From assembly GCA_903821905.1 (NCBI GenBank), contig CAIJMQ010000043.1, positions 1-58,379 on the forward strand: a stretch of 58,379 nucleotides of DNA. Reading direction: 5' to 3'. Within the stretch, counting starts at the first letter, position 1. Every line of letters begins with the position of its first letter. Shown piece by piece: positions 1 through 58,379 of this stretch. This DNA is from an uncultured bacterium (lineage in GTDB: Bacteria > CAIJMQ01). The notes below the pieces were generated by a model, which ran no database searches, was not told the origin of the DNA, and was given only the letters and a program-made list of their open reading frames with translations. Made by a program: the position numbers and the translations under genes.

Positions 1-61
1 ACATTAAAACCTCTAATCTGGATGAGTGAGAAGTTGATAGAATAGATATATATTAGACTAA

Positions 62-104
62 CAAAAAGGCGGGGTTGATTAATCTTCCCCGCCTTTTCTA
101 TTTT
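62..104. terminator. Rho-independent terminator-like hairpin (GGCGGGG-12 nt loop-CCCCGCC) with an upstream A-run and a downstream T-run
   Basis: 7-bp GC-rich stem at 68-74/87-93 followed by TTTTCTATTTT. The A-tract on the other side suggests it may work bidirectionally. Confidence 0.55.
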
Positions 105-180
105 GATAGCAGGCGTTAGATTGTGGTATTATGTTTTTGATCGGAACGCAGATGAATGCGTGACGATTACCCCACAGAGT

Positions 181-198
181 ATCCCGAAATTTTCGGGA
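181..198. promoter_or_regulatory. Perfect 18-bp palindrome ATCCCGAAATTTCGGGAT about 80 nt upstream of rsmA. Candidate operator or protein-binding site
   Basis: Exact dyad symmetry with no loop, read directly from the sequence. Confidence 0.35.
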
Positions 199-276
199 TG
201 TCTTACGTTGCGGGGGTTCATCTAAGAAAAGAAACCTGGTGTTTTAGCGCGGGAGTATTAATAATTTTATATTCTA

Positions 277-1140
277 ATGCCTAAATTAAACAAACCAATT
301 ATAGATTTAGCTACTCCTACTCAAGTTAAAAATTTCTTAGTAGAAAGAGGTTTAAGTCCTCGGAAATTTTTGGGTCAGCATTTTTTAGTTGATAAAAATA
401 TACTGAAAAAGATAATTGAAACTGCAGAAATAAAAGAAGGAGAAAAAGTCCTTGAGATAGGTTCAGGCATTGGTACGTTGACTCTTGCTTTGGCTTGCGA
501 AGGCGCCGATGTGGTAACTATAGAAAAAGACGAAGGGGCGGTTTCTTTATTAAGAGAGCTCGCCGTCTCTTATCCTAATGTCAAAATAATCAGTGGCGAT
601 GTTCTCAAGCTTGACCTAAAAACTGTCTTGAAAGAATCTCCTGTCTGGAAAGTTGTTTCCAACCCTCCCTACAGTATAGTATCACCGATTCTTTTTAAAT
701 TAGTTTCGCTCAAAGAAAAATTCTCGTCTATTGTGCTTATGCTTCAGAGAGAATTTGCAGAACGTCTTATGGCACAACCTGGCAGTAAAAACTATTCCTT
801 TTTGAGTATAAAAATGCAGTACCACATGGATATTGAAATAATCCATAAGGTTTCAAGGAGGGTCTTCTTCCCTGTGCCTAATGTGGATTCTGCCATTGTG
901 GTGCTTAAACCTCGCAAAACTTTAAAGGTGAAGGTTTCTAATGAAGAACTTTTCTTTAAAATAGCAGATGCAATGTTCAGAATGAGGAGAAAAAATCTTA
1001 AGAATTCACTAGAACCATTAAATTTTCCCGTGGACTTCTATGAAAAATCTCCCATTGATTTAACAAGGCGGGGGGAAACACTTTCTTTAGAAGAGATAGG
1101 AATATTAACCGACTTCATAAATGGAAAAATTAAAAAATAA
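277..1140 (+). CDS. rsmA: 16S rRNA (adenine1518/1519-N6)-dimethyltransferase RsmA/KsgA
   Basis: GQHFLVD motif, SAM-binding LEIGSGIGTLT and VSNPPY motifs; 287 aa. Confidence 0.9.
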   Translation: MPKLNKPIIDLATPTQVKNFLVERGLSPRKFLGQHFLVDKNILKKIIETAEIKEGEKVLEIGSGIGTLTLALACEGADVVTIEKDEGAVSLLRELAVSYPNVKIISGDVLKLDLKTVLKESPVWKVVSNPPYSIVSPILFKLVSLKEKFSSIVLMLQREFAERLMAQPGSKNYSFLSIKMQYHMDIEIIHKVSRRVFFPVPNVDSAIVVLKPRKTLKVKVSNEELFFKIADAMFRMRRKNLKNSLEPLNFPVDFYEKSPIDLTRRGETLSLEEIGILTDFINGKIKK

Positions 1141-1146
1141 ATTTAA

Positions 1147-2895
1147 ATGAAAGAAAAGCGTTGGGAAATAAAACCGTTTGAACCGTTCCTTTCAGGTAAA
1201 ATTTCAAGTGTATTAGGAATTTCTCCTTGGACTGCGCAACTATTGATAAACCGAGGCAGTAAAACACCGGAAGAAGCAGGAATATTTTTACGCGGCGAGC
1301 TTTCTCAGCTTCATTCTCCTTATCTTCTGAATGGGATAGAAGAAGCTTCTAAAAGAGTTTTTAGAGCAATAAAAGATGACGAGAAAATTCTTGTATACGG
1401 AGATTATGATGTTGACGGAATAACGTCAATGTGTTTATTGATTCTTACTTTAAGACAACTCGGTGCCAAAGTTTCCTATTATTTACCTCACAGAGTGAAG
1501 GAAGGATATGGATTAAATCTTGAAGCCATACAGAAAGCGGAGAAGGACGGTATAAATCTTATAATAACATGCGATTGTGGTATGGATGGATATAAAGAAG
1601 TTTCAATGGCAAAACAGAAGGGAATAGATACCATAATTGTTGACCACCATAAAGCCGGTGATAAAATCCCGCCCGCAGTAGCTGTAATAAACCCCAAAGT
1701 TTGTTCTTATCCTTTCAAGGAACTTGCCGGTGTTGGAGTTGTATTCAAGTTTGTCCAGGTATTGCAGGAACAAAAAAACTGTATTGACCTCGAGCAAAAC
1801 CTTGACTTGGTTGCACTTGGTACGGTCAGTGATGTGGTCCCCATAGTAGATGAAAATAGGATTCTGGTAAAACACGGGTTAAATGTCCTTGATGCTTCTT
1901 CAAGAGTAGGTATAAATATGCTGAAGAAAACCGCTGGGCTTAAAAATAAAAAGATTACAATATATGATATTGCTTTCATTTTGGGGCCACGCCTTAATGC
2001 TGGAGGGCGCATGGATAGTGCAGAGAAGTGCGTAGAGATGCTTTTAAGTCAAACGGAAGAAGAAGCCTCCAGAATAGCTTCTTTGTTGGAAGAAGATAAT
2101 AAAAAAAGACAGAAAATACAAGAAGAGATTTGTCAAAATGCAATAAAGATGGTGGAAGAAAATTCCAGTTTAAATGAGGATAGAGTTCTCATTCTTGCCC
2201 GCGAGGGTTGGCATTCGGGTGTAATTGGTATAGTTGCTTCCCGTCTTGTCGAAAAGTTCTCCAGACCGGTTATTTTAATCTCTTTAGATAAAGGTATAGG
2301 CAGAGGTTCTGGACGCAGTATAGGAGATTTTAACCTGTTTGAACATCTTCATAAGTCGAAAGAATGGCTCACTGATTTCGGTGGGCATAAATATGCATGT
2401 GGATTAGAAGTCTCAGAAGATAATATAAAACCATTCAGAATCCGGATGAACGAATTAGCAAAACAGTTACCTATGGAGGAGTTTACTTCTTCATTGATAG
2501 CAGATGCTTGTATATCATTGGATATTCTTACAACACCCTTAGTAAAAGAATTCCAGATTCTCTCTCCTTTTGGTTTGGGTAACGAAGAGCCGGTCTTTAT
2601 AAGCAAAAATCTTCAGGTAATGACTGAACCAAAGCAAATCGGTAAAAACCATATCAAGTTTTGGATAAAATATAATAATTACCATAGAGAGGTAATTGGT
2701 TTTGGTAAGGGAGAATATCTGAGTATCTTAAAAAAACAAGACATAGTGGATTTAGCATATACTCCTCAGATTGATATGTGGGAAAACAGGAATTCCGTAA
2801 TACTTAAAATGGAAGACATAAGAATAAAAAGTAGAGATGACGTAAACCGAGATTATGTTAAAATACAAAAACCTTATACGCTGAAAACTTTCTAA
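1147..2895 (+). CDS. recJ: Single-stranded-DNA-specific exonuclease RecJ
   Basis: DHH family motifs (YGDYDVDGITS, IITCDCG, IVDHH) and a DHHA1 region; 582 aa. Confidence 0.9.
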   Translation: MKEKRWEIKPFEPFLSGKISSVLGISPWTAQLLINRGSKTPEEAGIFLRGELSQLHSPYLLNGIEEASKRVFRAIKDDEKILVYGDYDVDGITSMCLLILTLRQLGAKVSYYLPHRVKEGYGLNLEAIQKAEKDGINLIITCDCGMDGYKEVSMAKQKGIDTIIVDHHKAGDKIPPAVAVINPKVCSYPFKELAGVGVVFKFVQVLQEQKNCIDLEQNLDLVALGTVSDVVPIVDENRILVKHGLNVLDASSRVGINMLKKTAGLKNKKITIYDIAFILGPRLNAGGRMDSAEKCVEMLLSQTEEEASRIASLLEEDNKKRQKIQEEICQNAIKMVEENSSLNEDRVLILAREGWHSGVIGIVASRLVEKFSRPVILISLDKGIGRGSGRSIGDFNLFEHLHKSKEWLTDFGGHKYACGLEVSEDNIKPFRIRMNELAKQLPMEEFTSSLIADACISLDILTTPLVKEFQILSPFGLGNEEPVFISKNLQVMTEPKQIGKNHIKFWIKYNNYHREVIGFGKGEYLSILKKQDIVDLAYTPQIDMWENRNSVILKMEDIRIKSRDDVNRDYVKIQKPYTLKTF

Positions 2896-3010
2896 ATAGC
2901 TCCAGAAATTAACAATTTGCTCAATAGTAAAAATGGTTAAAGATAGAGAAATTAAATTCCAATATAAACCTTTCAAGTGGGAAAATCGTAGCTCTAACTA
3001 AAAATATATT

Positions 3011-4024
3011 ATGGAAATAATGAAAGCGCAGGTTTTTTATTCTTCTTCTCATATAAAGTATGAGGATATTTCTGTCCCACAGATTACAGATGATGAAATT
3101 CTTGTAAAAGTAAAAATATGTGGCCTATGCGGAACAGATATGTACAAAATACAACAGGAATCGGTTCAATCAGGTTCTATATTGGGACATGAGGTCGTTG
3201 GAGTAATCGAAAAACAAGGTAAAAATGTTTATCATTTAAACATTGGTCAAAGAGTATTCGTAAGTCATCACACGCCCTGTTTTTCCTGTAAATACTGTAA
3301 GCACGGTACTTTTTCTCTGTGTTCTCTTTTCAAGAGCACGAACATTTATCCCGGCGGTTTCGCGGAATTTATAAAAGTCCCCAAAGATTTAGTAAAAAAT
3401 AATGTAATACCATTACCAGATTCTTTAAGCGATGAGGAAGCGGTATTAATTGAACCTTTTGCTTGTGTCTGGAGAAATATCAAGAGAATCCAGATTGATA
3501 CTGAAGACATAGTAACAATAATCGGAGCCGGTCCTTCAGGGCTTATGCATCTTATTCTTTTAAAAACTATAGGAGTAAAAAGAGTCCGCTTGGTTGATAT
3601 TGTAGATTCGAGGCTCCAATTTGCTAAAAAATTGGGCGCAGAAGATACGCTTAATGTAAAGAATGAGAAAATAGATAAATTCAAAGATTCGGATGTGGTT
3701 ATCGTGAATGCCGGCAACAAAGATGCAGTCCAGGAAGCATTAGATATAGTAAGAGTTGGCGGGAAGATAAGCATATTTGCGCAAGTCCCTGACAAGACAA
3801 AAGTCCAACTTGACCCCAATCTCATATATCACGAGACACTGATTTTAGGAACTTACTCATCTACTCCTATAGAACAGAAAGAAATATTTGATATGTTTGT
3901 AAACGGCAAGTTGAAAGATGCCACTTCCATTATCAGCCACCGTCTGCCGTTGAAGGATTTCCAGAAGGGCTTGAAACTTGCAACAGAAGCCAAAAATTCC
4001 TGCAAGATTATTTTTTATCCCTAA
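3011..4024 (+). CDS. Zinc-dependent medium-chain dehydrogenase (threonine/sorbitol dehydrogenase-like)
   Basis: Catalytic Zn motif CGLCGTD...GHEVVG, structural Zn site CFSCKYCKHG, Rossmann motif GAGPSG; 337 aa. Confidence 0.8.
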   Translation: MEIMKAQVFYSSSHIKYEDISVPQITDDEILVKVKICGLCGTDMYKIQQESVQSGSILGHEVVGVIEKQGKNVYHLNIGQRVFVSHHTPCFSCKYCKHGTFSLCSLFKSTNIYPGGFAEFIKVPKDLVKNNVIPLPDSLSDEEAVLIEPFACVWRNIKRIQIDTEDIVTIIGAGPSGLMHLILLKTIGVKRVRLVDIVDSRLQFAKKLGAEDTLNVKNEKIDKFKDSDVVIVNAGNKDAVQEALDIVRVGGKISIFAQVPDKTKVQLDPNLIYHETLILGTYSSTPIEQKEIFDMFVNGKLKDATSIISHRLPLKDFQKGLKLATEAKNSCKIIFYP

Positions 4025-4053
4025 AATCTCATTAAGAATAGAAAGGAGTTTAT

Positions 4054-4326
4054 ATGGATTGGAGAGTATTTTTAGCAACTTTTAGCGCAGTATTTGTGGC
4101 GGAGCTTGCAGATAAAACACAACTTGTTGGCATTGGGATGACGGCAAAAACAGGTAAACCTGTTACAGTATGGTTTGGTTCTGTTGCAGCATATATGGTT
4201 GTTACTATTATATCTGTTTTAATCGGAGCTACTTTGGGAAAGTTCCTCAAACCGGAATTTATAAGATATGGCGGAGGATTAGTATTTATCGTGATGGGAA
4301 TTTTATTGTTTATGGGAAAACTTTAA
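4054..4326 (+). CDS. UPF0016 (GDT1/TMEM165-like) single-repeat membrane protein. Putative Ca2+/Mn2+/H+ transporter half-unit
   Basis: E-x-G-D-K-T-type signature ELADKTQ in TM1; 3 predicted TM helices; 90 aa. Confidence 0.7.
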   Translation: MDWRVFLATFSAVFVAELADKTQLVGIGMTAKTGKPVTVWFGSVAAYMVVTIISVLIGATLGKFLKPEFIRYGGGLVFIVMGILLFMGKL

Positions 4327-4369
4327 TGAGGGATATAAGCGTAAATTCAATTAATTTCCTTAATTCTAA

Positions 4370-6349
4370 TTATTTTTCTTTATTAATTAGCTGTTCAAGG
4401 GCACCCTTAATGGCTTGTTTTGTAAGTTTATCTTGCAGATTTTCCTTTGGCTCGGAAAGAGTTCCTGATATTTTAAAATCTATCCCACACCATTTATCAT
4501 CTTCTTTAGTGAATGCCCCACTCAAGAATCCCACCTTTTCAACTACATTACAACTTAATGAAAGGTGTGATGGCAAAGATAATTTCTGGTTTGAAATTTT
4601 TATTGTACCTTTACTGTCAAAATTTATGAGTTTAGGGTCTTCTACATGCGCTTTCTGAATATTGACTTCGCCATTTTCTATTGTAGATGAAACCTGAGCG
4701 GATACAAAATTGATTGAAGAAAGAGAAGGCATTTGTAGAGCTAAAGCTAAAAGATTTTGTATCGGATGAGAAGAAATTTTACCATCCCTAAACGTAAAAT
4801 CTGTGGTACCTGTAAGTGCGTTGATATCATTACCTCTACCTTGTAGTTTTATGTTTCCTTCTGCTTTACCGGTAATGAATGTTTTACCTGTTAATTCCTT
4901 CATGGCATCTTTTGCATCGATGTTCGATAAATTCATTGTTGTAGAAAAATTGGGTTCTCCATTTTTACCAAAAGTTATATTGACTTTGCCATTCATAGAC
5001 CCACCGTAAATTTTGGAGCTGAAGTTTTCTATATTAATCTCTTTATTTTCTTTTGTTATTATTGCTTTGAAAGGTGCATTAATATCAGTTACATCTCCGA
5101 TTTTCTTTAGAGTAAGTTTCCCGGAAGATATTTTCCCGTCTGATTTTATATCAGATATGTTGCCGATTGCATTGATATTTCCTGCAATTTTGCCTTGAGC
5201 AAGAGAGGGATCTTTACCTAAAACAGTGAGTACAGTACCAGCATCAATATTATTTATATTTAAGGTTACATTAAAACTGGGATTTGTAATATCTGCAAGA
5301 GTGCCTGCTCCTTTTCCTTCTACAGTCCCTCCAAAAACATTCATGTTAAGGGTTTGAATTGTAAAATTGGGATTAGCATAATGTATGTTACTTTTTATCT
5401 GGTCGATTTTTATCTTGTCCTTAACTGTAAGAGAAGGTATTGAAAGTTTTATGTCTGCTCCAGCATTAAGTCCTTGTCCTTTTATAGCAATGTCTGCAGT
5501 TAAAATTCCTTTACAGAGATCTTTCTCATCAGGTAAAAACTGACTTAGTAGTGTTTGTAAATCAATATCCTTTATGGTTATAGTAGCTGTATATTCCGCC
5601 TCTTTATTATCTACCGGGATTGTTGTATTGCCTTCCATTGCAATCGAGCCGCCAGAAAAATGAAGAGAGGTATTATCGAGATATACCATATCTTTAGATG
5701 TCTTAATACTACCTTTTATATCATTTATTGTTGGGAATAAAGATGATTCTATTTCTGCGGCTGAGAGATTAAGATTCATATCGGGGAATGAATTGATACT
5801 GTGAATATTTGCTTTTAATGTAAAGTTCTGGATTGAGATACTTCTGTTTTCTTCCGGTTTTGTGTAAGTCAAATTCCCGCCGATTATCTGGACTTGGTCG
5901 GCTACCAAGGGAATTATTTTTTTCTTTTCTTGTGGTGTTGAAGGGGTTCCTACTGTTATGAGAGGAAAATTCCATGTGCCATCGGCTTTTTGTATAAGAT
6001 GAATGTCGGGATGAATAACTTGTATTTCTTCTATTTTGAAATTCCTGCGGAGTAGTTTATAGAGGTTATATTTTAAGATAATGGTTTCGGTTTTAAGAGA
6101 ATATCCTTCAGGGAACCCTTGCGGATTCTTTATACTGAAACCATCCAATTTGGCTCCAGACATAACATTTACACTGAAATGCTCCATTTCTACAGGTGTA
6201 TTTAAAACCGTCTCGATTCTTCCTATAACAAGTTTTTTGAATTGTTCAGATTTTAAAAAGCTATTAAGTGCAAAGATTGCAATAATCAATAACAACAGAA
6301 TAGATGCAACGATAATTCCGAGAGCCTTGCCTAATTTTTTTATTTTCAT
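4370..6349 (-). CDS. AsmA-family envelope protein
   Basis: N-terminal signal-anchor, long beta-rich repetitive body, AsmA-like C-terminal region; 659 aa. Confidence 0.65.
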   Translation of the reverse strand: MKIKKLGKALGIIVASILLLLIIAIFALNSFLKSEQFKKLVIGRIETVLNTPVEMEHFSVNVMSGAKLDGFSIKNPQGFPEGYSLKTETIILKYNLYKLLRRNFKIEEIQVIHPDIHLIQKADGTWNFPLITVGTPSTPQEKKKIIPLVADQVQIIGGNLTYTKPEENRSISIQNFTLKANIHSINSFPDMNLNLSAAEIESSLFPTINDIKGSIKTSKDMVYLDNTSLHFSGGSIAMEGNTTIPVDNKEAEYTATITIKDIDLQTLLSQFLPDEKDLCKGILTADIAIKGQGLNAGADIKLSIPSLTVKDKIKIDQIKSNIHYANPNFTIQTLNMNVFGGTVEGKGAGTLADITNPSFNVTLNINNIDAGTVLTVLGKDPSLAQGKIAGNINAIGNISDIKSDGKISSGKLTLKKIGDVTDINAPFKAIITKENKEINIENFSSKIYGGSMNGKVNITFGKNGEPNFSTTMNLSNIDAKDAMKELTGKTFITGKAEGNIKLQGRGNDINALTGTTDFTFRDGKISSHPIQNLLALALQMPSLSSINFVSAQVSSTIENGEVNIQKAHVEDPKLINFDSKGTIKISNQKLSLPSHLSLSCNVVEKVGFLSGAFTKEDDKWCGIDFKISGTLSEPKENLQDKLTKQAIKGALEQLINKEK

Positions 6350-6367
6350 TTGTCCTATTGCCTCCCT

Positions 6368-7585
6368 TTATAATATAGAAGTTATTTTTTTATCTTTCAA
6401 TAATTTTTTGTATAAAATATCTATTTGTTTTACCATATATTCAGAGCTGAAAATAGGGTCTACAATTTTTTTACCTTCTTCGCCCATCTTTTTCCTCAAG
6501 TTTTCGTCCTGTAATAGTTTTAGAATACATGAGCTAAGCTGAGAAGATTCGTAATTTTCCCACTCTTTTTCGGGAATAATGGGAGGAGGAATCAGAAAAC
6601 CATTTTCGCCATCTTTTATTATCTCATCTGCTCCATCAATGCTAAACGAGACGACAGGTTTACTACATGCAAAAGCCTGAGGAATTACGCGTGCAAGCCC
6701 TTCTCTTAAAGATACATGGACCACTATGTCCATTATTGATATGTAATCCGGAATTTTTTCGCGTGGAATTAATCCTGCAAAAATGATTTTATCTTCAATC
6801 CCCAATTCTAATGCCTGTTTTGTTAGTTCATCTTTTAATATGCCATCTCCAACAAAAAGAAATTTTACATTGGAGAACTTAGATATTATTTCTTTGGCTG
6901 ATTTGAGCAAAAATCTATGTCCTTTCAGTTCAAAGAGCCTTGCTATTTTACCTATAACCAGTTCATTATCTTTTATACCTAAACTTTCCTTTAAGTCTTT
7001 ATTTTCTTTAACATTTAGGAATTCGTTTAATTCCATACCGCTATATATTGTTAAAAACTTATTAAGGGGAGCAACTTTAGCTGCGTGTGCTTTTCTTGCC
7101 ATGATGTCACATACCGTAATTATTTTATCGGTTGATGGCGCTAAGAGTCTTTCAAGATTTACTGCCCCAAAATTCATAAATTTGTTTTGATACGGGAAAA
7201 AAGGTAGTCCGTGTATGGTATGAATTATAATTGGTACACCAGTTTCTTGTGCTGCTATACGTCCTAAAATTCCAGCCTTTGTGGAATGGGTATGAACTAT
7301 ATGATAGCCACTTTTTTTTATTAAAAAATAAAGCTTAAAGAAACTTTTAACGTCCAACCAAGGATGAATATTTCTCCTTAGAGAGTCAACGATAATAAGT
7401 TTTATACCTTTTCTTTTTGCTTCTTCAATCAGCGAACCTTCCGGACCAAGAGGAGGACCAGTTAATAGAGTTACTTCATAATCGCCAATTTTTTGTAATC
7501 CTTCTGCTGTTAGTAGAGTATTCTCTTGGGCTCCACCTAATATTAATCTGGTAATAATATGAAGAACTTTGATTTTACCTCCCAT
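6368..7585 (-). CDS. Glycosyltransferase family 4 (group 1)
   Basis: N-terminal GGAQ-type GT-B fold start and a C-terminal E-x7-E region (REGLARVIPQAFA...ENGFL); 405 aa. Confidence 0.8.
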   Translation of the reverse strand: MGGKIKVLHIITRLILGGAQENTLLTAEGLQKIGDYEVTLLTGPPLGPEGSLIEEAKRKGIKLIIVDSLRRNIHPWLDVKSFFKLYFLIKKSGYHIVHTHSTKAGILGRIAAQETGVPIIIHTIHGLPFFPYQNKFMNFGAVNLERLLAPSTDKIITVCDIMARKAHAAKVAPLNKFLTIYSGMELNEFLNVKENKDLKESLGIKDNELVIGKIARLFELKGHRFLLKSAKEIISKFSNVKFLFVGDGILKDELTKQALELGIEDKIIFAGLIPREKIPDYISIMDIVVHVSLREGLARVIPQAFACSKPVVSFSIDGADEIIKDGENGFLIPPPIIPEKEWENYESSQLSSCILKLLQDENLRKKMGEEGKKIVDPIFSSEYMVKQIDILYKKLLKDKKITSIL

Positions 7586-7591
7586 TCTATA

Positions 7592-8851
7592 TTAGAGAAG
7601 TACTAAACGAGGGGGGATGGATTCTCCCTGTACAAGGTCTAAGTATGACTCTCTTCTTCTGATTAAGTAACATTTAGAATTATCGATAAGTATTTCTGCG
7701 GGTCGTGTATGAGAATTATAATTTGAAGACATACTGAAACTGAAAGCACCAGTGCTCATAATAACGAGATAATCACCCTGTTTAAAAGGTGGCAATTCTC
7801 TACTTTTTGCAAAAAAGTCAGTATTTTCGCAGATAGGTCCAACAACATCTGCTACAATAGTTCCCTCTTTCTGTTCTTCGGGGAGAATCTCATGATATGA
7901 CCCGTAAAGAGCAACCCTAACTAAACTATTCATGCCTGCATCCACTATTATGAAATTTTTATCTTCGCTTATCTTTGTGTACAAAACTTTAGTTACGAGT
8001 ATGCCGGCATTACCTACGATAAAACGCCCTGGCTCTATAATCAATTTACATCCCGTTTTCTCTATAAGCGGCAGAATTGTTTTTGCCAGTTGATTAGGAG
8101 TAGGCGGGATTTCATCTTTGTAAGTTATCCCTATACCTCCGCCGATATTTAGCCACTGGATAGAAAAATTCGCTTTTTTCAATTCGTCAATAAAATCAAC
8201 CATTTTTCTTACTGCTTCTTCATATGGTTTTAGAGAAATTATCTGTGAGCCGATATGCATATGCAGACCTTCAATTTTTATATTTTTGTAATTGGGTTGT
8301 TTTAAGAATATTTCTTTTGCTTGAGCAAATGATAGCCCGAATTTTGTTCCTTTCTTTCCCGTGGCAATATGACTATGTGTGTGTGGGTCTATCCCGGGAT
8401 TTATCCTCAATGCTATAGACACTTCTTTTTTCTTCTGTTTGCCGATTTTATCTATTGCTTCAAGTTCCTGCTCGGATTCAACATTTATGAGAAATATACC
8501 AGCATCTATCGCTTCTTCTAATTCTTTTGTTGTTTTCCCGACCCCTGCATATACAATTTTTTGGGGGTCTGTTCCGGCTTTTAATGCTCTAAATAATTCT
8601 CCGCCTGACACGATATCGATTCCCCATCCTTTTTTTGCCATAATAGCGAGAATGCTTAAATTGGAATTGTCTTTCATAGAGTAACAGAAGAGGTGAGGAT
8701 AATCTTTAAATGCTTCATTGAAAAGTTCCAAATTATTATTGATTGTTGCGGAAGAATAAATGTATACGGGCGTTCCTATCTTTTCAGCTATTTCTTTCAC
8801 GGAAATATCTTCACAGTGAAGATGACCGTTTTTAAAATCGAAATGGTTCAT
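7592..8851 (-). CDS. lysA: Diaminopimelate decarboxylase
   Basis: PLP-dependent fold-III decarboxylase motifs (YSMKDNSN, GGGIGI, ICENTD); 419 aa. Confidence 0.9.
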   Translation of the reverse strand: MNHFDFKNGHLHCEDISVKEIAEKIGTPVYIYSSATINNNLELFNEAFKDYPHLFCYSMKDNSNLSILAIMAKKGWGIDIVSGGELFRALKAGTDPQKIVYAGVGKTTKELEEAIDAGIFLINVESEQELEAIDKIGKQKKKEVSIALRINPGIDPHTHSHIATGKKGTKFGLSFAQAKEIFLKQPNYKNIKIEGLHMHIGSQIISLKPYEEAVRKMVDFIDELKKANFSIQWLNIGGGIGITYKDEIPPTPNQLAKTILPLIEKTGCKLIIEPGRFIVGNAGILVTKVLYTKISEDKNFIIVDAGMNSLVRVALYGSYHEILPEEQKEGTIVADVVGPICENTDFFAKSRELPPFKQGDYLVIMSTGAFSFSMSSNYNSHTRPAEILIDNSKCYLIRRRESYLDLVQGESIPPRLVLL

Positions 8852-8852
8852 T

Positions 8853-11201
8853 TTAGCTTGTAAACTTAAATCCTTTTTCTTTGAATAGTCTTATACATGC
8901 GTCTGCTACCTGGGGGTCATATAGAACCCCTTTATTTTTAAAAATTTCTTCTAATGCTATATCTATACCGAATGCTTCATGATAAGGCCTGTAGGCGGTC
9001 ATTGCTTCCACAACATCAGCTACACTAAGAATCCTTGCCTCAAGCATAATATCATCGCCTTTTAGTCTATCGGGATATCCGGAACCATTTATTCTTTCGT
9101 GGTGTTGGAGTACAATTTTCGCGACTGGCCATGGGAATTCTACTGTTTTTAATATATCATATCCCATTTTGGAATGAGTTCTGACTAAATCCATTTCTAT
9201 ATCAGTCAATTTTGAAGGTTTCCCAAGGATTTCTGCAGGAACTGCTATTTTACCTACATCATGAATAAGTCCTGCCATGCGGACTGCGTCTATCTGCTCT
9301 TGGGGTAATTTCATCTCTTCGGCTATAGCACATGCAAGCTGTGTTGTTTTTTGCTGGTGACCGGAAGTATATAAATCCCTTATTTCAACTGCAGATGCTA
9401 AAGCGGTTATCGTTTCTTCAAAAGCTCTTTTTAGTTTCTGGAAACTTTTTTCAAGTTCTTCTTCTGCTTTTTTTCGGTCAGTTATGTCAATCATCGTTGT
9501 TCTGACACTGGTGATTTTATCATTGCTATCATATTCAAATATGTCATCAATATTAACATGAAAATTTTTACCATCTTTTGTTACATATATTCGGTCTTTT
9601 GCTTCAGGGATAGATTTACCTGCTATCTTTAGCAGGAATCTTTTTTTTGCTTCTTCTTTTTGTTCCGACAGTATAAAATCAAATATAGGTTTCCCTATCA
9701 TCTCTTCAGGTTTATATCCAAACATTTTTGCCTCAGTGTGGTTTACGCTTGTTATAATCCCTTTTTTGTCCAAGATATGATACGCAACAGGGGCATCATC
9801 CCATAGTTCTCTGTATCTCTCTTCGCTAGTTTTGAGGGCTTCTTCTACAAATTTGTGTTCACTTATATCTCTGCAAATAGCCAACATGCTTGTTACTTTT
9901 CCTTTATCATCTTTTAATAGGGTTATAGACATTTGCGTAGGGAATACAGTCCCATCTTTTTTTGTATGATAAAGTTCACCTATCCATTCGCCCTTTGTCC
10001 TTATTTGTTGCAATTTTTTCTTAACCTCTTTTTTCTGTTCATCGTTATGTAAATCTAAAACTTTCATCTTAATTATTTCTTTGGGGGAATAACCGTGCAT
10101 TTTGGCAAAAGAATTATTTGTATATATCAAATTTTCTTCCAAGTCGCAGATTACTATTCCATCATTAGATTGTTCAACGGCAGAACTGAGTTTTTTTATC
10201 TCTTCTTCCGCCTTTTTACGTTCAGTAGTATCTTGAGATGTAAGAATTGCACCCTGGGGAAATGGTGAGATCGTTATGGACAAGAATTTACTGCCATATT
10301 TTTGTTCAGAGAATGTTTTTGTTTTTCCTAAACGAATGCACTCCATTAATTCAGAATACATATCAAGTTCGTGTTTATTTGCATAATCTTTATACATTAT
10401 GTCCCCGATATTTGGTAATCTGTCGCCGGATTTCTTTTTTGTTAAATTGAAACTAACGATTTCCCCTTTAGTATTTACGACTATGGTTTCTATCGGATTA
10501 TATTCAAATAAAGTTCTACTAAATTCTTCGTTTTTCTTTAATTGGTCCTCAACCCGTTTACGTTCTGTAATGTCTTGTATGGTTACCCGAATACCTGTGA
10601 TTTGTCCATTATCATCTAATAGAATCCTGTCATTTAGCAGAACCAATATTGAAGTCCCGTCTTTATGACGATAAGTGCGTTCAAAATGTGGAGATGGTGG
10701 AATAATTCCTTTAATTTTGTCCATGAATGCCTGATGTGATATTTCACGTTCCACAACAAAATCCCATACATAGTGTCCCAACATTTCCTTAGCAGTATAA
10801 CCAAGCATTTCCAACTCGGTGTGGTTAACCTGTGTGATTTTTCCCTCAATATCCAGTTCGTGGTAACCAATAGGTGCTTCATTAAACAATTCCTGAAGTT
10901 TTACGTCACGGTTTTTTAGTTCGTTTTCTATCCGAGATTCCAGGAAAGCGTAGAAAAGAGAACCCCACATTATGGGTATTAATATTCCGATAATGTCTCC
11001 GTAGATGTCAAAAGCATTGTTTACGCCGGTCCGTTCGAAAACATTACAGAGATGATAAAACAAAATTAAAGTAAGAAGTCCCAAAAAAAAGAACTTAATA
11101 CCCGGGTGCGAAACAGACTTCCACCTGGATAAAAAAATTATAAAAGCTATTGCAATAGTAAAAAAAGAAATAGTGTCAAGAATATTTATTATTAACTCCA
11201 C
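8853..11201 (-). CDS. Membrane-anchored multi-PAS HD-GYP phosphodiesterase (c-di-GMP signalling)
   Basis: N-terminal TM helices, at least four PAS-like repeats, and a C-terminal HD domain with HDVGK and HHERINGSGYP (HD-GYP) motifs; 782 aa. Confidence 0.85.
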   Translation of the reverse strand: MELIINILDTISFFTIAIAFIIFLSRWKSVSHPGIKFFFLGLLTLILFYHLCNVFERTGVNNAFDIYGDIIGILIPIMWGSLFYAFLESRIENELKNRDVKLQELFNEAPIGYHELDIEGKITQVNHTELEMLGYTAKEMLGHYVWDFVVEREISHQAFMDKIKGIIPPSPHFERTYRHKDGTSILVLLNDRILLDDNGQITGIRVTIQDITERKRVEDQLKKNEEFSRTLFEYNPIETIVVNTKGEIVSFNLTKKKSGDRLPNIGDIMYKDYANKHELDMYSELMECIRLGKTKTFSEQKYGSKFLSITISPFPQGAILTSQDTTERKKAEEEIKKLSSAVEQSNDGIVICDLEENLIYTNNSFAKMHGYSPKEIIKMKVLDLHNDEQKKEVKKKLQQIRTKGEWIGELYHTKKDGTVFPTQMSITLLKDDKGKVTSMLAICRDISEHKFVEEALKTSEERYRELWDDAPVAYHILDKKGIITSVNHTEAKMFGYKPEEMIGKPIFDFILSEQKEEAKKRFLLKIAGKSIPEAKDRIYVTKDGKNFHVNIDDIFEYDSNDKITSVRTTMIDITDRKKAEEELEKSFQKLKRAFEETITALASAVEIRDLYTSGHQQKTTQLACAIAEEMKLPQEQIDAVRMAGLIHDVGKIAVPAEILGKPSKLTDIEMDLVRTHSKMGYDILKTVEFPWPVAKIVLQHHERINGSGYPDRLKGDDIMLEARILSVADVVEAMTAYRPYHEAFGIDIALEEIFKNKGVLYDPQVADACIRLFKEKGFKFTS

Positions 11202-11203
11202 CG

Positions 11204-11473
11204 CTAAAACTCCTTCTTACCAAGTGTTTTCCAACACCATATAACTATCAGTACTGAACCTGTCAAGTAACATAGGTGTCCCAGGAGGTTGAGGAATTGT
11301 CCCCAAAACAAACCATCCAAGACAGTAGCGACCCAACCAATAAAAAACGCCAGGAATCCTCCAATTAAAATTTTAGATACCATAAGCTTTTTTCGAAGAA
11401 AGCGATTTCCTACGATGAAAATTAAAACTCCTATTGCAAGCATAAGCATGACAAATTCATTTTTTTGAATCAT
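11204..11473 (-). CDS. Small two-TM membrane protein, 2 nt upstream of the HD-GYP gene
   Basis: Hydrophobic 89-aa ORF placed as if translationally coupled to the downstream PAS/HD-GYP gene. Confidence 0.45.
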   Translation of the reverse strand: MIQKNEFVMLMLAIGVLIFIVGNRFLRKKLMVSKILIGGFLAFFIGWVATVLDGLFWGQFLNLLGHLCYLTGSVLIVIWCWKTLGKKEF

Positions 11474-11504
11474 TTTTGAGCTTCCTTACAGTTTTTGCCA
11501 CTCT

Positions 11505-12197
11505 TTATTTACTATAACTATTCAATAAACCTATCAACGGTTTTGCGTAATCAGGCATATTCACTCTCTTGTTAAAAACTATATCTTGGAGTGTAATGTC
11601 TTTTATATTGTAAAACTTCTCATTGGCAGTATTATCGTTTAGTAGTATACCGCCTTCAAATGATGCCCCTGCATATAGTCCTTTTGCTCTTGAATATACA
11701 AGTATAGCTGTACCAGGGCCAACTTTGGCTTCTGCATCTCTTCCCACCGGTCCTACAGCAGCTGAAGCATCAACACCAATCTTGAACTTGGTCTTGTTTA
11801 GCATTTCCATACCATCTTTGTTCATGATTAGGAAGATGGAATCTATTGATTGTCCCCCGATTTGTAGGCCAAAACTTCCTTCTCCTGTTTGTATGAATGC
11901 AGGAGGACTCCATTGCTTGGTACTATCGTCTTTAACAAGAACTACTCCCTGGCCTCCCTTTACTCCAAAAACAAATCCTGCCTTGTATTGGCGAAGGATT
12001 ATTACTCCATGGCAGCTTTCCATGATTGATTTTGGAATGGCCGTATCCGGTGCTTCCATGATATCCTTAAGATATTCATGCGCTCTATCAATGCGTTCTT
12101 TAAGTTCACTGCTTGTTTGAGCAAAACTGCTGATCGGAACTAAAAGGCCCAAAACAAGAACAAATAAAAATATCTTACTTCTTACAAATTTATTCAT
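11505..12197 (-). CDS. SYLF (DUF500, Ysc84-like) lipid-binding domain lipoprotein
   Basis: Signal peptide, then the SYLF signature region (GGQGVVL...SFGLQIGGQSID...KFKIGVDASAAVGP); 230 aa. A strong RBS (AAGGAGGGAG) sits upstream. Confidence 0.7.
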   Translation of the reverse strand: MNKFVRSKIFLFVLVLGLLVPISSFAQTSSELKERIDRAHEYLKDIMEAPDTAIPKSIMESCHGVIILRQYKAGFVFGVKGGQGVVLVKDDSTKQWSPPAFIQTGEGSFGLQIGGQSIDSIFLIMNKDGMEMLNKTKFKIGVDASAAVGPVGRDAEAKVGPGTAILVYSRAKGLYAGASFEGGILLNDNTANEKFYNIKDITLQDIVFNKRVNMPDYAKPLIGLLNSYSK

Positions 12198-12310
12198 ACT
12201 CCCTCCTTTTGTTTTTGTATCGCTTTAAGTGTTTTTATAACTGAGTTCTCATTTCTGCCAAAATAATCGTGGAGTTTTTCATATTCTTTGAATATTGTAT
12301 CATACTACCT

Positions 12311-12499
12311 TTAGCTCCTGCAGCTACATCTAACCCAGTTTGACGACAGTTTTGTTTTGCCGTTAGGTAAAACTTGGTAAATTACGCCGTCTGGATAGGG
12401 AAAAACTGGTGTAGCAATTTCTTTCCCACTATTAAATGAAACGAGTACTGTGCGGGCTGATTCTGTGCCGAAATCTATTCCAATGGAATATCTATCCAT
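12311..12499 (-). pseudogene. Truncated N-terminal remnant of an FGGY-family ribulokinase (AraB-like)
   Basis: The 62-aa ORF begins IGIDFGTESARTVLV...GKEIATPV...LPNGK. This matches the first ~55 residues of AraB-type ribulokinases, then stops. Its start codon overlaps the hisD stop (ATGGATAG). The rest of the ~550-aa kinase is absent. Confidence 0.6.
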
Positions 12500-13757
12500 T
12501 TTTTTTACTTCTTACTTTAACCGCATTGAAATGATTTTTTAGCTGTTCAGCGTCTGTAAATGATTTTAAGAAAGGTGCAAATTTCTCTAACGAGGATTTG
12601 TTAGCAGAAATTACATTGATACATTTTAAAAAATCTTTTACACCAAGAGCAGAGTCCCATCTTCCTGTTTTAGAAGTGGGTAATATGTGGTTAGGTCCAG
12701 CTATATAATCTCCAAGTGTTACTGGTGCGTAGTGTCCCAAGAATACCGTTCCTGCGCTTTTTATTTTATCTAACCACTTGGAAGGGTTTTTAATTGCAAG
12801 AATAAGATGTTCTGGTGCTAATTTATTAACTTCTTTGAAAGCTTCTTCTAAATCCTGAACCATATAAATGCCGCCATTCTCCTGCCACGATTTTCTCGTA
12901 TTCTCGTCACAAGTTGAAAGAAGAACTTTTATTTTTTCTGTTACTTCTCTGCATATCTCGGTAGATGTTGATATCAAAATCGCAGGTGAATGTGGCCCAT
13001 GTTCTGTTTGGGATAGAAGGTCATATGCGATAAACTTTGCGTTAGCAGTGTCATCGGCAATAATGGTTACTTCAGAAGGCCCTGCTAATATGTCTATGCC
13101 TACTTCTCCGTAGAGTAATTTTTTAGCCAATGTTACATAGATATTTCCCGGCCCGACTATTTTATCGACTTTAGGGATAGATTCTGTTCCATAAGTTAAT
13201 GCTGCTATTGCCTGAGCTCCTCCAACTTTATATATTTCTTTTATACCCAAAAGATTAGCAGTAGCAAGTATGTGTATATCAACTTCACCTTTTTTTTGAG
13301 GAGGAGTTGCAATTATTATTTTTTCTACACCTGCTATTTGAGCAGGAATTGCAGCCATTAAAAGCGAAGATGGCAGGGGTGCTTTTCCTGCAGGTACATA
13401 TATCCCTACTTTTTGTAATGGCTTAAAAGTTTCACCCACTAGAATTCCGTCTTCTTCTTTGGTCCAGTCTTTGAATTTTTCTTTTTGTATCCGGTGAAAA
13501 TTTTCTATTCTTTCTTTAGCTTTTTTGATAGCTGTTATAAAAGCTTTATTTACTTTTGAGCGAGCATTTTTTATCTCTTTTTCAGGTACTTTAATCTTGT
13601 CAATCTTTATACCGTCGAATTTGTATGTATATTCTTTTAGTGCTTTATCGCCTTTTTCTCTTACTGCTGAAATTATAGAGCTTACAATTTCCTTTTCTTT
13701 TAATTCTAATTCTCTTTTTTCGCCTTTTAATCTTTTACTCTCTTTTATTGCTCTCAT
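12492..13757 (-). CDS. hisD: Histidinol dehydrogenase
   Basis: Conserved HisD motifs (KEYTYKFDG, GGAQAIAALTYGTESIPKVDKIVGPGNIYV, SQTEHGP); 421 aa. Confidence 0.9.
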   Translation of the reverse strand: MRAIKESKRLKGEKRELELKEKEIVSSIISAVREKGDKALKEYTYKFDGIKIDKIKVPEKEIKNARSKVNKAFITAIKKAKERIENFHRIQKEKFKDWTKEEDGILVGETFKPLQKVGIYVPAGKAPLPSSLLMAAIPAQIAGVEKIIIATPPQKKGEVDIHILATANLLGIKEIYKVGGAQAIAALTYGTESIPKVDKIVGPGNIYVTLAKKLLYGEVGIDILAGPSEVTIIADDTANAKFIAYDLLSQTEHGPHSPAILISTSTEICREVTEKIKVLLSTCDENTRKSWQENGGIYMVQDLEEAFKEVNKLAPEHLILAIKNPSKWLDKIKSAGTVFLGHYAPVTLGDYIAGPNHILPTSKTGRWDSALGVKDFLKCINVISANKSSLEKFAPFLKSFTDAEQLKNHFNAVKVRSKKNG

Positions 13758-15016
13758 TCTTTTACTCTTTTTATTTTCGCACCTAAAGAAGCCAACTTCT
13801 CATCTATTTTAGGGTACCCTCTATCAATGTGATATACCCTGTTTACTTCGGTCCTGCCCTTTGCAGCAAGTCCAGCAAGGACTAAAGCAGCGGAAGCTCT
13901 CAAGTCAGAAGCCATTACGGGAGCTCCCTTAAGTTCTCCGCCCTGAATCATTGTTGTCGGACCCTCTCTCATTATTTTTGCTCCCATACGAAGAAGTTCT
14001 GCAACATGCATAAACCTGTCAGGATATATTTTCTCGTGAATGAATGATATTCCCGGAACAGTTGTAAGGAAAGCTGTCATCTGTGCTTGTAAATCTGTAG
14101 GAAATCCCGGATAGGGAAGAGTGGTAATTTCTAATGATTTCAGGTCTTTACCTGCTTTTACTTTTATCCCTCGTCCAGTATATGTAACTTCAACTCCACA
14201 CTCAATCAGTTTATCTATAAATACTGTCAATAATTTAGGGTCTATATCTTCTACTTCGACTTCGCCTCTGGATATAATTCCGCTGATTAAATATGTCCCG
14301 GCTTCTATGCGGTCACTTATAATAGTGTGTTCTGCTCCGTGTAATTCTTTAACGCCTGTCACCGTTATTGTGGGGCTTCCCAAACCTTGAATTTTAGCTC
14401 CCATTTTAATAAGAAGATTACCCAAATCTACAACCTCCGGTTCACAGGCAGCACCTTCAATTGTTGTATCTCCTTTAGCGAATACGGATGCCATCATTAT
14501 ATTGGCTGTCCCTAAGACCGTAGAGCCGAAATTTCCCGCTAAATAGATTGATGCCCCGTTTAATTCCTTAGCATTTGCTACTACATAACCGTCCTTGAGT
14601 TGAATATCCGCTCCTAATCTCATTAGACCTTTAAGGTGCAGGTCAATAGGTCTTGTTCCTATTATGCAGCCTCCAGGGTATGATACTTCTGCTTTTTTGA
14701 ATCTTGTTAAAAGTGGTCCCAGAACGCAGACAGATGCTCTCATTTTGCTGACCATCTGATATGGCGCTCTCCATTTTTTCACATTGGTTGAATCTATGCT
14801 TAAAGTATCTTCGCTTAGCCATTCTATTTTTGAGCCCAGTGCAACAAGAAGTTTTATCATTGTATGGACATCAATAACACGAGGAATATTTTTTAGTATA
14901 AACTTGGAAGGCGAAATTAGACACGCTGCTATTAGAGGAAGTGAAGAATTTTTTGCTCCTGATACTTTTACTTTTCCTTTTAATGGACAAAGCCCATCTA
15001 TTACAATTTTATCCAT
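13754..15016 (-). CDS. murA: UDP-N-acetylglucosamine 1-carboxyvinyltransferase
   Basis: EPT-family motifs (KVSGAKNSSLP, active-site Cys region SVCVLGPLL); 420 aa. Confidence 0.9.
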   Translation of the reverse strand: MDKIVIDGLCPLKGKVKVSGAKNSSLPLIAACLISPSKFILKNIPRVIDVHTMIKLLVALGSKIEWLSEDTLSIDSTNVKKWRAPYQMVSKMRASVCVLGPLLTRFKKAEVSYPGGCIIGTRPIDLHLKGLMRLGADIQLKDGYVVANAKELNGASIYLAGNFGSTVLGTANIMMASVFAKGDTTIEGAACEPEVVDLGNLLIKMGAKIQGLGSPTITVTGVKELHGAEHTIISDRIEAGTYLISGIISRGEVEVEDIDPKLLTVFIDKLIECGVEVTYTGRGIKVKAGKDLKSLEITTLPYPGFPTDLQAQMTAFLTTVPGISFIHEKIYPDRFMHVAELLRMGAKIMREGPTTMIQGGELKGAPVMASDLRASAALVLAGLAAKGRTEVNRVYHIDRGYPKIDEKLASLGAKIKRVKE

Positions 15017-15082
15017 TTTCTTTTAATTTTTTTACTTTACAATTATATCTTTTCTTTAGCCTATGGTCTATAGCCTGTAACT

Positions 15083-16072
15083 TTATTTAAGCTGTTTTTC
15101 TACTGTTTCAAAGACTTCATCAATACTTATTTTACCCATACACTCATGATTTTTCGAAGGGCAGATTCGGTGTTTACAAGGTGAACAAATGACATCTTTT
15201 TTTATTATAACTGAAGGGCCCAATGGCGAAGTCCTATCAATGTTTGTAGGACCGAAAATAGCTATTGTCGGAATATTTAAAGCAGAAGCTACATGCATCG
15301 GGCCGGTATCGTTTGTGATGAAAACATCGCATTTTTTTATAAGAGCCATCAATTCTCTGGTTGTAGTTTTGCCGCAGAGGTTTATCGCATCTTCTATGTC
15401 TTCTCTTATAATTTCTCCCAATTCTTCTTCTTTCCTGCTACCGAAGATTAAAACCTTAGCATTTTTATTTTCTGTAATTTTTCCTGCAAGTGACCAGAAG
15501 TTTTTTACCCCCCACATTTTTGCAGAACCATAACTTGCTCCTGGGCACATGCCTATTATTATAGTATCTTTATTAATCCCTAAACTTTCTAACATGCGGT
15601 CTGTTTTTGTAATTTCCTCATTCGTCAAATAAAGAAACGGATTTTTAGGAAGTTCATTCCCGGAGACTAACTTCTTAATGATTTCAAGATAATAATCTCG
15701 CTGATGGAGTTTATCTAAATTTTTAGGTAAAGGAATTTTTTCAGTCAAAAAAGCATTTCTAAAATCGGTTTTATAACCGATGCGTTTCTTTAAGCCCGAA
15801 AGGTAAAAAAGACAAGCGGAAGAAAAAGAATTTGTAAAGAGAATCCCAACATCAAAATTTAATTTTTTAATATTTTTAATGAGAGAAATTTTAGGTCTAT
15901 CCAGAGAAATAATCTCATCGACTGAAGGATGATTTAGGAAAATTTCCTTAACCCAATCCTTAGCAAGTACAGTAATGTGAGCCCGCGGCATTTTCTCTTT
16001 AAGGTATGTAATGCTTGATAAACAGAGGACTGCATCTCCAATCCAGTTAGGACTACGGATAATAATTTTCAT
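15083..16072 (-). CDS. ADP-heptose:LPS heptosyltransferase (GT9, WaaF/WaaC-like)
   Basis: N-terminal IIRSPNWIGDAVL motif and GT9 C-terminal NDTGPMHVA; 329 aa. Confidence 0.85.
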   Translation of the reverse strand: MKIIIRSPNWIGDAVLCLSSITYLKEKMPRAHITVLAKDWVKEIFLNHPSVDEIISLDRPKISLIKNIKKLNFDVGILFTNSFSSACLFYLSGLKKRIGYKTDFRNAFLTEKIPLPKNLDKLHQRDYYLEIIKKLVSGNELPKNPFLYLTNEEITKTDRMLESLGINKDTIIIGMCPGASYGSAKMWGVKNFWSLAGKITENKNAKVLIFGSRKEEELGEIIREDIEDAINLCGKTTTRELMALIKKCDVFITNDTGPMHVASALNIPTIAIFGPTNIDRTSPLGPSVIIKKDVICSPCKHRICPSKNHECMGKISIDEVFETVEKQLK

Positions 16073-16123
16073 AGGTAATTAAGGATTTTACTTCCAGCCT
16101 TTTGTATTATAATATAAACCACT

Positions 16124-16765
16124 ATGAAAATAGAACCCGAAAAAACAATCTTGTTTATTGGAGACTCTATTACTGATTGTGGACGAAGTCGTCCCATAGG
16201 TGATAATAAGACAGGATTAGGGAATGGCTATGTATCTATTATTGATGCGCTTATTGAAGCTGTTTATCCCCAAAAGCATATTAGGGTACTTAATACCGGT
16301 GTTAGTGGCAACAGAATAACGGATTTGCAGGAACGCTGGCAGAGTGATGCGCTTTCCTTAAATTCTGATTGGCTATCGATTATGATTGGTATCAACGACG
16401 TCTGGAGACAATTTGATGACCCTCTTAATCCTGTCCAAGTTACAAAAGAACAGTTCAGGAAAGTTTATGAAAAACTGATTCAAAATACAGCCGCTTCGTT
16501 AGATGGGTTGGTGTTGATGACTCCATTTTATCTGGAGACAAACCGTAAAGACCCAATGCGGAAATTAATGGATGAATATGGAGAAGTAGTCAAAAATCTT
16601 GCAAAGAAACACGGAGCTATTTTTGTTGATGTCCAGAAATCATTTGACCAATATCTAAAACATAAACCAACGCAATCATTGTGTTGGGATAGAGTTCACC
16701 CCAATCTCGCAGGTCATGCTATTATTGCCAAAAGCTTTTTGGAGGCGATTGCATTTAAGTGGTAA
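16124..16765 (+). CDS. SGNH/GDSL hydrolase
   Basis: Block I FIGDSITD, block III GINDV, block V DRVHP; 213 aa. Confidence 0.8.
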   Translation: MKIEPEKTILFIGDSITDCGRSRPIGDNKTGLGNGYVSIIDALIEAVYPQKHIRVLNTGVSGNRITDLQERWQSDALSLNSDWLSIMIGINDVWRQFDDPLNPVQVTKEQFRKVYEKLIQNTAASLDGLVLMTPFYLETNRKDPMRKLMDEYGEVVKNLAKKHGAIFVDVQKSFDQYLKHKPTQSLCWDRVHPNLAGHAIIAKSFLEAIAFKW

Positions 16766-16855
16766 AATTCTAAATTGAAAAGCAAAAATACAAAAATTTT
16801 TAAGGTATAATATCGGAAGTAAAAATTAATTAACCTGAATATAAGGAGTCAAAAA

Positions 16856-17977
16856 ATGGCAGCTTTAAAATTTGAAGGTCTGGCAATGACGCCGCCTATG
16901 GGATGGAATACCTGGAATACTTTTGCATCAAATATAAATGAAAAATTAGTAAAAGAAACTGCAGAGGTTTTAATCGCAAATGGAATGCAGAAAGCGGGCT
17001 ACAAATATATTGTGATTGATGACTGCTGGGAAACAATGGAAAGAGATAAAAATGGTAATCTTGTGGCTGACCCGAAGAAATTCCCAAGCGGGATGAAAGC
17101 AATGGGTGATTATCTCCACAAAAAGGGATTTAAGTTTGGTATACACAACTGTGCAGGGACAAAAACGTGTGCTAGTTATCCCGGCGGCAGAGGACACGAA
17201 TTTCAAGATGCCAGATTATATGCTTCCTGGGGTGTAGATTATCTGAAATACGATTGGTGTTTTCACGGCACTGCTAATGCACAAGAAACATATAAGACAA
17301 TGAGTGATGCAATCCGTACTGCAGGCAGGCCTATTGTATTCAGTCTTTGCGAATGGGGGGAAAGTAAACCTTGGGAATGGGCAAAAGATATCGGCCATTT
17401 ATGGAGAACGACAGGTGATATTGCTAATTGCTATGCTTGCAGAAGACCTTGGTCAATGGGCTGGAAAATTATCCTTGATATGCAAAACGGCCTTGAAAAA
17501 TATGCAGGTCCCGACTATTGGAATGACCCCGATATGCTTGAAGTGGGGAATACAGGTATTACTTTGGAAGAATCCAGAGCACATTTTAGTTTGTGGTGTA
17601 TCTTGGCTGCACCTTTAATGGCCGGCAATGATGTCAGAAGTATGTCCAATGATATCCGTGACATCCTCACTGACAAAGAAGTAATTGCTGTTGACCAGGA
17701 CCCTTTAGGAAAACAGGGTTACAGGTATTATACCGACCCTGGAAAAGAAATATGGGTCAAAGAATTGTCAAAAAATGAATGGGCAGTATGTGTATTTAAC
17801 AGTAGTGATAAGACAAGCGAAGTTAAAGTAAACTGGAAAGATTTTTACTTCTTCAAGGGCACCTATAAGGTTCGTGATTTGTGGCAGAAAAAGAATATCG
17901 GCACAACTGAAAAAGATTTTACCGGTAAAGTTGCTTCGCATGATGTAGTACTGTTCAGGTTGAGCCCGGTTAAATAG
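16856..17977 (+). CDS. GH27 alpha-galactosidase / alpha-N-acetylgalactosaminidase, apparently cytoplasmic
   Basis: PMGWNTWN and IVIDDCW catalytic-region motifs, no signal peptide; 373 aa. Confidence 0.85.
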   Translation: MAALKFEGLAMTPPMGWNTWNTFASNINEKLVKETAEVLIANGMQKAGYKYIVIDDCWETMERDKNGNLVADPKKFPSGMKAMGDYLHKKGFKFGIHNCAGTKTCASYPGGRGHEFQDARLYASWGVDYLKYDWCFHGTANAQETYKTMSDAIRTAGRPIVFSLCEWGESKPWEWAKDIGHLWRTTGDIANCYACRRPWSMGWKIILDMQNGLEKYAGPDYWNDPDMLEVGNTGITLEESRAHFSLWCILAAPLMAGNDVRSMSNDIRDILTDKEVIAVDQDPLGKQGYRYYTDPGKEIWVKELSKNEWAVCVFNSSDKTSEVKVNWKDFYFFKGTYKVRDLWQKKNIGTTEKDFTGKVASHDVVLFRLSPVK

Positions 17978-17994
17978 ATATAATAAATCCTACT

Positions 17995-18642
17995 TTGATT
18001 CAAATACTTTTTGAAAATAAGGATATCGTTGCAGTCGATAAACCTGAAGGACTTGCCTCAATTCCCGAACGTGATCTTAGTAAAGATTGTCTGCTTTCTT
18101 TACTTTCGTCAAAGTTTAAAGAAAAACTTTATGTTGTCCATCGGCTTGACAAAGAAGCAAGCGGTATCATTCTCTTTGCCAAGAATGCTGATGCTCATAA
18201 ATATTTGAATAAACAATTTTTTAACCATACTATTAATAAAACCTATCTTGCATTGACACACGGAATTATTAAGGAAGAAAACGGTGCAATTGATAAACCC
18301 ATAAGACAATTTGGTTCAGGGCGTATGGGAGTGGATTTAAAGATAGGGAAAGCATCTACTACCAAGTTTCATGTCATAAAAAAGTTTGATTCTTACACAC
18401 TTGTAGAAGCATATCCTTTAACAGGGCGCAGACACCAAATCCGCGTTCATTTGTACAGCATTGCTCATCCGATAGTCGGCGATTTGCGTTATGGAGACAA
18501 GACATTACAGGAAAAGTTCCCACGCCTGATGTTGCACTCACAAAAAATAACCTTCTCATTATCTTCGGAAGAAAGAATAACTGTTGAATCCCCAATTCCA
18601 GAATCTTTTAATATGGTTATAGAAAATATTCGGAATGAATGA
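17995..18642 (+). CDS. RluA-family pseudouridine synthase (no S4 domain)
   Basis: Catalytic HRLDKEASG motif; 215 aa. Confidence 0.8.
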   Translation: MIQILFENKDIVAVDKPEGLASIPERDLSKDCLLSLLSSKFKEKLYVVHRLDKEASGIILFAKNADAHKYLNKQFFNHTINKTYLALTHGIIKEENGAIDKPIRQFGSGRMGVDLKIGKASTTKFHVIKKFDSYTLVEAYPLTGRRHQIRVHLYSIAHPIVGDLRYGDKTLQEKFPRLMLHSQKITFSLSSEERITVESPIPESFNMVIENIRNE

Positions 18643-18723
18643 TATAGTTGTTTACTGTACAAATTTGTTTAGGTATAGATTTATAACGAATAACAGAAGA
18701 ATAAATAAAAAGGAGGTTGGATT

Positions 18724-19596
18724 ATGAATCACGTTTACCTTTATATAGCTATAGCTGTTTTTATATTTTTGCTTGGTATTCGTATTGTTCGTCCTACACA
18801 TAGGGGATTGATTGAAAGATTGGGTAAATATAACCGTTTTGCAAATCCCGGTTTCAACTGGGTTTGCCCCATCATTGAAAAGATTTATCTGGTAAACGTA
18901 ACAGAACAAATGGCTGATGCAGAACCGCAGGAAATCATTACCAACGATAATTTAAATGCCAGAGTAGATGCCCAGATTTATTTTAGAGTCAAATCGGATT
19001 CAGATAGCGTGAAAAACTCCCAGTACAACGTTAACATTTATAAATATCAGATAGTTAACCTCGCTCGCACTACCTTGAGAAACATTATCGGAACGCTCAC
19101 TTTAAAGTCCGCCAACAGCGAAAGAGGAAAAATAAATTCCGAACTGCACAAAACCCTTCTTGACGAAACTCAAAGCTGGGGTATTGACATTGTCCGTACG
19201 GAATTAAAAGAAATAGACCCCCCCAAAGATGTTCAAGAAACTATGAATAAAGTGGTGAAAGCCGAAAATGAAAAGATAGCTGCTATTGATTTTGCAACTG
19301 CAGCAGAAACGTTTGCTGACGGTCAAAAGAGAGCGGAGATTAAGAAGGCAGAAGGCATAAAGCAGGCGCGGATTTTACAAGCTCAAGGCGAAGCTGAAGC
19401 GATAAAGTTAGTTAACGAAGCCGCAGAAGAATATTTTGTAGGTAACGCCCAGGTCTTAAGAAAACTTGAAGCTGTTGAGACCTCTTTGCAAAACAATGCA
19501 AAAATAGTCGTTCCTACAAATACAGAATTAGTTAACGTGATAGGCGAATTAGCTGGAGTGTTACCGCTTAAAGAAAAAGAGAAGAAAGAGAAATAA
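18724..19596 (+). CDS. SPFH/band-7 (stomatin/prohibitin-like) membrane protein
   Basis: N-terminal TM, SPFH core, C-terminal coiled-coil Ala/Glu-rich region; 290 aa. Confidence 0.8.
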   Translation: MNHVYLYIAIAVFIFLLGIRIVRPTHRGLIERLGKYNRFANPGFNWVCPIIEKIYLVNVTEQMADAEPQEIITNDNLNARVDAQIYFRVKSDSDSVKNSQYNVNIYKYQIVNLARTTLRNIIGTLTLKSANSERGKINSELHKTLLDETQSWGIDIVRTELKEIDPPKDVQETMNKVVKAENEKIAAIDFATAAETFADGQKRAEIKKAEGIKQARILQAQGEAEAIKLVNEAAEEYFVGNAQVLRKLEAVETSLQNNAKIVVPTNTELVNVIGELAGVLPLKEKEKKEK

Positions 19597-19692
19597 CTCA
19601 TAAATAACTTGATTTGATCTCCGAGATGCATTGAGGATGCAAAAGAAAAAGTAAATTTATGAAAAGATAAACTTTGAGGAGATGATATTAAA

Positions 19693-19992
19693 ATGAATAA
19701 GAAAGTTATAGAACCAGTGATACGAGAGATTGTCGAGAGTATTCATCCTGGCTATGTTTTTGATGCACATTTTATTATTGATAGACTTCTCATAGATTCT
19801 AGAAATGCATATACACAGTTTATAACTAGTTTTGGAAGGAATACAAACATTACTACTAACAGTGTCCATGGATTTATAAGTCAGGCTATTGCTTCTTTTG
19901 AAGGAACATTAATAAAAAGACTTCGATATCCTTCGTTGTCAAGAAATATTCGGAGTAAACCCAGTAGATGCACGATTTGGATTAGAATATAG
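19693..19992 (+). CDS. Hypothetical protein
   Basis: 99-aa ORF with a good RBS (GAGGAG, 8 nt spacing). I recognise no motif. Confidence 0.4.
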   Translation: MNKKVIEPVIREIVESIHPGYVFDAHFIIDRLLIDSRNAYTQFITSFGRNTNITTNSVHGFISQAIASFEGTLIKRLRYPSLSRNIRSKPSRCTIWIRI

Positions 19993-20032
19993 CACCTTCC
20001 AACCTATAAATAGTATTTAGGAGGTAAGGCAA

Positions 20033-20707
20033 ATGAAAACAGGCATAAAAGTGTTTGTAGTTTGTATTGGGGGATTAATGTTCTTTGCAGTATGGGGACA
20101 TTTCAAAGGTGGTTTTGAGAGATGGTCAGAAAAACCTATTTTAACAACTACCACACCTGTTGCTTCATCAATACCACTACAAAAACAAGACAGTTCTAAC
20201 AGTAGTAGTCTGCCTTCGGTTTTATTTCCTCAAATACAAAAACAAGAGACTCTCAAAGTCAAGGGTTTGTATATTGGTATGGATATTACCGAAGCCTACA
20301 ACATCTGTGCACAACTTTGTAAAGGTTCAGAATATAGAGTAGAGGATATCGGTGAGGTTTATAAAGAGATGGAACATACTGAACATAATAAAGAGTTTGG
20401 GTTTATCTCAGGGGGACCCGGATCCTTGGGATGGCATGGAGAGGTTTCCGCTGATAGAGATGGCAAGGTAACTTTATTACAGTTTGAGCCTGGTCTCGTA
20501 GATTACTTATTCAATGTGGGGGAGATGGAAGTTACAGACTTTGTCCAGGAATTCGCTAACTCCTATCATATACCTGAATTCAAAGTCTCTTCATCTGGTA
20601 ACTACTACTATTATGACAGCCCTACAGGATTTAGGGTAGAAATAGATATGGGTAAAAACCTAACGATAAAGGCAATCCCGAGTACTCAAGAACGGAAATT
20701 TGACTGA
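20033..20707 (+). CDS. Hypothetical membrane-anchored protein
   Basis: RBS GGAGGTAAGG; N-terminal TM helix, Ser/Thr/Gln-rich linker, ~150-aa globular domain with no motif I recognise; 224 aa. Confidence 0.5.
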   Translation: MKTGIKVFVVCIGGLMFFAVWGHFKGGFERWSEKPILTTTTPVASSIPLQKQDSSNSSSLPSVLFPQIQKQETLKVKGLYIGMDITEAYNICAQLCKGSEYRVEDIGEVYKEMEHTEHNKEFGFISGGPGSLGWHGEVSADRDGKVTLLQFEPGLVDYLFNVGEMEVTDFVQEFANSYHIPEFKVSSSGNYYYYDSPTGFRVEIDMGKNLTIKAIPSTQERKFD

Positions 20708-20760
20708 ATAATTTCTTTCTTTATTTTTGTACCAAAAGATTCTTCTAAGTCTTTTCGGGA

Positions 20761-21516
20761 CTACTTCGTAGATTTTCTTTTCTGTATCTCCCACAACCTC
20801 GCATATTTCATAAATACGTAATAGTAGGATAGTTTACAGATAATAAATCCCTGTTTTCCATCTAGGAAACCCAACCTAAAAATATAATCTTTTATGAACC
20901 GCAGGATTGGTTTGAATCCAATACCCAAGGTAGTTGCTCTCTCGCCTTCGTCATACATCTGTTCTGCCGAAAGAAGAGTGTATCTGGAGAATTTTTGCAG
21001 GTAATGACCTAAATCACGGTAAGGATAATGGAAGAGTTCGCCTTTTAAGGAACCTGTTTTCCCTTGAACGATTGCAGAAGAGCCGAGCTTTCTTTGTTTG
21101 TAATAGGTTTTCTCTCTCCTGAATAATCTCAATACATAGTCGGGATACCAGCCGGAATGATAAATCCATCTGCCGAGAAATTTGCTCTTTCGCGAGATGT
21201 AATAACCGTCAAGAGAAGGGTTTTCCTTATCAAATAAGTTTTGGATTTCATACTGTAATTTTTCAGAAACTTTTTCATCGGAGTCAACTACCAAAATCCA
21301 TTCGCTTTCTATTTTTCTTAGCGCCCAGTTTAACTGGTCGCCGTAATTGGTATATGTATTTTGGTGGATTTTATCCGTGAATTTCTTGCATATTTCAGGC
21401 GTGTTATCGGTGCTGAAGGAATCGACTATTACGATATCCTTGCACCACTTAACACTTTCTAAGCATTTTTCTATTGTGTCGGAAGAGTTTTTGGTAAGAA
21501 TCACTACTGTAAGCAT
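20761..21516 (-). CDS. Glycosyltransferase family 2
   Basis: VVILTKNSS...IVIVDSFSTD...VVDSDE (DxD) motifs; 251 aa. Confidence 0.85.
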   Translation of the reverse strand: MLTVVILTKNSSDTIEKCLESVKWCKDIVIVDSFSTDNTPEICKKFTDKIHQNTYTNYGDQLNWALRKIESEWILVVDSDEKVSEKLQYEIQNLFDKENPSLDGYYISRKSKFLGRWIYHSGWYPDYVLRLFRREKTYYKQRKLGSSAIVQGKTGSLKGELFHYPYRDLGHYLQKFSRYTLLSAEQMYDEGERATTLGIGFKPILRFIKDYIFRLGFLDGKQGFIICKLSYYYVFMKYARLWEIQKRKSTK

Positions 21517-22634
21517 TTCTTTTCCTTTATTAATTCTTGGTAGAGATTTTCGGTTTCTTTTGCCATTTTGTCAATAGAGAATTCTTTCACCCGTTCATAT
21601 CCGGCGTTTCCCATCTTGTATCTTAAATCTTTATCCTGTATCAATTTTGATAGACCCTCATATAATGCAGTCAGATTTGCAGGAGGGACTATAAAACCGG
21701 TTTCATCTTGTATTATTAATTCTCTCACTCCACCTACATCGGTCGCTACAACAGGCAGGGATGAAGCCATTGCTTCCAGAATAGTATTAGGGAAGCCTTC
21801 TCGAAGTGAGGGTAACACAAATATATCCATACAGGAAAGAAGTTGGGGGATATCTTCTCTTTCGCCTAAGAATCGGAAGTTTTCACTTAAATTTAGAGAC
21901 TTTACTTTAAGGATGAGTTCTTCCTTCAAATAGCCTTCGCCGATTATTAAGAATAGAAGAGATTCGTGCTCTGTTAAGAGTTTTTCAACTACGTCAATTA
22001 AGAATTCGTGGCCTTTCTGGGGATGTATTCTTCCGACCGTTCCTATTACACAGGTGTTTTCATCTATTCCGAGTTCTTTTCTTTTTTTATCTCTTAACTT
22101 TTTGTTATTGAATTTATCCAGTTCAATACCGTTATAAATAAGATGGAATTTGCAGGATGGGATGCCTGTTGACTGACAAAATTTTTGGACGCCCTTTGAT
22201 ACGACTATTATTCTGTCTGTGGAACGGGATAAAAAACGGTCTATTAATTTCTGGAAGGCGTTTTTCCATTCATCTACATTGTGTTCATTGGCGATGATTA
22301 TAGGAATACCCGCTAAGATTGCGGCTATTCTGGCTGTTGTATTGGGTTTATGTGTATGGGTGTGGACTATTTGTATCTTTTCAGATTTCATGATGTGAAT
22401 CAGACGAATGATACATATCGGGTCAAACTTGAATTTTCGCGGGACTATAAAAACTTTATATCCTGCTTCAGTCAAAATTTTCTTAAGAGGACCATCTTTA
22501 AAAGAGCACACAGAAATATTAAATTTTTCTTTATTGATATATGGAATCAGTGAGACTAATCTTCTCTGTACTCCGCCGGTTCCTAGATTAGATACAACAC
22601 GCAGGACGTTTATTTTAATTATTCCCCCCAGCAT
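21504..22634 (-). CDS. Glycosyltransferase family 4
   Basis: GT-B fold, REGFPNTILEAMA...E-x7-E region; 376 aa; overlaps the downstream GT2 by 13 nt. Confidence 0.8.
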   Translation of the reverse strand: MLGGIIKINVLRVVSNLGTGGVQRRLVSLIPYINKEKFNISVCSFKDGPLKKILTEAGYKVFIVPRKFKFDPICIIRLIHIMKSEKIQIVHTHTHKPNTTARIAAILAGIPIIIANEHNVDEWKNAFQKLIDRFLSRSTDRIIVVSKGVQKFCQSTGIPSCKFHLIYNGIELDKFNNKKLRDKKRKELGIDENTCVIGTVGRIHPQKGHEFLIDVVEKLLTEHESLLFLIIGEGYLKEELILKVKSLNLSENFRFLGEREDIPQLLSCMDIFVLPSLREGFPNTILEAMASSLPVVATDVGGVRELIIQDETGFIVPPANLTALYEGLSKLIQDKDLRYKMGNAGYERVKEFSIDKMAKETENLYQELIKEKKCLQ

Positions 22635-22650
22635 TCAGAATCTATATATC

Positions 22651-23514
22651 TTATCTTTTTTCTTCTCTCCATTTTTTCATCTCTTCTATCGCCTGATACG
22701 GAACTTTCACTTTTCCTAATAGGGTTTTCCCTTTTGCAATGCCGTGACAGTCCGACCCGCCAGAGATTAAAAGATTATATTTCTTTGCTATTTCAACATA
22801 CTTGGATGATGGATTTCTGCCGTGGTCAACATAATAAACTTCAATTCCTTCAATCCCTTCTTCTATAAGTTGAGGGATGACATTTTCATCTCTTAGAAGG
22901 TGCGGATGGGCTATTATAGGAATGCCCCCCGATTCTTTTATTAAAGATATTGCTCTTTTTGAAGAGAGGCGTTTCCTGTTTACATAGACGGACTTCCCAT
23001 CTCCGAGAAATTTTTCAAATGCCTCACCGGTGTTTTTTACATAACCTTTCATAACCATTGCTTGAGCAAGATGAAGCCTGCCGATTATATCTTTTGTTTT
23101 GAATTTTTCTATTTCTTCCATGGTGATAGGCATCCCCATTTCAGTTAGTTTCTTGAGCATCTCGTCCATTCTGTCTTTTCTTCCAGAAGATAGTCCTTTT
23201 AAGATTTTTAACAAATTTGGATATTTGTAATCTATAAATAATCCTACAATATGGAGTTCTTCGGAGGGGTTAACTTCTGAAGATAATTCTACCCCGGGAA
23301 TTATCTCAAGAGTGTTTCCTGCTTTTTCTATAACGTGAGCAATGCCTTCAACTGTATCGTGGTCAGTTATTGCAATTGCCCGGAAGTTTCCTGCCAAAGC
23401 TTTCTGCACAATACTCTGCGGTGTATATTCTCCGTCCGAATAAATAGTATGCAGATGCAAGTCTGCATATCCCTTAGTGTACTTGTTGTCAATTAATGTT
23501 TCCAAATTATTCAT
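22651..23514 (-). CDS. PHP-domain metal-dependent phosphoesterase
   Basis: ADLHLHTIYSDG and ITDHDT His-rich motifs of the PHP fold; 287 aa; 4-nt overlap with alr. Confidence 0.75.
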   Translation of the reverse strand: MNNLETLIDNKYTKGYADLHLHTIYSDGEYTPQSIVQKALAGNFRAIAITDHDTVEGIAHVIEKAGNTLEIIPGVELSSEVNPSEELHIVGLFIDYKYPNLLKILKGLSSGRKDRMDEMLKKLTEMGMPITMEEIEKFKTKDIIGRLHLAQAMVMKGYVKNTGEAFEKFLGDGKSVYVNRKRLSSKRAISLIKESGGIPIIAHPHLLRDENVIPQLIEEGIEGIEVYYVDHGRNPSSKYVEIAKKYNLLISGGSDCHGIAKGKTLLGKVKVPYQAIEEMKKWREEKR

Positions 23515-24617
23515 TTATAAACCCTTTTCACCTTTCTCCCTATCATGCAAACCACTTCATAAGGAATAGTACCAATCTTGGATGCAACTTCTTCAACAGT
23601 AATCTTTTCATTTTTTTGTTTGCCGATTAAAACTACTTCATCACCTATTTTAACTCTGGGTATTTTGCTGACATCTACCATTGTTTGGTCCATACATACT
23701 CTGCCGACTACAGGAGCCCTTTTCCCGCGGATGATAACTTCACCTTTATTGGATAGTGCCCTATTATATCCATCTCCATATCCTATAGGCAGTGTTGCTA
23801 TTATCGAGGGATGCTGAGTGGTATATGTCCTGCCATAACTTATAGTTGTACCTTTAGGTAATTTTCTTAAGCTCACTATTCTGGTTATAAATGATAAAGC
23901 TGGTTCAAGTTTAACCGTCTTTTTAACATTAACAGATGGATAGTATCCATATATCATTAAACCGGGGCGTACCATATTAAAATAACTTTCAGGAAAATTC
24001 ATAATGGCTGCGCTATTTGCGGTATGTTTCAGGGGAATTTCTATGCCGTTTACCTTTAGTTTCTGAATGAGGTTATTAAAATTTTTGATTTGCTGACAGG
24101 TAAAATCTTTGTCAATTGCATCTGCGGACGGGAAATGAGTGTATATTCCTTCTATGTTAAGGTTCTTTAGTTTCTTGACCCGTTTAATAAAATCTATCGC
24201 ATTAGGTAATCTTACGCCGATTCTTCCCATGCCTGTGTCTATGTCAATGTGCACTTTTGCTTTCTTACCTTTTCTTGAAGCTTCTTTATCCAAAGCGTGA
24301 GCTACTTCAAGAGAACACAATGTTTGAGAGAGGTTGTATTTAACTATTTCTTCTGCTTCTTCCGGGAGGACACCATTGAGTATTAGAATGGGAAGTTTTG
24401 TGCTGATTTTTCTTAAGAACAAACCTTCTTCAACGGATGCTACGGCAAGATAATCTACATTCCCCCGGATAGTTTCTACAATTTTTTCTACCCCATGGCC
24501 ATAAGCGTCTGTTTTAACACAGGCAAGAATTTTTATATTTTTGCCAATTTTTCTTCTAAGAAGTTTTATATTATTTCTGACAGCTTTTAAAGATACTATC
24601 GCTTTTGTTAGTTGCAT
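23511..24617 (-). CDS. alr: Alanine racemase
   Basis: PLP-Lys motif ACVKTDAYGHG and a C-terminal beta domain; 368 aa. Confidence 0.9.
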   Translation of the reverse strand: MQLTKAIVSLKAVRNNIKLLRRKIGKNIKILACVKTDAYGHGVEKIVETIRGNVDYLAVASVEEGLFLRKISTKLPILILNGVLPEEAEEIVKYNLSQTLCSLEVAHALDKEASRKGKKAKVHIDIDTGMGRIGVRLPNAIDFIKRVKKLKNLNIEGIYTHFPSADAIDKDFTCQQIKNFNNLIQKLKVNGIEIPLKHTANSAAIMNFPESYFNMVRPGLMIYGYYPSVNVKKTVKLEPALSFITRIVSLRKLPKGTTISYGRTYTTQHPSIIATLPIGYGDGYNRALSNKGEVIIRGKRAPVVGRVCMDQTMVDVSKIPRVKIGDEVVLIGKQKNEKITVEEVASKIGTIPYEVVCMIGRKVKRVYK

Positions 24618-24698
24618 TTATTTAAATTTGGGTTAAAGTGCATTATAGGTCAATCGATTTGGTCTTTTCAAACTGGGAGAGGACGCAAGCTTTGGAAG

Positions 24699-24707
24699 TG
24701 GTATAAT
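24699..24707 (+). promoter_or_regulatory. Extended -10 element TGgTATAAT upstream of acpS
   Basis: Exact TGnTATAAT match 28 nt before the acpS start. Confidence 0.4.
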
Positions 24708-24734
24708 TAACACGAAGTTTAAAATTATAAAACA

Positions 24735-25118
24735 ATGATTACGGGAATCGGGACAGATATTATCAGTATCGAGAGAATAAAAAAGATTATGAATGACAGG
24801 GGTGAGCAATTCTTAAATCTTGTATTCACTGCTGGAGAGAAGAAGTACTGCCAGAGTAAAAAGTTCCCTTGGGTTCATTTTGCCGGCCGATTTGCTGCCA
24901 AAGAATCGGTATTTAAAGTTTTAAAGACAGGCTGGGGGCTTGGGGTTAAATGGACAGATGTGGAAGTAATTAAGAGTAAGAATGGCGAGCCGGGAATATT
25001 ACTAAAAGGGCAAACCAAACTGATAGCACGAAGGAAAGGTATAAAGAAAATTCTTCTGAGTATTTCCCATGACAGAAAATACGCTATGGCAACAGCTATA
25101 GGAGAAGGTCTTGACTAA
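24735..25118 (+). CDS. acpS: Holo-[acyl-carrier-protein] synthase
   Basis: GIGTDIISIERI start and KESVFK motif; 127 aa. Confidence 0.85.
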   Translation: MITGIGTDIISIERIKKIMNDRGEQFLNLVFTAGEKKYCQSKKFPWVHFAGRFAAKESVFKVLKTGWGLGVKWTDVEVIKSKNGEPGILLKGQTKLIARRKGIKKILLSISHDRKYAMATAIGEGLD

Positions 25119-25596
25119 AGGCAAAGTAATAGAAGACATAAACTTGCTCAAAGAAAAACTTCTTAAAGAAAAAAACAATAATAAACGAATAGTTTTTACA
25201 AATGGATGTTTTGACCTCATTCACAAAGGGCATATAACTCTCCTAAAAAAAGCAAAGAACGAGGGAGATATATTAGTGGTGGCTGTCAATTCGGACGAAT
25301 CGGTAAGAAAACTAAAAGGAGAAGGACGGCCGATGTTTCCTGCTTATGAGAGGGCTGAGATACTGGCAAGTTTTCAGATGGTAGATTTTGTGACTATATT
25401 TAATGAAGAAACCCCTTATAAGATTATATTACAGCTCAAACCGGATATTCTAGTCAAAGGCGGAGATTGGGGAAAAGATCAAGTTGTGGGTAGAGATATT
25501 GTTGAGGAGAACGGGGGTAAAGTTGTAATAATTCCGCAGGTAAAAGACCATTCTACTTCTAAGATAATTGAGAAGATAAGAGATAACCATGGATGA
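25111..25596 (+). CDS. D-glycero-beta-D-manno-heptose-1-phosphate adenylyltransferase (RfaE domain II-type cytidylyltransferase)
   Basis: VFTNGCFDLIHKGH nucleotidyltransferase motif; 161 aa; the heptosyltransferase is nearby. Confidence 0.8.
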   Translation: MTKGKVIEDINLLKEKLLKEKNNNKRIVFTNGCFDLIHKGHITLLKKAKNEGDILVVAVNSDESVRKLKGEGRPMFPAYERAEILASFQMVDFVTIFNEETPYKIILQLKPDILVKGGDWGKDQVVGRDIVEENGGKVVIIPQVKDHSTSKIIEKIRDNHG

Positions 25597-26647
25597 TAAG
25601 AGAATATACCGAATATTAGATGCTAATATCAATAGGGCAAGGGAAGGCATAAGAGTAATAGAAGAGAGCCTGCGGTTTGTTTTCCAGAAAAAGGAATTCG
25701 CTGAAAAGTTAAGAGGTTTAAGGCATGAAGTTTCGCATATCCCTTTGGTTTTAAAAATATCTTCGGCGAAACTTTTTAACTGTAGAGAAAGTGAAACAGA
25801 TATTGGAAAGAAAAGAATAGAAAGTGATAGAAAAGACCTGCAGGAAATAATAGCTTCTAATTTTTCAAGAGTCGAGGAAAGCGTCAGGGTTTTGGAAGAA
25901 TATTCAAGGATTATCAACCCAAAAGCTACCGGTAAAATCAAGAAAATAAGGTTTGATTTGTATGCTCTTCAAAAGAAAATTCAACTCTCTCTTTATAGAA
26001 AAAATCTTGCGTATATGCTTGGCTTTTATGTTATTACTGATGAAGAAATAGCAGGCAAATCACACGCCGAAATAGTGTCTGAGGCGGTCAAAGGCGGGGC
26101 AAATACTATTCAGTTGCGGGACAAGAAGAGTTCAGATGATAAAATTTACAGTGAGGCAAAGAAAATAAGAAGTTTGATTCCTCAAGATGAAATTCTTTTT
26201 ATTGTAAACGATAGGGTAGATATTGCGGTAGTTTCCGAAGCTGATGGTGTTCATCTGGGTAAGTGTGATTTACCTATTTATGAGGCGCGGAAGATGTTAG
26301 GAGAAGACAAGATTATTGGAATATCTTGCGGTAACGTAGAAGAAGCTGTAAAAGCAGAAAAATTGGGCGCAGATTATGTTGCATTAGGCCCAATCTTTCC
26401 TACAAATACGAAGCAAGATGTACCATCTCCTTTGGGAACGAGAATAATAAAAGAAGTGAAGAAGAGGATATCTATACCGGTTGTGGCTATAGGGGGGATA
26501 AAAGAAGATAACATGAAATTAGTATTAGAAGTAGGGGCTGACAGCATTGCTATGATTTCCGAGGTCCTAAGGAGTGATAATATTGCCACTAAAGTAAGAA
26601 GCTTGAAAAAGAAATTTCTCAATTGCAAACCGAGGAACAAAAAGTAG
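25589..26647 (+). CDS. thiE: Thiamine-phosphate synthase with a ~135-aa N-terminal extra domain
   Basis: C-terminal ThiE TIM-barrel motifs (YVITDE, TIQLRDK, ALGPIFPTNTK, VAIGGI). The N-terminal domain has no motif I recognise. 352 aa. Confidence 0.75.
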   Translation: MDDKRIYRILDANINRAREGIRVIEESLRFVFQKKEFAEKLRGLRHEVSHIPLVLKISSAKLFNCRESETDIGKKRIESDRKDLQEIIASNFSRVEESVRVLEEYSRIINPKATGKIKKIRFDLYALQKKIQLSLYRKNLAYMLGFYVITDEEIAGKSHAEIVSEAVKGGANTIQLRDKKSSDDKIYSEAKKIRSLIPQDEILFIVNDRVDIAVVSEADGVHLGKCDLPIYEARKMLGEDKIIGISCGNVEEAVKAEKLGADYVALGPIFPTNTKQDVPSPLGTRIIKEVKKRISIPVVAIGGIKEDNMKLVLEVGADSIAMISEVLRSDNIATKVRSLKKKFLNCKPRNKK

Positions 26648-26687
26648 TAGAAACCTCTTTCCAAATGCCCTTAATTTTGGTATACTA

Positions 26688-27704
26688 TTGACCTATATGG
26701 TAAAGAATAACAATTCAAAAAGTGGCTACATAAAACTTGTGTCACCTTGGAAAGTTCATGAGCTTTTAAAAGAGGGGTGGCATGAGGCGGATCTTCATGT
26801 CCATACGTATTATTCAGCTGATGTTCTACCTTCAAAATTTCTCGATCCAGTTGTACTCTATGAAAAAGCGCGTAAAAGGGGGATGAAGTACATTACTTTC
26901 ACCGATCACGACAGTATGGATGCTTATGACCGTATTGGTTGGACGAGAGAAGGATTAGTACCGGGCGTAGAAATAAAAATCAAAGATGTGAAACATGTAG
27001 GACACTCTGTTCATATGAATGTCTATGAACTCAACAAACTGCAGTTTAAAGAATTAATGGAAATAGCAAAAATCAAAAAAGATATTGTAGCATTCATAAC
27101 GTATCTTAAAACAAAGAATCTGCCATTTGTTTACAATCATCCTTTCTGGTATGACCGTGGGGAAAAACCCAATTTGAAAGTTGTCAATGCGATTCTCAAG
27201 TTATGCCCTGTAACTGAATATAATATGCACAGAGTTTGGCAAAAGAATAAACTTGCTCTAAAACTTGCAGAGAAATACGGTAAGGGAATTATAGCTTCTA
27301 CTGATACCCATGTAGGCGATATCGGTAGGGCATCTACTTTTGCTAAGGGGGAAACTTTCAGAGAATTTTTTAATAATATCTCCGAGGGGAAATTTTATTT
27401 AAACCCTCAAGATTTAACAGTAGATATTTTAAGAGAAGAAATCAATATGTGGATTGAACTTACTTTTAATCTTGATGTAGACAGATTAGAAAAAATGGTT
27501 CACACACAGATACGTGGCATGAATTACTTTATAAATTTATTTTCAAGAGGTGCTTTTGAAGATTATCCCCTAGTTCGAAAATCAGCAAAACGTATTTTCT
27601 CGGCAATTGCAAAATCAGGCGCACCGGAGTTCTGTTATGTAAGACATCAGAATTTCCTCGGTTACAAGATGAATCGGCATTTACGTCTTGCCGAAATTAT
27701 CTAA
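26688..27704 (+). CDS. PHP-domain protein (metal-dependent phosphoesterase family)
   Basis: ADLHVHTYYSAD and FTDHDS motifs; 338 aa. Confidence 0.7.
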   Translation: MTYMVKNNNSKSGYIKLVSPWKVHELLKEGWHEADLHVHTYYSADVLPSKFLDPVVLYEKARKRGMKYITFTDHDSMDAYDRIGWTREGLVPGVEIKIKDVKHVGHSVHMNVYELNKLQFKELMEIAKIKKDIVAFITYLKTKNLPFVYNHPFWYDRGEKPNLKVVNAILKLCPVTEYNMHRVWQKNKLALKLAEKYGKGIIASTDTHVGDIGRASTFAKGETFREFFNNISEGKFYLNPQDLTVDILREEINMWIELTFNLDVDRLEKMVHTQIRGMNYFINLFSRGAFEDYPLVRKSAKRIFSAIAKSGAPEFCYVRHQNFLGYKMNRHLRLAEII

Positions 27705-27706
27705 AA

Positions 27707-28801
27707 ATGGCTCATGTTTTTGTGTCTCCTCTTTCTTGGGGGTTGGGACATGCAACAAGAGATACTCCGATAATCAGAGAACTCCTGAAGCACAATCATA
27801 AAGTAACTATTGCCTCAAGCGGTCCAGCGCTTACATTCCTCAAAAAAGAATTTCCCCAATGTACCTTTATATATTTACCGGATTACCCTGCTCCATATAC
27901 GAAAAGCCGTTTCTATGTTGCCAAATTTACTATATATATTCCGATTATTGTACATGCCATTAATGTAGAAGAAAAAACAGCCCATCGGCTTTTTACAGAG
28001 AAAAAATACGATCTAATAATCAGCGATAACAGATTTGGAGTATATTCTAAAGATATTCCTTCTTTTTTCATCTCTCACCAATTACGGTTTAGCGCTCCTA
28101 AAATTCTTTCTTTTGCAGAAGAATGGGCACAAAACTTTAACAGTCATTTTCATGCCAGATTCACAAGAGTTATTGTCCCCGACAACAGCCCCGACACAGT
28201 ATCATTGAGCGGAATTCTTTCTTGTAATAACAGGCCAGCTACTTTGGAACGGATATACTATGCAGGGATACTTTCCAGTATAAGAAAGTTGAATTTGCCT
28301 GAAGATATAGATTTCTTAATAAGTGTTTCCGGTCCTGAACCACAGAGGACAATATTGGAAGAAGTAATGATGAAGCAGGTTCGAAAACTTCCGGGCAGGA
28401 AATTTGTACTTCTTGGTAGGCCTGCCGAAGATTTTGAGTATAAGATGGATGAATTTACAACTGTTAAATCTCATGCTGGGCGTGAAGAAATGAGTGTTCT
28501 AATGAACCGTGCAAAATTTATAATAAGCCGTTCCGGCTATACAACGATGATGGAAATTGCGGAATTAGGTAAGAAACATTGCTTTTTTATACCAACACCT
28601 GGACAGACAGAACAGGAATACCTATCGCAATACTATATGGAAAAAGGATGGTTTTATTCAAAGAGCCAGTATTCTCTTGATATTTTGAAAGATATTGAAG
28701 AAACTAAGAAATATTCAGGTTTCCCGACGATGCAGAATTCAGAATCTAATGCTGAAAAGTTATACGAAGAATTGTTTGCACCTATTTTAGAAAAAAATTA
28801 G
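27707..28801 (+). CDS. GT-B glycosyltransferase (GT1/GT28 MGT-like)
   Basis: N-terminal WGLGHATRD motif and C-terminal G-loop SRSGYTTMME; 364 aa; starts 2 nt after the PHP gene. Confidence 0.7.
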   Translation: MAHVFVSPLSWGLGHATRDTPIIRELLKHNHKVTIASSGPALTFLKKEFPQCTFIYLPDYPAPYTKSRFYVAKFTIYIPIIVHAINVEEKTAHRLFTEKKYDLIISDNRFGVYSKDIPSFFISHQLRFSAPKILSFAEEWAQNFNSHFHARFTRVIVPDNSPDTVSLSGILSCNNRPATLERIYYAGILSSIRKLNLPEDIDFLISVSGPEPQRTILEEVMMKQVRKLPGRKFVLLGRPAEDFEYKMDEFTTVKSHAGREEMSVLMNRAKFIISRSGYTTMMEIAELGKKHCFFIPTPGQTEQEYLSQYYMEKGWFYSKSQYSLDILKDIEETKKYSGFPTMQNSESNAEKLYEELFAPILEKN

Positions 28802-28837
28802 TTTTTTGCCCACCTCAAATATCCTATGGCAATTCTT

Positions 28838-30259
28838 TTACAGTGTCCTTCTCATTTTAGAAGGTAAAATCCCGAGCTGTTCCCTGTATTTTGCTACGGT
28901 GCGGCGAGCAATTGTGTATCCCTGCTTATTAAGGAGATTTGTTATTTCTTGGTCGGATAATGGATGAGAAGATGCTTCGGTTTCAAAGAGTGTTTTTATC
29001 AAGTTTTTTACATTCCTTGATGATGTCATTTCTTCTTTTTGGAATAAGTCACCTGATTTAGCTAATCCACCTGAAAAGAAATATTTAAGTTTGAATATGC
29101 CACGCGGAGTTTCTATGTATTTGGCAGAAGTTACCCTGCTTATGGTTGATAGGTGCAAGCCTGTTGCTTCGGCAATATCTTTCAATGTTAGAACTTTCAA
29201 ATATCCTGTCCCTTTATCAAAGAATTCCCTTTGTCTATCGATAATATAGGAAGTGACCCTGTAAATTGTATCTTTACGATGTTGTATATTTTTTAACAGC
29301 CACTCTGCACTGTTTAATTTTTCTCTTATATATTTCGCGGTCTTATCCGTTCTTTTACTTTCTTTCAAAATCTTTCTGTATGATGGATTTATTCTTAAAG
29401 GAGGGAGTTCTCTTTCATTGACAACTATCTTGTAGTCGTTATCCACTTTTCTTACAATAACATCGGGCACTACGAAATTTATTTCAGTTGAAGAGTATTG
29501 TCTTCCAGGTTTTGGTTCAAGTTGACTAATAAAATGTATTTTTTCCCTCAATTCGTCGTCTGATATTTTTAAAGAAGCAGTAATTTTATGATATGTCTTG
29601 TTTGCTAAGTCGTCCAAATGTTCTTTGATTATTGTTTCCAGTATAGGGTCATTAGTCTTTTCGTTTTTCAGTTGTATTAGTAGGCACTCTTGTAAAGTTC
29701 TGGCGCCAACTCCGGCAGGGTCGAAACCTTGGATTACGGAAAGGATTTTTTCTACTTTCCCTTGGATCGTATTAAGAATTTGCGCTATTTCGTTTATATC
29801 GGCTTTTAAATAACCATCATCATCTATGTTTACAATAATAGTCTCAGCAATTTCTTCATCTAAATCTTTTAAGTTTATTTCATCTAATTGTTGAGTGAGA
29901 TGATGCTGCAAAGAAATGGGTTTGGTGATAGAGTTTTCAAGATAATCTCTTTTTTTTCTGTCTTCTTGGGTGTATTTTCTAGTTGGCCTTATTGCCTGAG
30001 GATATTCATCCCATTTGCTATCCAGTTCTTTTGTTGTTTCTTCACTTTCTTCTGTTTCTTCTGTGGTTTTTGTTGTTTCATCTTTCACTTTTTCCTCATC
30101 TGCTTGTTCTTGAAGTACAGGATTAATTGCTAATTCCTCTTGCAGGAGTGTTTTCAATTCAAGAATAGGGAGTTGCAGAATATGCATGGCTTGCATGAGT
30201 TGAGGCGTCATGACAAGTTTCTGCTGTAATTTATGTTCAAGTTTTTGTTCTATTTCCAT
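28838..30259 (-). CDS. rpoN: RNA polymerase sigma-54 factor
   Basis: Region I Q/L-rich start (LVMTPQLMQAMHILQLP), acidic region II, C-terminal RpoN box ARRTVAKYRE; 473 aa. Confidence 0.92.
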   Translation of the reverse strand: MEIEQKLEHKLQQKLVMTPQLMQAMHILQLPILELKTLLQEELAINPVLQEQADEEKVKDETTKTTEETEESEETTKELDSKWDEYPQAIRPTRKYTQEDRKKRDYLENSITKPISLQHHLTQQLDEINLKDLDEEIAETIIVNIDDDGYLKADINEIAQILNTIQGKVEKILSVIQGFDPAGVGARTLQECLLIQLKNEKTNDPILETIIKEHLDDLANKTYHKITASLKISDDELREKIHFISQLEPKPGRQYSSTEINFVVPDVIVRKVDNDYKIVVNERELPPLRINPSYRKILKESKRTDKTAKYIREKLNSAEWLLKNIQHRKDTIYRVTSYIIDRQREFFDKGTGYLKVLTLKDIAEATGLHLSTISRVTSAKYIETPRGIFKLKYFFSGGLAKSGDLFQKEEMTSSRNVKNLIKTLFETEASSHPLSDQEITNLLNKQGYTIARRTVAKYREQLGILPSKMRRTL

Positions 30260-30280
30260 GTGCTTATAATTGATTACAAC

Positions 30281-31009
30281 TTAAATTTTTTTCTTGAATA
30301 TTGGCGGAGATAATCTTTTATGCATCGATTTTTGCGATAGCTTTTCAACTAGTTTCTTTTGTGGAGTGTTTGCTGGCTTTTTCTTTTCTTCTAGGTTCTT
30401 TAACATTGCATCTAATTCTTTATACGTTATCCCAAGTTCTCCTTCGTCTGTTTGTCCTTCCCATAGGTCTGCCGATGGCGGTTTACTTATTATTCTTTGA
30501 GGCATATGAATATATTTGGCTAACTTTATCAATTCTGTTTTATAGATATCTGCTAAAGGCATAATGTCAGAAGCTCCATCTCCATACTTTGTAAAATAGC
30601 CGGCACAATATTCTGATTTGTTGCCCGTTCCAACAACAAGATAGTCAAGTTTATTTGCAAGATAATAGAGTGTAGTCATGCGAAGGCGAACTTTCAGGTT
30701 GGAATGTGATATTTTATTTCCGTCCGGAAGAATAGATAAAAAAGTATCGTAAATAGTTGAAAGGTCTATGTGCTGAGTGGGAATTTGTAGAAATTCAACG
30801 GCTATTTTAGTATCTTCTAAAACTGCAGGCTCTGAATGGCATGGCATTGTAAGCCCCAGGACTTTATTAGGGCCTGAAGCTTTTTTGCATAGAAAAGCAG
30901 TAATAGTAGAATCCAGTCCCCCGGAAAGCCCAACAAGTAATCCTTTTTTACCGGTTTCTACTAATTTCTCTTTTATCCAAATACTTATATCATTTACGAG
31001 TTTCTGCAT
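30281..31009 (-). CDS. nadE: NH3-dependent NAD+ synthetase
   Basis: PP-loop SGGLDS motif; 242 aa. Confidence 0.88.
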   Translation of the reverse strand: MQKLVNDISIWIKEKLVETGKKGLLVGLSGGLDSTITAFLCKKASGPNKVLGLTMPCHSEPAVLEDTKIAVEFLQIPTQHIDLSTIYDTFLSILPDGNKISHSNLKVRLRMTTLYYLANKLDYLVVGTGNKSEYCAGYFTKYGDGASDIMPLADIYKTELIKLAKYIHMPQRIISKPPSADLWEGQTDEGELGITYKELDAMLKNLEEKKKPANTPQKKLVEKLSQKSMHKRLSPPIFKKKI

Positions 31010-31064
31010 TTTATTATAGTGTAGAATGGGGGTCTTTGAATCCTAAATTTTCAACTCTAAACTT

Positions 31065-32393
31065 TTATAGAATTGAATAGTACTTATCCATTTCATAAGA
31101 AGTCACTTGAGCTCTGTAGGTGTCCCATTCCATCTTTTTATTTTCTAAAAATTTACTAAAGACGTGTTCTCCCAATGTTTCTCTTACAATCTTGCTTTTT
31201 TCTGTTAGGAGTACCGCTTCATATAAGTCCCCGGGTAGAATTTCTATGCCTAATTTTTTCCTTTCTTTTTCGCCTATCTCATATACGTTTCTTTCTATCG
31301 GGGTTTTGAGTTTATATTCTTTCTCTATGCCTTCAATTCCAGCAGCTAACATTACTGCAAATGCAAGATATGGATTGCATGCTGGGTCAGGAGCACGGTA
31401 TTCGACTCTTGTTGCTTTTTCTCTTCCCGGTTTATACATAGGTATTCTAACCAGGTCAGAGCGATTTCTCAGGGCCCACGATATATAAACGGGTGCTTCG
31501 TATCCCGGGACTAATCTCTTGTAAGAATTTACCCATTGATTAGTGATTGATGTTATCTCTTTTGCGTGTTCCATTAATCCGGCAATGAAATACTTTGCCA
31601 TCTGGGAAAGATGATACTTGTCACTCTTATCAAAGAAAGCATTCTTTTCCCCCTTGAATAAAGACATGTGGGTATGCATACCACTGCCGTTTTCTCCAAA
31701 AACAGGTTTTGGCATAAAAGTGGCATGAACACCATTTTTTAAGGCTATTTCTTTTACGATAATCCTGTAAGTCATAACAGTGTCAGCCATTGTTAATGCG
31801 TCTCTGTATCTTAAATCAATTTCGTGTTGTGAGGGTGCTACTTCGTGATGAGAGTATTCTACCGGTATTCCCATTGATTCCAGAGCAATTACTGTCTTTT
31901 TTCTCAAATCACTTGCTATATCCATGGGTGTGAGGTCAAAATATCCACCTTGATCAATTGGTTCTGCTTTTTTTTCAGAATTCTTAAAATAGAAATACTC
32001 AAGTTCCGGCCCCACGTAAAAAGTGTAGCCCATATCATGGACTTTTTTTAATATTCTTTTCAGAACATAACGGGGGTCACCATCATAAGGAGAACCATCA
32101 GGATTTTTAATATCACAAAACATTCTTGCAACCTTGACATCTTCAACTGGTCCCCAAGGTAGAATGGCAAATGTATCAGGGTCAGGCAAAGCTACCATGT
32201 CACTTTCATCTATTCTTGCAAATCCCTCTACAGAAGAGCCGTCGAACCCTTTACCTTCATATAAAGCTTCTTCCAGTTCGTTTATAGTAATAGCAAAACT
32301 TTTTAAGAATCCTAATATGTCTGTGAACCATAATCTAACAAATCTTATCTTTTCCTTTTTTGCTAATTTAAGAATCTCTTCCCTTTTATCCAT
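31065..32393 (-). CDS. glnA: Glutamine synthetase
   Basis: GS beta-grasp N-terminus and catalytic-domain motifs (GSGMHTHMS, NPY, RVEYRAPD); 442 aa. Confidence 0.88.
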   Translation of the reverse strand: MDKREEILKLAKKEKIRFVRLWFTDILGFLKSFAITINELEEALYEGKGFDGSSVEGFARIDESDMVALPDPDTFAILPWGPVEDVKVARMFCDIKNPDGSPYDGDPRYVLKRILKKVHDMGYTFYVGPELEYFYFKNSEKKAEPIDQGGYFDLTPMDIASDLRKKTVIALESMGIPVEYSHHEVAPSQHEIDLRYRDALTMADTVMTYRIIVKEIALKNGVHATFMPKPVFGENGSGMHTHMSLFKGEKNAFFDKSDKYHLSQMAKYFIAGLMEHAKEITSITNQWVNSYKRLVPGYEAPVYISWALRNRSDLVRIPMYKPGREKATRVEYRAPDPACNPYLAFAVMLAAGIEGIEKEYKLKTPIERNVYEIGEKERKKLGIEILPGDLYEAVLLTEKSKIVRETLGEHVFSKFLENKKMEWDTYRAQVTSYEMDKYYSIL

Positions 32394-32408
32394 TCCTTCC
32401 TCCTATTG

Positions 32409-33413
32409 TTAAAAAATCCCGTCTATTTTCGCGTCACAATGTGGGCATTTCTTGTTTTTTATATTGTTTTTAATCACGGTGAATCCATATCTTTCAATTA
32501 GTATATTCTTACAATTATAGCAATAAGTATTCTCTCCTTCATCTCCCTGCATATTCCCAGTATATACATATTTTAATCCTTTATCTATACCCATTTCTCT
32601 TGCTTTGGTTAAAATGTGTGCTGAAGTGGGGGGAATATCGGTCATAAGATGGTTTGGATAAAAGGCAGATAGATGCCAGGGGATTTCTTTTCCCACTTCT
32701 TTTATGAAGTCAGCTATATCTGTAAGTTCTTCAATGGAATCGTTTACTTTAGGGATGACCAAAGTTGTAATTTCCACCCAAATACCGAGTTTTTTCATAA
32801 GTTTTATACTATTTTCAACCGGCTCCAGTTTTCCTCCGCAAATTTTTTTATAAGTGTCTTCTCTAAAAGATTTTAAATCGACATTACAAGCATCTAAAAG
32901 GTGAGTTATTTTTTCTAAAGGTTCGCTGTTTGTATATCCGTTTGTGACAAAAATATTTTTTATCCCCTTTGCATGTGCGAGAGTACAACAATCATATGCA
33001 AATTCATAGAAGATTGTCGGTTCTGTATAAGTATATGCAATAGATTTACATCCGGTTTTTAGTGCATTTTTTATTATTTCTTCAGGATTGGTGTCTCGAC
33101 CTGGGATTATGGAATCTTTATCTATCTGTGATATTTGCCAATTTTGACAATTACGGCAGGAAAGATTACACCCAACCGTGGAAATTGAATATGAGAAGGA
33201 CCCGGGAAGTATGTGGAAAATGGGTTTTTTCTCAATGGGGTCTACATTCTCTGCAACGACTTTACCGTATACAAGAGAATAAAGTTTTCCATCTATATTC
33301 TCCCTAACATTGCATAACCCTCTTCTTCCGATTTTTATTAGACAGTTGTGCGGACACAAAAAACACCTTATATCATTGTTAGGTTCTGTCTTATAGAATA
33401 ACGCCTCTTTCAT
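32409..33413 (-). CDS. AmmeMemoRadiSam-system-type radical SAM enzyme (PFL-activase-like)
   Basis: Characteristic N-terminus (DIRCFLCPHNCLIKIGRRGLCNVREN...GKLYS), radical-SAM Cx3Cx2C (CNLSCRNC), and a C-terminal CxxC...CxxC zinc ribbon; 334 aa. Confidence 0.75.
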   Translation of the reverse strand: MKEALFYKTEPNNDIRCFLCPHNCLIKIGRRGLCNVRENIDGKLYSLVYGKVVAENVDPIEKKPIFHILPGSFSYSISTVGCNLSCRNCQNWQISQIDKDSIIPGRDTNPEEIIKNALKTGCKSIAYTYTEPTIFYEFAYDCCTLAHAKGIKNIFVTNGYTNSEPLEKITHLLDACNVDLKSFREDTYKKICGGKLEPVENSIKLMKKLGIWVEITTLVIPKVNDSIEELTDIADFIKEVGKEIPWHLSAFYPNHLMTDIPPTSAHILTKAREMGIDKGLKYVYTGNMQGDEGENTYCYNCKNILIERYGFTVIKNNIKNKKCPHCDAKIDGIF

Positions 33414-33487
33414 AAGAATAGTATATCAATTTTATCTCAAACATGAAATTACTTACCCCTTTGGGTAGACATATCTTGCATAATATT

Positions 33488-33515
33488 TTGTAAGAAATTA
33501 AAATTCTGGTATAAT
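33488..33515 (+). promoter_or_regulatory. Sigma-70-type promoter for acpP (TTGTAA -35, 16-nt spacer, extended -10 TGgTATAAT)
   Basis: Read directly from the sequence; a strong RBS AAAGGAGG follows. Confidence 0.5.
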
Positions 33516-33556
33516 TCCCCATCAAATCTTAATTTTTAAATTAAAAGGAGGTTAGA

Positions 33557-33793
33557 ATGTCAGACATTGAACAAAAAGTAAAGGATATTATTGTAGAACA
33601 ATTAGGAGTTAAAAAAGAACAAGTAACAGAGACAGCTTCCTTTATTGATGATTTGGGGGCCGATTCTCTGGATACTGTAGAACTAGTAATGGCGTTAGAA
33701 GAAGAATTTAACATAGAAATACCTGATGAAGAAGCGGAAAAAATTCGAACCGTGGGAGAAGCAGTAGGTTATATTAACAAGCACGGCAAATAG
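33557..33793 (+). CDS. acpP: Acyl carrier protein
   Basis: [20 protein letters not shown] phosphopantetheine-attachment motif; 78 aa. Confidence 0.95.
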
Positions 33794-33857
33794 AATTTCT
33801 ACCAATAACAAAGGATATCAGTACATCAGAACATTAGGAAGTAGGATACCGGGGAAT

Positions 33858-33927
33858 CAGGATATCAGGCGTTTTTATCCTTTCCTGACATTCTGATAAC
33901 CTGATGGCCTTCCTCCTGATATCCTGG
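33858..33927 (+). repeat. Long-range inverted repeat (CAGGATATCAGG / CCTGATATCCTGG) in the acpP-fabF spacer, plus further GATATC-containing half-sites
   Basis: A 12-13-bp complementary pair 45 nt apart, and related copies at ~33813 and ~33883. Confidence 0.5.
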
Positions 33928-33946
33928 TAAACCGAGACCCTAAAAC

Positions 33947-35191
33947 ATGCAACCTAAACGCGTAGTTATTACAGGGATGGGATGTGTTACACCTATCGGT
34001 AATAATCTTGAAGAATTTTGGGCATCCCTTCTTGAAGGCAAAAGCGGAATACGTAGGATAACTTATTTCGACGTTTCGCTTTATTCCACTCAGATTGCTG
34101 CAGAAGTTAAAAATTTTGACCCAAGTCCCTACATAGACGCTAAAAGTGTGAGACGTCTGGATAAGTTTGCACAGTATGCTATTGTTTCAACTTATATGGC
34201 TTTCAAGGATGCCGGTATAGATTTAACAAAAATAGATAAAGAAAAAGCCGGTGTTATTTTAGGCTCAGGTATTGGAGGATTACAGGTTATAGAAGACCAG
34301 CATGCTATTATTATGGAGAAAGGTCCTTCAAAAGTTTCTCCGTTTCTCATTCCGATGCTTATAGCTGACGAAGCTCCCGGCCAGATAGCAATCAACTGTG
34401 GTTTTAAAGGCCCTAATATGTCCATTGCAACAGCTTGTGCTTCAGCTTCTCATGCAATAGGAATATCTTTTAGAACGATTCGTTATGGAGAAGCAGATAT
34501 AATGGTTACCGGCGGTAGTGATGCTGCTATAACACCTCTTGGTTTAGCCGGTTTCAGCCAGATGAAAGCACTCTCAGCACGTAATGATTCACCGGAAGAA
34601 GCATCCCGTCCTTTTGATAAAGAAAGAGACGGTTTTGTTATGGCTGATGGCGGTGGAATACTTATTCTTGAAAGTTTGGAACATGCTAAGAAAAGAGGCG
34701 CTCGTATATATGCCGAGCTGGTCGGTTTTGGGATGACTGCAGATGCCTATCATATTACTGCTCCAGACCCTGAAGGTGAGGGTGCAAGGTTGGCTATGTC
34801 TGGAGCACTTAAAGACGGCAATATTAATTTATCCGACGTTGGCTATATAAACGCGCACGGAACTTCTACGCAATATAACGATAGAATAGAAACACTTGCG
34901 ATAAAGAAACTTTTCGGAAAGAATGCTTACAACATACCGATTTCTTCAACCAAATCGATGACAGGACATATGCTTGGAGCCGGAGGAGCTGTTGAGTTGA
35001 TTGTTTGCGTTAAGACAATAGAGGAAGGCATTATTCATCCTACTATTAATTATAAAAATCCAGACCCTGAATGTGATTTAGATTATGTCCCCAACAAACC
35101 CAGAGAAAAAGAAGTCAAAGTTGCAATATCCAACTCTTTCGGTTTCGGTGGTCATAATGCCTGTATTGCAGTTAAGAAATTTGAAGATTAA
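33947..35191 (+). CDS. fabF: 3-oxoacyl-ACP synthase II
   Basis: KAS active-site Cys ([10 protein letters not shown]), the HGTST and [11 protein letters not shown] His motifs; 414 aa. Confidence 0.92.
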
Positions 35192-35212
35192 TAATAAAAA
35201 AAGGATAACAAA

Positions 35213-36352
35213 ATGGATTTCAATTTGACCGAAGAACAAGAATTGATGCTTGAACAAGTAAAAAAAGTTTGCAAAGAAAAAATTGCACCTAGAGCTGATG
35301 AGGTTGAAAAGGGAGGAAAATTTCCCAAAGAAAACCTCAAGCTTTTATCCGATATGGATTTGTTGGGATTAGTTATTCCTGAAGCATACGGCGGTTTAGG
35401 AATGAATTTTCTTACTTGGACATTAATGGCGGAAGAAATATCCAAAGCCTGCGGGACTACAGGCCTTTCTTTCGGTGCAAATCTACTCTGCGTATATCCT
35501 CTTATGACATTCGGCACCGAAGAGCAGAAAAAGAAATATCTCCCACATCTTGCTAAAGACGGAATCGGTGCTTTTGGCCTTACTGAACCCGAAGCTGGTT
35601 CCGATGCCGGGAACGTTAAGACAACCGCAAAAGAAGACGGCGATTCATATATCATAAATGGTAGAAAGATATTCATAACAAACGGCGGTGAAGCATCTAC
35701 ATTCATAATCATTGCTACTACAAGACCAAACAAAGGTGCTAGAGGTTTTACTGCTTTCATAGTAGAAAAAGGAACTAAAGGTTTTTCTGTTGGACAGCAC
35801 TTTGACAAAATGGGATTTGCAGGCCTATCAAATGTGGAACTAGTATTTGACGATTGCAGAGTCCCCAAGGCAAACATTCTCAACCAGGAAGGCAGAGGCT
35901 TTAGAGTTGCTATGGAGACTTTTGATTTAGGAAGAATTGGAGTAGGAGTCGGAGCGTTAGGTGTTGCAGAATCAGCATACGAGAAAGCACTTCAGTATTC
36001 CAAAGAAAGAATCCAGTTTGGCAAACCAATATCATCATTCCAGGCAGTCCAGCATATATTAGCGGATATGGCTACAGAGATTGAAGCAGCAAAGCTAATT
36101 CTATATGAAGCCGCCTGGCTTAAAGATAACGGCAAACCTTTCGAGAAAATTGCTTCAATGGGCAAACTATATGCCTCCGAAGTCGCAATGAACACTACGG
36201 TCAAAGCAGTTCAGGTATTTGGAGGGTCAGGCTATATGAAGGACTATCCAGTTGAACGGCTTATGAGGGAAGCGAAACTTTTTGAAATCATAGAAGGCAC
36301 ATCACAAATCCAAAGAAACATTATTGCTAATTTCATCCTTAAAGGGCAATAA
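35213..36352 (+). CDS. Acyl-CoA dehydrogenase
   Basis: ACAD motifs ([16 protein letters not shown], catalytic region [15 protein letters not shown]); 379 aa. Confidence 0.9.
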
Positions 36353-36403
36353 TCTTTTACAGTAGTTTTAATTAAGACGAGATTGCCACGCTCACTATGT
36401 TCG

Positions 36404-36436
36404 CTCGCAATGACATATTGAGGTTGTCATTGCGAG
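36404..36436. repeat. Perfect 12-bp-stem hairpin (CTCGCAATGACA-9 nt loop-TGTCATTGCGAG) just downstream of the acyl-CoA dehydrogenase gene
   Basis: Exact inverted repeat with no following U-tract. Confidence 0.6.
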
Positions 36437-36462
36437 GAGTTTACGACGAAGCAATCTCTCTT

Positions 36463-36608
36463 TTATAACAAAATACAAGAAAAACGCAAAAATACAGCAT
36501 TTTTAATCAATTTTTGTTCATTTTTTAACAAAAATTAACGTTTTTTAAAAAGTTTATAAGTAAAAATATTGGCATATTTTCAACAAAATGCTCAATTTTT
36601 TAACAAAA
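36463..36608. repeat. Four dispersed copies of a TT(W)(W)(A/C)AACAAAA motif in an extremely AT-rich ~230-bp stretch upstream of the DUF2971 gene
   Basis: Copies at 36463, 36523, 36578 and 36598. Iteron-like or regulator-binding-site-like. Confidence 0.4.
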
Positions 36609-36669
36609 AACACTTATTTTTATGCAAAAAAGAGTGATTTTAATTAAAAATTATAGTTTTTTTAAATAA

Positions 36670-37467
36670 ATGGATATAACACCTAAGCCACAAATACTTT
36701 ACAAATATAGATCACTTTCTGAAGACAATTTCAGATTTACTCGGGATATATTTATAAAGAATGAACTATATTTCCCATATCCCAATCAATTCAATGACCC
36801 ATTTGATTGTAATATTTTCCCTTGTGTGAAAGATATTACTAAAGAACAAATATTTAAAAAGATTGAGAATATTAAACCTGAAAAATTTGTGGCTATGGGA
36901 ACTAATTTAGATAAAGTTAAACAAACCATTAATAATAAATCCGAATCAGAGTTAAAAACATATTTATTGGATAAATACAAAATCCACCAGCATGTGGGAG
37001 TGTTATCTTTATCCGAGAAGAATTTAGATATTCTAATGTGGGGACACTATGCAGATTCTCATAAAGGAATTTGTATAGGCTTTGCTTGTAATAAATTACT
37101 TTTTTATTTTGATGGCAAACCATCTGTTCCTTTTGAAGTTAATTATCCTCCATCTAATAAATATCCAGAATGGAATCCTCTTGCTTGTACTGGAGAAGAA
37201 TTAATCGAAAAAATACTACTTACTAAAGCAGTAGGTTGGGAATATGAACAAGAATGGAGAATCATACTCCCCGAAAAAGGAGGGACTTCACAGGAACTTG
37301 ACCCTGATGCACTAATTTCGGTATATCTTGGTTGCAAAATTACTGAACAAAACAAAAAAACTGTCATCAGTTGGTGTTTGCAGAGGAAGCAAAAACCGAA
37401 AATATATGAGACAAGAGTAGATGAATCATCTTATTCACTAAAAGATAATGAGATCATATACTTCTAA
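36670..37467 (+). CDS. DUF2971-family protein
   Basis: Family-typical N-terminus (LYKYRSL...ELYFPYPNQFNDPFD) and a later MWGHYADSHKGICIGF block; 265 aa. Confidence 0.7.
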   Translation: MDITPKPQILYKYRSLSEDNFRFTRDIFIKNELYFPYPNQFNDPFDCNIFPCVKDITKEQIFKKIENIKPEKFVAMGTNLDKVKQTINNKSESELKTYLLDKYKIHQHVGVLSLSEKNLDILMWGHYADSHKGICIGFACNKLLFYFDGKPSVPFEVNYPPSNKYPEWNPLACTGEELIEKILLTKAVGWEYEQEWRIILPEKGGTSQELDPDALISVYLGCKITEQNKKTVISWCLQRKQKPKIYETRVDESSYSLKDNEIIYF

Positions 37468-38771
37468 ATATCCTTCTCGCCTTCTACTTCCATTGGACGT
37501 AAGCGCGTTACGCTGAAGAAAAGGTCTAAGCTGCTTATTTTCTCCACGCGTCTGACTTCTTTTATTAGAGGAAGAAATGCTATCACGAATATAGCGCGTA
37601 ATACTCCCGAAATCAGGAACAAGGTAAACAGCCGATATCCGAAAATCGGCGGAAGATTTTTTGCCAGAAAACCGCCTATGAGTGCTCCGATGCAGACGGC
37701 TAAACCGTTAATAACATTAAGATATGACGCACATCGAATTCTCTTCTCAGGCGTAACTACGTCGTAAATGAAATTAAATACGGATAAACCATATCCTGCC
37801 CATATAAAACCCGAGAAAAACTGGAGCAAAATCATGTAACCGACATTATGCGAGAAGAACCACATGAAAGGAATGATTGGTATGAATAAAGATGTAAGCT
37901 GTATGACTTTCATGTTACCTACTAGGTCGGCATGCCTGCCCCATATCCCCATTGTAAGAAGTGTGGAAATTGTAGATGCTATCATCACGGCCGTGTAGGT
38001 TGCATAGTTAATGTTTAAATCGCGTAGCATATAAACAGCAAAGAAGGGGCTTGCCATATTTACTGCAAAGCTCATGCTTGCTACATATAAAACAAACTTT
38101 CCGAAATTAGATTCTCTACCTCTTTTTATGAAATCAAAGAAAGTGAAATAATGTTCCTTGGTGACTTTCATCGGCGGGTCATACATTTTGCTCAAGTAAT
38201 ACCAGGAAACGAATCTTGCTGCGCAGCCAACTCCTATTATTATTGTAAATCCTATTAGTTTATCTTTGCCGAAAGCGTTCAGGATAAAACCTGCCAGAAA
38301 AGCACACGTTACAGTTATCATCCCCAGCAATCTGTTTCTCCATCCGAAATATTTTCCGCGGCTCTTATATGGTATATGGTCAGCCATAAGACTCATCCAG
38401 GCTGGTCCGGGGAAAGCATTAAAAGATGCCATAAGGGTAACGAATAATATGAGCCACAATGCCCTGTTTGCCTTGAAGATGAACGGAATCAATAAAATCG
38501 GTATATACATGAATGCATGAAAGAAAACGAATATTGTTATTATTTTGACGCGGCTTTTGAGATGTTCCGTTACGTCCGCAGATTTTAGCTGTGTAAGAGA
38601 AGAAACAAGACTCGGGAAAGCTGCAAGCATACCTATTTGAGAACTTGTTGCTTTGAGTGCGACAGCAAAAGGAGTAATATACTGGTCAATGAAACCTGAC
38701 ATTACTGAACAGAATGCCCCGTCGAGGAAGGAATTCCTCAGGCTTTGTCTTAGTCTCCCTTTCTTATTCAT
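37464..38771 (-). CDS. MFS-family transporter
   Basis: 12 predicted TM helices with an MFS-like loop (GWRNRLLG); 435 aa. Confidence 0.7.
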   Translation of the reverse strand: MNKKGRLRQSLRNSFLDGAFCSVMSGFIDQYITPFAVALKATSSQIGMLAAFPSLVSSLTQLKSADVTEHLKSRVKIITIFVFFHAFMYIPILLIPFIFKANRALWLILFVTLMASFNAFPGPAWMSLMADHIPYKSRGKYFGWRNRLLGMITVTCAFLAGFILNAFGKDKLIGFTIIIGVGCAARFVSWYYLSKMYDPPMKVTKEHYFTFFDFIKRGRESNFGKFVLYVASMSFAVNMASPFFAVYMLRDLNINYATYTAVMIASTISTLLTMGIWGRHADLVGNMKVIQLTSLFIPIIPFMWFFSHNVGYMILLQFFSGFIWAGYGLSVFNFIYDVVTPEKRIRCASYLNVINGLAVCIGALIGGFLAKNLPPIFGYRLFTLFLISGVLRAIFVIAFLPLIKEVRRVEKISSLDLFFSVTRLRPMEVEGEKDI

Positions 38772-38826
38772 AGAGATAATATTATATCAGAGAAGATACA
38801 TGGAAATTTCTAACAGGGAAAAAGGA

Positions 38827-38857
38827 TTGACTATTCTGACTGGACATATACTATAAT
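38827..38857 (+). promoter_or_regulatory. Candidate promoter for the ZIP transporter gene. The -10 region lies within the imperfect palindrome CATATACTATAATATG, a possible metal-regulator box
   Basis: TTGACT ... TATAAT with a long (19-nt) spacer, so the promoter call is weak. Alternative -10 TATACT. Confidence 0.3.
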
Positions 38858-38902
38858 ATGACTCCAAACAATTTATAAAACTTTTTAGTGAGGAGGTGCT
38901 AG

Positions 38903-39682
38903 ATGCCCATGATAAAAATATGGCTTTGGAGTATTGCAAGCGTAGTAATTGTGAGTTTGATTTCTTTAATTGGTTTGTCTACTTTTGGAATAAAGACTGA
39001 AACGTTGAAGAAATTTTTGATTTATATGCTTGCTTTCTCTGCAGGAGCGTTGTTCGGCGATGCTTTTATACATTTGATACCGGGGATTGTTAAAAAACAA
39101 GGAAGTTTTGGTCTGTTTCCTTCGATATCCCTGCTTTCTGGAATAGTGCTGTTTTTCATAGTTGAGAAATTCATCCACTGGCAACACTGTCACATACCTG
39201 TCTCAAAAGAACATATCCATCCTTTTACTTATATGAATCTCGTGGGAGACGGAGTCCATAATTTTATTGACGGATTGATTATTGCGGGAAGCTATCTCGT
39301 TAATCTTCAAATCGGGATTGCGACAACGTTAGCTGTAGTTTTTCATGAAATTCCAAAAGAGATGGGAGTTTTTGGAGTTTTAGTACACGGAGGTTTCAGT
39401 AGGGGAAAAGCACTTGCATTAAACTTTCTTACTGCGTTGATTGCTGTTTCAGGAACCATTATTGCTTTACTGATTGGAAGTGAGGTCGCAGATATAACAA
39501 CATCTATTTTACTACCGATTGCAGCAGGAGGATTTATTTATATTGCAGGAGCTGATTTGATTCCTGAACTGCACAAAGAAACCGCGTCCCACTCTTCACC
39601 TCAGGTTGCCGCTTCTTTACTTCAACTGCTTGCTTTTGTATCGGGAATAGGAGTTATGGCTCTTCTGCTTCTTCTTGAATGA
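38903..39682 (+). CDS. ZIP-family divalent metal transporter (ZupT-like)
   Basis: HNFIDGLIIAGSY and HEIPKEMG metal-binding motifs; 259 aa. Confidence 0.85.
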   Translation: MPMIKIWLWSIASVVIVSLISLIGLSTFGIKTETLKKFLIYMLAFSAGALFGDAFIHLIPGIVKKQGSFGLFPSISLLSGIVLFFIVEKFIHWQHCHIPVSKEHIHPFTYMNLVGDGVHNFIDGLIIAGSYLVNLQIGIATTLAVVFHEIPKEMGVFGVLVHGGFSRGKALALNFLTALIAVSGTIIALLIGSEVADITTSILLPIAAGGFIYIAGADLIPELHKETASHSSPQVAASLLQLLAFVSGIGVMALLLLLE

Positions 39683-39747
39683 AGTCTAATCCAAGTTAAA
39701 CATTTTTAAATGCAAGTTTTTTGATTTTTGATATAATAAATCCCATT

Positions 39748-40542
39748 ATGAATACAATTGTCTGTATAAAACAGGTGCCTGATACTGAACATCTTCAAGA
39801 AGTAACGATAAATCCAGAAACTAATACACTTGAGAGAGAAAAAATCCCGGCGGTTATTAATCCTTTTGATGTGAATGCCATAGAAGAAGCTGTTCGCATA
39901 AAAGAAAAGCAGGGCGGAAAGGTTACGGTTATGACAATGGGTCCGCCTCAGGCAGAGGAAGCTCTAAGGACTGCTTTGGCAATGGGAGCTGATGAGGCAA
40001 TACTTTTGACTGATAGAGCGTTTGCAGGTTCAGATACGTGGGCTACAGCCAAAACTTTAGCAAGAGCTATTAAGAAAATAGGTGCATTTGACCTTATACT
40101 GTTTGGTAAGCAGGCGATTGATGGGGATACTGCTCAGGTAGGGCCTGAAGTTGCCGAAGCTCTTTCTATTCCCCAGATTACATATGTAAGTAAATTAGAG
40201 GTTGAAGATAAAAAGGTAAAGGGAAGAAGAACCGTAGAAGATGCATATGAAGAAGTAGAAGCTAATACTCCTTGTGTAATAACGGTTACTAAAGATATAA
40301 ATGAGCCACGGTTTGCTTCAATAAAAGGGCTTCTCAAAGCGAAAAAAGCGGAAATTATAAAATGGGGAAAAAATGATTTGGCTCTTAAAGATGAAGAGGT
40401 TGGCTTGAATGGTTCTGCAACACAGGTTATAAAAATATTTTCTCCGCCTAAAAGAGGAAAGGGAGAAATGATTACGGGTGATTCTGCGGATGAAAAAGCA
40501 AGTAAACTCGTAGAAAAATTGAAAGCGGACAAGATTATATAA
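39748..40542 (+). CDS. etfB: Electron transfer flavoprotein beta subunit
   Basis: MNTIVCIKQVPD start and AMGADEAILLTD motif. The track ORF begins at 39721, but conservation begins at the ATG at 39748. TGaTATAAT lies just upstream. Confidence 0.85.
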   Translation: MNTIVCIKQVPDTEHLQEVTINPETNTLEREKIPAVINPFDVNAIEEAVRIKEKQGGKVTVMTMGPPQAEEALRTALAMGADEAILLTDRAFAGSDTWATAKTLARAIKKIGAFDLILFGKQAIDGDTAQVGPEVAEALSIPQITYVSKLEVEDKKVKGRRTVEDAYEEVEANTPCVITVTKDINEPRFASIKGLLKAKKAEIIKWGKNDLALKDEEVGLNGSATQVIKIFSPPKRGKGEMITGDSADEKASKLVEKLKADKII

Positions 40543-40644
40543 ATAGTTTACAGATTAAAGATAAAATGCCATAGGCTAAAGACAAAAATAAAAGGTCTTC
40601 AGTCTATGTTCTTCGGTCTTTAGTCTATTAAAACAGGAGGGACT

Positions 40645-41511
40645 ATGTTCATCTCTATGACAGGTTCTGCAACAAAGAAAGTTTCTTCAAAATGGGGGGA
40701 TTTCACATTTGTTTTAAGCAGTTTCAATCATCGTTTCTTGGAGATAAACACTCATATTCCCAATGAACTTAGAAGCGGAGAAGTTGATATCCAGAAACTT
40801 ATAAGAAGCAAAATATCAAGGGGGCAAGTAAATTTTCATATTGAATGGGAGCCGGGCGGAAAAGAAGAGGGATTCCATATTAACACCGCTCTTTTGGAAA
40901 ACTATTATAAAAGTTTAGATGAAGCAAGAAAAAAATTAGGACTTCAAGAGGAAGTAAGCTTTTCCTTGTTGATGCAATTGCCGGATGTAATTGTTCATAA
41001 GAAAACATTTTTAAGCCCTAACTTATGGTCGTTCTTAAATAAAAACATAAGTATTACATTAAACGAGTTGAATGAAGTGAGAAAGAAAGAAGGAGCAGAG
41101 CTTCATAAGGATATCAATCAGAGAGTAAATATCATTTCCAAAATTATCCAAGAGATTAAAACGGTACTCCCGACAATTATTAAAGAATACAAAGGGAAAC
41201 TTGAGCAGAAACTTTCTCCTGTTACCAGCAACGGACTTAGAGAAAAAATAGCACAGGAAGTTATGGTTCAGGCAGGGAAAATTGATATAACCGAAGAAAT
41301 GATACGAGTCTATTCTCATCTAAAGATGTTTATTGAGGAAATGAAGAAGAAGTTGAGCTCAGGAAAAAGATTGGATTTTATATCTCAGGAGATGTTACGG
41401 GAAATAAATACTATGGGTTCTAAAATATGCAGCGCTGATATTTCTTCAAAGATTATATATGTGAAGACGGAACTCGATAAAATAAGAGAACAACTCAGGA
41501 ATGTCGAATAG
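40645..41511 (+). CDS. yicC: YicC-family stress-induced endoribonuclease
   Basis: ISMTGS start and a C-terminal YicC helical domain; 288 aa. Confidence 0.8.
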   Translation: MFISMTGSATKKVSSKWGDFTFVLSSFNHRFLEINTHIPNELRSGEVDIQKLIRSKISRGQVNFHIEWEPGGKEEGFHINTALLENYYKSLDEARKKLGLQEEVSFSLLMQLPDVIVHKKTFLSPNLWSFLNKNISITLNELNEVRKKEGAELHKDINQRVNIISKIIQEIKTVLPTIIKEYKGKLEQKLSPVTSNGLREKIAQEVMVQAGKIDITEEMIRVYSHLKMFIEEMKKKLSSGKRLDFISQEMLREINTMGSKICSADISSKIIYVKTELDKIREQLRNVE

Positions 41512-42109
41512 ATTAAGGCACAAAGGTGTAGAGGCGCAAAGGCACAGAGGATTGTTGTTTATTTTTTCATCTGCTTCGGGAGGGGGCAAGACCACAATAG
41601 CAAGGAAAGTTGTGCAAAAAGACCCTCGTTTTGTGCTATCCGTTTCTTATACAACCCGTTCTCCAAGAGGAGAAGAAAAAGAAGGTAAAGATTATTTTTT
41701 TGTAAGTGATGATATATTCGAACAGATGATAAAAGAAAACAGGTTTTTGGAATGGGAAAAAGTCCACGATGCTTTTTATGGCACATCCCGTGATTTTGTA
41801 GAAAAAAAATTATCTTGTGGGAAAAATGTTGTTTTGGTAATTGATGTGAAAGGAGCAAAACACGTTAAAGAGAAATGTCCGGATAGTATTTCTATTTTCT
41901 TTGTTGCACCTTCCATTGAAGAACTAAAACAAAGACTTGAGAATAGAGGCACAGAAACTGAAGAAGAAATCCAAAAGAGAATAGAAATTGCTACTTGGGA
42001 AGAAAAACAAGCTGAAAATTATGACTATCACGTTGTAAATGATAAACTTGAAGATGCGGTAGATAGAGTTTCATTAATAATAAACACTGAACTAAAAAAT
42101 TTTAAATAA
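41501..42109 (+). CDS. gmk: Guanylate kinase
   Basis: P-loop SASGGGKTT, TTR...EGKDYFFVS; the true start may lie downstream of 41501. Confidence 0.85.
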   Translation: MSNRLRHKGVEAQRHRGLLFIFSSASGGGKTTIARKVVQKDPRFVLSVSYTTRSPRGEEKEGKDYFFVSDDIFEQMIKENRFLEWEKVHDAFYGTSRDFVEKKLSCGKNVVLVIDVKGAKHVKEKCPDSISIFFVAPSIEELKQRLENRGTETEEEIQKRIEIATWEEKQAENYDYHVVNDKLEDAVDRVSLIINTELKNFK

Positions 42110-42121
42110 AAGGGGAAGAAG

Positions 42122-42982
42122 ATGAGAAAGTTAGCCATTATTGTAAATTTAGCTAAAAGAAAAGCCCCTACTGTAGTAAAAAAACTTATCCGTGAAATGG
42201 AAAAGAAGAATGTCGAGATTTTTCTCCTTAAAGATTCTGCGAAATATATAGATAGAAAAGACTTGGGGGCAGATGAAGAAAAGATAAGAAGCAATGCCCA
42301 AATTTTGATAAGTCTCGGGGGAGACGGAACGTTGCTTAAAGCTGCAAGAATCGTAAAAGGAGAAAATATCCCTATACTCGGTGTAAATATGGGTAGTTTA
42401 GGATTTCTTACAGAAATAACCTATAAAGATTTGAATGGAGCCTTACCGCTTTTGTTAAATAGGAAATACTATATTGAAAAAAGAAGTATGCTTGCGATTA
42501 GTGTATCAAGAGATATGCATAAATTGTTTGCTCTTAACGATGTTGTTCTTTCCAGGGGCGCTTCTGCAAGAATTGTTGAATTGAAAACATTTATCGATGG
42601 AAATTATCTCACAACATTTGCATCTGATGGATTGATTGTATCAACTTCAACCGGTTCGACAGCACATTCTCTTTCTTCGGGAGGACCTATAGTGCATCCT
42701 TCTATAGATTCTATTTTGGTTGTTCCTATATGTCCGCATACTCTTTCAAACAGGCCTATTGTTGTTCCTTACAAGAGCAAAATAAGAGTGAAAACATTGA
42801 CTGAAAACTCTGTTGATTATACAATTGACGGTCAAATTGGTGGTAAACTTGAGAAGGGTGAGGAAATAGAAGTGAGTTTAGCCCCTTTCCAAGTATCTCT
42901 TGTGAGATTAAAAAAGAAAAACTTTTATGAACTTTTAAGGAAAAAATTGAGATGGAGCGGATGTTCTGTTGGACAGGAATAA
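42122..42982 (+). CDS. nadK: NAD kinase
   Basis: GGDGTLL and NDVVL motifs; 286 aa. Confidence 0.9.
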   Translation: MRKLAIIVNLAKRKAPTVVKKLIREMEKKNVEIFLLKDSAKYIDRKDLGADEEKIRSNAQILISLGGDGTLLKAARIVKGENIPILGVNMGSLGFLTEITYKDLNGALPLLLNRKYYIEKRSMLAISVSRDMHKLFALNDVVLSRGASARIVELKTFIDGNYLTTFASDGLIVSTSTGSTAHSLSSGGPIVHPSIDSILVVPICPHTLSNRPIVVPYKSKIRVKTLTENSVDYTIDGQIGGKLEKGEEIEVSLAPFQVSLVRLKKKNFYELLRKKLRWSGCSVGQE

Positions 42983-44258
42983 TTTAGGTGGAGATATGAC
43001 TATAACTGAGAAAATATTAGCCTTACATTGCGGAGAGAAAAAAGTTACTCCGGGACAGTTTATACTTGCCGATGTTGATATTGCGCTTGGTAATGATATA
43101 ACTGCGCCGTTAGCTATTGAAGAGGTGGAAAAATTAAATAAAAAAAATCTGCCTCATCCTGAAAAAGTTGTTCTTGTTTCTGACCATTTTACGCCCAACA
43201 AAGATAAAGAATCTGCTAATCAGTGTCTAGTTGTCAAGAAATTTGCTAAGAAGTACGCGATAAATAACTATTTCGAATTGGGTTGTGGCGGTATTGAACA
43301 TGCACTTCTTCCAGAAGAGGGGTTCATTTACCCGGGAGAACTTATTATCGGTGCTGATTCTCATACTTGTACATATGGTGCCTTAGGAGCATTTGCAACA
43401 GGTGTGGGTAGTACGGATTTGGCTTTTACTATGATGTCAGGAAAAATATGGCTTAAGGTTCCTGAAAGTATGAAATTTATTTACAGCGGTAAGTTAAGAG
43501 AATGGGTAACTGGAAAAGATTTGATTCTTTATGCGATTGGTGATATCGGTGTTGATGGTGCTCATTATAGAGCTATGGAATTTAGAGGAGAAGCAATAAG
43601 TAAACTATCTGTCGACGGACGTTTGACAATGTGTAATATGGCTATTGAAGCTGGTGGTAAGAGTGGGATAGTGGCTCCAGATGAGACTACACTAAAGTAT
43701 ATTGAACAATTCAAAATACCAAAATCTAAAATAAAAGTTTTTGAGAGTGATAAAGATGCCAAATATGTTGATATAAAAGAATATGATGTGGGAGAAATAG
43801 AACCGCAAGTTGCCTTTCCTCATCTTCCGTCTAATACTAAACCTGTTTCCCAAGCTGGTAATGTTAATTTGGACCAGGTTGTTATTGGTTCCTGTACTAA
43901 TGGAAGATTGGAGGATTTGAGAATTGCGGCTAAGATTCTGAAAGGGAAAAAAGTTCATCCATATCTAAGAACGATTATTATTCCAGCTACTCAAAAGATA
44001 TATTTACAAGCTCTGAAAGAAGGGCTTATGGAGATATTTATCAATGCGGGTGCTGTTGTTTCTCCTCCAACTTGTGGTCCTTGTATTGGCGGACATATGG
44101 GAGTGTTGGCAAAGGGAGAAAAATGTCTTGCTACAACAAACCGCAATTTTGTTGGCAGAATGGGTGATAAGGAAAGCGAAGTTTATCTGGCTTCTCCTGC
44201 TGTTGCTGCTGCTTCAGCAGTAAAAGGAAAAATAGCAGATCCTGCTGAGGTTATGTAG
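42969..44258 (+). CDS. leuC: 3-isopropylmalate dehydratase / homoaconitase large subunit (type 2)
   Basis: Aconitase-family Fe-S ligand motifs (GADSHTCT, SCTNGR, CGPCIGG); the start may be the ATG at 42996 (MTITEKILA). Confidence 0.85.
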   Translation: MDRNNLGGDMTITEKILALHCGEKKVTPGQFILADVDIALGNDITAPLAIEEVEKLNKKNLPHPEKVVLVSDHFTPNKDKESANQCLVVKKFAKKYAINNYFELGCGGIEHALLPEEGFIYPGELIIGADSHTCTYGALGAFATGVGSTDLAFTMMSGKIWLKVPESMKFIYSGKLREWVTGKDLILYAIGDIGVDGAHYRAMEFRGEAISKLSVDGRLTMCNMAIEAGGKSGIVAPDETTLKYIEQFKIPKSKIKVFESDKDAKYVDIKEYDVGEIEPQVAFPHLPSNTKPVSQAGNVNLDQVVIGSCTNGRLEDLRIAAKILKGKKVHPYLRTIIIPATQKIYLQALKEGLMEIFINAGAVVSPPTCGPCIGGHMGVLAKGEKCLATTNRNFVGRMGDKESEVYLASPAVAAASAVKGKIADPAEVM

Positions 44259-44267
44259 AGGCAAACC

Positions 44268-44774
44268 ATGATAATAAAAGGTAAAGCACACAAATTTGGC
44301 GACAATATAAATACAGACGATATTATTCCTGCTATATATCTTGTTACTACGGCTATAAAAGAGCTTGGAAAACACTGTATGGAAGGGATAGATGCATCTT
44401 TCCCGAGCAAGGTAAAAGAAGGTGATATCATTGTTGCAGGTAAGAATTTTGGATGCGGTTCATCGAGAGAACATGCGCCTTTGGCTATTAAAGGTTGCGG
44501 TATATCTTTAGTGATTGCCGAGTCCTTTGCCCGTATATTCTATAGGAACTGCATAAATGTAGGGCTTCCCATTATTACTTCACAAGAGGTTTGTAAGAAT
44601 ATTAATGCGAAGGATGATATAGAAGCGGATTTATTGAAAGGGGAAATTAAAAACATAACCAAAAATAAAGTTTTCCACATAGATTCTTTCCCCCCGCTTT
44701 TACAGGATATAATAGAAACCGGTGGTTTGATTAAATGGTATTTAAAGGGTAGAATTTTTTCTCCGAAAAAATAG
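44268..44774 (+). CDS. leuD: 3-isopropylmalate dehydratase small subunit (type 2)
   Basis: Aconitase swivel domain, [14 protein letters not shown]; 168 aa. Confidence 0.85.
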
Positions 44775-44783
44775 TTTTACCAC

Positions 44784-44812
44784 TTGACATACTCTGTAAG
44801 TATATGTTATAT
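44784..44812 (+). promoter_or_regulatory. Sigma-70-type promoter (TTGACA, 17 nt, TTATAT) launching a ~250-nt purine-rich leader before the outer-membrane protein gene
   Basis: Consensus -35, optimal spacing. Confidence 0.5.
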
Positions 44813-45062
44813 TTCGCACAGCGTTATTTGAAAACCCTTTAGATTTCAAGAGGGGGTAATATATAGTGCGTTTAACCATCCCTGGTGCCTTAAATTAAGG
44901 CAAGAAAGGAGGTGAAAGAGAAACTAAGCCGCTAAGGTTGCCAATAAGGGGTGAAGGATAGATAGAAAGTCCTCCGGCGTAAAATCGGAGGAAAGAAATA
45001 GATAAGAAGAAGGGAAGTAACAACTCTCTTTGATTACACGAAGGGAAGGAGAGAAACAAAAA

Positions 45063-46532
45063 ATGTCACATAAAATACTAACAGTGGTTTGTGCTTTAGC
45101 TTTAGTGCTGGGTTTATCCCTAAGTGCTACAGCTGCAGTACAAAATGTAAAAGTAGGCGGAGATATCGAAGTTAAAGGTATCTACCAGAGTGCCTATGAT
45201 ATTATCGACACGATAGATATTGCTGGAGTCGAAGTCTATAACAACAACCCAGTTGTTCATGATTATCTGATGAGCACTACAAGATTATATGTAGAAGCTT
45301 CTTTGACTGACAACGTTAGTGCTTACGTAAGAGTTCTGAACGTGAGAGATTGGAATGCGAATTATGCACCAATTAATACCGTTGCTGACGATGTCAACAT
45401 TGATTTAGCTTATATAACATTGTCAGAAATTTACGGTTATCCGTTCAGTCTCACTATTGGTAGACAAGAACTCAAATTAGGTGAAGGATTCCTGGTTGGC
45501 GACGGAGTCCGGGTTATAGATGCTTCTCAAGCCTATCAGTATGATACACGCAAAGCGTTTGATGCCATAAAGGCAGAATGGAACTATGCACCGCATAAAA
45601 TAGACCTCTTTACTGCCAAAGTAACTGAAGGTTCTGATGTAGGTCTCGGTGCTCCATTCATACTCTTCCCTAATCCTACAGTACCTTTAGACACTGACAA
45701 CGACCTCTATGGAATTGACTGGAATTATGATGGCGGAGTCTATGGTCTATGGGATTTTGCGTTGTTATACAACAGATCCAATGTAGTTCTGTTGGATAAA
45801 GAAAATCAGACTTGGGCTTTGAGTGTCCGAGGTGAAGGCAATCTACCCTCAGTTTCTGTCGGAACACTTGCTTTAAAAGGCGAGATAGTTCGAGAATGGG
45901 GTACGGTTGAACAAGGCACTGCATTAGGAACTTCCGGTTTCTATGGAAGTAGCACAGATGCAGAATCATTGGATGCTTGGGGTGGTTATCTTGAAGGTCA
46001 ATACACCTTTGATAATCCCTATGCTCCTTACTTCGGCTTGGGTTACATCTATATGAGCGGTGATGACTATGATACTCAGAAAATAGAGCAATTCAATCCT
46101 CTATTTGAAGATGAAACATATGGTCAAATTGCTGAAGTGCTCTATGGTTTGGGAGGTGGTTTAAACTTCCCCGGTGCAGGCGCGGCAGGATTTGCTAACG
46201 ACACAAGGATATCCGACGCAAGCATCTGGAAGGCCTCTTTCGGATTTAATCCGACCCAGACTACAAACATAGACCTCACTTACTACAACTTATATGCACC
46301 TCAACAAACGTTTTCATTCACTGGAGATGCAGCTGACCAGAAGAAAGACATAGGTTCAGAATATGACGTAACATTTACTTATGACTATACTGAAGATGTC
46401 ACATTCGGACTTGTGTATGCTCTGTTTGTTCCTGGCGACTTTTTCCAGGCAGGTGCTCAAGATGTAGTGGGTGTGGATGTTAACTTTGAAAATGCCCAAG
46501 AATTACTGGGTTCAGTAAAAGTTACATTCTAA
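45063..46532 (+). CDS. Outer-membrane beta-barrel protein (putative porin)
   Basis: Signal peptide ending SATAA. Gly/Tyr-rich amphipathic beta-strand pattern. C-terminal ...VKVTF, the terminal aromatic typical of OM beta-barrels. RBS AAGGAGAG 8 nt upstream of the ATG at 45063. Confidence 0.65.
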   Translation: MSHKILTVVCALALVLGLSLSATAAVQNVKVGGDIEVKGIYQSAYDIIDTIDIAGVEVYNNNPVVHDYLMSTTRLYVEASLTDNVSAYVRVLNVRDWNANYAPINTVADDVNIDLAYITLSEIYGYPFSLTIGRQELKLGEGFLVGDGVRVIDASQAYQYDTRKAFDAIKAEWNYAPHKIDLFTAKVTEGSDVGLGAPFILFPNPTVPLDTDNDLYGIDWNYDGGVYGLWDFALLYNRSNVVLLDKENQTWALSVRGEGNLPSVSVGTLALKGEIVREWGTVEQGTALGTSGFYGSSTDAESLDAWGGYLEGQYTFDNPYAPYFGLGYIYMSGDDYDTQKIEQFNPLFEDETYGQIAEVLYGLGGGLNFPGAGAAGFANDTRISDASIWKASFGFNPTQTTNIDLTYYNLYAPQQTFSFTGDAADQKKDIGSEYDVTFTYDYTEDVTFGLVYALFVPGDFFQAGAQDVVGVDVNFENAQELLGSVKVTF

Positions 46533-46558
46533 GCAAACACACATCATAGAATAGTATA

Positions 46559-46595
46559 TCCCCTCCGATGGCAACATCGGAGGGGGTTCTTTTTT
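46559..46595 (+). terminator. Rho-independent terminator (CCCCTCCGATG-GCAA-CATCGGAGGGG + TTCTTTTTT)
   Basis: 11-bp GC-rich stem, 4-nt loop, U-tract. Confidence 0.85.
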
Positions 46596-46676
46596 ATCCG
46601 TCTTTTTGCAAGCAACATGTCTTTCAAAAGGCATCTTCAGGGTTAAAAAGAAGGTGTGATATAATACCGCAATTAT

Positions 46677-48083
46677 ATGGAAATCCCTCAAAATAGTTTA
46701 GCAAGGAGTTTGCCGAGTCAGCTATTTTTCTTAACAGGAGAAACTCCCGAAGCTATTGTAGAACAGCTTGAAGTTCTGGAAAGTTTTCTCGAGAAGAGCC
46801 AGGAAGTATCTCTTTGTGATTTGGCTTACAAACTCTATCTTGAGAATTCTAAAAAGAAACAAAATCCTAATAATCAAACACTTGCCATTGTGACTGAGTC
46901 CTTAGAAGAGCTGAAAAAGAAGATTAAATTCGCTAAAGATTTACTTAAACAGCATCCTGAAGTTATACCTGCCAGCCATTTTGTAGGTGGGGGAGATTAT
47001 AAAGGCATATATTTTTCTTCTAACCCAATCCCAAAACCCGGGAAAATCGCTTTTATTTTTTCCGGGCAGGGTTCTCAGAGACCTAATATGTTAAAAGATT
47101 TAACAGTTCTTTTCCCGCAAATGCAGGAAAGTATTTCAAGAGCAGACCTTGTTCTTAAAAACCGTTTTCCCAAGTTGTTAAGTGAGTATATCTATCTTTC
47201 TTCCTCTTCTACTCCGCAGGAGGAGCAACTTAATATGGAAAAGTTAACGCAAACCAATATTGCTCAACCTGCTCTTGGTGCTGTGGAGACCGGACTGTTG
47301 AAAATTATGAAACTATTCGGTGTGAATCCGGACATGGTAGCAGGACATAGCTTAGGTGAATATGTGGCTCTTTATGCAGGCGGTGTTTTTGAAGAGGAAA
47401 TTCTGTATGAGCTTTTGGAATATAGAGGTTCGACAATCATAAATTCAAGTAAGGGTGGCGATTTGGGTAAAATGCTTGCGGTCGGTGGGAATGCAAAAGA
47501 TATAGAAGGAATTATTAAAGAAGTAGATAATGTATATATTGCAAACTTGAATTCTCCTACCCAAACAATACTTTCAGGCAACGAAGAAGCGCTTGATTTA
47601 GCAAGTTCTAAGCTTGAAGAGAAAGGTTTTAGGTCTAAGAAAATAAATGTAAGTTGTGCTTTCCATTCTCCGTATATGGCTCCTGCAAGGGATTTGCTGT
47701 TTAAAAAGTTGTCTTCTCTGGATTTTAAAACTTCTTTAATCCCGGTTTATTCCAATCTAACAGCTACTCAGTATCCCGAAGATAAAAAATCAATACTCTC
47801 TATTTTAAGCAACCACTTAATCAGTCCTGTCAACTTTACAGACGAAGTGGAAAATATGTTCAGAGACGGAGCTAAAATATTCATAGAAATTGGTCCAGGT
47901 AATGTTCTAACAAATCTCATCAAACAGATTCTTGATGATAAAGAGTATCTGGCTATACCTTCAAATATAAAAACTGTGTCTGATATCAGCCAAATCCTTA
48001 ATGTTCTTGCCCAGCTTATGGCTGAAGGGTTTAAAGTTAATATATCTCCTATATTTGAAGATAGAAACTTTAGAGTGTCATAG
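46677..48083 (+). CDS. Standalone acyltransferase (malonyl-CoA:ACP transacylase-like AT domain) with an N-terminal PKS-type KS-AT linker-like extension
   Basis: GQGSQ, active-site GHSLGE and AFHS motifs, preceded by ~120 aa resembling the post-KS linker of modular PKS/PUFA synthases; 468 aa. Confidence 0.75.
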   Translation: MEIPQNSLARSLPSQLFFLTGETPEAIVEQLEVLESFLEKSQEVSLCDLAYKLYLENSKKKQNPNNQTLAIVTESLEELKKKIKFAKDLLKQHPEVIPASHFVGGGDYKGIYFSSNPIPKPGKIAFIFSGQGSQRPNMLKDLTVLFPQMQESISRADLVLKNRFPKLLSEYIYLSSSSTPQEEQLNMEKLTQTNIAQPALGAVETGLLKIMKLFGVNPDMVAGHSLGEYVALYAGGVFEEEILYELLEYRGSTIINSSKGGDLGKMLAVGGNAKDIEGIIKEVDNVYIANLNSPTQTILSGNEEALDLASSKLEEKGFRSKKINVSCAFHSPYMAPARDLLFKKLSSLDFKTSLIPVYSNLTATQYPEDKKSILSILSNHLISPVNFTDEVENMFRDGAKIFIEIGPGNVLTNLIKQILDDKEYLAIPSNIKTVSDISQILNVLAQLMAEGFKVNISPIFEDRNFRVS

Positions 48084-48095
48084 GAGTGTTCAAGA

Positions 48096-49136
48096 ATGTC
48101 ATACAAAAATATAATAATCCTGCCTTTCTTGGTTATATTTTTGCTTTGTCAGACAAAGATTGGCATATGTATTGAGAAAGAAACTATACCTCTTTTGTCT
48201 GATAGAGTTTTTAATCATGCTACCAGTTTATTGGAACTGCCAGATGGGACTCTTTTGGCAGCGTGGAGTTCTGGAAGTAAAGAAAAAAATAGAGATAATG
48301 CTATATTACTTAGTTTTCAAAATCCTGACAGTGGAGAATGGAGCACGCCAGAGATACTTGTGGATACACCCAATAGAGCAGATGGTAATCCAGTTCTTTT
48401 TCTGCTTAATAACGAAGTTTACTGTTTCTATTCTGTTCTTTGGGGTAATGGATGGAGTACTGCTCAACTTTTTTATACTAAGTCAAAATTAAATGGCACT
48501 GATTTTTCATGGACTTCTTCCAAAAGGATTTTCCCTTCCTATAGAATGGGGGATTTAGGTAGAGGGAAACCTATAATTTTAAATGATAAAGAATTCATCC
48601 TTCCTTTATACAAAGAGTTTAGCGGCTATTATTCATATGTGTGTAGGTTTATAGACGGAAAGATTGTTTATCATTCCCGTCTTATAAGGTCTATCCCGGG
48701 GAATCTTCAGCCAGCTATAATTCAAACATCTGATGGCAATATTCTTATGTTGATGCGTCCTGAAACAGGCGGTTATTTCTGGCAGTCTATTTCTCATGAT
48801 AAAGGGAAGGCATGGGATGAGATAATAAAAAGAGAAGATTTGTCTAATCCTGGTTCGGGATTTGATTTGTTGAGACTTAACTCAGGGAATATAATACTCA
48901 TTTTTAATGACGCATTCCAAAACCGCAATAATCTCACATTGGCATTGTCGGAAGATGAGGGGAAAAGTTTTTCTATAAGAAAAGTTTTGGAAGAAGAGAA
49001 AGGTGTGGATTTTTCCTATCCTTCTGCAATTCAGGATTCAAAAGGGAAAATCCATATCATCTATTCAGTAAATAAAAAAGAAATAAGACATATTGTTTTG
49101 AATGAGAGAGAAATTTTAGAAGATCAAAAACAATAA
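48096..49136 (+). CDS. Secreted BNR/Asp-box beta-propeller protein (sialidase-like fold)
   Basis: Signal peptide and Asp-box-like S-x-D-x-G-x-x-W/F motifs (SHDKGKAW, SEDEGKSF); 346 aa; starts 12 nt after the AT gene. Confidence 0.65.
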   Translation: MSYKNIIILPFLVIFLLCQTKIGICIEKETIPLLSDRVFNHATSLLELPDGTLLAAWSSGSKEKNRDNAILLSFQNPDSGEWSTPEILVDTPNRADGNPVLFLLNNEVYCFYSVLWGNGWSTAQLFYTKSKLNGTDFSWTSSKRIFPSYRMGDLGRGKPIILNDKEFILPLYKEFSGYYSYVCRFIDGKIVYHSRLIRSIPGNLQPAIIQTSDGNILMLMRPETGGYFWQSISHDKGKAWDEIIKREDLSNPGSGFDLLRLNSGNIILIFNDAFQNRNNLTLALSEDEGKSFSIRKVLEEEKGVDFSYPSAIQDSKGKIHIIYSVNKKEIRHIVLNEREILEDQKQ

Positions 49137-49144
49137 ACTCTAGT

Positions 49145-50077
49145 TCAAATTATCTTTTCCCTAAAATGTCTAATTGTTTTTTGAAGTCCTTCATCAATTC
49201 CAACTTTTGGTTGCCAATCCAGCAAATTTTTTGCTTTTGAAATATCTGGTCTTCTAACTTTTGGGTCATCTTCCGGAAGGGGTTTGAATAAGATTTTACT
49301 CTTGCTTTTAGTTATGGTTAATATCTTTTTAGTAAAGTCCAATATTGTCATCTCTTGAGGATTGCCAAGATTGATCGGATCATGAATTGGAGAATCCATT
49401 AATTTTAATATGCCTTCTACAAGGTCACTTATATAACAGAAACTTCTTGTTTGTTCCCCATTTCCAAATACGGTCAAGGGTTTTTCTTTAAGAGCTTGAT
49501 TGATAAAAGTTGGGACTACTCTGCCGTCATTTAACCTCATCCTAGGACCATAAGTATTGAAAATTCTGGCTATTCTTGTATCTAATTTGTGATATCGATG
49601 ATAAGCCATAGTCATAGCCTCTGCGAATCTTTTTGCTTCGTCATATACTCCTCTTGGGCCTATACAATTTACATTTCCCCAATATTCTTCTGATTGGGGA
49701 TTTACTTCAGGGTCTCCATAAACTTCGGATGTTGAAGCTAATAAATATTTTGCTTTCTTTGTTTTTGAAAGCCCCAAAGTATTATGTGTACCCAATGCCC
49801 CTACTTTTAGGGTCTGTATCGGAAACTTAATATAATCAATAGGCGAGGCTGGAGATGCAAAATGCAATATGTAATCCAATCCCCAGGGAATATCGATATG
49901 TTCAGTTACATTATGTTCTATAAATTGGAAATTTGGTGAGGGGAAAAGATGATTAATATTTTTCTTGTCTCCAGTTATGAAATTATCCATGCATATTACT
50001 TGATTCCCTTTTTTTATAAGCTCTTCACACAAGTGAGAGCCAATAAATCCTGCTCCACCGGTTATTAAAATTCTCAT
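49145..50077 (-). CDS. UDP-glucuronate decarboxylase (UDP-xylose synthase), SDR family
   Basis: TGGAGFIG Rossmann motif, SDR YxxxK, strong similarity pattern to UXS; 310 aa. Confidence 0.85.
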
Positions 50078-51312
50078 TCTGATATTTTGTATTTATTTAG
50101 TTTACCGCTTAATGCGGGTGGAATTTCCGCAGTGATTTTAACTCCATCATTCCCGAACTTCTTAAGAATAATTTTCCCTTCGTTGTAAATCATAGAAAGA
50201 ACGTCCATCTTGTTAAAGGGTATTAAAAATTTTACAACCTCTCTTCTCGATGGAAGTAGTTGAAGCAACTTGGTTTTTAACAAATCCATATTATTCCCGT
50301 TTAAACCAGATATAAAAAGCCCGTCTGGGAAAAATCTTTGAATCTCTCTTTTCCCCTCTACAGTAAGCTTGTCTTCTTTATTTAAAACCGTAATAGTAGG
50401 CCTATCTGATACGTTAAGTTCTTTCAGTAAATTTACTACGACCTTATAATCTCCTTCCACATTAACACTTGCCGAATCTATAACATGGATAAGAATGTCG
50501 GCATAGTTCACCTCTTCTAATGTAGATTTGAATGATGCTATTAGTTGGTGGGGAAGTTCTCTTATAAAACCTACGGTATCAACAAGAAGTACCTTCTGGT
50601 TATTACCTATGTCAATTCTCCTCATTACTGAATCGAGAGTTAAGAAGAGCTTGTCACCTTGGGGGAAATTCGAAGAAGACAAATGGTTTATCAATGTAGT
50701 CTTGCCCGAGTTTGTATATCCCACTAATACAACTAACGGGATCATCTTTTCCTTTCTTTTTTTTCTTTGAAGTTCCCGATGAAGCGATATCTTTTTTAGT
50801 CTTTTCTTAAGAAGCGTAATATGTCCTCGGATTGTTCTTCTGTCATATTCCAGTTTTGTCTCACCAGGTCCACTAGTTCCAATGCCTCCACCCAGTTGAG
50901 AAAGTTCTATTCCTTTGCCGGTAAGGCGAGGGAGTGAATAATTCGCTTTAGCAAGTTCCACTTGTATTTCGCCTTCCCTGGAACTTGCATGCTGGGCAAA
51001 GATATCCAATATCAGTTGAGTCCTGTCAATCACTTTTGTTTGTGTAACTTCTTCTAAGTTCCTTTGTTGAACGGGACTTAATTCATGGTCAAATATTATC
51101 AAGTTAGAGTTTTTTTGTTCGCATAAGTCCCTTAATTTTTCTGCCTGACCTTTTCCAATAAAGAGATTTGGAGTAGGTGAGAGGAAATCAAATCTTATAC
51201 AGTCTACTATTTCGGCCCCCGCTGTTTTAGCAAGTTGTTTCAGTTCTTCTTGTGGGTCATAATCTCGATATTTTTTAGCTGACACCAGTATGGCTAATTC
51301 CTTTTCTCTCAT
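50074..51312 (-). CDS. hflX: GTPase HflX
   Basis: HflX N-domain, G-domain [18 protein letters not shown]; 412 aa. Confidence 0.9.
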
Positions 51313-51435
51313 GATTGTCGTTATTTTACTCTGTTATTTTAAATAATGATAGGGCGTCTCTAATGTGGTTTACTACATTTACCAAATGTGTTATATTTAC
51401 AGCCTAAGAGTTGAGTAACGGAAGGAGGCATAATT

Positions 51436-53442
51436 ATGGTGTTGGTAGAGAACATAAGAAATGTCGCATTAGTATCGCAAAGTAATACCGGTAAAAGCTC
51501 TTTGGTCGCAAGTTTACTAACCCATGCCAAAGCAATCCAGAAGATTTCCAAGAAAGAAGAGTCCCACCTAATCTCTGATTTTACTCAGGAAGAGAAGGAA
51601 AGAAATTTCACTCATACAATCAAAATGTTCAATTTTTCTTATGATAAATTCAGTTTCAATTTAATAGATACTCCGGGTTATCCAGATTTCATTGGGGAGG
51701 TAATAAGTGCTCTTGCTGCTGTTGATGGTGTGATTTTTGTATTGGATGCAACAGGCAATATTGAAGTTCAAACAGAACAAATATGGCATATGGTCCAAGA
51801 AAAAAGTTTACCGCATTTGGTTTTTGTAAATAAGATGGATAGAGAAGAAGCAGACTTTACTAAAGTTTTAAAAGAGCTGGAAGAAAAATTAAACAAACAA
51901 TTTGTTCTGGTTCAAATGCCCCAAAGCGACGGGGGGATTTTGAAAGAAGGTGTAGATCTAATTAGCGAACCCGAAGCTATCCCAAGCGAAATGTTGGAAT
52001 ACAGAGAGAAATTAGTTGAGAGCGTAGCAGAGACGGATGATAGTTTAGTTGAGAAATATTTAGAGGTTGGTAAGCTTACTCTTGATGAGATAAAAAAAGG
52101 ATTAAAGATAGGGGTAAAACAGGGCACATTTTCACCGGTTGTATGTGGTTCTACATATGCAGATATAGGGATTGATTATTTAGTCAAATTCTTGATTGAT
52201 TTTTTCCCGACCCCTATAGAGAAAAAGGTGCTAGATAAAGATGGTAAATTGGTGGATATTATTGATATAAAAGATTCATTGGCTCAGGTGTTTAAAGTGA
52301 CTTCTGAACTTCATTTAGGAGATGTTGTTCTCTTCAGAGTGTTTTCAGGTAGATTTTCTGCGAGTTCCCTTGTTTATAATGTCTCAAGAGATTTGGAAGA
52401 AAAATTTGGGCAAAAAATACAGATTGTCAAAGGCCATACAAAAGATGAAGTTGATAGCGTCGGCCCAGGCGAAATTGCTGGAATAGCTAAACTTAAAGCT
52501 ACAAAAGTTTCCGATACTTTATCTAACAGCAGAGGTACAGTAGTTCTGAAATCTTTGGAATTCCCCTCTCCCAACACTTCCGTAGCTGTAGTTCCTAAAG
52601 AAAGTAAAGATGAGGAAAAATTAAGTTTTGCTCTTGACAGATTAGTCAGGGAAGATCCTACTCTTAGAATTGGTTTCAATAAAGAATTTAGTGAAATGGT
52701 ACTCTCTGGAATGGGAGAGTTACACCTAGGTACAGTATCTAAAAGATTGGCAAGTAGATTTGGAGTGCATGTTGAATTCAAAGAACCAAGAATACCTTAT
52801 AGAGAAACCATTAAGGGAATAGCTAAAGTTCAAGGTAAGTACAAAAGGCAGACAGGTGGGCATGGTCAATATGCAGATGTTTGGATAGAGGTTGAACCTT
52901 TACATAGAGGCAAAGGGTTTGAATTTGTTGACAAAATAGTTGGAGGAAAAATTCCTTCCAAATTTATTCCTTCAGTTGAGAAAGGGGTAAGAGAGGCCTT
53001 AAGCAAAGGTATTACTACGGGTTATCCCTTGACTGATATTAGGGTTAGTCTATATGATGGAAGTTTTCATGAGGTTGATTCTTCCGATATAGCTTTCCAA
53101 ATAGCGGGTTCAATGGCTTTAAGAGATGCAGTCCAGCAAGCAAAACCTATCATTATTGAACCTGTCATGGAAACAGAAATAACTTTACCAGAAGAACATG
53201 TTGGAGATGTGACAGGAGATATTAATTCCAGGAGAGGAAGAATAATCAACATTGAACCTAAAGGCCATTCCAGGGTAATAAAAGCACATGTTCCTCTTGG
53301 TGAATTGCACAGGTATGCTTCAACACTGAAATCCATAACACAGGGGAGAGGAACATTTCAGATGAAATTTGCTTGTTACGAAGAAACGCCTTCTCATATA
53401 GCTAAAAAGATTAGTGAGGAGTCTGCACACAAACCACACTAG
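51436..53442 (+). CDS. Divergent EF-G-like translational GTPase paralogue with the catalytic G3 His replaced by Tyr
   Basis: Five-domain EF-G architecture (domain IV KRQTGGHGQYADV). G1 is SQSNTGKSS, the G2 region is ERNFTHTI, G3 is DTPGY, and G4 NKMD is intact. 668 aa. Confidence 0.8.
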   Translation: MVLVENIRNVALVSQSNTGKSSLVASLLTHAKAIQKISKKEESHLISDFTQEEKERNFTHTIKMFNFSYDKFSFNLIDTPGYPDFIGEVISALAAVDGVIFVLDATGNIEVQTEQIWHMVQEKSLPHLVFVNKMDREEADFTKVLKELEEKLNKQFVLVQMPQSDGGILKEGVDLISEPEAIPSEMLEYREKLVESVAETDDSLVEKYLEVGKLTLDEIKKGLKIGVKQGTFSPVVCGSTYADIGIDYLVKFLIDFFPTPIEKKVLDKDGKLVDIIDIKDSLAQVFKVTSELHLGDVVLFRVFSGRFSASSLVYNVSRDLEEKFGQKIQIVKGHTKDEVDSVGPGEIAGIAKLKATKVSDTLSNSRGTVVLKSLEFPSPNTSVAVVPKESKDEEKLSFALDRLVREDPTLRIGFNKEFSEMVLSGMGELHLGTVSKRLASRFGVHVEFKEPRIPYRETIKGIAKVQGKYKRQTGGHGQYADVWIEVEPLHRGKGFEFVDKIVGGKIPSKFIPSVEKGVREALSKGITTGYPLTDIRVSLYDGSFHEVDSSDIAFQIAGSMALRDAVQQAKPIIIEPVMETEITLPEEHVGDVTGDINSRRGRIINIEPKGHSRVIKAHVPLGELHRYASTLKSITQGRGTFQMKFACYEETPSHIAKKISEESAHKPH

Positions 53443-53502
53443 AAATATCAATTTTATTTGTATTAGTGTATAATCCCCAACTGGTAAAAAGTGAGGTGAA
53501 AG

Positions 53503-54270
53503 ATGTCAGGACATAGTCATTGGGCTAGTATAAAACATAAAAAAGGAAAAGCCGATGCTGAAAAAGGTAAAATTTTCAGTCGGGTAGGCAAACAAATAAC
53601 AATTGCAGCACGCAGTGGCGGAGATGTTAGTATGAATGCCGCGTTAAGAGTAGCGATAGATGCCGCCAGGGAAGCCAATATGCCGCAGGATAACATAACC
53701 CGCGCTATAAAAAAAGGAACAGGAGAATTGCCGGGTATTGTCCTGGAACAATGTAGTTATGAAGCATATGGCCCCGGCGGAGTAGCTTTTTTTATAGAAG
53801 GAATAACTGACAATAAAAATAGAACATCTGCTGAAATAAAGCATATATTTTCAAAATTTGGCGGTAATCTTGCATCTCCGGGTTCTGCGGCTAGGTTTTT
53901 TAAGAAGAAAGGCGTGATAAACATCTCTATATACAAAACAGATGAAAAAACAGATAAATTCAACGAAGAAGAGTTAATGGAACTTACCATAAAAACAGGA
54001 GCTGAAGATTTTGAAATAGAAACAGACCAGTGTGTTCTAATTACCAAAGCAGAGGATTTAAATAAAGTTAAAGAAAGCCTTAAAAAAGAGAAAATCAATA
54101 TATCTTCTTCTCAAATTGAAATGTTCCCTGAAAATCCCATTAAAGTTGACGAAAAGACAGCAGAAAAAATAATACAGATTATGGAAACCTTGGAAGAGCA
54201 CGATGATGTTCAAAATGTCTTTGGAAATTTTGATATTCCGGATGAGATAATGGAAAAAGCAATAAAATAA
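53503..54270 (+). CDS. yebC: YebC/PmpR (TACO1) family protein
   Basis: MSGHSHWASIKHKKG start characteristic of the family; 255 aa. Confidence 0.9.
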   Translation: MSGHSHWASIKHKKGKADAEKGKIFSRVGKQITIAARSGGDVSMNAALRVAIDAAREANMPQDNITRAIKKGTGELPGIVLEQCSYEAYGPGGVAFFIEGITDNKNRTSAEIKHIFSKFGGNLASPGSAARFFKKKGVINISIYKTDEKTDKFNEEELMELTIKTGAEDFEIETDQCVLITKAEDLNKVKESLKKEKINISSSQIEMFPENPIKVDEKTAEKIIQIMETLEEHDDVQNVFGNFDIPDEIMEKAIK

Positions 54271-54369
54271 ATTTATAAATAGAAAAAGCTAGACAAATAT
54301 CCAATTAAAAGAAGGGCGGGGGTATACGAGAATCTTATCCCTGCCTTTATTATTTTGTGGTAGAATTAA

Positions 54370-56004
54370 TTGATAGATATGAATAAAAATAGAATTATAA
54401 TTGTTTTGTTTTCAGTTGTTTTTTTATTCAGTGTAAATAATTCGGCAATGGCTGCGGGAAAACAATACTTATCTCCCTTTCTATCATTTGAAGGTTTATT
54501 CCCAGTTTCGGTTGCACAATTCGGGACTGGAGATTTTTCAATGGGTTTTTGGTTTCAAAACCCCGAGAGATGCCCTAATTATTTTGTTATAAATGTTCAA
54601 GACCCAGGCCAATCAAAATATGTCGTTGTTGGATGGCCTCAGGGGCAGGAAGTTTTGCAGGCAATTATGCACTCCGGTTCAACCACTATAACCGCCCAGA
54701 CAGATTATACTCTTTCAAGCACTCCCCATTTGCTTTTTTTGACATGTGATAGGAGCGAAACAGATGGCTTGAAGTTATGGTTAGATGGAGTTGTTGTCGC
54801 AACAGAAAATCCAACTTCTTTAGCTTCTATTGATTTCAGCCCAAGTTCCGAAACAGGAATAGTCCATATTAATTCTGGTGCTATTCAGAGTGGATTTGAC
54901 CCAGGAGACCAACTTTTTGATGATGTTCAGATATACACTGGGAAAGCATTCACCCCTGCCGAAATGGCTACAATCTGGAATAACGGAAAGGGCACGGAGG
55001 TAAATGAAACGACATTTGCATCTATTGTAAGCAATGGGGCTTATTGCAATTTTAACGGCAATAATTTTTATACTTATTCCACTGGAGCAGTTTCTTTTAT
55101 TGAAGGAGAAAACATTATTAACGGTGTCGGGACAAGTTGGACGGAAAGTATGAACCATGGAACAATCTATATTCCATCAATAGATAAAAAGTATCTGATA
55201 CTCTTTGCTATGCCAAATAATCCACCATATCAGGAAGGCGATGCAATACTCATCGGAAACGATGAAGTATTGCCAAGCAGCGGAAGCGAAGTTTCATATG
55301 TAATTACTGCCATAGGATTAAATATCCCAATGAGAAAATTAATAAACGGTGTTTGGTCTGATGAAAACTTGGTTTTTGCAGATTATATTGGGCGTGATTT
55401 TTCAGTTGGTGGAGTTCCTTTTACACCTACCACCACGGCTATCGCTACCGCAGGAGGAAATCCATATACTTTTGATAATTGGTCAACCTCCTTACCGATT
55501 TTAGTCACCTTAAGCTGTGATGATGTTTCTGGCCCTGGTTGTGGTACGACTTATTATTGTTCCGATACGGATAATAGTTGTACGCCAACAACAGTTTATT
55601 CAAGTGCAGTGTCGGTTTCTACTGCAGGGACGTCATATATCAGATTCTATTCTACGGACATGAATGGTGCCTCAGAAGCGATAAACAGTTCGACAATCAA
55701 AATATACCCCACTCCTTCCGCCAATGTAGACATTTCCTCAATTGATAATAGAAGTAATAATTGTTTCATAGCTACAGCTACTTATGGCACTCCAATGGCA
55801 GAGGAAGTTAGAGTTTTAAAGCAGTTTAGAAACGAATACCTGCTTACAAACCCGATAGGAGAAGTATTTGTAAACACTTACTATAAAATGTCTCCACACA
55901 TCGCCGATTTTATAAGAGTACACACTATATTAAAGAAGCCAGTTAGATTTATATTAAATCCTTTGATTTGGGTGAGCAGAAAAATAACAGAAGCAAGGTA
56001 TTAG
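54370..56004 (+). CDS. Secreted LamG/concanavalin-like domain protein with a conserved Cys-initiated C-terminal tail
   Basis: Signal peptide, a LamG-like block (LKLWLDGVVVATENP), and a C-terminal ~75 aa beginning NCFIATATYGTPMAEEVRVLKQFRNEYL; 544 aa. Confidence 0.6.
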   Translation: MIDMNKNRIIIVLFSVVFLFSVNNSAMAAGKQYLSPFLSFEGLFPVSVAQFGTGDFSMGFWFQNPERCPNYFVINVQDPGQSKYVVVGWPQGQEVLQAIMHSGSTTITAQTDYTLSSTPHLLFLTCDRSETDGLKLWLDGVVVATENPTSLASIDFSPSSETGIVHINSGAIQSGFDPGDQLFDDVQIYTGKAFTPAEMATIWNNGKGTEVNETTFASIVSNGAYCNFNGNNFYTYSTGAVSFIEGENIINGVGTSWTESMNHGTIYIPSIDKKYLILFAMPNNPPYQEGDAILIGNDEVLPSSGSEVSYVITAIGLNIPMRKLINGVWSDENLVFADYIGRDFSVGGVPFTPTTTAIATAGGNPYTFDNWSTSLPILVTLSCDDVSGPGCGTTYYCSDTDNSCTPTTVYSSAVSVSTAGTSYIRFYSTDMNGASEAINSSTIKIYPTPSANVDISSIDNRSNNCFIATATYGTPMAEEVRVLKQFRNEYLLTNPIGEVFVNTYYKMSPHIADFIRVHTILKKPVRFILNPLIWVSRKITEARY

Positions 56005-56037
56005 TACGTTAAAAAAATTCAAAATTGGTGTGTAATA

Positions 56038-56066
56038 TTGACAGATTTATAAAAGTAGAATATAAA
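56038..56066 (+). promoter_or_regulatory. Sigma-70-type promoter (TTGACA, 17 nt, TATAAA) upstream of the GLUG-repeat gene
   Basis: Consensus -35 with optimal spacing. Confidence 0.45.
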
Positions 56067-56122
56067 GAATAGGTTATGAATAAGTGTAGGAGTTTAAATA
56101 ATCTTACAAAAAATAATTTCTT

Positions 56123-58379
56123 ATGAGATATTATAAAAAAACAATTTCTTTGCCTGTTTTACCAATAGCCCTTGTAGTCATTTTTCTGCTCAATTTCCTC
56201 CCCACGTCAGTAATGGCTTTTTCCGGTTCGGGAAGCGGGACTTTGGAAAGTCCGTATGTGATAACAACCGTAGATCAGTTACAAGAGATGAGTAATAATT
56301 TGACCGCATACTATGTTTTAGGAAACGACATGAATGCTTCTGCTACACAGACATGGGACGGTGGCAAGGGTTTCAATCCTATCGGTTGCAGCACCATTTA
56401 TCCTGAATGTGGAACCCGCCCTGCTGGAAAATTCAATGGATCTTTAGACGGCAATGATCATATTATAAGTAATCTTTTTATTAATCGTCCATTAGAAAGT
56501 AATGTCGGTCTAATAGGCGCTACAGACTCGAATGCAATTGTAACCAATTTGGGTTTAGAGAATATTAATATAACAGGGGGATCTGCTACCGGCGGTCTGG
56601 TTGGGCATTGGAGAGGGAACCTTATTTCTAATGTTCATACTACTGGTATAGTGCACGGAGGATTTCAAACCGGTGGTATTTCTGGATGGGGTGAAGCCGG
56701 TTCTATTTACAATATTTTAAACTCCTATTCTGAATGCGATATAATTTCAACTAGTGCTGATGCAGGCGGCCTTGTTGGAGAAGGCGAATACGGAGGAATT
56801 TATAATTCTTATGCTACAGGGGACGTGTCGGGATCGGAAGGTGTCGGTGGCCTTATTGGAGACAGCGAAGGTTGTGGTATTTACAATTCTTACGCTACAG
56901 GGGATGTCTCAGGATCGGGAAACAAAGTTGGTGGTCTCAGAGGATACAGCGAATCTGGTGGCGATCCTGTCATCAACTCTTATGCTACGGGCGATGTGTC
57001 AGGGGCAAACTGGGTTGGTGGCCTTGTCGGGTACAATGAAGTTCCCATATTAAACTGTTATGCTACGGGTGATGTGTCAGGTTCAAACTATGTTGGCGGT
57101 CTTGCCGGTTTAACTACAGATGAGGGCCCTATTTCCAATTCTTACGCAATAGGAAATGTAGATGGGGGAAATCAACTTGGTGGTTTTGTAGGAGGATGCA
57201 CTACTGGTGATTGCCCTATTTCCAATTCTTACTCAACAGGAAACGTAAGTGGAGCCACTCAAGTAGGCGGCTTTATGGGAACAGCAGGAAGTTTGGTTTC
57301 CAATTCTTACTCAACAGGCTTTGTTACAGCAAGCAGCAATGCAGGCGGACTAATCGGTGTTATTACCGGAGACCCACCCACTAATTGTTATTGGTATGAC
57401 CAAGAAGACGATGCCGTTGATTGCTATTTAGGTGGCAACGATGGCTGTACTAAAAAAACAAGCGCAGATGGTCTTCAGTATTTTTACACCATCAGCAACT
57501 CGCCGATGAGTTCGTGGAATTTTACCAGTATCTGGGGGTCGTGGCTTAATGGCATAAATTATCAACCATTACTCTTTCAAGACATTACTACTCCTACCTG
57601 TTCTATTTTTTCAATCTCCGAAACATCAAGTTACGCTTACACTTCTGGTTCTACTATCTATTACAATACTGCTTACTCAGGTTCTTTTACTGTTAATGTT
57701 TTAGCTAGTGATAGCGAATCAGGTATCCAGAAAGTAAATTTCCCGGATACTGTTTCTGCTGGCGGCGATGATACTGACTCTCCCTATTCCTTTATTTACG
57801 ACTGGGACACATCCGATACCTTCTCCCAATCAGCCGATGTTACCTGTTATGACAATAACGATAATACCGAAACAACTTTATTTACCGTCACAAGAGACAT
57901 TACAGCTCCTTCAGGAGGAACTATCTCATATACTGACGGCATTTATACATCTCGTTCCGTCCCCATAACATACACTTTAGGTTCAGATTCTGTTTCAGGC
58001 CTCAATTCCTCTACAGGCAAGATTCAGAAAAGAGAAGCTATTTACTCAGGAGCAAGTTGCGGAACTTTTGGTGATTGGTCTGATTTAGTAACAGAATCTG
58101 ACGGTTCTTATACAGATACCACCGTTTCCTTTGGCAAATGTTATCAATACCGCTATCTTATTTCAGACAATGTTTCAAACCAAGCTGTATATACATCTTC
58201 AAACATTGCTACGATAGGAATTCCTCCCGACATCGATAGTGACGGCATGCCGGATGCCTGGGAAACAGAAAACGGTTTCAATCCCCTTGACCCTACCGAT
58301 GCAACCCAAGATACCGATAATGATGGTTTCACCAATTTAGAAGAATACCAGTTAGGCTATGATCCCAATAATGCATCCC
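56123..58379 (+). CDS. Large secreted GLUG-motif repeat surface protein (3'-partial, runs off the window end)
   Basis: I translated the frame by hand and it stays open from the ATG at 56123 to the window end (>750 codons). The track omits it because it has no stop. It has a signal peptide, a GSGTLESPYVIT start, at least 7 NSYATGDVSG...VGGL (GLUG) repeats, and a TSP3-like Ca-binding repeat (DSDGMPDAWE...DTDNDGFTNLEEY) at the end. Confidence 0.8.
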   Translation, partial: MRYYKKTISLPVLPIALVVIFLLNFLPTSVMAFSGSGSGTLESPYVITTVDQLQEMSNNLTAYYVLGNDMNASATQTWDGGKGFNPIGCSTIYPECGTRPAGKFNGSLDGNDHIISNLFINRPLESNVGLIGATDSNAIVTNLGLENINITGGSATGGLVGHWRGNLISNVHTTGIVHGGFQTGGISGWGEAGSIYNILNSYSECDIISTSADAGGLVGEGEYGGIYNSYATGDVSGSEGVGGLIGDSEGCGIYNSYATGDVSGSGNKVGGLRGYSESGGDPVINSYATGDVSGANWVGGLVGYNEVPILNCYATGDVSGSNYVGGLAGLTTDEGPISNSYAIGNVDGGNQLGGFVGGCTTGDCPISNSYSTGNVSGATQVGGFMGTAGSLVSNSYSTGFVTASSNAGGLIGVITGDPPTNCYWYDQEDDAVDCYLGGNDGCTKKTSADGLQYFYTISNSPMSSWNFTSIWGSWLNGINYQPLLFQDITTPTCSIFSISETSSYAYTSGSTIYYNTAYSGSFTVNVLASDSESGIQKVNFPDTVSAGGDDTDSPYSFIYDWDTSDTFSQSADVTCYDNNDNTETTLFTVTRDITAPSGGTISYTDGIYTSRSVPITYTLGSDSVSGLNSSTGKIQKREAIYSGASCGTFGDWSDLVTESDGSYTDTTVSFGKCYQYRYLISDNVSNQAVYTSSNIATIGIPPDIDSDGMPDAWETENGFNPLDPTDATQDTDNDGFTNLEEYQLGYDPNNAS
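56790..57380 (+). repeat. Tandem, degenerate repeats of ~75-90 nt encoding the GLUG units
   Basis: Recurring NSYATGDVSG(S/A)..VGGL codon blocks. Off-frame ORFs in the track (56754-57053, 57768-57968) are artefacts of this region. Confidence 0.7.

Follow-up and report, generated by a model that had tools for sequence, protein, structure and literature searches.

Organization of the locus

The locus described here raises the question why the genes of an acyl-CoA dehydrogenase (ACAD) and of an ETF beta subunit lie 3.4 kb apart with no etfA beside them, and whether the etfB gene that is left still works. It is part of a 58,379-nt stretch of DNA, the whole of which is referred to as the window. 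An earlier note on this DNA had read the interval between the two genes as an insertion that splits an ACAD/etfB unit, and the gene content and coordinates given there agree with the domains that Pfam gave for the window's 49 large ORFs. The explanation that, taken as a whole, we consider probable is that the loss of etfA is the older event, that a variable slot arose later between ACAD and etfB, that EtfB is a working protein and that its partner EtfA is encoded elsewhere.

In the ACP-FabF-ACAD-EtfB unit, the conserved part upstream consists of acpP (33557-33793) and fabF (33947-35191), with ketoacyl-synt domains in Pfam, and is followed by the ACAD gene (35213-36352), all on the plus strand. 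The ACAD, which forms the left conserved flank of the interval, has the N-terminal, middle and C-terminal ACAD domains of Pfam and is of the Bcd/CarC type; its best matches among solved structures were 4L1F_A (E=3.3e-117) and 5OL2_C (E=3.2e-110), and 6FAH_C was matched with E=9e-93. Its score of 458.5 bits was below the cutoff of 640 of the substrate-specific equivalog AcrC (acryloyl-CoA reductase). It is 93-94% identical in amino acid sequence to its sub-clade relatives with a dN/dS of 0.034. Next come a DUF2971 gene, an MFS gene on the opposite strand and a ZIP gene, and then etfB (39748-40542, plus strand), which is the right conserved flank and is followed directly by yicC (40645-41511, plus strand; N- and C-terminal YicC domains in Pfam, TIGR00255).

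EtfB is a bifurcating-type, CarD-like ETF beta subunit of 264 amino acids that matches PF01012 with 184.6 bits (cutoff 26.7) and that aligns over its residues 1-263 with 1-261 of 6FAH_B (E=6.7e-86), colinear with EtfB/CarD. It carries FGKQAIDGDTAQVGPEVAE (motif GxQAIDGDTAQVGP), identical in the alignment to CarD and 5OL2_B, which is the conserved flavin/nucleotide-site motif of bifurcating EtfBs. The scores of EtfB were below the NCBIfam equivalog cutoffs (334.5 bits against 445 for NF040731 and 274 against 475 for AcrB, NF042971). The gene order ACP-FabF-ACAD-EtfB was seen repeatedly, in Omnitrophota, Nitrospirota and Elusimicrobia loci. Across several phyla, the ACAD/ETF unit recurs in linkage with genes of type II fatty-acid synthesis. 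No published explanation for this linkage was found in the literature, and searches for work on ETF-dependent enoyl-ACP or acyl-ACP dehydrogenases, on ETF in Omnitrophota and on etfB without etfA returned nothing relevant.

Loss of etfA is older than the split

That yicC comes right after etfB and that etfA is missing locally, both stated in the earlier note, was confirmed by Pfam and tblastn: with five EtfA proteins as queries the best match in the 58-kb window had an E value of 0.4 only, and PF00766 was absent from the Pfam matches of the 49 large ORFs. Synteny was compared over about 100 related loci, a check that the note had suggested, and relatives with an insert-free acd-etfB-etfA order were indeed found. 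The canonical order, ACAD-EtfB-(ferredoxin-fused EtfA), is contiguous in about 70 of 80 relatives, which bears out the premise that acd normally stands beside etfBA, and the gene order of the window is therefore derived. Among the matches listed, EtfB was upstream of EtfA in every metagenome EtfA locus with enough upstream sequence (80/80).

The window belongs to a monophyletic etfA-lacking clade of 13 distinct loci (members: the window, L001, L003, L081-L090, L171 and L172) whose EtfBs are 67-91% identical and which is sister to L002, a locus that has etfA. The gene string of this clade runs ACP-FabF-ACAD-EtfB-YicC-Gmk-NadK, with yicC directly 3' of etfB in all members, and etfA was not found within 10 kb on either side of 12 related loci. 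In four deep members, L088, L090, L171 and L172, ACAD abuts EtfB and etfA is still absent after etfB. Because these insert-free members also lack etfA, the loss of etfA predates the insertion, and a link between the two events is not supported. The abutting genes in these four and in about 70 other relatives do uphold the view that ACAD and EtfB were formerly adjacent and were split by inserted DNA. The lineage of the window, which comes from an uncultured Omnitrophota-related bacterium, inherited this string in tight form, with the ferredoxin-fused etfA of its sister lineages already removed. A gap in EtfA identity, considered separately as the mark of a missing sister clade, was rejected since the P0033 group is not specifically sister by EtfB distances.

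EtfB is under selection and probably has a partner elsewhere

The etfB gene is conserved and evidently functional. Its dN/dS was 0.061-0.075 (about 0.06-0.08) at saturated synonymous divergence (dS > 1), its ORF is intact in 13 of the 13 clade loci, and EtfB retains 74 of 84 (88%) family-conserved columns. The regional constraint profile equals that of EtfBs that have etfA adjacent (r=0.65), and the C-terminal arm is equally constrained. This strong purifying selection, together with the unchanged pattern of constraint, means that it is a working ETF beta subunit. EtfB was changed at a few near-invariant positions (G32K, Y102K, P190A and P224A), and its rate relative to that of ACAD is slightly higher in the etfA-lacking clade than in etfA-adjacent lineages.

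All ETFs characterised so far are, to our knowledge, heterodimers of an alpha and a beta subunit, in which domain II of EtfA carries the electron-shuttling FAD. It is most likely that EtfA is encoded elsewhere in the genome, and EtfB most probably pairs with it and would serve the neighbouring Bcd/CarC-like ACAD. The alternative is that the clade is without any EtfA and that EtfB does its work with no canonical alpha subunit; it could, for instance, form a homodimer in imitation of the domain I/III base, or dock directly on the ACAD and act there as a flavin module that binds NADH. We regard this as unlikely, though several observations point to it. etfA is absent at every locus of a deep clade with tightly packed operons, and the replacements listed above are clade-specific and affect positions that hardly vary among EtfBs with an adjacent etfA, while the rate of EtfB is modestly above that of ACAD. 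A candidate etfA did not surface either: none from the clade was identified among the best 120 matches listed for the EtfA protein queries L002 and P0227, and a scan with an EtfA alignment found no stand-alone ferredoxin-fused EtfA in 80 metagenome loci among the matches listed. Independently of this clade, L072 and L074 provide a second example in which etfB, again beside fab genes, has no etfA. Set against these points, the characterised ETFs (structures 6FAH, 5OL2 and 4KPU) are all alpha/beta heterodimers with the FAD on EtfA domain II, the constraint profile of EtfB is unchanged even in the C-terminal arm that clasps EtfA, and the EtfA searches reached the best 80-120 matches listed.

That the clade runs its Bcd/CarC-like ACAD, wired to acpP-fabF, on a stand-alone EtfB, possibly in fatty-acid synthesis, is slightly less probable still. 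If true, it would be a minimal ETF architecture that has never been described, with EtfB either as a homodimer or joined directly to the ACAD in an NADH-dependent reductase. What is observed is strong selection, in a deep clade of uncultured bacteria, on an ACAD and a bifurcating-type EtfB that are encoded beside acpP-fabF with no etfA nearby. If etfA is elsewhere in the genome, as we favour, this is a curiosity of gene order only; should the whole genome lack it, that would challenge the rule by which an ETF must be an alpha/beta heterodimer.

The ACAD-etfB junction is a variable slot

In the sub-clade of the window the ACAD/EtfB junction holds different cargo in every genome, and the cargo is unrelated in each of the window, L001, L081, L082, L083, L084, L086 and L089. 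In L082 and L083 the flanks are 98.6-99.95% identical, yet the two have nothing in common between the ACAD stop codon and TauE. The junction, with the same flanks and different content among close relatives, is thus a strain-variable islet, that is, a small and fast-changing slot for accessory genes that reflects ordinary genome plasticity; overall, the locus combines such plasticity with a moderately unusual, conserved stand-alone etfB.

The first cargo gene of the window encodes a DUF2971 protein (36670-37467, plus strand; PF11185 with 48.8 bits, cutoff 22) and has no counterpart in any of the related loci. Its GC content is the lowest of the 49 genes (z=-2.7), which makes it look foreign in composition. 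The second, on the minus strand, encodes an MFS transporter (37464-38771; Pfam MFS_1), with a GC3 z of +2.7. Orthologues of it at 74-76% are present in L001, L083 and L084 and none in L081, L082, L086 and L089; being common to the first three, it is older than this genome. The third encodes a ZIP-family metal transporter (38903-39682, plus strand; PF02535 Zip, 159.8 bits against a cutoff of 35.1) of ordinary composition that scored below the ZupT equivalog (55.8 bits against 252). ZIP at this site is unique to this genome, L081-83 having a 119-aa TauE there and L001 and L084 nothing. Codon-usage distances of the cargo were unremarkable, and the cargo genes of the relatives are mostly ORFans by PADLOC and Pfam.

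At the left edge the earlier note had seen a perfect hairpin and an AT-rich stretch with iterons, taken together as the scar of an acquisition. The perfect 12-bp hairpin is real (36404-36415 / 36425-36436) and is the stem inside an extended palindrome of about 80 nt (36379-36458) with outer arms GAGATTGC and GCAATCTC; the folding energy of this palindrome is -38.3 kcal/mol (z=-5.05 relative to shuffled sequences). The same element is found at the same place in L082, and its motif GTCATTGCGAG is present in 9 of 170 loci, in up to 9 copies per locus with one copy in the window. The hairpin is therefore, by its stable fold and its dispersed multi-copy occurrence, a member of a dispersed REP-like palindrome family. 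The spacer that comes next (36470-36669) is ultra-AT-rich as described, with 16.5% GC against 36.9% for the window, but its 'iterons' amount to two exact copies of TTTTTAACAAAA and some degenerate ones. It ends at the start codon of the first cargo gene, its T-tracts are phased at about 10-11 bp, and it is a putative promoter or curved-DNA region. Orthologous AT-rich blocks are present 3' of ACAD in L081, L082, L083 and L084/85, and in each case the next gene is an unrelated one. Since the one element belongs to a dispersed family and the other is conserved in relatives that carry different cargo, they are not acquisition scars.

These data also bear on the proposal of a single, recent insertion of 3.4 kb of foreign DNA, with the hairpin and AT-rich stretch as its scar and the loss of etfA as its consequence or as an accompanying event. 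We now consider this proposal very unlikely. It would account for the adjacency of ACAD and EtfB in the outgroups, for the deviant composition of DUF2971 and for the DUF2971 and ZIP genes being unique to this genome. It does not agree with the MFS orthologues in L001, L083 and L084, with the hairpin and AT-rich block next to other cargo in relatives, or with the greater age of the etfA lack, and the interval is rather a multi-slot hypervariable region. Moreover, no target-site duplication or terminal inverted repeats were found to bracket 36353-39747, and no integrase, transposase or other recombinase genes were found among the Pfam matches of the 49 window ORFs. In the history that we favour, the junction opened later, in the sub-clade of the window, and became a slot whose content is swapped between strains, most likely, judging from sequence alone, by homologous recombination in the conserved flanks, with ACAD and the AT-rich spacer on the left and MFS or the etfB promoter on the right. 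Here the slot holds an AT-rich, probably recently acquired DUF2971 gene, an older MFS gene and a lineage-specific ZIP gene.

A putative promoter in front of etfB

An extended -10 promoter-like element, TGATATAAT (39729-39737, plus strand), precedes the ATG of etfB by 11 nt, and a Shine-Dalgarno sequence is lacking. The window, L001 and L081-84 all keep TTTTTTGATATAAT, L089 has a variant form of it, and L088 and L090 lack it; these two are unsplit, and translation of their etfB is coupled to that of ACAD. This pattern suggests that the detached etfB-yicC-gmk-nadK block has its own near-leaderless start and may be transcribed from a conserved, putative extended -10 promoter; such a new promoter for the downstream genes would have made the split viable. 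Scans with terminator and promoter consensus sequences gave results no better than shuffles, and no RNA family of Rfam was matched in 36200-39900. A sigma-54 reading of the block GGCTTACGATGCGGG, which is conserved in L081, L083 and L084 and absent in the window, was rejected because spacing and conservation did not fit.

It is highly improbable that etfB is a decaying remnant left after the loss of etfA, as the earlier note had allowed. The lack of an adjacent partner gene and the slightly raised EtfB/ACAD rate ratio could be read in this way, but the intact reading frames, the low dN/dS over saturated synonymous divergence and the retained family-conserved columns speak against it, and so does the conservation of a dedicated promoter-like element. 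A misjoin of the interval in metagenome assembly, for which nothing specific speaks beyond the evidently metagenome-type source of the sequence, is a negligible prospect since independent NCBI, ENA, JGI and Logan assemblies agree in the flanks and in the position of an interval between them and have the MFS gene and the spacer in common.

Comparison with known systems

EtfB of the window is colinear with CarD of the caffeyl-CoA reductase-Etf complex CarCDE of Acetobacterium woodii (6FAH) and has the DGDTAQVGP stretch of CarD and C. difficile EtfB, and its ACAD resembles those of CarC and of Bcd-EtfAB from Clostridioides difficile and Acidaminococcus fermentans (5OL2, 4KPU, 4L1F). The EtfA of the sister lineages is CarE-like, with an N-terminal two-[4Fe-4S] ferredoxin domain and the same order ACAD-EtfB-EtfA. 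Unlike these systems, the window has no EtfA/CarE gene, adjacent or in its 58 kb, its unit follows acpP-fabF and is not in a fermentation operon, and its ACAD and etfB genes are 3.4 kb apart, etfB having its own putative promoter.

The slot resembles strain-variable genomic or 'defence islets' in that core flanks are fixed and the cargo is unrelated from strain to strain even at 99% flank identity, and in that it holds a defence candidate here and ORFans in relatives, with mobility genes not found. It differs from them in being very small (1.2-4.7 kb, one to five genes), in bearing a conserved phased-T-tract spacer at its left edge, and in lying inside a former operon of functionally coupled genes; it is mainly its place inside a formerly tight operon that makes it notable.

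The defence candidate is the DUF2971 protein, which matches the PADLOC PDC-S31 model PDLC04990 with E=4.7e-58, residues 5-260 aligning to model positions 4-256 of 259. Aristaios (DUF2971), a lactococcal single-gene antiphage system, is the only member for which phage protection has been shown experimentally (PMC11381338). Like it, the DUF2971 gene of the window has a full-length HMM match and is a single gene in a variable locus, and it encodes WEYEQEWR (E-x-E), which is consistent with ADP-ribosyltransferase motif III (PMC12522546). The protein of the window, in contrast, has 265 aa and not 316, and its gene is chromosomal in an Omnitrophota-like genome and not on a lactococcal plasmid. It may be an Aristaios-like predicted ADP-ribosyltransferase that acts in phage defence.

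The palindrome differs from REP elements in its single copy in the 58-kb window and in matching no Rfam family, and is like them in being an imperfect palindrome of about 80 nt that is intergenic, just after a stop codon, with a core motif that is multi-copy in related genomes.

Gene order in the window and in related genomes

From the six-frame ORF list and the Pfam/NCBIfam scans, the window carries GlnA (31065-32393) and an AmmeMemoRadiSam radical-SAM gene (32409-33413) on the minus strand, followed on the plus strand by ACP (33557-33793), FabF (33947-35191) and the acyl-CoA dehydrogenase ACAD (35213-36352). Next come DUF2971 (36670-37467, plus), an MFS transporter (37464-38771, minus) and a ZIP transporter (38903-39682, plus), and then, all on the plus strand, EtfB (39748-40542), YicC (40645-41511) and, downstream of YicC, Gmk, NadK, LeuC and LeuD. 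The start of etfB is the ATG at 39748 (MNTIVCIKQVPD), the same in all homologues; the TTG upstream of it is not the start. No match to etfA was found in the 58-kb window by tblastn with five EtfA proteins, and the Pfam scan of the other ~40 ORFs in the window showed only housekeeping genes, with no ETF_alpha, integrase or transposase; there is also no tRNA gene in the window. The earlier note was correct in every particular of what it had observed, namely this gene content, the missing etfA, a perfect 12-bp hairpin and an AT-rich stretch, but its interpretation was only partly right. Elsewhere in the window a FabD-like acyltransferase (46677-48083) has an extra N-terminal region of ~125 aa, and two sizeable ORFs have no Pfam match (54370-56004, 544 aa; 20033-20707, 224 aa).

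An EtfB scan of the genome collection gave 80 loci, mostly from Omnitrophota, the others from Nitrospirota, Elusimicrobia, Aerophobetes and Clostridia. In about 70 of the 80, ACAD abuts EtfB without an insert and EtfB is followed directly by EtfA, a protein of ~400 aa whose N-terminal part is a two-[4Fe-4S] ferredoxin domain (Fd-EtfA), which confirms both that acd normally lies beside etfBA and that relatives have the uninterrupted order. This order is not seen in the window, in L001 (87%) and L003 (84%), which are its closest relatives, in two contigs that are cut off too soon, or in L072 and L074, an unrelated pair from Zixibacteria/Ignavibacteria. Acetobacterium woodii has its CarCDE genes in the same ACAD-EtfB-(Fd-EtfA) order, and this is consistent with the window proteins, of which EtfB is closest to CarD of CarCDE (6FAH_B, E=7e-86) and ACAD is closest to Bcd (4L1F, 5OL2_C) and matched CarC as well. 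In two metagenome loci ~0.7-1 kb separates EtfB from Fd-EtfA (L132 5042-6010, L155 5202-5927), and hence insertions into the operon occur at the EtfB|EtfA junction too.

Loss of etfA preceded the separation of ACAD and EtfB

An EtfB protein search with contig look-ups added ten further loci from independent assemblies. Every locus with an EtfB of the 264-aa type that is at least 67% identical is without etfA, and wherever such a locus extends past etfB, this gene runs straight into yicC-gmk-nadK. In an NJ tree these loci form one clade, nested among etfA-adjacent lineages, and its sister is an etfA-adjacent Aerophobetes locus (L002). The lack of an adjacent etfA is thus an older, clade-wide trait. 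In four deep members of the clade (L088, L090, L171 and L172, 67-70% identical) the order is rSAM-ACP-FabF-ACAD-EtfB-YicC, with rSAM being the radical-SAM gene, and ACAD and EtfB are contiguous or overlap by 4 nt. Since these four are contiguous and yet without etfA, the departure of etfA was a single event that came earlier than every insertion between ACAD and etfB, and the proposal that its loss was tied to the insertion fails because these are two separate events of which the loss is the older. A variable slot opened only later inside the ancestral ACP-FabF-ACAD-EtfB-YicC string. The ACAD gene of L088 is interrupted by an in-frame TGA (9063-9065) where the others have TGG for a conserved Trp, so that it is called as two pieces of 68 and 268 aa; a sequencing error, recoding or a nonsense variant in the population could each account for it.

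EtfB is conserved and its partner is probably encoded elsewhere

The dN/dS of etfB was 0.075 against L001 and 0.061 against L003 (dS >1), similar to or below that of yicC, gmk, nadK and leuCD. Among etfA-adjacent EtfBs, 84 alignment columns show conservation of 90% or more, and 74 of these keep their residue in the clade without etfA, including DGDTAQVGP, and the exceptions include G32K, E75T, S101A, Y102K, P190A and P224A. Regional variability in 32 EtfBs of the clade tracks that in 88 other homologues from the same search (r=0.65), which were taken as etfA-adjacent, adjacency having been checked for only some; constraint on the C-terminal arm is equal in the two sets, and region 181-200, which in ETF structures contains the ACAD-recognition loop, is more conserved in the clade. 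The rate of EtfB relative to ACAD is only slightly faster than in etfA-adjacent lineages. With such dN/dS values, retained columns and a similar regional profile, the suggestion that etfB is a decaying gene can be set aside; judged from these comparisons, etfB is conserved and functional, and its product works in a structural setting that has hardly changed, a point in favour of a partner EtfA at another place in the genome. We consider it probable that EtfA is indeed encoded elsewhere in the genome. Two EtfA protein searches gave no match on the long contigs of the clade among the matches listed, and in the metagenome EtfA scan EtfB lay upstream of Fd-EtfA wherever there was enough sequence, among the 80 loci listed. 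That EtfB works without a canonical EtfA is rather unlikely, and other readings share the remaining probability. Overall, the locus combines ordinary genome plasticity with a moderately unusual, conserved etfB without an adjacent etfA, and the significance of the latter depends on whether the genome holds etfA elsewhere.

The interval between ACAD and EtfB is a strain-variable slot

In the sub-clade in which ACAD and EtfB are separated (EtfB at least 74% identical), the gap is always present, measures 1.2-4.7 kb and differs in content in each genome. The window has DUF2971, MFS (minus strand) and ZIP; L001 has a BNR lipoprotein, three ORFans and MFS (minus); L081 a GT2/methyltransferase, PMT_2 and a small TauE; L082 a 167-aa ORFan and TauE; L083 a 158-aa ORFan, MFS (minus) and TauE; L084/85 a 236-aa ORFan and MFS (minus); L089 a BNR protein and small ORFs; and L086/87 AP_endonuc_2 and GFO_IDH_MocA. 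The only recurring cargo is MFS (74-90% identical among four genomes), TauE, and the BNR protein with a remnant of the 238-aa ORF of L001, both common to L001 and L089. L082 and L083 have identical EtfB and ~17 kb of flanks that are 98.6-99.95% identical in nucleotides, and nothing in common from the ACAD stop codon to 16 nt before TauE. What had been read as a single insertion in the window is therefore one state of a strain-variable slot in the ancestral ACP-FabF-ACAD-EtfB-YicC string.

No flanking direct or inverted repeats and no recombinase gene were found at the window interval. Most simply, homologous recombination between conserved flanks would replace the cargo, a mechanism like that of other strain-variable islets. 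Base composition agrees partly with replacement: DUF2971 has the highest AT content among 49 window genes (31.1% GC, z=-2.7) and MFS has an unusually high GC3 (z=+2.7), whereas ZIP is ordinary. A defence candidate with transporters and ORFans, as found in the slot, is typical accessory-islet content. The window DUF2971 protein is a full-length match to PDC-S31, a phage-defence candidate in PADLOC (E=4.7e-58), and has an E-x-E stretch, WEYEQEWR. DUF2971 is a predicted DarT-like ADP-ribosyltransferase (PMC12522546) and is the sole recognised domain of Aristaios, a lactococcal antiphage protein validated by experiment (PMC11381338); the window protein shares this domain and is a predicted defence candidate. 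No specific NCBIfam equivalog was found for the MFS and ZIP proteins.

A second, small variable insertion site looks to be the leuC/leuD junction: a PF05635 gene (23S rRNA intervening-sequence protein) lies between or just after leuC and leuD in L082 (15157-15555), L083 (15055-15453), L084 (15456-15806) and L086 (16244-16642), and in the window the two genes directly adjoin (44258-44268).

Hairpin and AT-rich spacer

An extended palindrome of ~80 nt (36379-36458; -38.3 kcal/mol, z=-5.05) has the hairpin as its core, and over 39 nt its left arm recurs unchanged in an element that L082 carries at the equivalent position. Its motif (GTCATTGCGAG...CGACGAAGCAATC) was found in 9 of 170 fetched loci, with up to nine copies in L007 (388-418, 1326-1401, 3395-3477 and 8164-8227 among them), where copies lie in the ACAD-EtfB spacer as well as in the EtfB-EtfA spacer. 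The family, GATTGC...CGCTCGCAATGAC / GTCATTGCGAGGAG...CGACGAAGCAATC, belongs to Omnitrophota-type genomes, occurs also in L016, L082 (8806-8838) and L150, and matches no Rfam family; it is a REP-like dispersed element.

The AT-rich stretch (36470-36669, 16.5% GC, no Rfam match) has orthologous blocks downstream of ACAD by nhmmer and MAFFT in L081 (6396-6580), L082 (8876-8997), L083 (7240-7341) and L084/85 (L084 7512-7836), kept although synonymous sites of the flanking genes are saturated. T-tracts ~10-11 bp apart, with a phase of about 10.5 bp, are conserved and the G/C-containing spacers between them vary. In L084, as in the window, no more than about 25 nt separate the block from the start codon of the first cargo gene, which is unrelated; in L081 the distance to the cargo gene is about 100 nt. 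The gene that follows the block is always different. A TTCGATGGyTTACGATGyGGGATTAGTCAATT box is common to L081, L083 and L084, whereas the window is without it. The stretch may be a conserved curved-DNA or promoter region that forms the left edge of the slot. Hairpin and AT-rich tract are thus conserved features of the locus, present in relatives, and not the scar of an acquisition.

Expression of the detached etfB

Translation of etfB is coupled to that of ACAD in the unsplit relatives, as seen from AAGGAG inside the ACAD 3' end in L088 and the 4-nt overlap of the two genes in L090. In the split sub-clade there is a conserved TTTTTTGATATAAT 10-13 nt before the etfB ATG and no Shine-Dalgarno sequence. 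In the window this is an extended -10, TGATATAAT, at 39729-39737, with the ATG at 39748 (11 nt gap), and L001, L081-L084 and L089 have it at equivalent positions. Because the -10 is so close to the ATG and a Shine-Dalgarno sequence is absent, a near-leaderless etfB mRNA that starts near 39744 is predicted, which suggests a dedicated promoter and a leaderless or near-leaderless etfB-yicC-gmk-nadK transcript; such a promoter would keep the detached block read.

Link to fatty-acid synthesis genes

The ACAD-EtfB unit is often preceded by ACP-FabF, and in Nitrospirota FabD-ACP-FabF comes after it. In Omnitrophota, Nitrospirota, Elusimicrobia and other phyla, acpP-fabF recurs together with a Bcd/CarC-like ACAD and EtfB (and Fd-EtfA), as in the window (33557-36352 and 39748-40542) and in loci including L014, L027, L029, L033, L053-L055, L094, L099, L103 and L113-L115; a literature search found no paper describing this linkage. 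It suggests that the ACAD/ETF unit may have a part in type II fatty-acid synthesis, one example being that of an ETF-dependent enoyl-thioester reductase. An etfB that has neither etfA nor ACAD occurs a second time, independently, in the Zixibacteria and Ignavibacterium loci, with the order FabG-ACP-FabF-RNase III-EtfB in L072 (EtfB 10001-10786) and ACP-FabF, a gap of ~0.9 kb and EtfB in L074 (3540-4307); these EtfBs form a long branch and their flavin-site motif is altered to DDDSAQVP.

Follow-up and report, generated by a model that had tools for sequence, protein, structure and literature searches.

The EFG II/EF-G2 proteins are among the most widespread paralogues of bacterial translation factors, and their role is still called unknown or "stress-specific" (PMC4342817; bioRxiv 10.64898/2026.05.25.727771). 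Thermus thermophilus EF-G-2 is reported as GTPase-active (PMC3150367; bioRxiv 10.64898/2026.05.25.727771), while MsmEF-G2, which carries Tyr98 in place of His88, has ribosome-dependent GTP hydrolysis at a minimal level, and the H88Y mutation almost removes the GTPase activity of EF-G1 (bioRxiv 10.64898/2026.05.25.727771). Proteins of the YebC/TACO1 family were recognized as translation factors only in 2024-2026 and are now placed at the ribosomal site used by EF-Tu and EF-G. In vitro, stalling is relieved by Escherichia coli YebC (PMC13602936). TACO1 occupies the factor site in competition with EF-Tu (PMC12996406), and YebC and YeeN, which putatively bind the A site, have to be kept scarce enough to leave EF-Tu and EF-G undisturbed (PMC13284719). 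YebC-type members have also been described as transcription regulators. At the level of gene order, yebC is classically linked to ruvC and we know of no functional tie between the two; the E. coli yebC-ruvC pair is one example of a yebC-ruvC(AB) cluster found in many bacteria.

We examined a locus in which these two families meet. Within the window, by which we mean the whole stretch of 58,379 nucleotides that was analysed, a gene for an EF-G paralogue of 668 amino acids (51436..53442, plus strand) precedes yebC (53503..54270, plus strand, 255 amino acids), and hflX (50074..51312, minus strand, 412 amino acids) diverges from it across 123 bp (51313..51435, between the ATG codons at 51312 and 51436). 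The first-pass annotation had identified the three genes and the divergent gap correctly, since the open reading frames lie at these coordinates and match both Pfam and NCBIfam models. It had also suggested that all three genes make up a co-regulated ribosome-rescue or hibernation module, and as a whole its interpretation is partly supported. We consider it reasonably probable that the EF-G2 gene and yebC are instead a conserved, and probably co-transcribed, pair in an ordinary chromosomal region of Omnitrophota, with hflX outside the unit.

The two flanking genes are readily assigned. The hflX product scores 420.5 bits against the equivalog model TIGR03156 (cutoff 216.75), carries the GTP-bdg_N (PF13167), GTP-bdg_M (PF16360) and MMR_HSR1 (PF01926) domains, and does not reach the cutoff of NF008280, the E. 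coli-type model (301 versus 441 bits). Judged by its profile matches, the yebC product is a member of the YebC-type translation factor family, with 299.6 bits against NF001030 (cutoff 243), 103.6 bits against PF20772 (TACO1_YebC_N) and 173.4 bits against PF01709. Among solved structures, AQ_1575, CBU_1566 and E. coli YebC (1KON) come nearest to it, at 192-235 bits, and the TACO1 structure scores 105 bits.

The EF-G paralogue has the five Pfam domains GTP_EFTU, EF-G_D2, EFG_III, EFG_IV and EFG_C, and its AF2 model (pLDDT 88.7) superimposes on ribosome-bound EF-G structures with TM scores of 0.8-0.92. It passes the cutoff of NF009381 (PRK12740.1-5; 780.9 versus 583 bits) and remains under those of NF009377 (PRK12740.1-1, the model named EF-G2; 549 versus 890 bits) and of the canonical TIGR00484 (589.6 versus 659.4 bits). 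Tetracycline ribosomal protection models are not matched, with 313.5 against 775 bits for NF012153 and 206.9 against 1100 for NF033148. Similarity to PDB entries was tried as a means of deciding between EF-G and EF-G2 and was dropped, the window protein being 31-38% identical to all of them. Because this measure is uninformative and phmmer leans towards canonical EF-G, which evolves slowly (518 bits for the canonical Thermus protein, 377-408 bits for solved EF-G2 proteins), we preferred a test of signature positions.

The type I positions most conserved in EFG II are Leu25 (99%), Gly333 (98%) and Lys/Arg352 (100%) (Margus et al. 2011, PMC3150367 Table 1). The window protein has L23, G333 and K352 there, against Thr or Val, Ala and Gly in the canonical EF-Gs of an 86-sequence alignment. 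In that alignment its residues at the Leu25, Gly333, Lys352 and Lys471 positions are common to 63-75 of 75 other EF-Gs lacking the catalytic His, versus Thr, Ala, Gly and Val or Ile in canonical EF-G. The positive charge of domain IV loop I is kept as K470 and R471 (the Lys471/Lys472 positions, at which 74 of the 75 other EFG II proteins have Lys, followed by Lys or Arg), and the G2 region is relaxed to RNFTH from RGITI while G1, G3 and G4 are retained as GKS, DTPG and NKMD. The weaker type I positions, Gly16 (86%), Ser61 (76%) and Thr291 (81%) (PMC3150367), are occupied instead by Ser14, Thr59 and Val288. Ser14 and Thr59 are minority states, found in 11 and 23 of the 75 other His-less EF-Gs, respectively, and Val at the Thr291 position is nearly confined to the clade of the window protein. 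Canonical features are missing: besides the TIGR00484 score, the P-loop is SQSNTGKSS (51475..51501, plus strand) rather than AHIDAGKT, the G3 motif is DTPGY rather than DTPGH, and there is no str-operon context, with rpsL, rpsG, tuf and a second trGTPase gene all absent from the 58-kb window. As Margus et al. 2011 define the subfamily, an EFG II gene sits outside the str operon of a genome that also has an EFG I gene or an spdEFG pair. As a positive control, DTPGH is present in all 11 canonical EF-G loci, and rpsL and rpsG adjoin the canonical EF-G gene in the five that come from the genome sample. By these signatures the paralogue is a member of the known and widespread EFG II/EF-G2 subfamily.

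The change from His to Tyr noted earlier is real. Nucleotides 51667..51681 (plus strand) encode DTPGY, which phmmer aligns opposite the DTPGH of T. thermophilus EF-G, so that Tyr82 takes the place of the catalytic His. Throughout EFG II this is the usual condition rather than the mark of a "GTPase-impaired EF-G mimic" particular to the locus, as had been proposed. Either Tyr or Phe occupies the position (DTPG[Y/F]) in 120 of 120 best homologues, Tyr is invariant in the clade alignment A3, and the solved proteins 1WDT (T. thermophilus EF-G-2) and 9K0Z carry DAPGY and DTPGY. We considered Tyr82 as proof of GTPase loss and rejected it on account of the DAPGY in 1WDT. Weak hydrolysis by the window protein, which we infer, is not established by this residue because an EF-G-2 reported as GTPase-active has the same Tyr. 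Nucleotide binding appears to be retained, with G19, K20, S21, T59, D78, G81, N132, K133, G238 and S239 invariant in the clade. The derived P-loop is invariant as S-Q-x-x-x-G-K-S in the clade of 50-80% identity. The domain IV loops RQTGGHGQY and SFHEVDSS are also conserved.

The comparative data show that the adjacency of the EF-G paralogue and yebC appears far more conserved than chance would give, which the hflX adjacency does not. In each of the 12 contexts examined yebC comes directly after the paralogue, on its strand, at paralogue identities from 80% down to 43% (the window, P0001, L081, L083, L172, L088, L085, L086, L087, L089, L090 and L091), with gaps of 8-206 bp and with ruvCAB usually following. 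The same arrangement occurs in UBP18 (L001), Verrucomicrobiota (L022), Planctomycetia (L027) and Gemmatimonadota (L067) and at three further loci (L106, L126, L151), and the two genes are divergent at two more (L051, L162). Thus the gene order proposed at first holds for one of its two links, the step from the EF-G paralogue to yebC being kept into other phyla, but the hflX link only in close relatives. Two contig scans served as independent samples of distant EFG II loci: a profile scan of genome contigs (alignment A1) that returned, among the matches listed, no relative closer than 47%, and a scan of metagenome contigs with the clade-only alignment A3 that returned, among the matches listed, one close and already known relative and 79 distant ones. 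Across these distant loci, among the matches listed, yebC is near about 8%, in several phyla, and about 92% are without a nearby yebC. In the literature searched we found no account of a YebC/EF-G gene neighbourhood and no mention of a conserved yebC partner of EF-G2.

In the window the EF-G2 gene and yebC look like one transcription unit and would be co-transcribed. A promoter-like site, TTTACT-17-TATATT preceded by TG (51369..51397, plus strand), was found by consensus scan, is backed by conservation, and is a candidate promoter of this unit. The block TTTACTAC.TTT..CAAATGTGTTATATTTAC in the divergent region is common to the window and L081, and within the Shine-Dalgarno sequence GGAAGGAGG of the paralogue (51420..51428, plus strand) GGAGG is kept in the window, L081 and L083. 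The 60-nt gap before yebC (53443..53502, plus strand) contains the yebC Shine-Dalgarno sequence GAGGTG (53493-53498) and no terminator-like hairpin (fold z-score 0.06, and no terminator match in the consensus scan). Downstream of yebC, RNA folding reveals a 13-bp hairpin followed by AUUAUUUU (54312..54356, plus strand; -22.8 kcal/mol, z -2.47, with 2 of 200 shuffles equally good), a terminator-like element that is likely to mark the end of the EF-G2-yebC transcript. Because TATAAT occurs in the gap (53469-53474) and the consensus scan places a second promoter-like site at 53029-53058, yebC may also have a promoter and transcript of its own. Consensus counts of promoters and terminators in 49000-56200 were not above those of shuffled sequence, and sites were retained only where backed by conservation or folding. 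A search of 48000-58379 against Rfam (E<=1) gave no RNA element, and 55500-58379 holds no tandem repeats.

With these observations in hand, a single module of hflX, the EF-G paralogue and yebC, co-regulated from the shared 123-bp region, seems quite improbable, and the gene-order data largely refute it. All three products act on the ribosome, and the trio is kept at identities of at least 69%, in five contexts (the window, P0001, P0004, P0009 and P0011) that include L172, where cstA replaces the genes otherwise found beyond hflX. Only in this sub-clade does hflX adjoin the paralogue, and there gene order is also largely kept over 10 kb of unrelated genes upstream; hflX is not beside the paralogue in L085, L086 and L090 (54%, 52% and 46% identity) and, among the matches listed, is next to EFG II in none of about 148 distant loci. 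The divergent region, moreover, varies from 123 bp in the window to 162-390 bp in relatives with conservation limited to the promoter-like block on the EF-G side, and neither an Rfam element nor a shared operator was found in it. Downstream, hflX overlaps by 4 nt a gene for an NAD-dependent sugar epimerase/dehydratase (49145..50077, minus strand; Pfam GDP_Man_Dehyd and Epimerase, E 1e-48 to 1e-50), an overlap that ties hflX into an operon with a gene unrelated to translation. We regard the epimerase/dehydratase gene, in whose place L172 has cstA, as context only, outside the conserved unit, and hflX as a lineage-specific divergent neighbour. Even less probable is that the paralogue is the main or only translocase of the organism, a fast-evolving housekeeping EF-G. 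The 58-kb window holds no second EF-G gene, phmmer ranks canonical Thermus EF-G above the solved EF-G2 proteins, and its domain IV tips are completely conserved, but the protein misses the canonical cutoff, has neither the catalytic His nor the P-loop Asp, stands outside any rpsL-rpsG-fusA-tuf context and carries the EFG II signature residues, while genomes with a single EF-G always have the EFG I type in the survey of Margus et al. 2011 (PMC3150367).

A more serious competitor, possible though on balance doubtful, is that the adjacency of EFG II and yebC is inherited order without functional meaning, the paralogue having come to lie upstream of an ancient yebC-ruvCAB cluster and not yet having been separated from it. 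In almost every linked locus ruvC follows yebC, and the string yebC-ruvCAB-metG-pyrF-rpsO-infC-rplT is collinear throughout the clade of 50-76% identity; at that depth the pair is not more conserved than unrelated genes. EFG II also has other strongly conserved, lineage-specific surroundings with no obvious translation logic; for example, 15-16 loci share an lspA-like/rluD-like/lgt-like group, and 13-15 have a set of gatC/gatA and etfBA-like genes (names taken from reading representative sequences, not from a family search), and conserved adjacency alone is for this reason weak evidence of shared function. The yebC-linked proteins lie close to one another on a neighbour-joining tree, which fits a single ancestral linkage with losses rather than repeated independent gains, although we read this rough tree (BLOSUM distances, midpoint root, no support values) in a qualitative way only. 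Yet at least five named phyla have the adjacency, and it lasts down to 36-43% protein identity, a divergence at which gene order outside operons is normally scrambled. The pair also outlives its own link to ruvC, in the window, where a CFI-box-CTERM protein and a long secreted-protein reading frame occupy the 4.1 kb downstream and no ruvC is present within that distance, and in L083/84. It survives complete turnover of the upstream genes, its gaps are often operon-like (8-40 bp in L087, L090, L086 and L172), and both products bind the same ribosomal site.

Under the reading that we prefer, a conserved EF-G2-yebC pair, the ancestral arrangement would have been EF-G2-yebC-ruvCAB, and the divergent hflX would have been gained as a neighbour only inside the sub-clade of this organism. 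EF-G2 probably still binds the ribosomal factor site, because it keeps the residues that bind GTP and, in domain IV, the tips in contact with the decoding centre. Tyr stands where the catalytic His would be, Asn replaces the Asp of the P-loop, and RGITI is degenerate. The protein would most likely serve as an alternative translocase that is slow or poor in hydrolysis, or as an occupant of the factor site, as reported for other EF-G2 proteins. YebC would work at or near the same A-site/factor site, where it may speed the making of peptide bonds on sequences that are proline-rich or difficult in other ways, and one promoter for both genes would fix the ratio of EF-G2 to YebC. There may also be a functional hand-off between the two proteins. 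In its strongest form, which we think unlikely, EF-G2 and YebC would be a dedicated factor-site pair encoded in one operon in Omnitrophota and scattered phyla, with YebC steadying the A-site tRNA and pushing slow peptide bonds and EF-G2 then translocating with little or no GTP hydrolysis, a low-energy "slow lane" of elongation. Such a pair, if real, would supply the EFG II family, long unexplained, with a definite partner and function. The persistence of the EF-G2-yebC order, from 80% to about 36-43% identity in several phyla, is a concrete lead that can be tested, towards cooperation or competition of the two proteins on the ribosome; should simple inheritance account for the adjacency, the locus would be an ordinary one, with three known housekeeping or stress translation genes in an Omnitrophota chromosome.

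Several described systems resemble parts of this locus. The HflX ribosome-splitting GTPase has its N-terminal, middle and G domains in the window protein, but here hflX runs in the same direction as a sugar epimerase gene and overlaps it, unlike in E. coli, where the arrangement is hfq-hflX-hflKC. Among YebC, YebC2 and TACO1, the translation factors that resolve polyproline stalling, the window protein has both Pfam domains and is of the YebC type by its similarity to 1KON. In the yebC-ruvC(AB) cluster, relatives of the window share yebC followed by ruvC, ruvA and ruvB, and differ in having an EF-G2 gene at its head.

The closest likeness is to EFG II/EF-G2 itself, as known from T. thermophilus EF-G-2 (1WDT), M. 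smegmatis EF-G2 (9K0Z/9K10) and Bacteroides thetaiotaomicron EF-G2 (8DMF). With these the window protein has in common the five-domain fold, a gene outside the str operon, an RGITI consensus that has been lost together with the P-loop Asp, and the signature residues Leu25, Gly333, Lys352 and Lys471. Nonetheless it is only 31-35% identical to the three solved proteins, lies under NF009377 and over the sister model NF009381, and has Thr rather than Ser in G2 and Val at the Thr291 position. Its P-loop, SQSNTGKSS (Gly16 to Ser, His to Gln), departs from both the GHxxxGKT of typical EFG II and the canonical AHIDAGKTT. The other EF-G relatives, Tet(M)/Tet(O), spdEFG1/spdEFG2 and mtEFG1/mtEFG2, share its EF2 superfamily and its ribosomal site, but Tet(M)/Tet(O) and the subfunctionalized EF-G pairs are without the EFG II signature residues, and mtEF-G2, unlike the window protein, retains the catalytic His.

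The three genes that the first-pass annotation had placed side by side are present as described. HflX (412 amino acids, encoded at 50074-51312 on the minus strand; TIGR03156, 420.5 bits versus a cutoff of 216.75) carries N-terminal, middle and G domains. The EF-G-like protein, here called EF-G2, has 668 amino acids and all five EF-G domains (51436-53442, plus strand), and is followed at 53503-54270 on the plus strand by a 255-amino-acid YebC/TACO1-family protein (NF001030, 299.6 bits versus 243). Among solved structures, the latter is nearest to Aquifex AQ_1575, Coxiella CBU_1566 and E. coli YebC, with TACO1 more remote. The hflX and EF-G2 genes are separated by 123 bp, and the G3 motif DTPGY of EF-G2 aligns to DTPGH of T. 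thermophilus EF-G; the earlier observation, including the change of the catalytic His to Tyr, is therefore confirmed. Other genes in the window are ordinary housekeeping genes by Pfam, among them those for an rRNA adenine dimethylase, a RecJ-type DHH protein, histidinol dehydrogenase, an EPSP-synthase-family enzyme, alanine racemase and glycosyltransferases. GC content is even throughout at 34-41%, no second EF-G-like gene was found within the 58-kb window, and the closest named homologues come from Candidatus Omnitrophota MAGs (74% identity).

The order hflX(-), EF-G2(+), yebC(+) is retained in four of four close relatives with EF-G2 identities of 69-80% (P0001; P0004, loci L081/82; P0009, loci L083/84; P0011, locus L172). 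In three of these the upstream block is also collinear, comprising genes for NAD kinase, aconitase-family subunits, an alginate-export protein, an acyltransferase, a BNR protein and an epimerase. The fourth, L172, retains the trio and has cstA in place of the genes beyond hflX, the epimerase gene being absent. In several relatives the genes for the large and small subunits of the aconitase family are separated or flanked by a small Pfam 23S_rRNA_IVP gene, for a bAvd-like four-helix bundle (1642-2040 in L083/L084, 2119-2469 in L081, and on the P0001 contig).

More remote relatives with EF-G2 identities of 43-64% (L085 to L091) separate the pair from the trio. EF-G2 is followed by yebC in all seven, with ruvC next in each and usually ruvA and ruvB as well, while L085, L086 and L090, the loci whose upstream sequence can be read, have unrelated genes where hflX would stand. 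In L089, from a hydrocarbon-metagenome contig, the gene table has no called genes for ~5.5 kb upstream of EF-G2 (460-6000). Two independent samples of distant loci encoding the EFG II subfamily, to which we assign EF-G2 below, were also surveyed, with 75 from species-representative genomes and 73 from metagenomes among the matches listed; hflX adjoins the EFG II gene in none of these 148. By contrast, in L001 (UBP18), L022 (Verrucomicrobiota), L027 (Planctomycetia), L067 (Gemmatimonadota), L106, L126 and L151 the EFG II gene is immediately followed by yebC-ruvC on its own strand; yebC-ruvC is within ~600 bp in L155 and L163, in divergent orientation in L051 (Chloroflexota) and L162, and at 3.6 kb in L055 (Latescibacterota). 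All arrangements together account for ~8% of the distant samples, again among the matches listed. Conservation of the gene order thus holds for EF-G2-yebC, at 43-80% identity and across several phyla, but reaches hflX only in relatives of 69-80%. The proposal that the three genes form a co-regulated rescue or hibernation module finds no support outside this narrow sub-clade, and hflX is a recent neighbour of the pair.

Could the pairing reflect chance or simple inheritance? Assuming one or two yebC-family genes placed at random among a few thousand, we estimate well under 0.1 adjacencies per 148 loci; chance therefore does not explain the ~8% observed, though these cases lack phylogenetic independence. 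Caution is due in reading function into the pair. When all ORFs around EFG II genes were clustered neutrally, other strongly conserved, lineage-specific neighbourhoods emerged, named provisionally here from representative sequences: an lspA-like/rluD-like/lgt-like set upstream (15-16 loci: L021, L026, L046, L119-L166), and gatC/gatA upstream with etfB/etfA-like genes downstream (13-15 loci, L111-L167). In the clade of 50-76% identity, collinearity covers the entire stretch downstream, with metG, pyrF, rpsO, infC and rplT, and on a crude neighbour-joining tree the yebC-linked EFG II proteins lie near one another, a placement consistent with a single old linkage that was later lost in places. 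Real and deep as the adjacency is, by itself it is no proof of cooperation.

The EF-G2-yebC link does persist where the yebC-ruvC link is broken, in the window and in L083/84. In the window, the place held by ruvCAB in relatives is taken by a gene for a 544-amino-acid protein with a CFI-box-CTERM domain (54370-56004; NF041770, 92.8 bits), followed by an ORF of at least 754 codons with a signal-peptide-like start that runs past the window end (56117-58379). P0001 has a 1261-amino-acid LVIVD/beta-propeller protein gene between yebC and ruvC, and the spot 3′ of yebC seems to accept large surface-protein genes.

Candidate transcription signals fit a bicistronic EF-G2-yebC transcript. A promoter-like site, TTTACT-17-TATATT with a preceding TG (51369-51397), lies inside a block conserved with L081; strong Shine-Dalgarno sequences precede both genes; the predicted fold of the 60-nt gap between them is no better than that of shuffles (z 0.06); and yebC is followed by a 13-bp hairpin with a U-rich tract behind it (54312-54356, z -2.47). 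The gap also contains a perfect TATAAT (53469-53474), 29 nt upstream of where yebC begins and lacking a good -35, which might serve as a secondary promoter for yebC or be there by chance in an AT-rich genome. An Rfam search of the region gave no family match. The hflX/EF-G2 intergenic region of L081 (9611-10000) spans 390 bp versus 123 bp in the window (51313-51435); its additional ~270 nt, between the promoter-like block and the Shine-Dalgarno sequence, would form a long 5′ leader. On the other side, hflX shares 4 nt (50074-50077) with the NAD-dependent sugar epimerase/dehydratase gene downstream of it, an overlap that suggests translational coupling between the genes for this ribosome GTPase and a sugar-nucleotide enzyme in this genome. 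We favour, with moderate confidence, a conserved and probably co-transcribed EF-G2-yebC pair in an Omnitrophota chromosome, with hflX a neighbour only within the sub-clade.

The His-to-Tyr change is not peculiar to this genome, as each of the 120 best homologues in the database has Tyr or Phe there. In the 86 loci fetched, the position is Tyr in ~43, Phe in 16, Asp in 16, Glu in three, and otherwise Ala or Val; His is confined to five, the same five that carry AHIDAGKTT and adjoin rpsL-rpsG, and which are canonical EF-Gs. EFG II is defined by a relaxed G2 motif and signature positions (Margus et al. 2011, PMC3150367). By alignment, EF-G2 has the three strongest signatures (Leu25, Gly333 and Lys352 in 1WDT numbering; L23, G333 and K352 here) and the basic loop I of domain IV; three weaker signatures differ (Gly16 to Ser, Ser61 to Thr, Thr291 to Val). 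The curated canonical EF-G model TIGR00484 rejects the protein (589.6, cutoff 659.4) and the PRK12740-derived NF009381 accepts it (780.9, cutoff 583); NF009377, which bears the name EF-G2, scores 549 against a cutoff of 890. The AlphaFold model has a complete EF-G fold (pLDDT 88.7), and identity is about equal, at 31-38%, to EF-G, Thermus EF-G-2, M. smegmatis EF-G2 and B. thetaiotaomicron EF-G2. We conclude that the protein belongs, as a divergent member, to the known EFG II/EF-G2 family.

M. smegmatis EF-G2, with the same substitution (H88 to Y98), has ribosome-dependent GTPase activity at a minimal level, and H88Y nearly abolishes EF-G1 activity (bioRxiv 10.64898/2026.05.25.727771). The P-loop Asp, which helps bind a monovalent cation (PMC4342817), is Asn in the window protein. 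Weak GTP hydrolysis is plausible on these analogies but not established, because T. thermophilus EF-G-2, whose 1WDT sequence reads DAPGY, reportedly shows poly(Phe) activity together with GTPase activity, intrinsic as well as ribosome-dependent, as cited in PMC3150367 and bioRxiv 10.64898/2026.05.25.727771.

EFG II-type and YebC-type factors are encoded as a conserved adjacent pair. In the literature on relatives, EF-G2 proteins bind the ribosomal factor site and serve either as translocases that are slow or hydrolysis-poor or as regulators specific to stress (bioRxiv 10.64898/2026.05.25.727771; Bacteroides EF-G2, PDB 8DMF). TACO1 sits at the factor-binding region, touches bL12, uS12 and A-site tRNA, and competes with EF-Tu (PMC12996406). 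Too much YebC/YeeN is inhibitory for translation; the authors attribute this to the competition of TACO1 with EF-Tu, and conclude that the amounts of YebC/YeeN have to be restrained so that they do not interfere with EF-Tu and EF-G (PMC13284719). In E. coli, multicopy yebC suppresses loss of the EF-G-family GTPase BipA (PMC7682190). If the window EF-G2 binds the ribosomal factor site, as literature on its relatives would predict, co-expression with YebC would set the two proteins, which use the same site, in a fixed ratio. A hand-over between them on the ribosome is speculation and, in our judgement, improbable.

All three proteins are new members of families already known. The papers searched made no mention of the conserved EF-G2-yebC(-ruvCAB) arrangement, which offers a modest but testable lead on the function of EFG II. 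Residues for GTP binding (GKS, T59, DxxG, NKxD and GS) are invariant in the clade of 50-80% identity, as are Tyr82 and the domain IV tips, a pattern that argues for selection as a nucleotide-binding and, probably, ribosome-binding factor. The P-loop SQSNTGKSS (51475-51501) is clade-specific, with the form S-Q-x-x-x-G-K-S among homologues of 50-80% identity; whereas other translational GTPases have AHxDxGKT or GHxxxGKT, this clade lacks both the Gly/Ala and the His.

What the first reader, a model, noticed from the sequence alone, without database searches (positions are those of the whole stretch)
51436..53442. EF-G paralogue lacking the catalytic histidine (DTPGH -> DTPGY) with degenerate G1/G2
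In translational GTPases (EF-G, EF-Tu, LepA, RF3, Tet(M)) the His of the G3 motif DxPGH activates the hydrolytic water. Here codon 82 (nt 51679-51681) is TAT, encoding Tyr. The P-loop is SQSNTGKSS rather than AHIDAGKTT, and the switch-I RGITI block is NFTHTI. NKMD (G4) and EF-G domains II-V are retained, including the domain IV tip. This predicts a factor that binds the ribosome and guanine nucleotide but cannot hydrolyse GTP in the canonical way. It would be a regulatory or 'locked' EF-G mimic rather than a translocase. I do not recall a described family with this exact His->Tyr change.
Basis: partly seen in the sequence, partly recalled or inferred. Interest (0 to 1): 0.7.

Follow-up and report, generated by a model that had tools for sequence, protein, structure and literature searches.

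The report
Known EF-G2-type elongation factor paralogue
The gene encodes an intact EF-G-like ribosome factor with tyrosine in place of the catalytic histidine, but this is the normal hallmark of the already described EF-G2 (EFG II) family, so the finding is real but ordinary.

Summary
ORF 51436..53442 (+) encodes a 668-aa five-domain EF-G homologue. Codon 82 (51679-51681) is TAT, and this Tyr aligns with the catalytic His87 of T. thermophilus EF-G.

It is not a new family. The protein belongs to the EFG II / EF-G2 subfamily (Margus et al. 2011). It carries that subfamily's diagnostic residues and falls inside it in a tree, apart from canonical AHIDAGKTT/DTPGH EF-Gs.

None of 118 full-length homologues has His at this position (Y 89, F 27, D 2). 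Three solved EF-G2 structures also lack it: T. thermophilus 1WDT (DAPGY), M. smegmatis 9K0Z (DTPGY) and B. thetaiotaomicron 7UVP/8DMF (DCPGS). The His-to-Tyr change has been described explicitly for M. smegmatis EF-G2.

Tyr is encoded by TAT or TAC in independent assemblies and dN/dS is about 0.1, so it is neither an error nor a pseudogene.

The likely function is a nucleotide-binding alternative or stress translocation factor with weak or no canonical GTPase. This is inferred from characterised relatives, which disagree: Thermus EF-G-2 has the same Tyr and is reported to hydrolyse GTP.

The relatives are Omnitrophota-like. A side lead is a conserved hflX / fusA2-yebC gene cluster.

The parts
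51436..53442 (+). fusA2-like gene: 668-aa EF-G2 / EFG II-type elongation factor G paralogue (stop codon included)
   Evidence: ORF. Pfam GTP_EFTU, EF-G_D2, EFG_III, EFG_IV, EFG_C. NCBIfam NF009381 781 bits, above cutoff 583. EFG II diagnostic residues. NJ tree. AF2 pLDDT 90 with an EF-G fold.
51424..51428 (+). GGAGG ribosome-binding site 7 nt upstream of the ATG
   Evidence: Read directly from the sequence.
51475..51501 (+). G1 / P-loop SQSNTGKSS (residues 14-22). The GKS core is kept. The trGTPase His is replaced by Gln15, and the monovalent-cation Asp by Asn17.
   Evidence: Alignments. S-Q and GKS are invariant in the 20-sequence clade. Role of the Asp: PMC4342817.
51601..51621 (+). G2 / switch I RNFTHTI (residues 56-62) in place of RGITITA. 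The Mg2+-coordinating Thr59 is retained.
   Evidence: F-T is invariant in the clade.
51667..51681 (+). G3 / switch II DTPGY (residues 78-82). Tyr82 (TAT, 51679-51681) sits at the catalytic His position.
51829..51840 (+). G4 NKMD (residues 132-135), the guanine-specificity motif
   Evidence: N132 is invariant in alignment A1.
52147..52155 (+). G5 GST (residues 238-240), corresponding to GSA of EF-G
   Evidence: G238 is invariant.
52843..52872 (+). Domain IV loop I KRQTGGHGQY (residues 470-479), the decoding-centre tip. It carries the EFG II-type basic residues Lys470 and Arg471 (1WDT positions 471-472).
   Evidence: PMC3150367 Table 2.
53068..53085 (+). Domain IV loop II HEVDSS (residues 545-550)
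   Evidence: H545, V547, D548, S549 and S550 are invariant.
50074..51312 (-). hflX (ribosome-associated GTPase HflX), divergently transcribed neighbour. This arrangement is conserved in the closest orthologous loci.
   Evidence: Pfam. NCBIfam TIGR03156 420 bits. Synteny in L003, L004, L015 and L016.
53503..54270 (+). yebC (TACO1/YebC family), the next gene on the same strand after a 60-nt gap with no terminator-like site. This adjacency is conserved in many relatives.
   Evidence: Pfam. NCBIfam NF001030 300 bits. Terminator scan. Synteny.

Best explanation
The gene encodes a member of the EFG II / EF-G2 subfamily of elongation factor G. This is a widespread, fast-evolving bacterial family that normally accompanies a canonical EF-G.

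Shown here: the protein has the complete five-domain EF-G architecture and a well conserved domain IV tip. It has an intact nucleotide- and Mg2+-binding core: the GKS of the P-loop, switch I Thr59, Asp78 of DxxG, NKMD and GST. It has lost the elements that canonical translational GTPases use for ribosome-activated hydrolysis. These are the catalytic His (now Tyr82), the P-loop Asp and switch I Gly that bind the monovalent cation (both now Asn), and one hydrophobic-gate Ile (now Ser16).

Inferred from characterised relatives: it binds the ribosomal factor site with guanine nucleotide and engages the decoding centre through domain IV. It promotes slow translocation, or ribosome binding under stress or low energy, with little or no SRL/His-activated GTP hydrolysis. 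A canonical EF-G encoded elsewhere would carry out bulk translation.

Its position between hflX and yebC, both ribosome-associated factors, fits a role in stress or stalled-ribosome handling, but that link is untested.
For: Domain architecture: Pfam, and an AF2 model with pLDDT 90 and TM 0.8-0.92 to ribosome-bound EF-G structures, including EF-G2 entries 8DMF and 9K0Z.

Family placement: of 13 Margus 2011 type I/II positions, the query has the EFG II residue at Leu25, Asp216, Val250, Leu264, Gly333, Lys352, Lys471, Lys/Arg472 and Glu513. It deviates at 16 (Ser), 61 (Thr), 291 (Val, as in 1WDT) and 603 (Asn) (tables). The NJ tree puts it with T. thermophilus EF-G-2 and away from AHIDAGKTT/DTPGH EF-Gs. 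It exceeds the NCBIfam NF009381 cutoff.

Loss of His across the family: 0 of 118 close homologues have His. Among 149 50%-identity representatives the counts are Y 74, F 29 and H 8, and four of the eight His cases are canonical AH[IV]DAGKTT EF-Gs. Solved structures: 1WDT DAPGY, 9K0Z DTPGY, 7UVP DCPGS.

Selection: Tyr is coded by TAT or TAC in independent assemblies. dN/dS is about 0.1. The nucleotide-binding motifs are invariant within the 20-member clade.

Function of relatives: M. smegmatis EF-G2 has Tyr98 turned away from the gamma-phosphate, minimal ribosome-dependent GTPase, no recycling activity and a stress role, and EF-G1 H88Y nearly loses GTPase activity. B. thetaiotaomicron EF-G2 is induced on carbon limitation, is needed for gut colonisation, and allows GTP-independent translation. 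EFGII can substitute for EF-G with much slower translocation (PMC4342817).
Against: No biochemical data exist for this protein or its clade.

T. thermophilus EF-G-2 carries the same Tyr yet is reported to have intrinsic and ribosome-dependent GTPase and poly(Phe) activity (cited). Loss of hydrolysis therefore cannot be read from the Tyr alone.

By sequence score the query is closer to canonical T. thermophilus EF-G (518 bits) than to 1WDT (408 bits). It fails the narrower NCBIfam EF-G2 equivalogs NF009377 (549 versus 890) and EFG2_Bacteroid (487 versus 1000). It is thus a distinct sub-clade whose function may differ from the three studied proteins.

A canonical fusA in the same genome was not demonstrated. 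There is none in the 58-kb window.
Confidence: 0.8

Rival explanations
1. It is an EF-G2 that still hydrolyses GTP on the ribosome by a His-independent route, as reported for T. thermophilus EF-G-2. It would then work as a genuine, perhaps slower, GTP-driven translocase.
For: T. thermophilus EF-G-2 (1WDT) has DAPGY and is reported to have intrinsic and ribosome-dependent GTPase and translocation activity. All nucleotide- and Mg2+-binding residues are strictly conserved in the clade.
Against: H88Y in M. smegmatis EF-G1 nearly abolishes GTPase activity, and M. smegmatis EF-G2 with Tyr has minimal activity. The query also replaces the P-loop His with Gln, and the cation-binding Asp and Gly with Asn. 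This takes it further from the canonical site than 1WDT is.
Confidence: 0.25
2. It is the only EF-G of this organism, so a His-less factor carries all translocation and recycling.
For: No canonical trGTPase motif (DxPGH, AHxDxGK[ST], RGIT[IV]) occurs in any frame elsewhere in the 58-kb window. The rest of the genome could not be inspected.
Against: In 590 genomes surveyed, a single EF-G gene was always of the EFG I type (PMC3150367). A 58-kb window is a small part of a genome, and fusA normally sits in the str operon, which is not in this window.
Confidence: 0.02
3. It is a Tet(M)/Tet(O)-type ribosomal protection protein or another EF-G-derived antibiotic-resistance factor.
For: It shares the five-domain architecture and gives weak NCBIfam tet_protect hits.
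Against: tet_protect scores 313 bits against a cutoff of 775, and the Tet(M), Tet(Q) and Otr(A) models fall far below their cutoffs. Tet(M) retains DTPGH (alignment). The tree places the query within EFG II. The gene lies in a conserved housekeeping neighbourhood.
Confidence: 0.02
4. The Tyr is a sequencing or assembly error, or the gene is a decaying pseudogene copy of fusA.
For: None found.
Against: The 668-codon ORF is intact and has a strong ribosome-binding site. DTPGYPDF is invariant in 20 clade members from independent samples. Tyr is coded by both TAT and TAC. dN/dS is about 0.1.
Confidence: 0.01

Closest known systems
Thermus thermophilus EF-G-2 (TTHA1498; PDB 1WDT/2DY1), the reference structure of the EFG II subfamily
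   Same: Similar length (665 versus 668 aa) and the same five domains. Tyr at the catalytic His position (DAPGY versus DTPGY). Shares Leu25, Gly333, Lys352, Lys471, Glu513, Val291 and the GGHGQY loop I. Foldseek TM 0.80.
   Different: Only about 34% identity. The P-loop is GHAGSGKTT versus SQSNTGKSS in the query. G4 is TKLD versus NKMD. GTPase activity is reported for the Thermus protein and is unknown here.
Mycobacterium smegmatis EF-G2 (MSMEG_6535; PDB 9K0Z/9K10; Baid & Sengupta 2025 FEBS J)
   Same: Identical DTPGY motif and a non-canonical P-loop and switch I. The His-to-Tyr replacement is explicitly described and linked to the lack of ribosome-dependent GTPase. Foldseek TM 0.87.
   Different: 709 aa with insertions. 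P-loop GPSGGGKTT and G4 TKLD. The query fails the NCBIfam EF-G2 equivalog NF009377 (549 versus 890 bits). Different genomic context.
Bacteroides thetaiotaomicron EF-G2 (BT_2167, fusA2; PDB 7UVP/8DMF; Han et al. 2023 EMBO J)
   Same: An EFG II-type paralogue lacking the catalytic His, with RGITI lost. It is starvation-induced and supports GTP-independent translation.
   Different: Ser rather than Tyr (DCPGS), G4 NQLD, and 718 aa. From my memory of the paper, which is not held in the library, a 26-residue EF-G2-specific region accounts for the lack of GTPase. The query scores 487 against a cutoff of 1000 on the EFG2_Bacteroid model.
Canonical EF-G (EFG I; e.g. T. thermophilus EF-G 1DAR, E. coli FusA)
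   Same: Same fold and domain order. 37-38% identity and the highest raw sequence score. NKMD and the domain IV loops are conserved.
   Different: The canonical protein has AHIDAGKTT, RGITI and DTPGH. The query has SQSNTGKSS, RNFTH and DTPGY, plus EFG II-specific residues in domains II and IV. The two lie in separate clades.

Membership tests
EFG II / EF-G2 subfamily (Margus, Remm & Tenson 2011) | Five-domain EF-G architecture (G with G', II, III, IV, V) | tested here: met
   Pfam hits to all domains. AF2 model with an EF-G fold.
EFG II / EF-G2 subfamily (Margus, Remm & Tenson 2011) | Type I position 25 (1WDT numbering): Leu instead of Thr at the end of the P-loop (99% in EFG II) | tested here: met
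   The query has Leu23 (SQSNTGKSSL), as do 114 of 118 homologues.
EFG II / EF-G2 subfamily (Margus, Remm & Tenson 2011) | Type I position 16: Gly instead of Ala (86% in EFG II) | tested here: not met
   The query has Ser14. Ser occurs in 40 of 118 homologues and is invariant in the query's clade. This feature is not universal in the family (86%).
EFG II / EF-G2 subfamily (Margus, Remm & Tenson 2011) | Type I domain II positions: Gly333 (98%), Lys/Arg352 (100%), Thr291 (81%) | tested here: met
   Gly and Lys are present. Position 291 is Val, the same as in the reference 1WDT.
EFG II / EF-G2 subfamily (Margus, Remm & Tenson 2011) | Type II positions: Asp216, Val250, Leu264, Lys471, Lys472, Glu513, Gly603 | tested here: met
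   The query has D, V, L, K, R and E at the first six. Position 603 is Asn instead of Gly, so 6 of 7 are met, counting K/R as equivalent.
EFG II / EF-G2 subfamily (Margus, Remm & Tenson 2011) | Loss of the trGTPase RGITI consensus in G2 while Ser/Thr is kept at the fourth position | tested here: met
   The query has R-N-F-T-H with Thr59 retained.
EFG II / EF-G2 subfamily (Margus, Remm & Tenson 2011) | Phylogenetic placement with EFG II and apart from EFG I | tested here: met
   NJ tree on 34 sequences. The query clade groups with T. thermophilus EF-G-2 and other DxPG[YF] proteins, while the AHIDAGKTT/DTPGH sequences form the outgroup side. This is a distance tree only, without bootstrap support.
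EFG II / EF-G2 subfamily (Margus, Remm & Tenson 2011) | Occurs alongside an EFG I (or spdEFG pair) in the same genome | not testable with these tools
   Only 58 kb is available, and it holds no second trGTPase. The genome-wide look-up tools could not enumerate a MAG.
NCBIfam NF009381 (PRK12740.1-5, 'elongation factor G' subfamily) | Score above the curated cutoff (583 bits) | tested here: met
   780.9 bits over residues 4-666.
NCBIfam NF009377 'elongation factor G-like protein EF-G2' and NF058620 'EFG2_Bacteroid' | Score above the curated cutoff (890 and 1000 bits) | tested here: not met
   549 and 487 bits. The protein is not an orthologue of these two narrower EF-G2 groups.
Canonical EF-G (TIGR00484 equivalog) | Score above the cutoff of 659.4, plus AHxDxGKT, RGITI and DxPGH | tested here: not met
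   589.6 bits, below the cutoff. All three motifs are altered.
Tetracycline ribosomal protection proteins (NF012153 tet_protect) | Score above the cutoff of 775 | tested here: not met
   313.5 bits.

The most novel reading that the evidence does not exclude
In the Omnitrophota-like lineage and neighbouring clades, the His-less EF-G2 forms a conserved functional module with YebC, and in the closest relatives with HflX. YebC is a recently recognised factor that relieves proline-rich stalls. EF-G2 would then be a dedicated partner for translocating or clearing stalled or slow ribosomes, rather than a generic spare EF-G. The invariant Ser-Gln P-loop of this clade would mark a distinct nucleotide-handling mode.
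Probability: 0.15. Interest if true: 0.55.

Novelty: new member of a known kind. Interest (0 to 1): 0.18.

Why it matters
An EF-G paralogue with Tyr in place of the catalytic His is already a defined, structurally characterised family, and public annotation simply calls these proteins 'elongation factor G'.

Two things have modest value. First, EF-G2 function remains unsettled: GTPase-active in Thermus, inactive in Mycobacterium and Bacteroides. This clade adds a further-diverged P-loop (invariant Ser-Gln, and Asn at the cation site) that could help separate nucleotide binding from hydrolysis. Second, the conserved fusA2-yebC adjacency, with hflX nearby, offers a testable hint about the cellular role of EF-G2.

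Tried and rejected
- **Sequencing error or pseudogene.** Rejected: the ORF is intact, the motif is invariant in orthologues, Tyr is coded by TAT or TAC, and dN/dS is about 0.1.
- **New, undescribed family.** Rejected: literature and PDB show DxPGY in known EF-G2 proteins.
- **Tet-type protection protein, RF3, BipA or LepA.** Rejected: NCBIfam scores are far below the cutoffs.
- **spdEFG1 / spdEFG2 or mitochondrial-type recycling EF-G2.** These were not tested directly. The query groups with EFG II in the tree. The preprint reports that mitochondrial EF-G2 retains the catalytic His145 and conserved G motifs.
- **Exact look-up of the query protein.** It found no record.
- **Genome-contig scan.** It returned only two distant loci (Desulfuromonadales 40%, Chloroflexota 36%), so neither the source genome nor close relatives could be examined for a canonical fusA.
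- **Cluster names for canonical-type representatives.** These gave Dictyoglomus, not Omnitrophota.
- **Han et al. 2023 (PMC9841332).** It is not held in the library, so statements about its 26-residue region rest on my memory.
- **Promoter and terminator scans around the gene.** Counts were no higher than in shuffled sequence. They were used only to note that no terminator-like site lies between fusA2 and yebC.
Full report
**Observation.** The window contains an intact ORF at 51436..53442 (+) encoding 668 aa. A GGAGG ribosome-binding site lies at 51424-51428. Codon 82 (51679-51681) is TAT, within GAT ACT CCG GGT TAT = D-T-P-G-Y.

Pfam detects the full EF-G architecture: GTP_EFTU, EF-G_D2, EFG_III, EFG_IV and EFG_C. 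phmmer against PDB sequences aligns 'NLIDTPGYPDF' with 'NIIDTPGHVDF' of T. thermophilus EF-G. It aligns 'SQSNTGKSS' with 'AHIDAGKTT' and 'ERNFTHT' with 'ERGITIT'. One nuance: the Mg2+-coordinating Thr of switch I (Thr59) is retained, and the P-loop keeps its GK[ST] core.

**Is the Tyr real and selected?** All 118 full-length homologues returned by the large protein search (42-80% identity) lack His at this column: Y 89, F 27, D 2. In DNA fetched from independent assemblies the Tyr is encoded by TAT or TAC, and Phe by TTC in an actinobacterial relative. dN/dS against two orthologues is 0.09-0.11 where dS can be estimated.

Within the 20-member clade closest to the query (50-80% identity), several elements are invariant:
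- S-Q at the start of the P-loop
- GKS
- F-T in switch I
- DTPGYPDF
- the domain IV loops

Domain IV is the most conserved domain, with 41% invariant columns. This is a functional gene under purifying selection. It is not an error or a pseudogene.

**What family is it?** Margus, Remm and Tenson (PLoS One 2011, PMC3150367) divided bacterial EF-Gs into EFG I, spdEFG1, spdEFG2 and EFG II. They describe EFG II as widespread, highly divergent in domains I-III, and lacking the RGITI consensus. They define it by a small set of differentially conserved positions.

I verified the full sequence of their reference structure 1WDT (T. thermophilus EF-G-2) against the PDB and aligned it with the query, T. 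thermophilus EF-G and 118 homologues. The query carries these EFG II residues:
- Leu25
- Asp216
- Val250
- Leu264
- Gly333
- Lys352
- Lys471
- Arg472
- Glu513

It deviates at four positions:
- Ser instead of Gly at 16
- Thr instead of Ser at 61
- Val at 291, as in 1WDT itself
- Asn at 603

A neighbour-joining tree places the query's clade inside the DxPG[YF] group together with T. thermophilus EF-G-2. The canonical AHIDAGKTT/DTPGH proteins, including Dictyoglomus EF-G, lie on the outgroup side.

NCBIfam's best model is NF009381, an 'elongation factor G' subfamily (781 bits, cutoff 583). The canonical EF-G equivalog TIGR00484 is not reached (590 versus 659). The two narrower EF-G2 models are not reached either (NF009377 549 versus 890; EFG2_Bacteroid 487 versus 1000), nor are the Tet models. 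The protein is thus a member of EFG II in a sub-clade distinct from the mycobacterial and Bacteroides EF-G2 groups.

**Is loss of the catalytic His already known?** Yes. PDB 1WDT/2DY1 has LLDAPGYGDF, and PDB 9K0Z/9K10 (M. smegmatis EF-G2 on the ribosome) has LIDTPGYADF. PDB 7UVP/8DMF (B. thetaiotaomicron EF-G2) has IDCPGSDDF.

A 2026 preprint from the Sengupta laboratory states that the catalytic His88 of M. smegmatis EF-G1 is replaced by Tyr98 in EF-G2. The Tyr points away from the gamma-phosphate. An H88Y mutation nearly abolishes EF-G1 GTPase activity. EF-G2 has minimal ribosome-dependent GTPase, does not recycle ribosomes, and acts under stress (10.64898/2026.05.25.727771). The primary paper is Baid & Sengupta 2025, FEBS J (reference seen).

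[quoted passage not shown] It can substitute for EF-G at much slower translocation rates.

An exhaustive HMMER search of 1.84 billion cluster representatives gives 4,246 hits at E<=1e-30. Among the best 149, the residue after DxPG is Y 74, F 29, D 9, H 8, S 7, A 6, N 5 and others. Four of the eight His cases are canonical AH[IV]DAGKTT EF-Gs. Absence of His is therefore the rule in this very large family, and an aromatic residue is preferred.

**Structure.** An AlphaFold2 model built from a 40-sequence alignment has mean pLDDT 90.1 and pTM 0.84. Foldseek against the PDB returns only EF-G-type structures. TM-scores reach 0.92 to ribosome-bound EF-G, with 0.80 to 1WDT, 0.85 to 8DMF and 0.87 to 9K0Z. 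I could not inspect side-chain geometry with the available tools.

**Mechanism.** Shown: the residues needed to bind guanine nucleotide and Mg2+ are present and invariant in the clade. These are Lys20 and Ser21, Thr59, Asp78, Asn132/Lys133/Asp135 and Gly238-Ser239. The tRNA-mimicking domain IV tip is also conserved.

Also shown: the elements of ribosome-activated hydrolysis are altered.
- The catalytic His is Tyr82.
- The P-loop His is Gln15.
- The P-loop Asp and switch I Gly that bind the monovalent cation are both Asn (Asn17, Asn57).
- The P-loop hydrophobic-gate Ile is Ser16.

Inferred: the protein binds the ribosome's factor site with nucleotide. It supports slow translocation or stress-related ribosome binding with weak or no canonical GTP hydrolysis, as reported for the Mycobacterium and Bacteroides proteins.

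The main caveat is T. thermophilus EF-G-2. It has the same Tyr but is reported to possess intrinsic and ribosome-dependent GTPase and poly(Phe) activity (as cited). A His-independent hydrolysis route therefore cannot be excluded, and I give this rival about 0.25.

**Organism and context.** The query protein itself is not on record. A 74%-identical cluster carries GenBank names 'elongation factor G [Candidatus Omnitrophota bacterium]', and a 50%-identical cluster is from Caldisericota.

The neighbourhood runs aconitase, alginate-export protein, acyltransferase, BNR protein, epimerase and hflX (reverse strand), then fusA2 and yebC. It is collinear with the orthologous contigs L003, L004, L015 and L016.

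No other ORF of EF-G size and no canonical trGTPase motif in any frame occurs in the 58-kb window. Whether a canonical fusA exists in the same genome could not be tested. The genome-collection scan returned only two distant loci. Margus et al. report that a lone EF-G is always EFG I, so a sole His-less EF-G is very unlikely here, though it is not excluded.

**Side observation.** In 8 of 13 independent loci carrying a DxPG[YF] EF-G2-like gene, the next gene on the same strand is yebC.
- With yebC: the window, L003/4, L015/16, L005/6, L011, L010, L007 and L013, spanning 43-76% identity to the query.
- Without yebC: L012, L008, L009, L014 and L001.

In the window and in L015 the usual ruvCAB genes do not follow yebC, yet fusA2-yebC stays together. 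No terminator-like site lies in the 60-nt gap.

YebC-family proteins were recently shown to relieve ribosome stalling at proline-rich sequences (PMC11990639, PMC12234827; titles and abstracts). HflX is a ribosome-rescue GTPase by NCBIfam naming. No paper in the searchable library mentions both YebC and EF-G2. This is a hint of a functional link, not evidence. The adjacency could simply reflect inheritance within related lineages.

**Verdict.** The claim of an undescribed family is wrong, and the 'not a translocase' reading is unsupported. The gene is a new, uncharacterised member of a known and structurally characterised family, so interest is low (0.18).

Noticed in passing
window 51436-54270; loci L003, L004, L005, L006, L007, L010, L011, L013, L015, L016: The EF-G2-like gene is directly followed on the same strand by yebC (TACO1/YebC family) in 8 of 13 independent loci, spanning 43-76% identity. 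This holds even where ruvCAB does not follow yebC (window, L015). No paper in the library mentions both YebC and EF-G2.
   Followed up: partly
window 50074-51312 (-): hflX (ribosome-associated GTPase) is divergently transcribed from the EF-G2 gene across a 123-bp gap. The same arrangement occurs in the 74-76% identical orthologous loci L003, L004, L015 and L016, but not in more distant relatives.
   Followed up: partly
window 54370-56004 (+): A 544-aa protein with an N-terminal hydrophobic segment and no Pfam hit. It has a C-terminal CFI-box-CTERM domain (NCBIfam NF041770, 92.8 bits, cutoff 40). It sits where ruvC-ruvA-ruvB follow yebC in related contigs.
   Followed up: partly
window ~56100-58379 (+): A stop-free reading frame of at least 754 codons runs off the 3' end of the window. 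It has a signal-like N-terminus and ends within thrombospondin-type-3-like 'DTDNDG' repeats. It was not listed by the ORF tool because it is truncated.
   Followed up: no
proteins P0014 and P0017 (54% and 51% identical homologues): Two members of the Ser-Gln P-loop clade have NKME / NKIE instead of NKxD in G4. That is Glu at the Asp which normally specifies guanine.
   Followed up: no
proteins P0219, P0223, P0266 (cluster representatives; tree): A few proteins that fall inside the EFG II group and have non-canonical P-loops nevertheless carry His after DxPG. This points to retention or reversion of the catalytic residue within the family.
   Followed up: no
protein P0208 (1040 aa): An EF-G-like protein whose match to the query starts at residue 349, so it carries an N-terminal extension of about 340 aa. 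Its G3 motif is DTPGH.
   Followed up: no
window 8853-11201 (-): A 782-aa protein with multiple PAS domains and a C-terminal HD_5/HD (HD-GYP-like) domain. It is probably a signalling phosphodiesterase and is unrelated to the finding.
   Followed up: no
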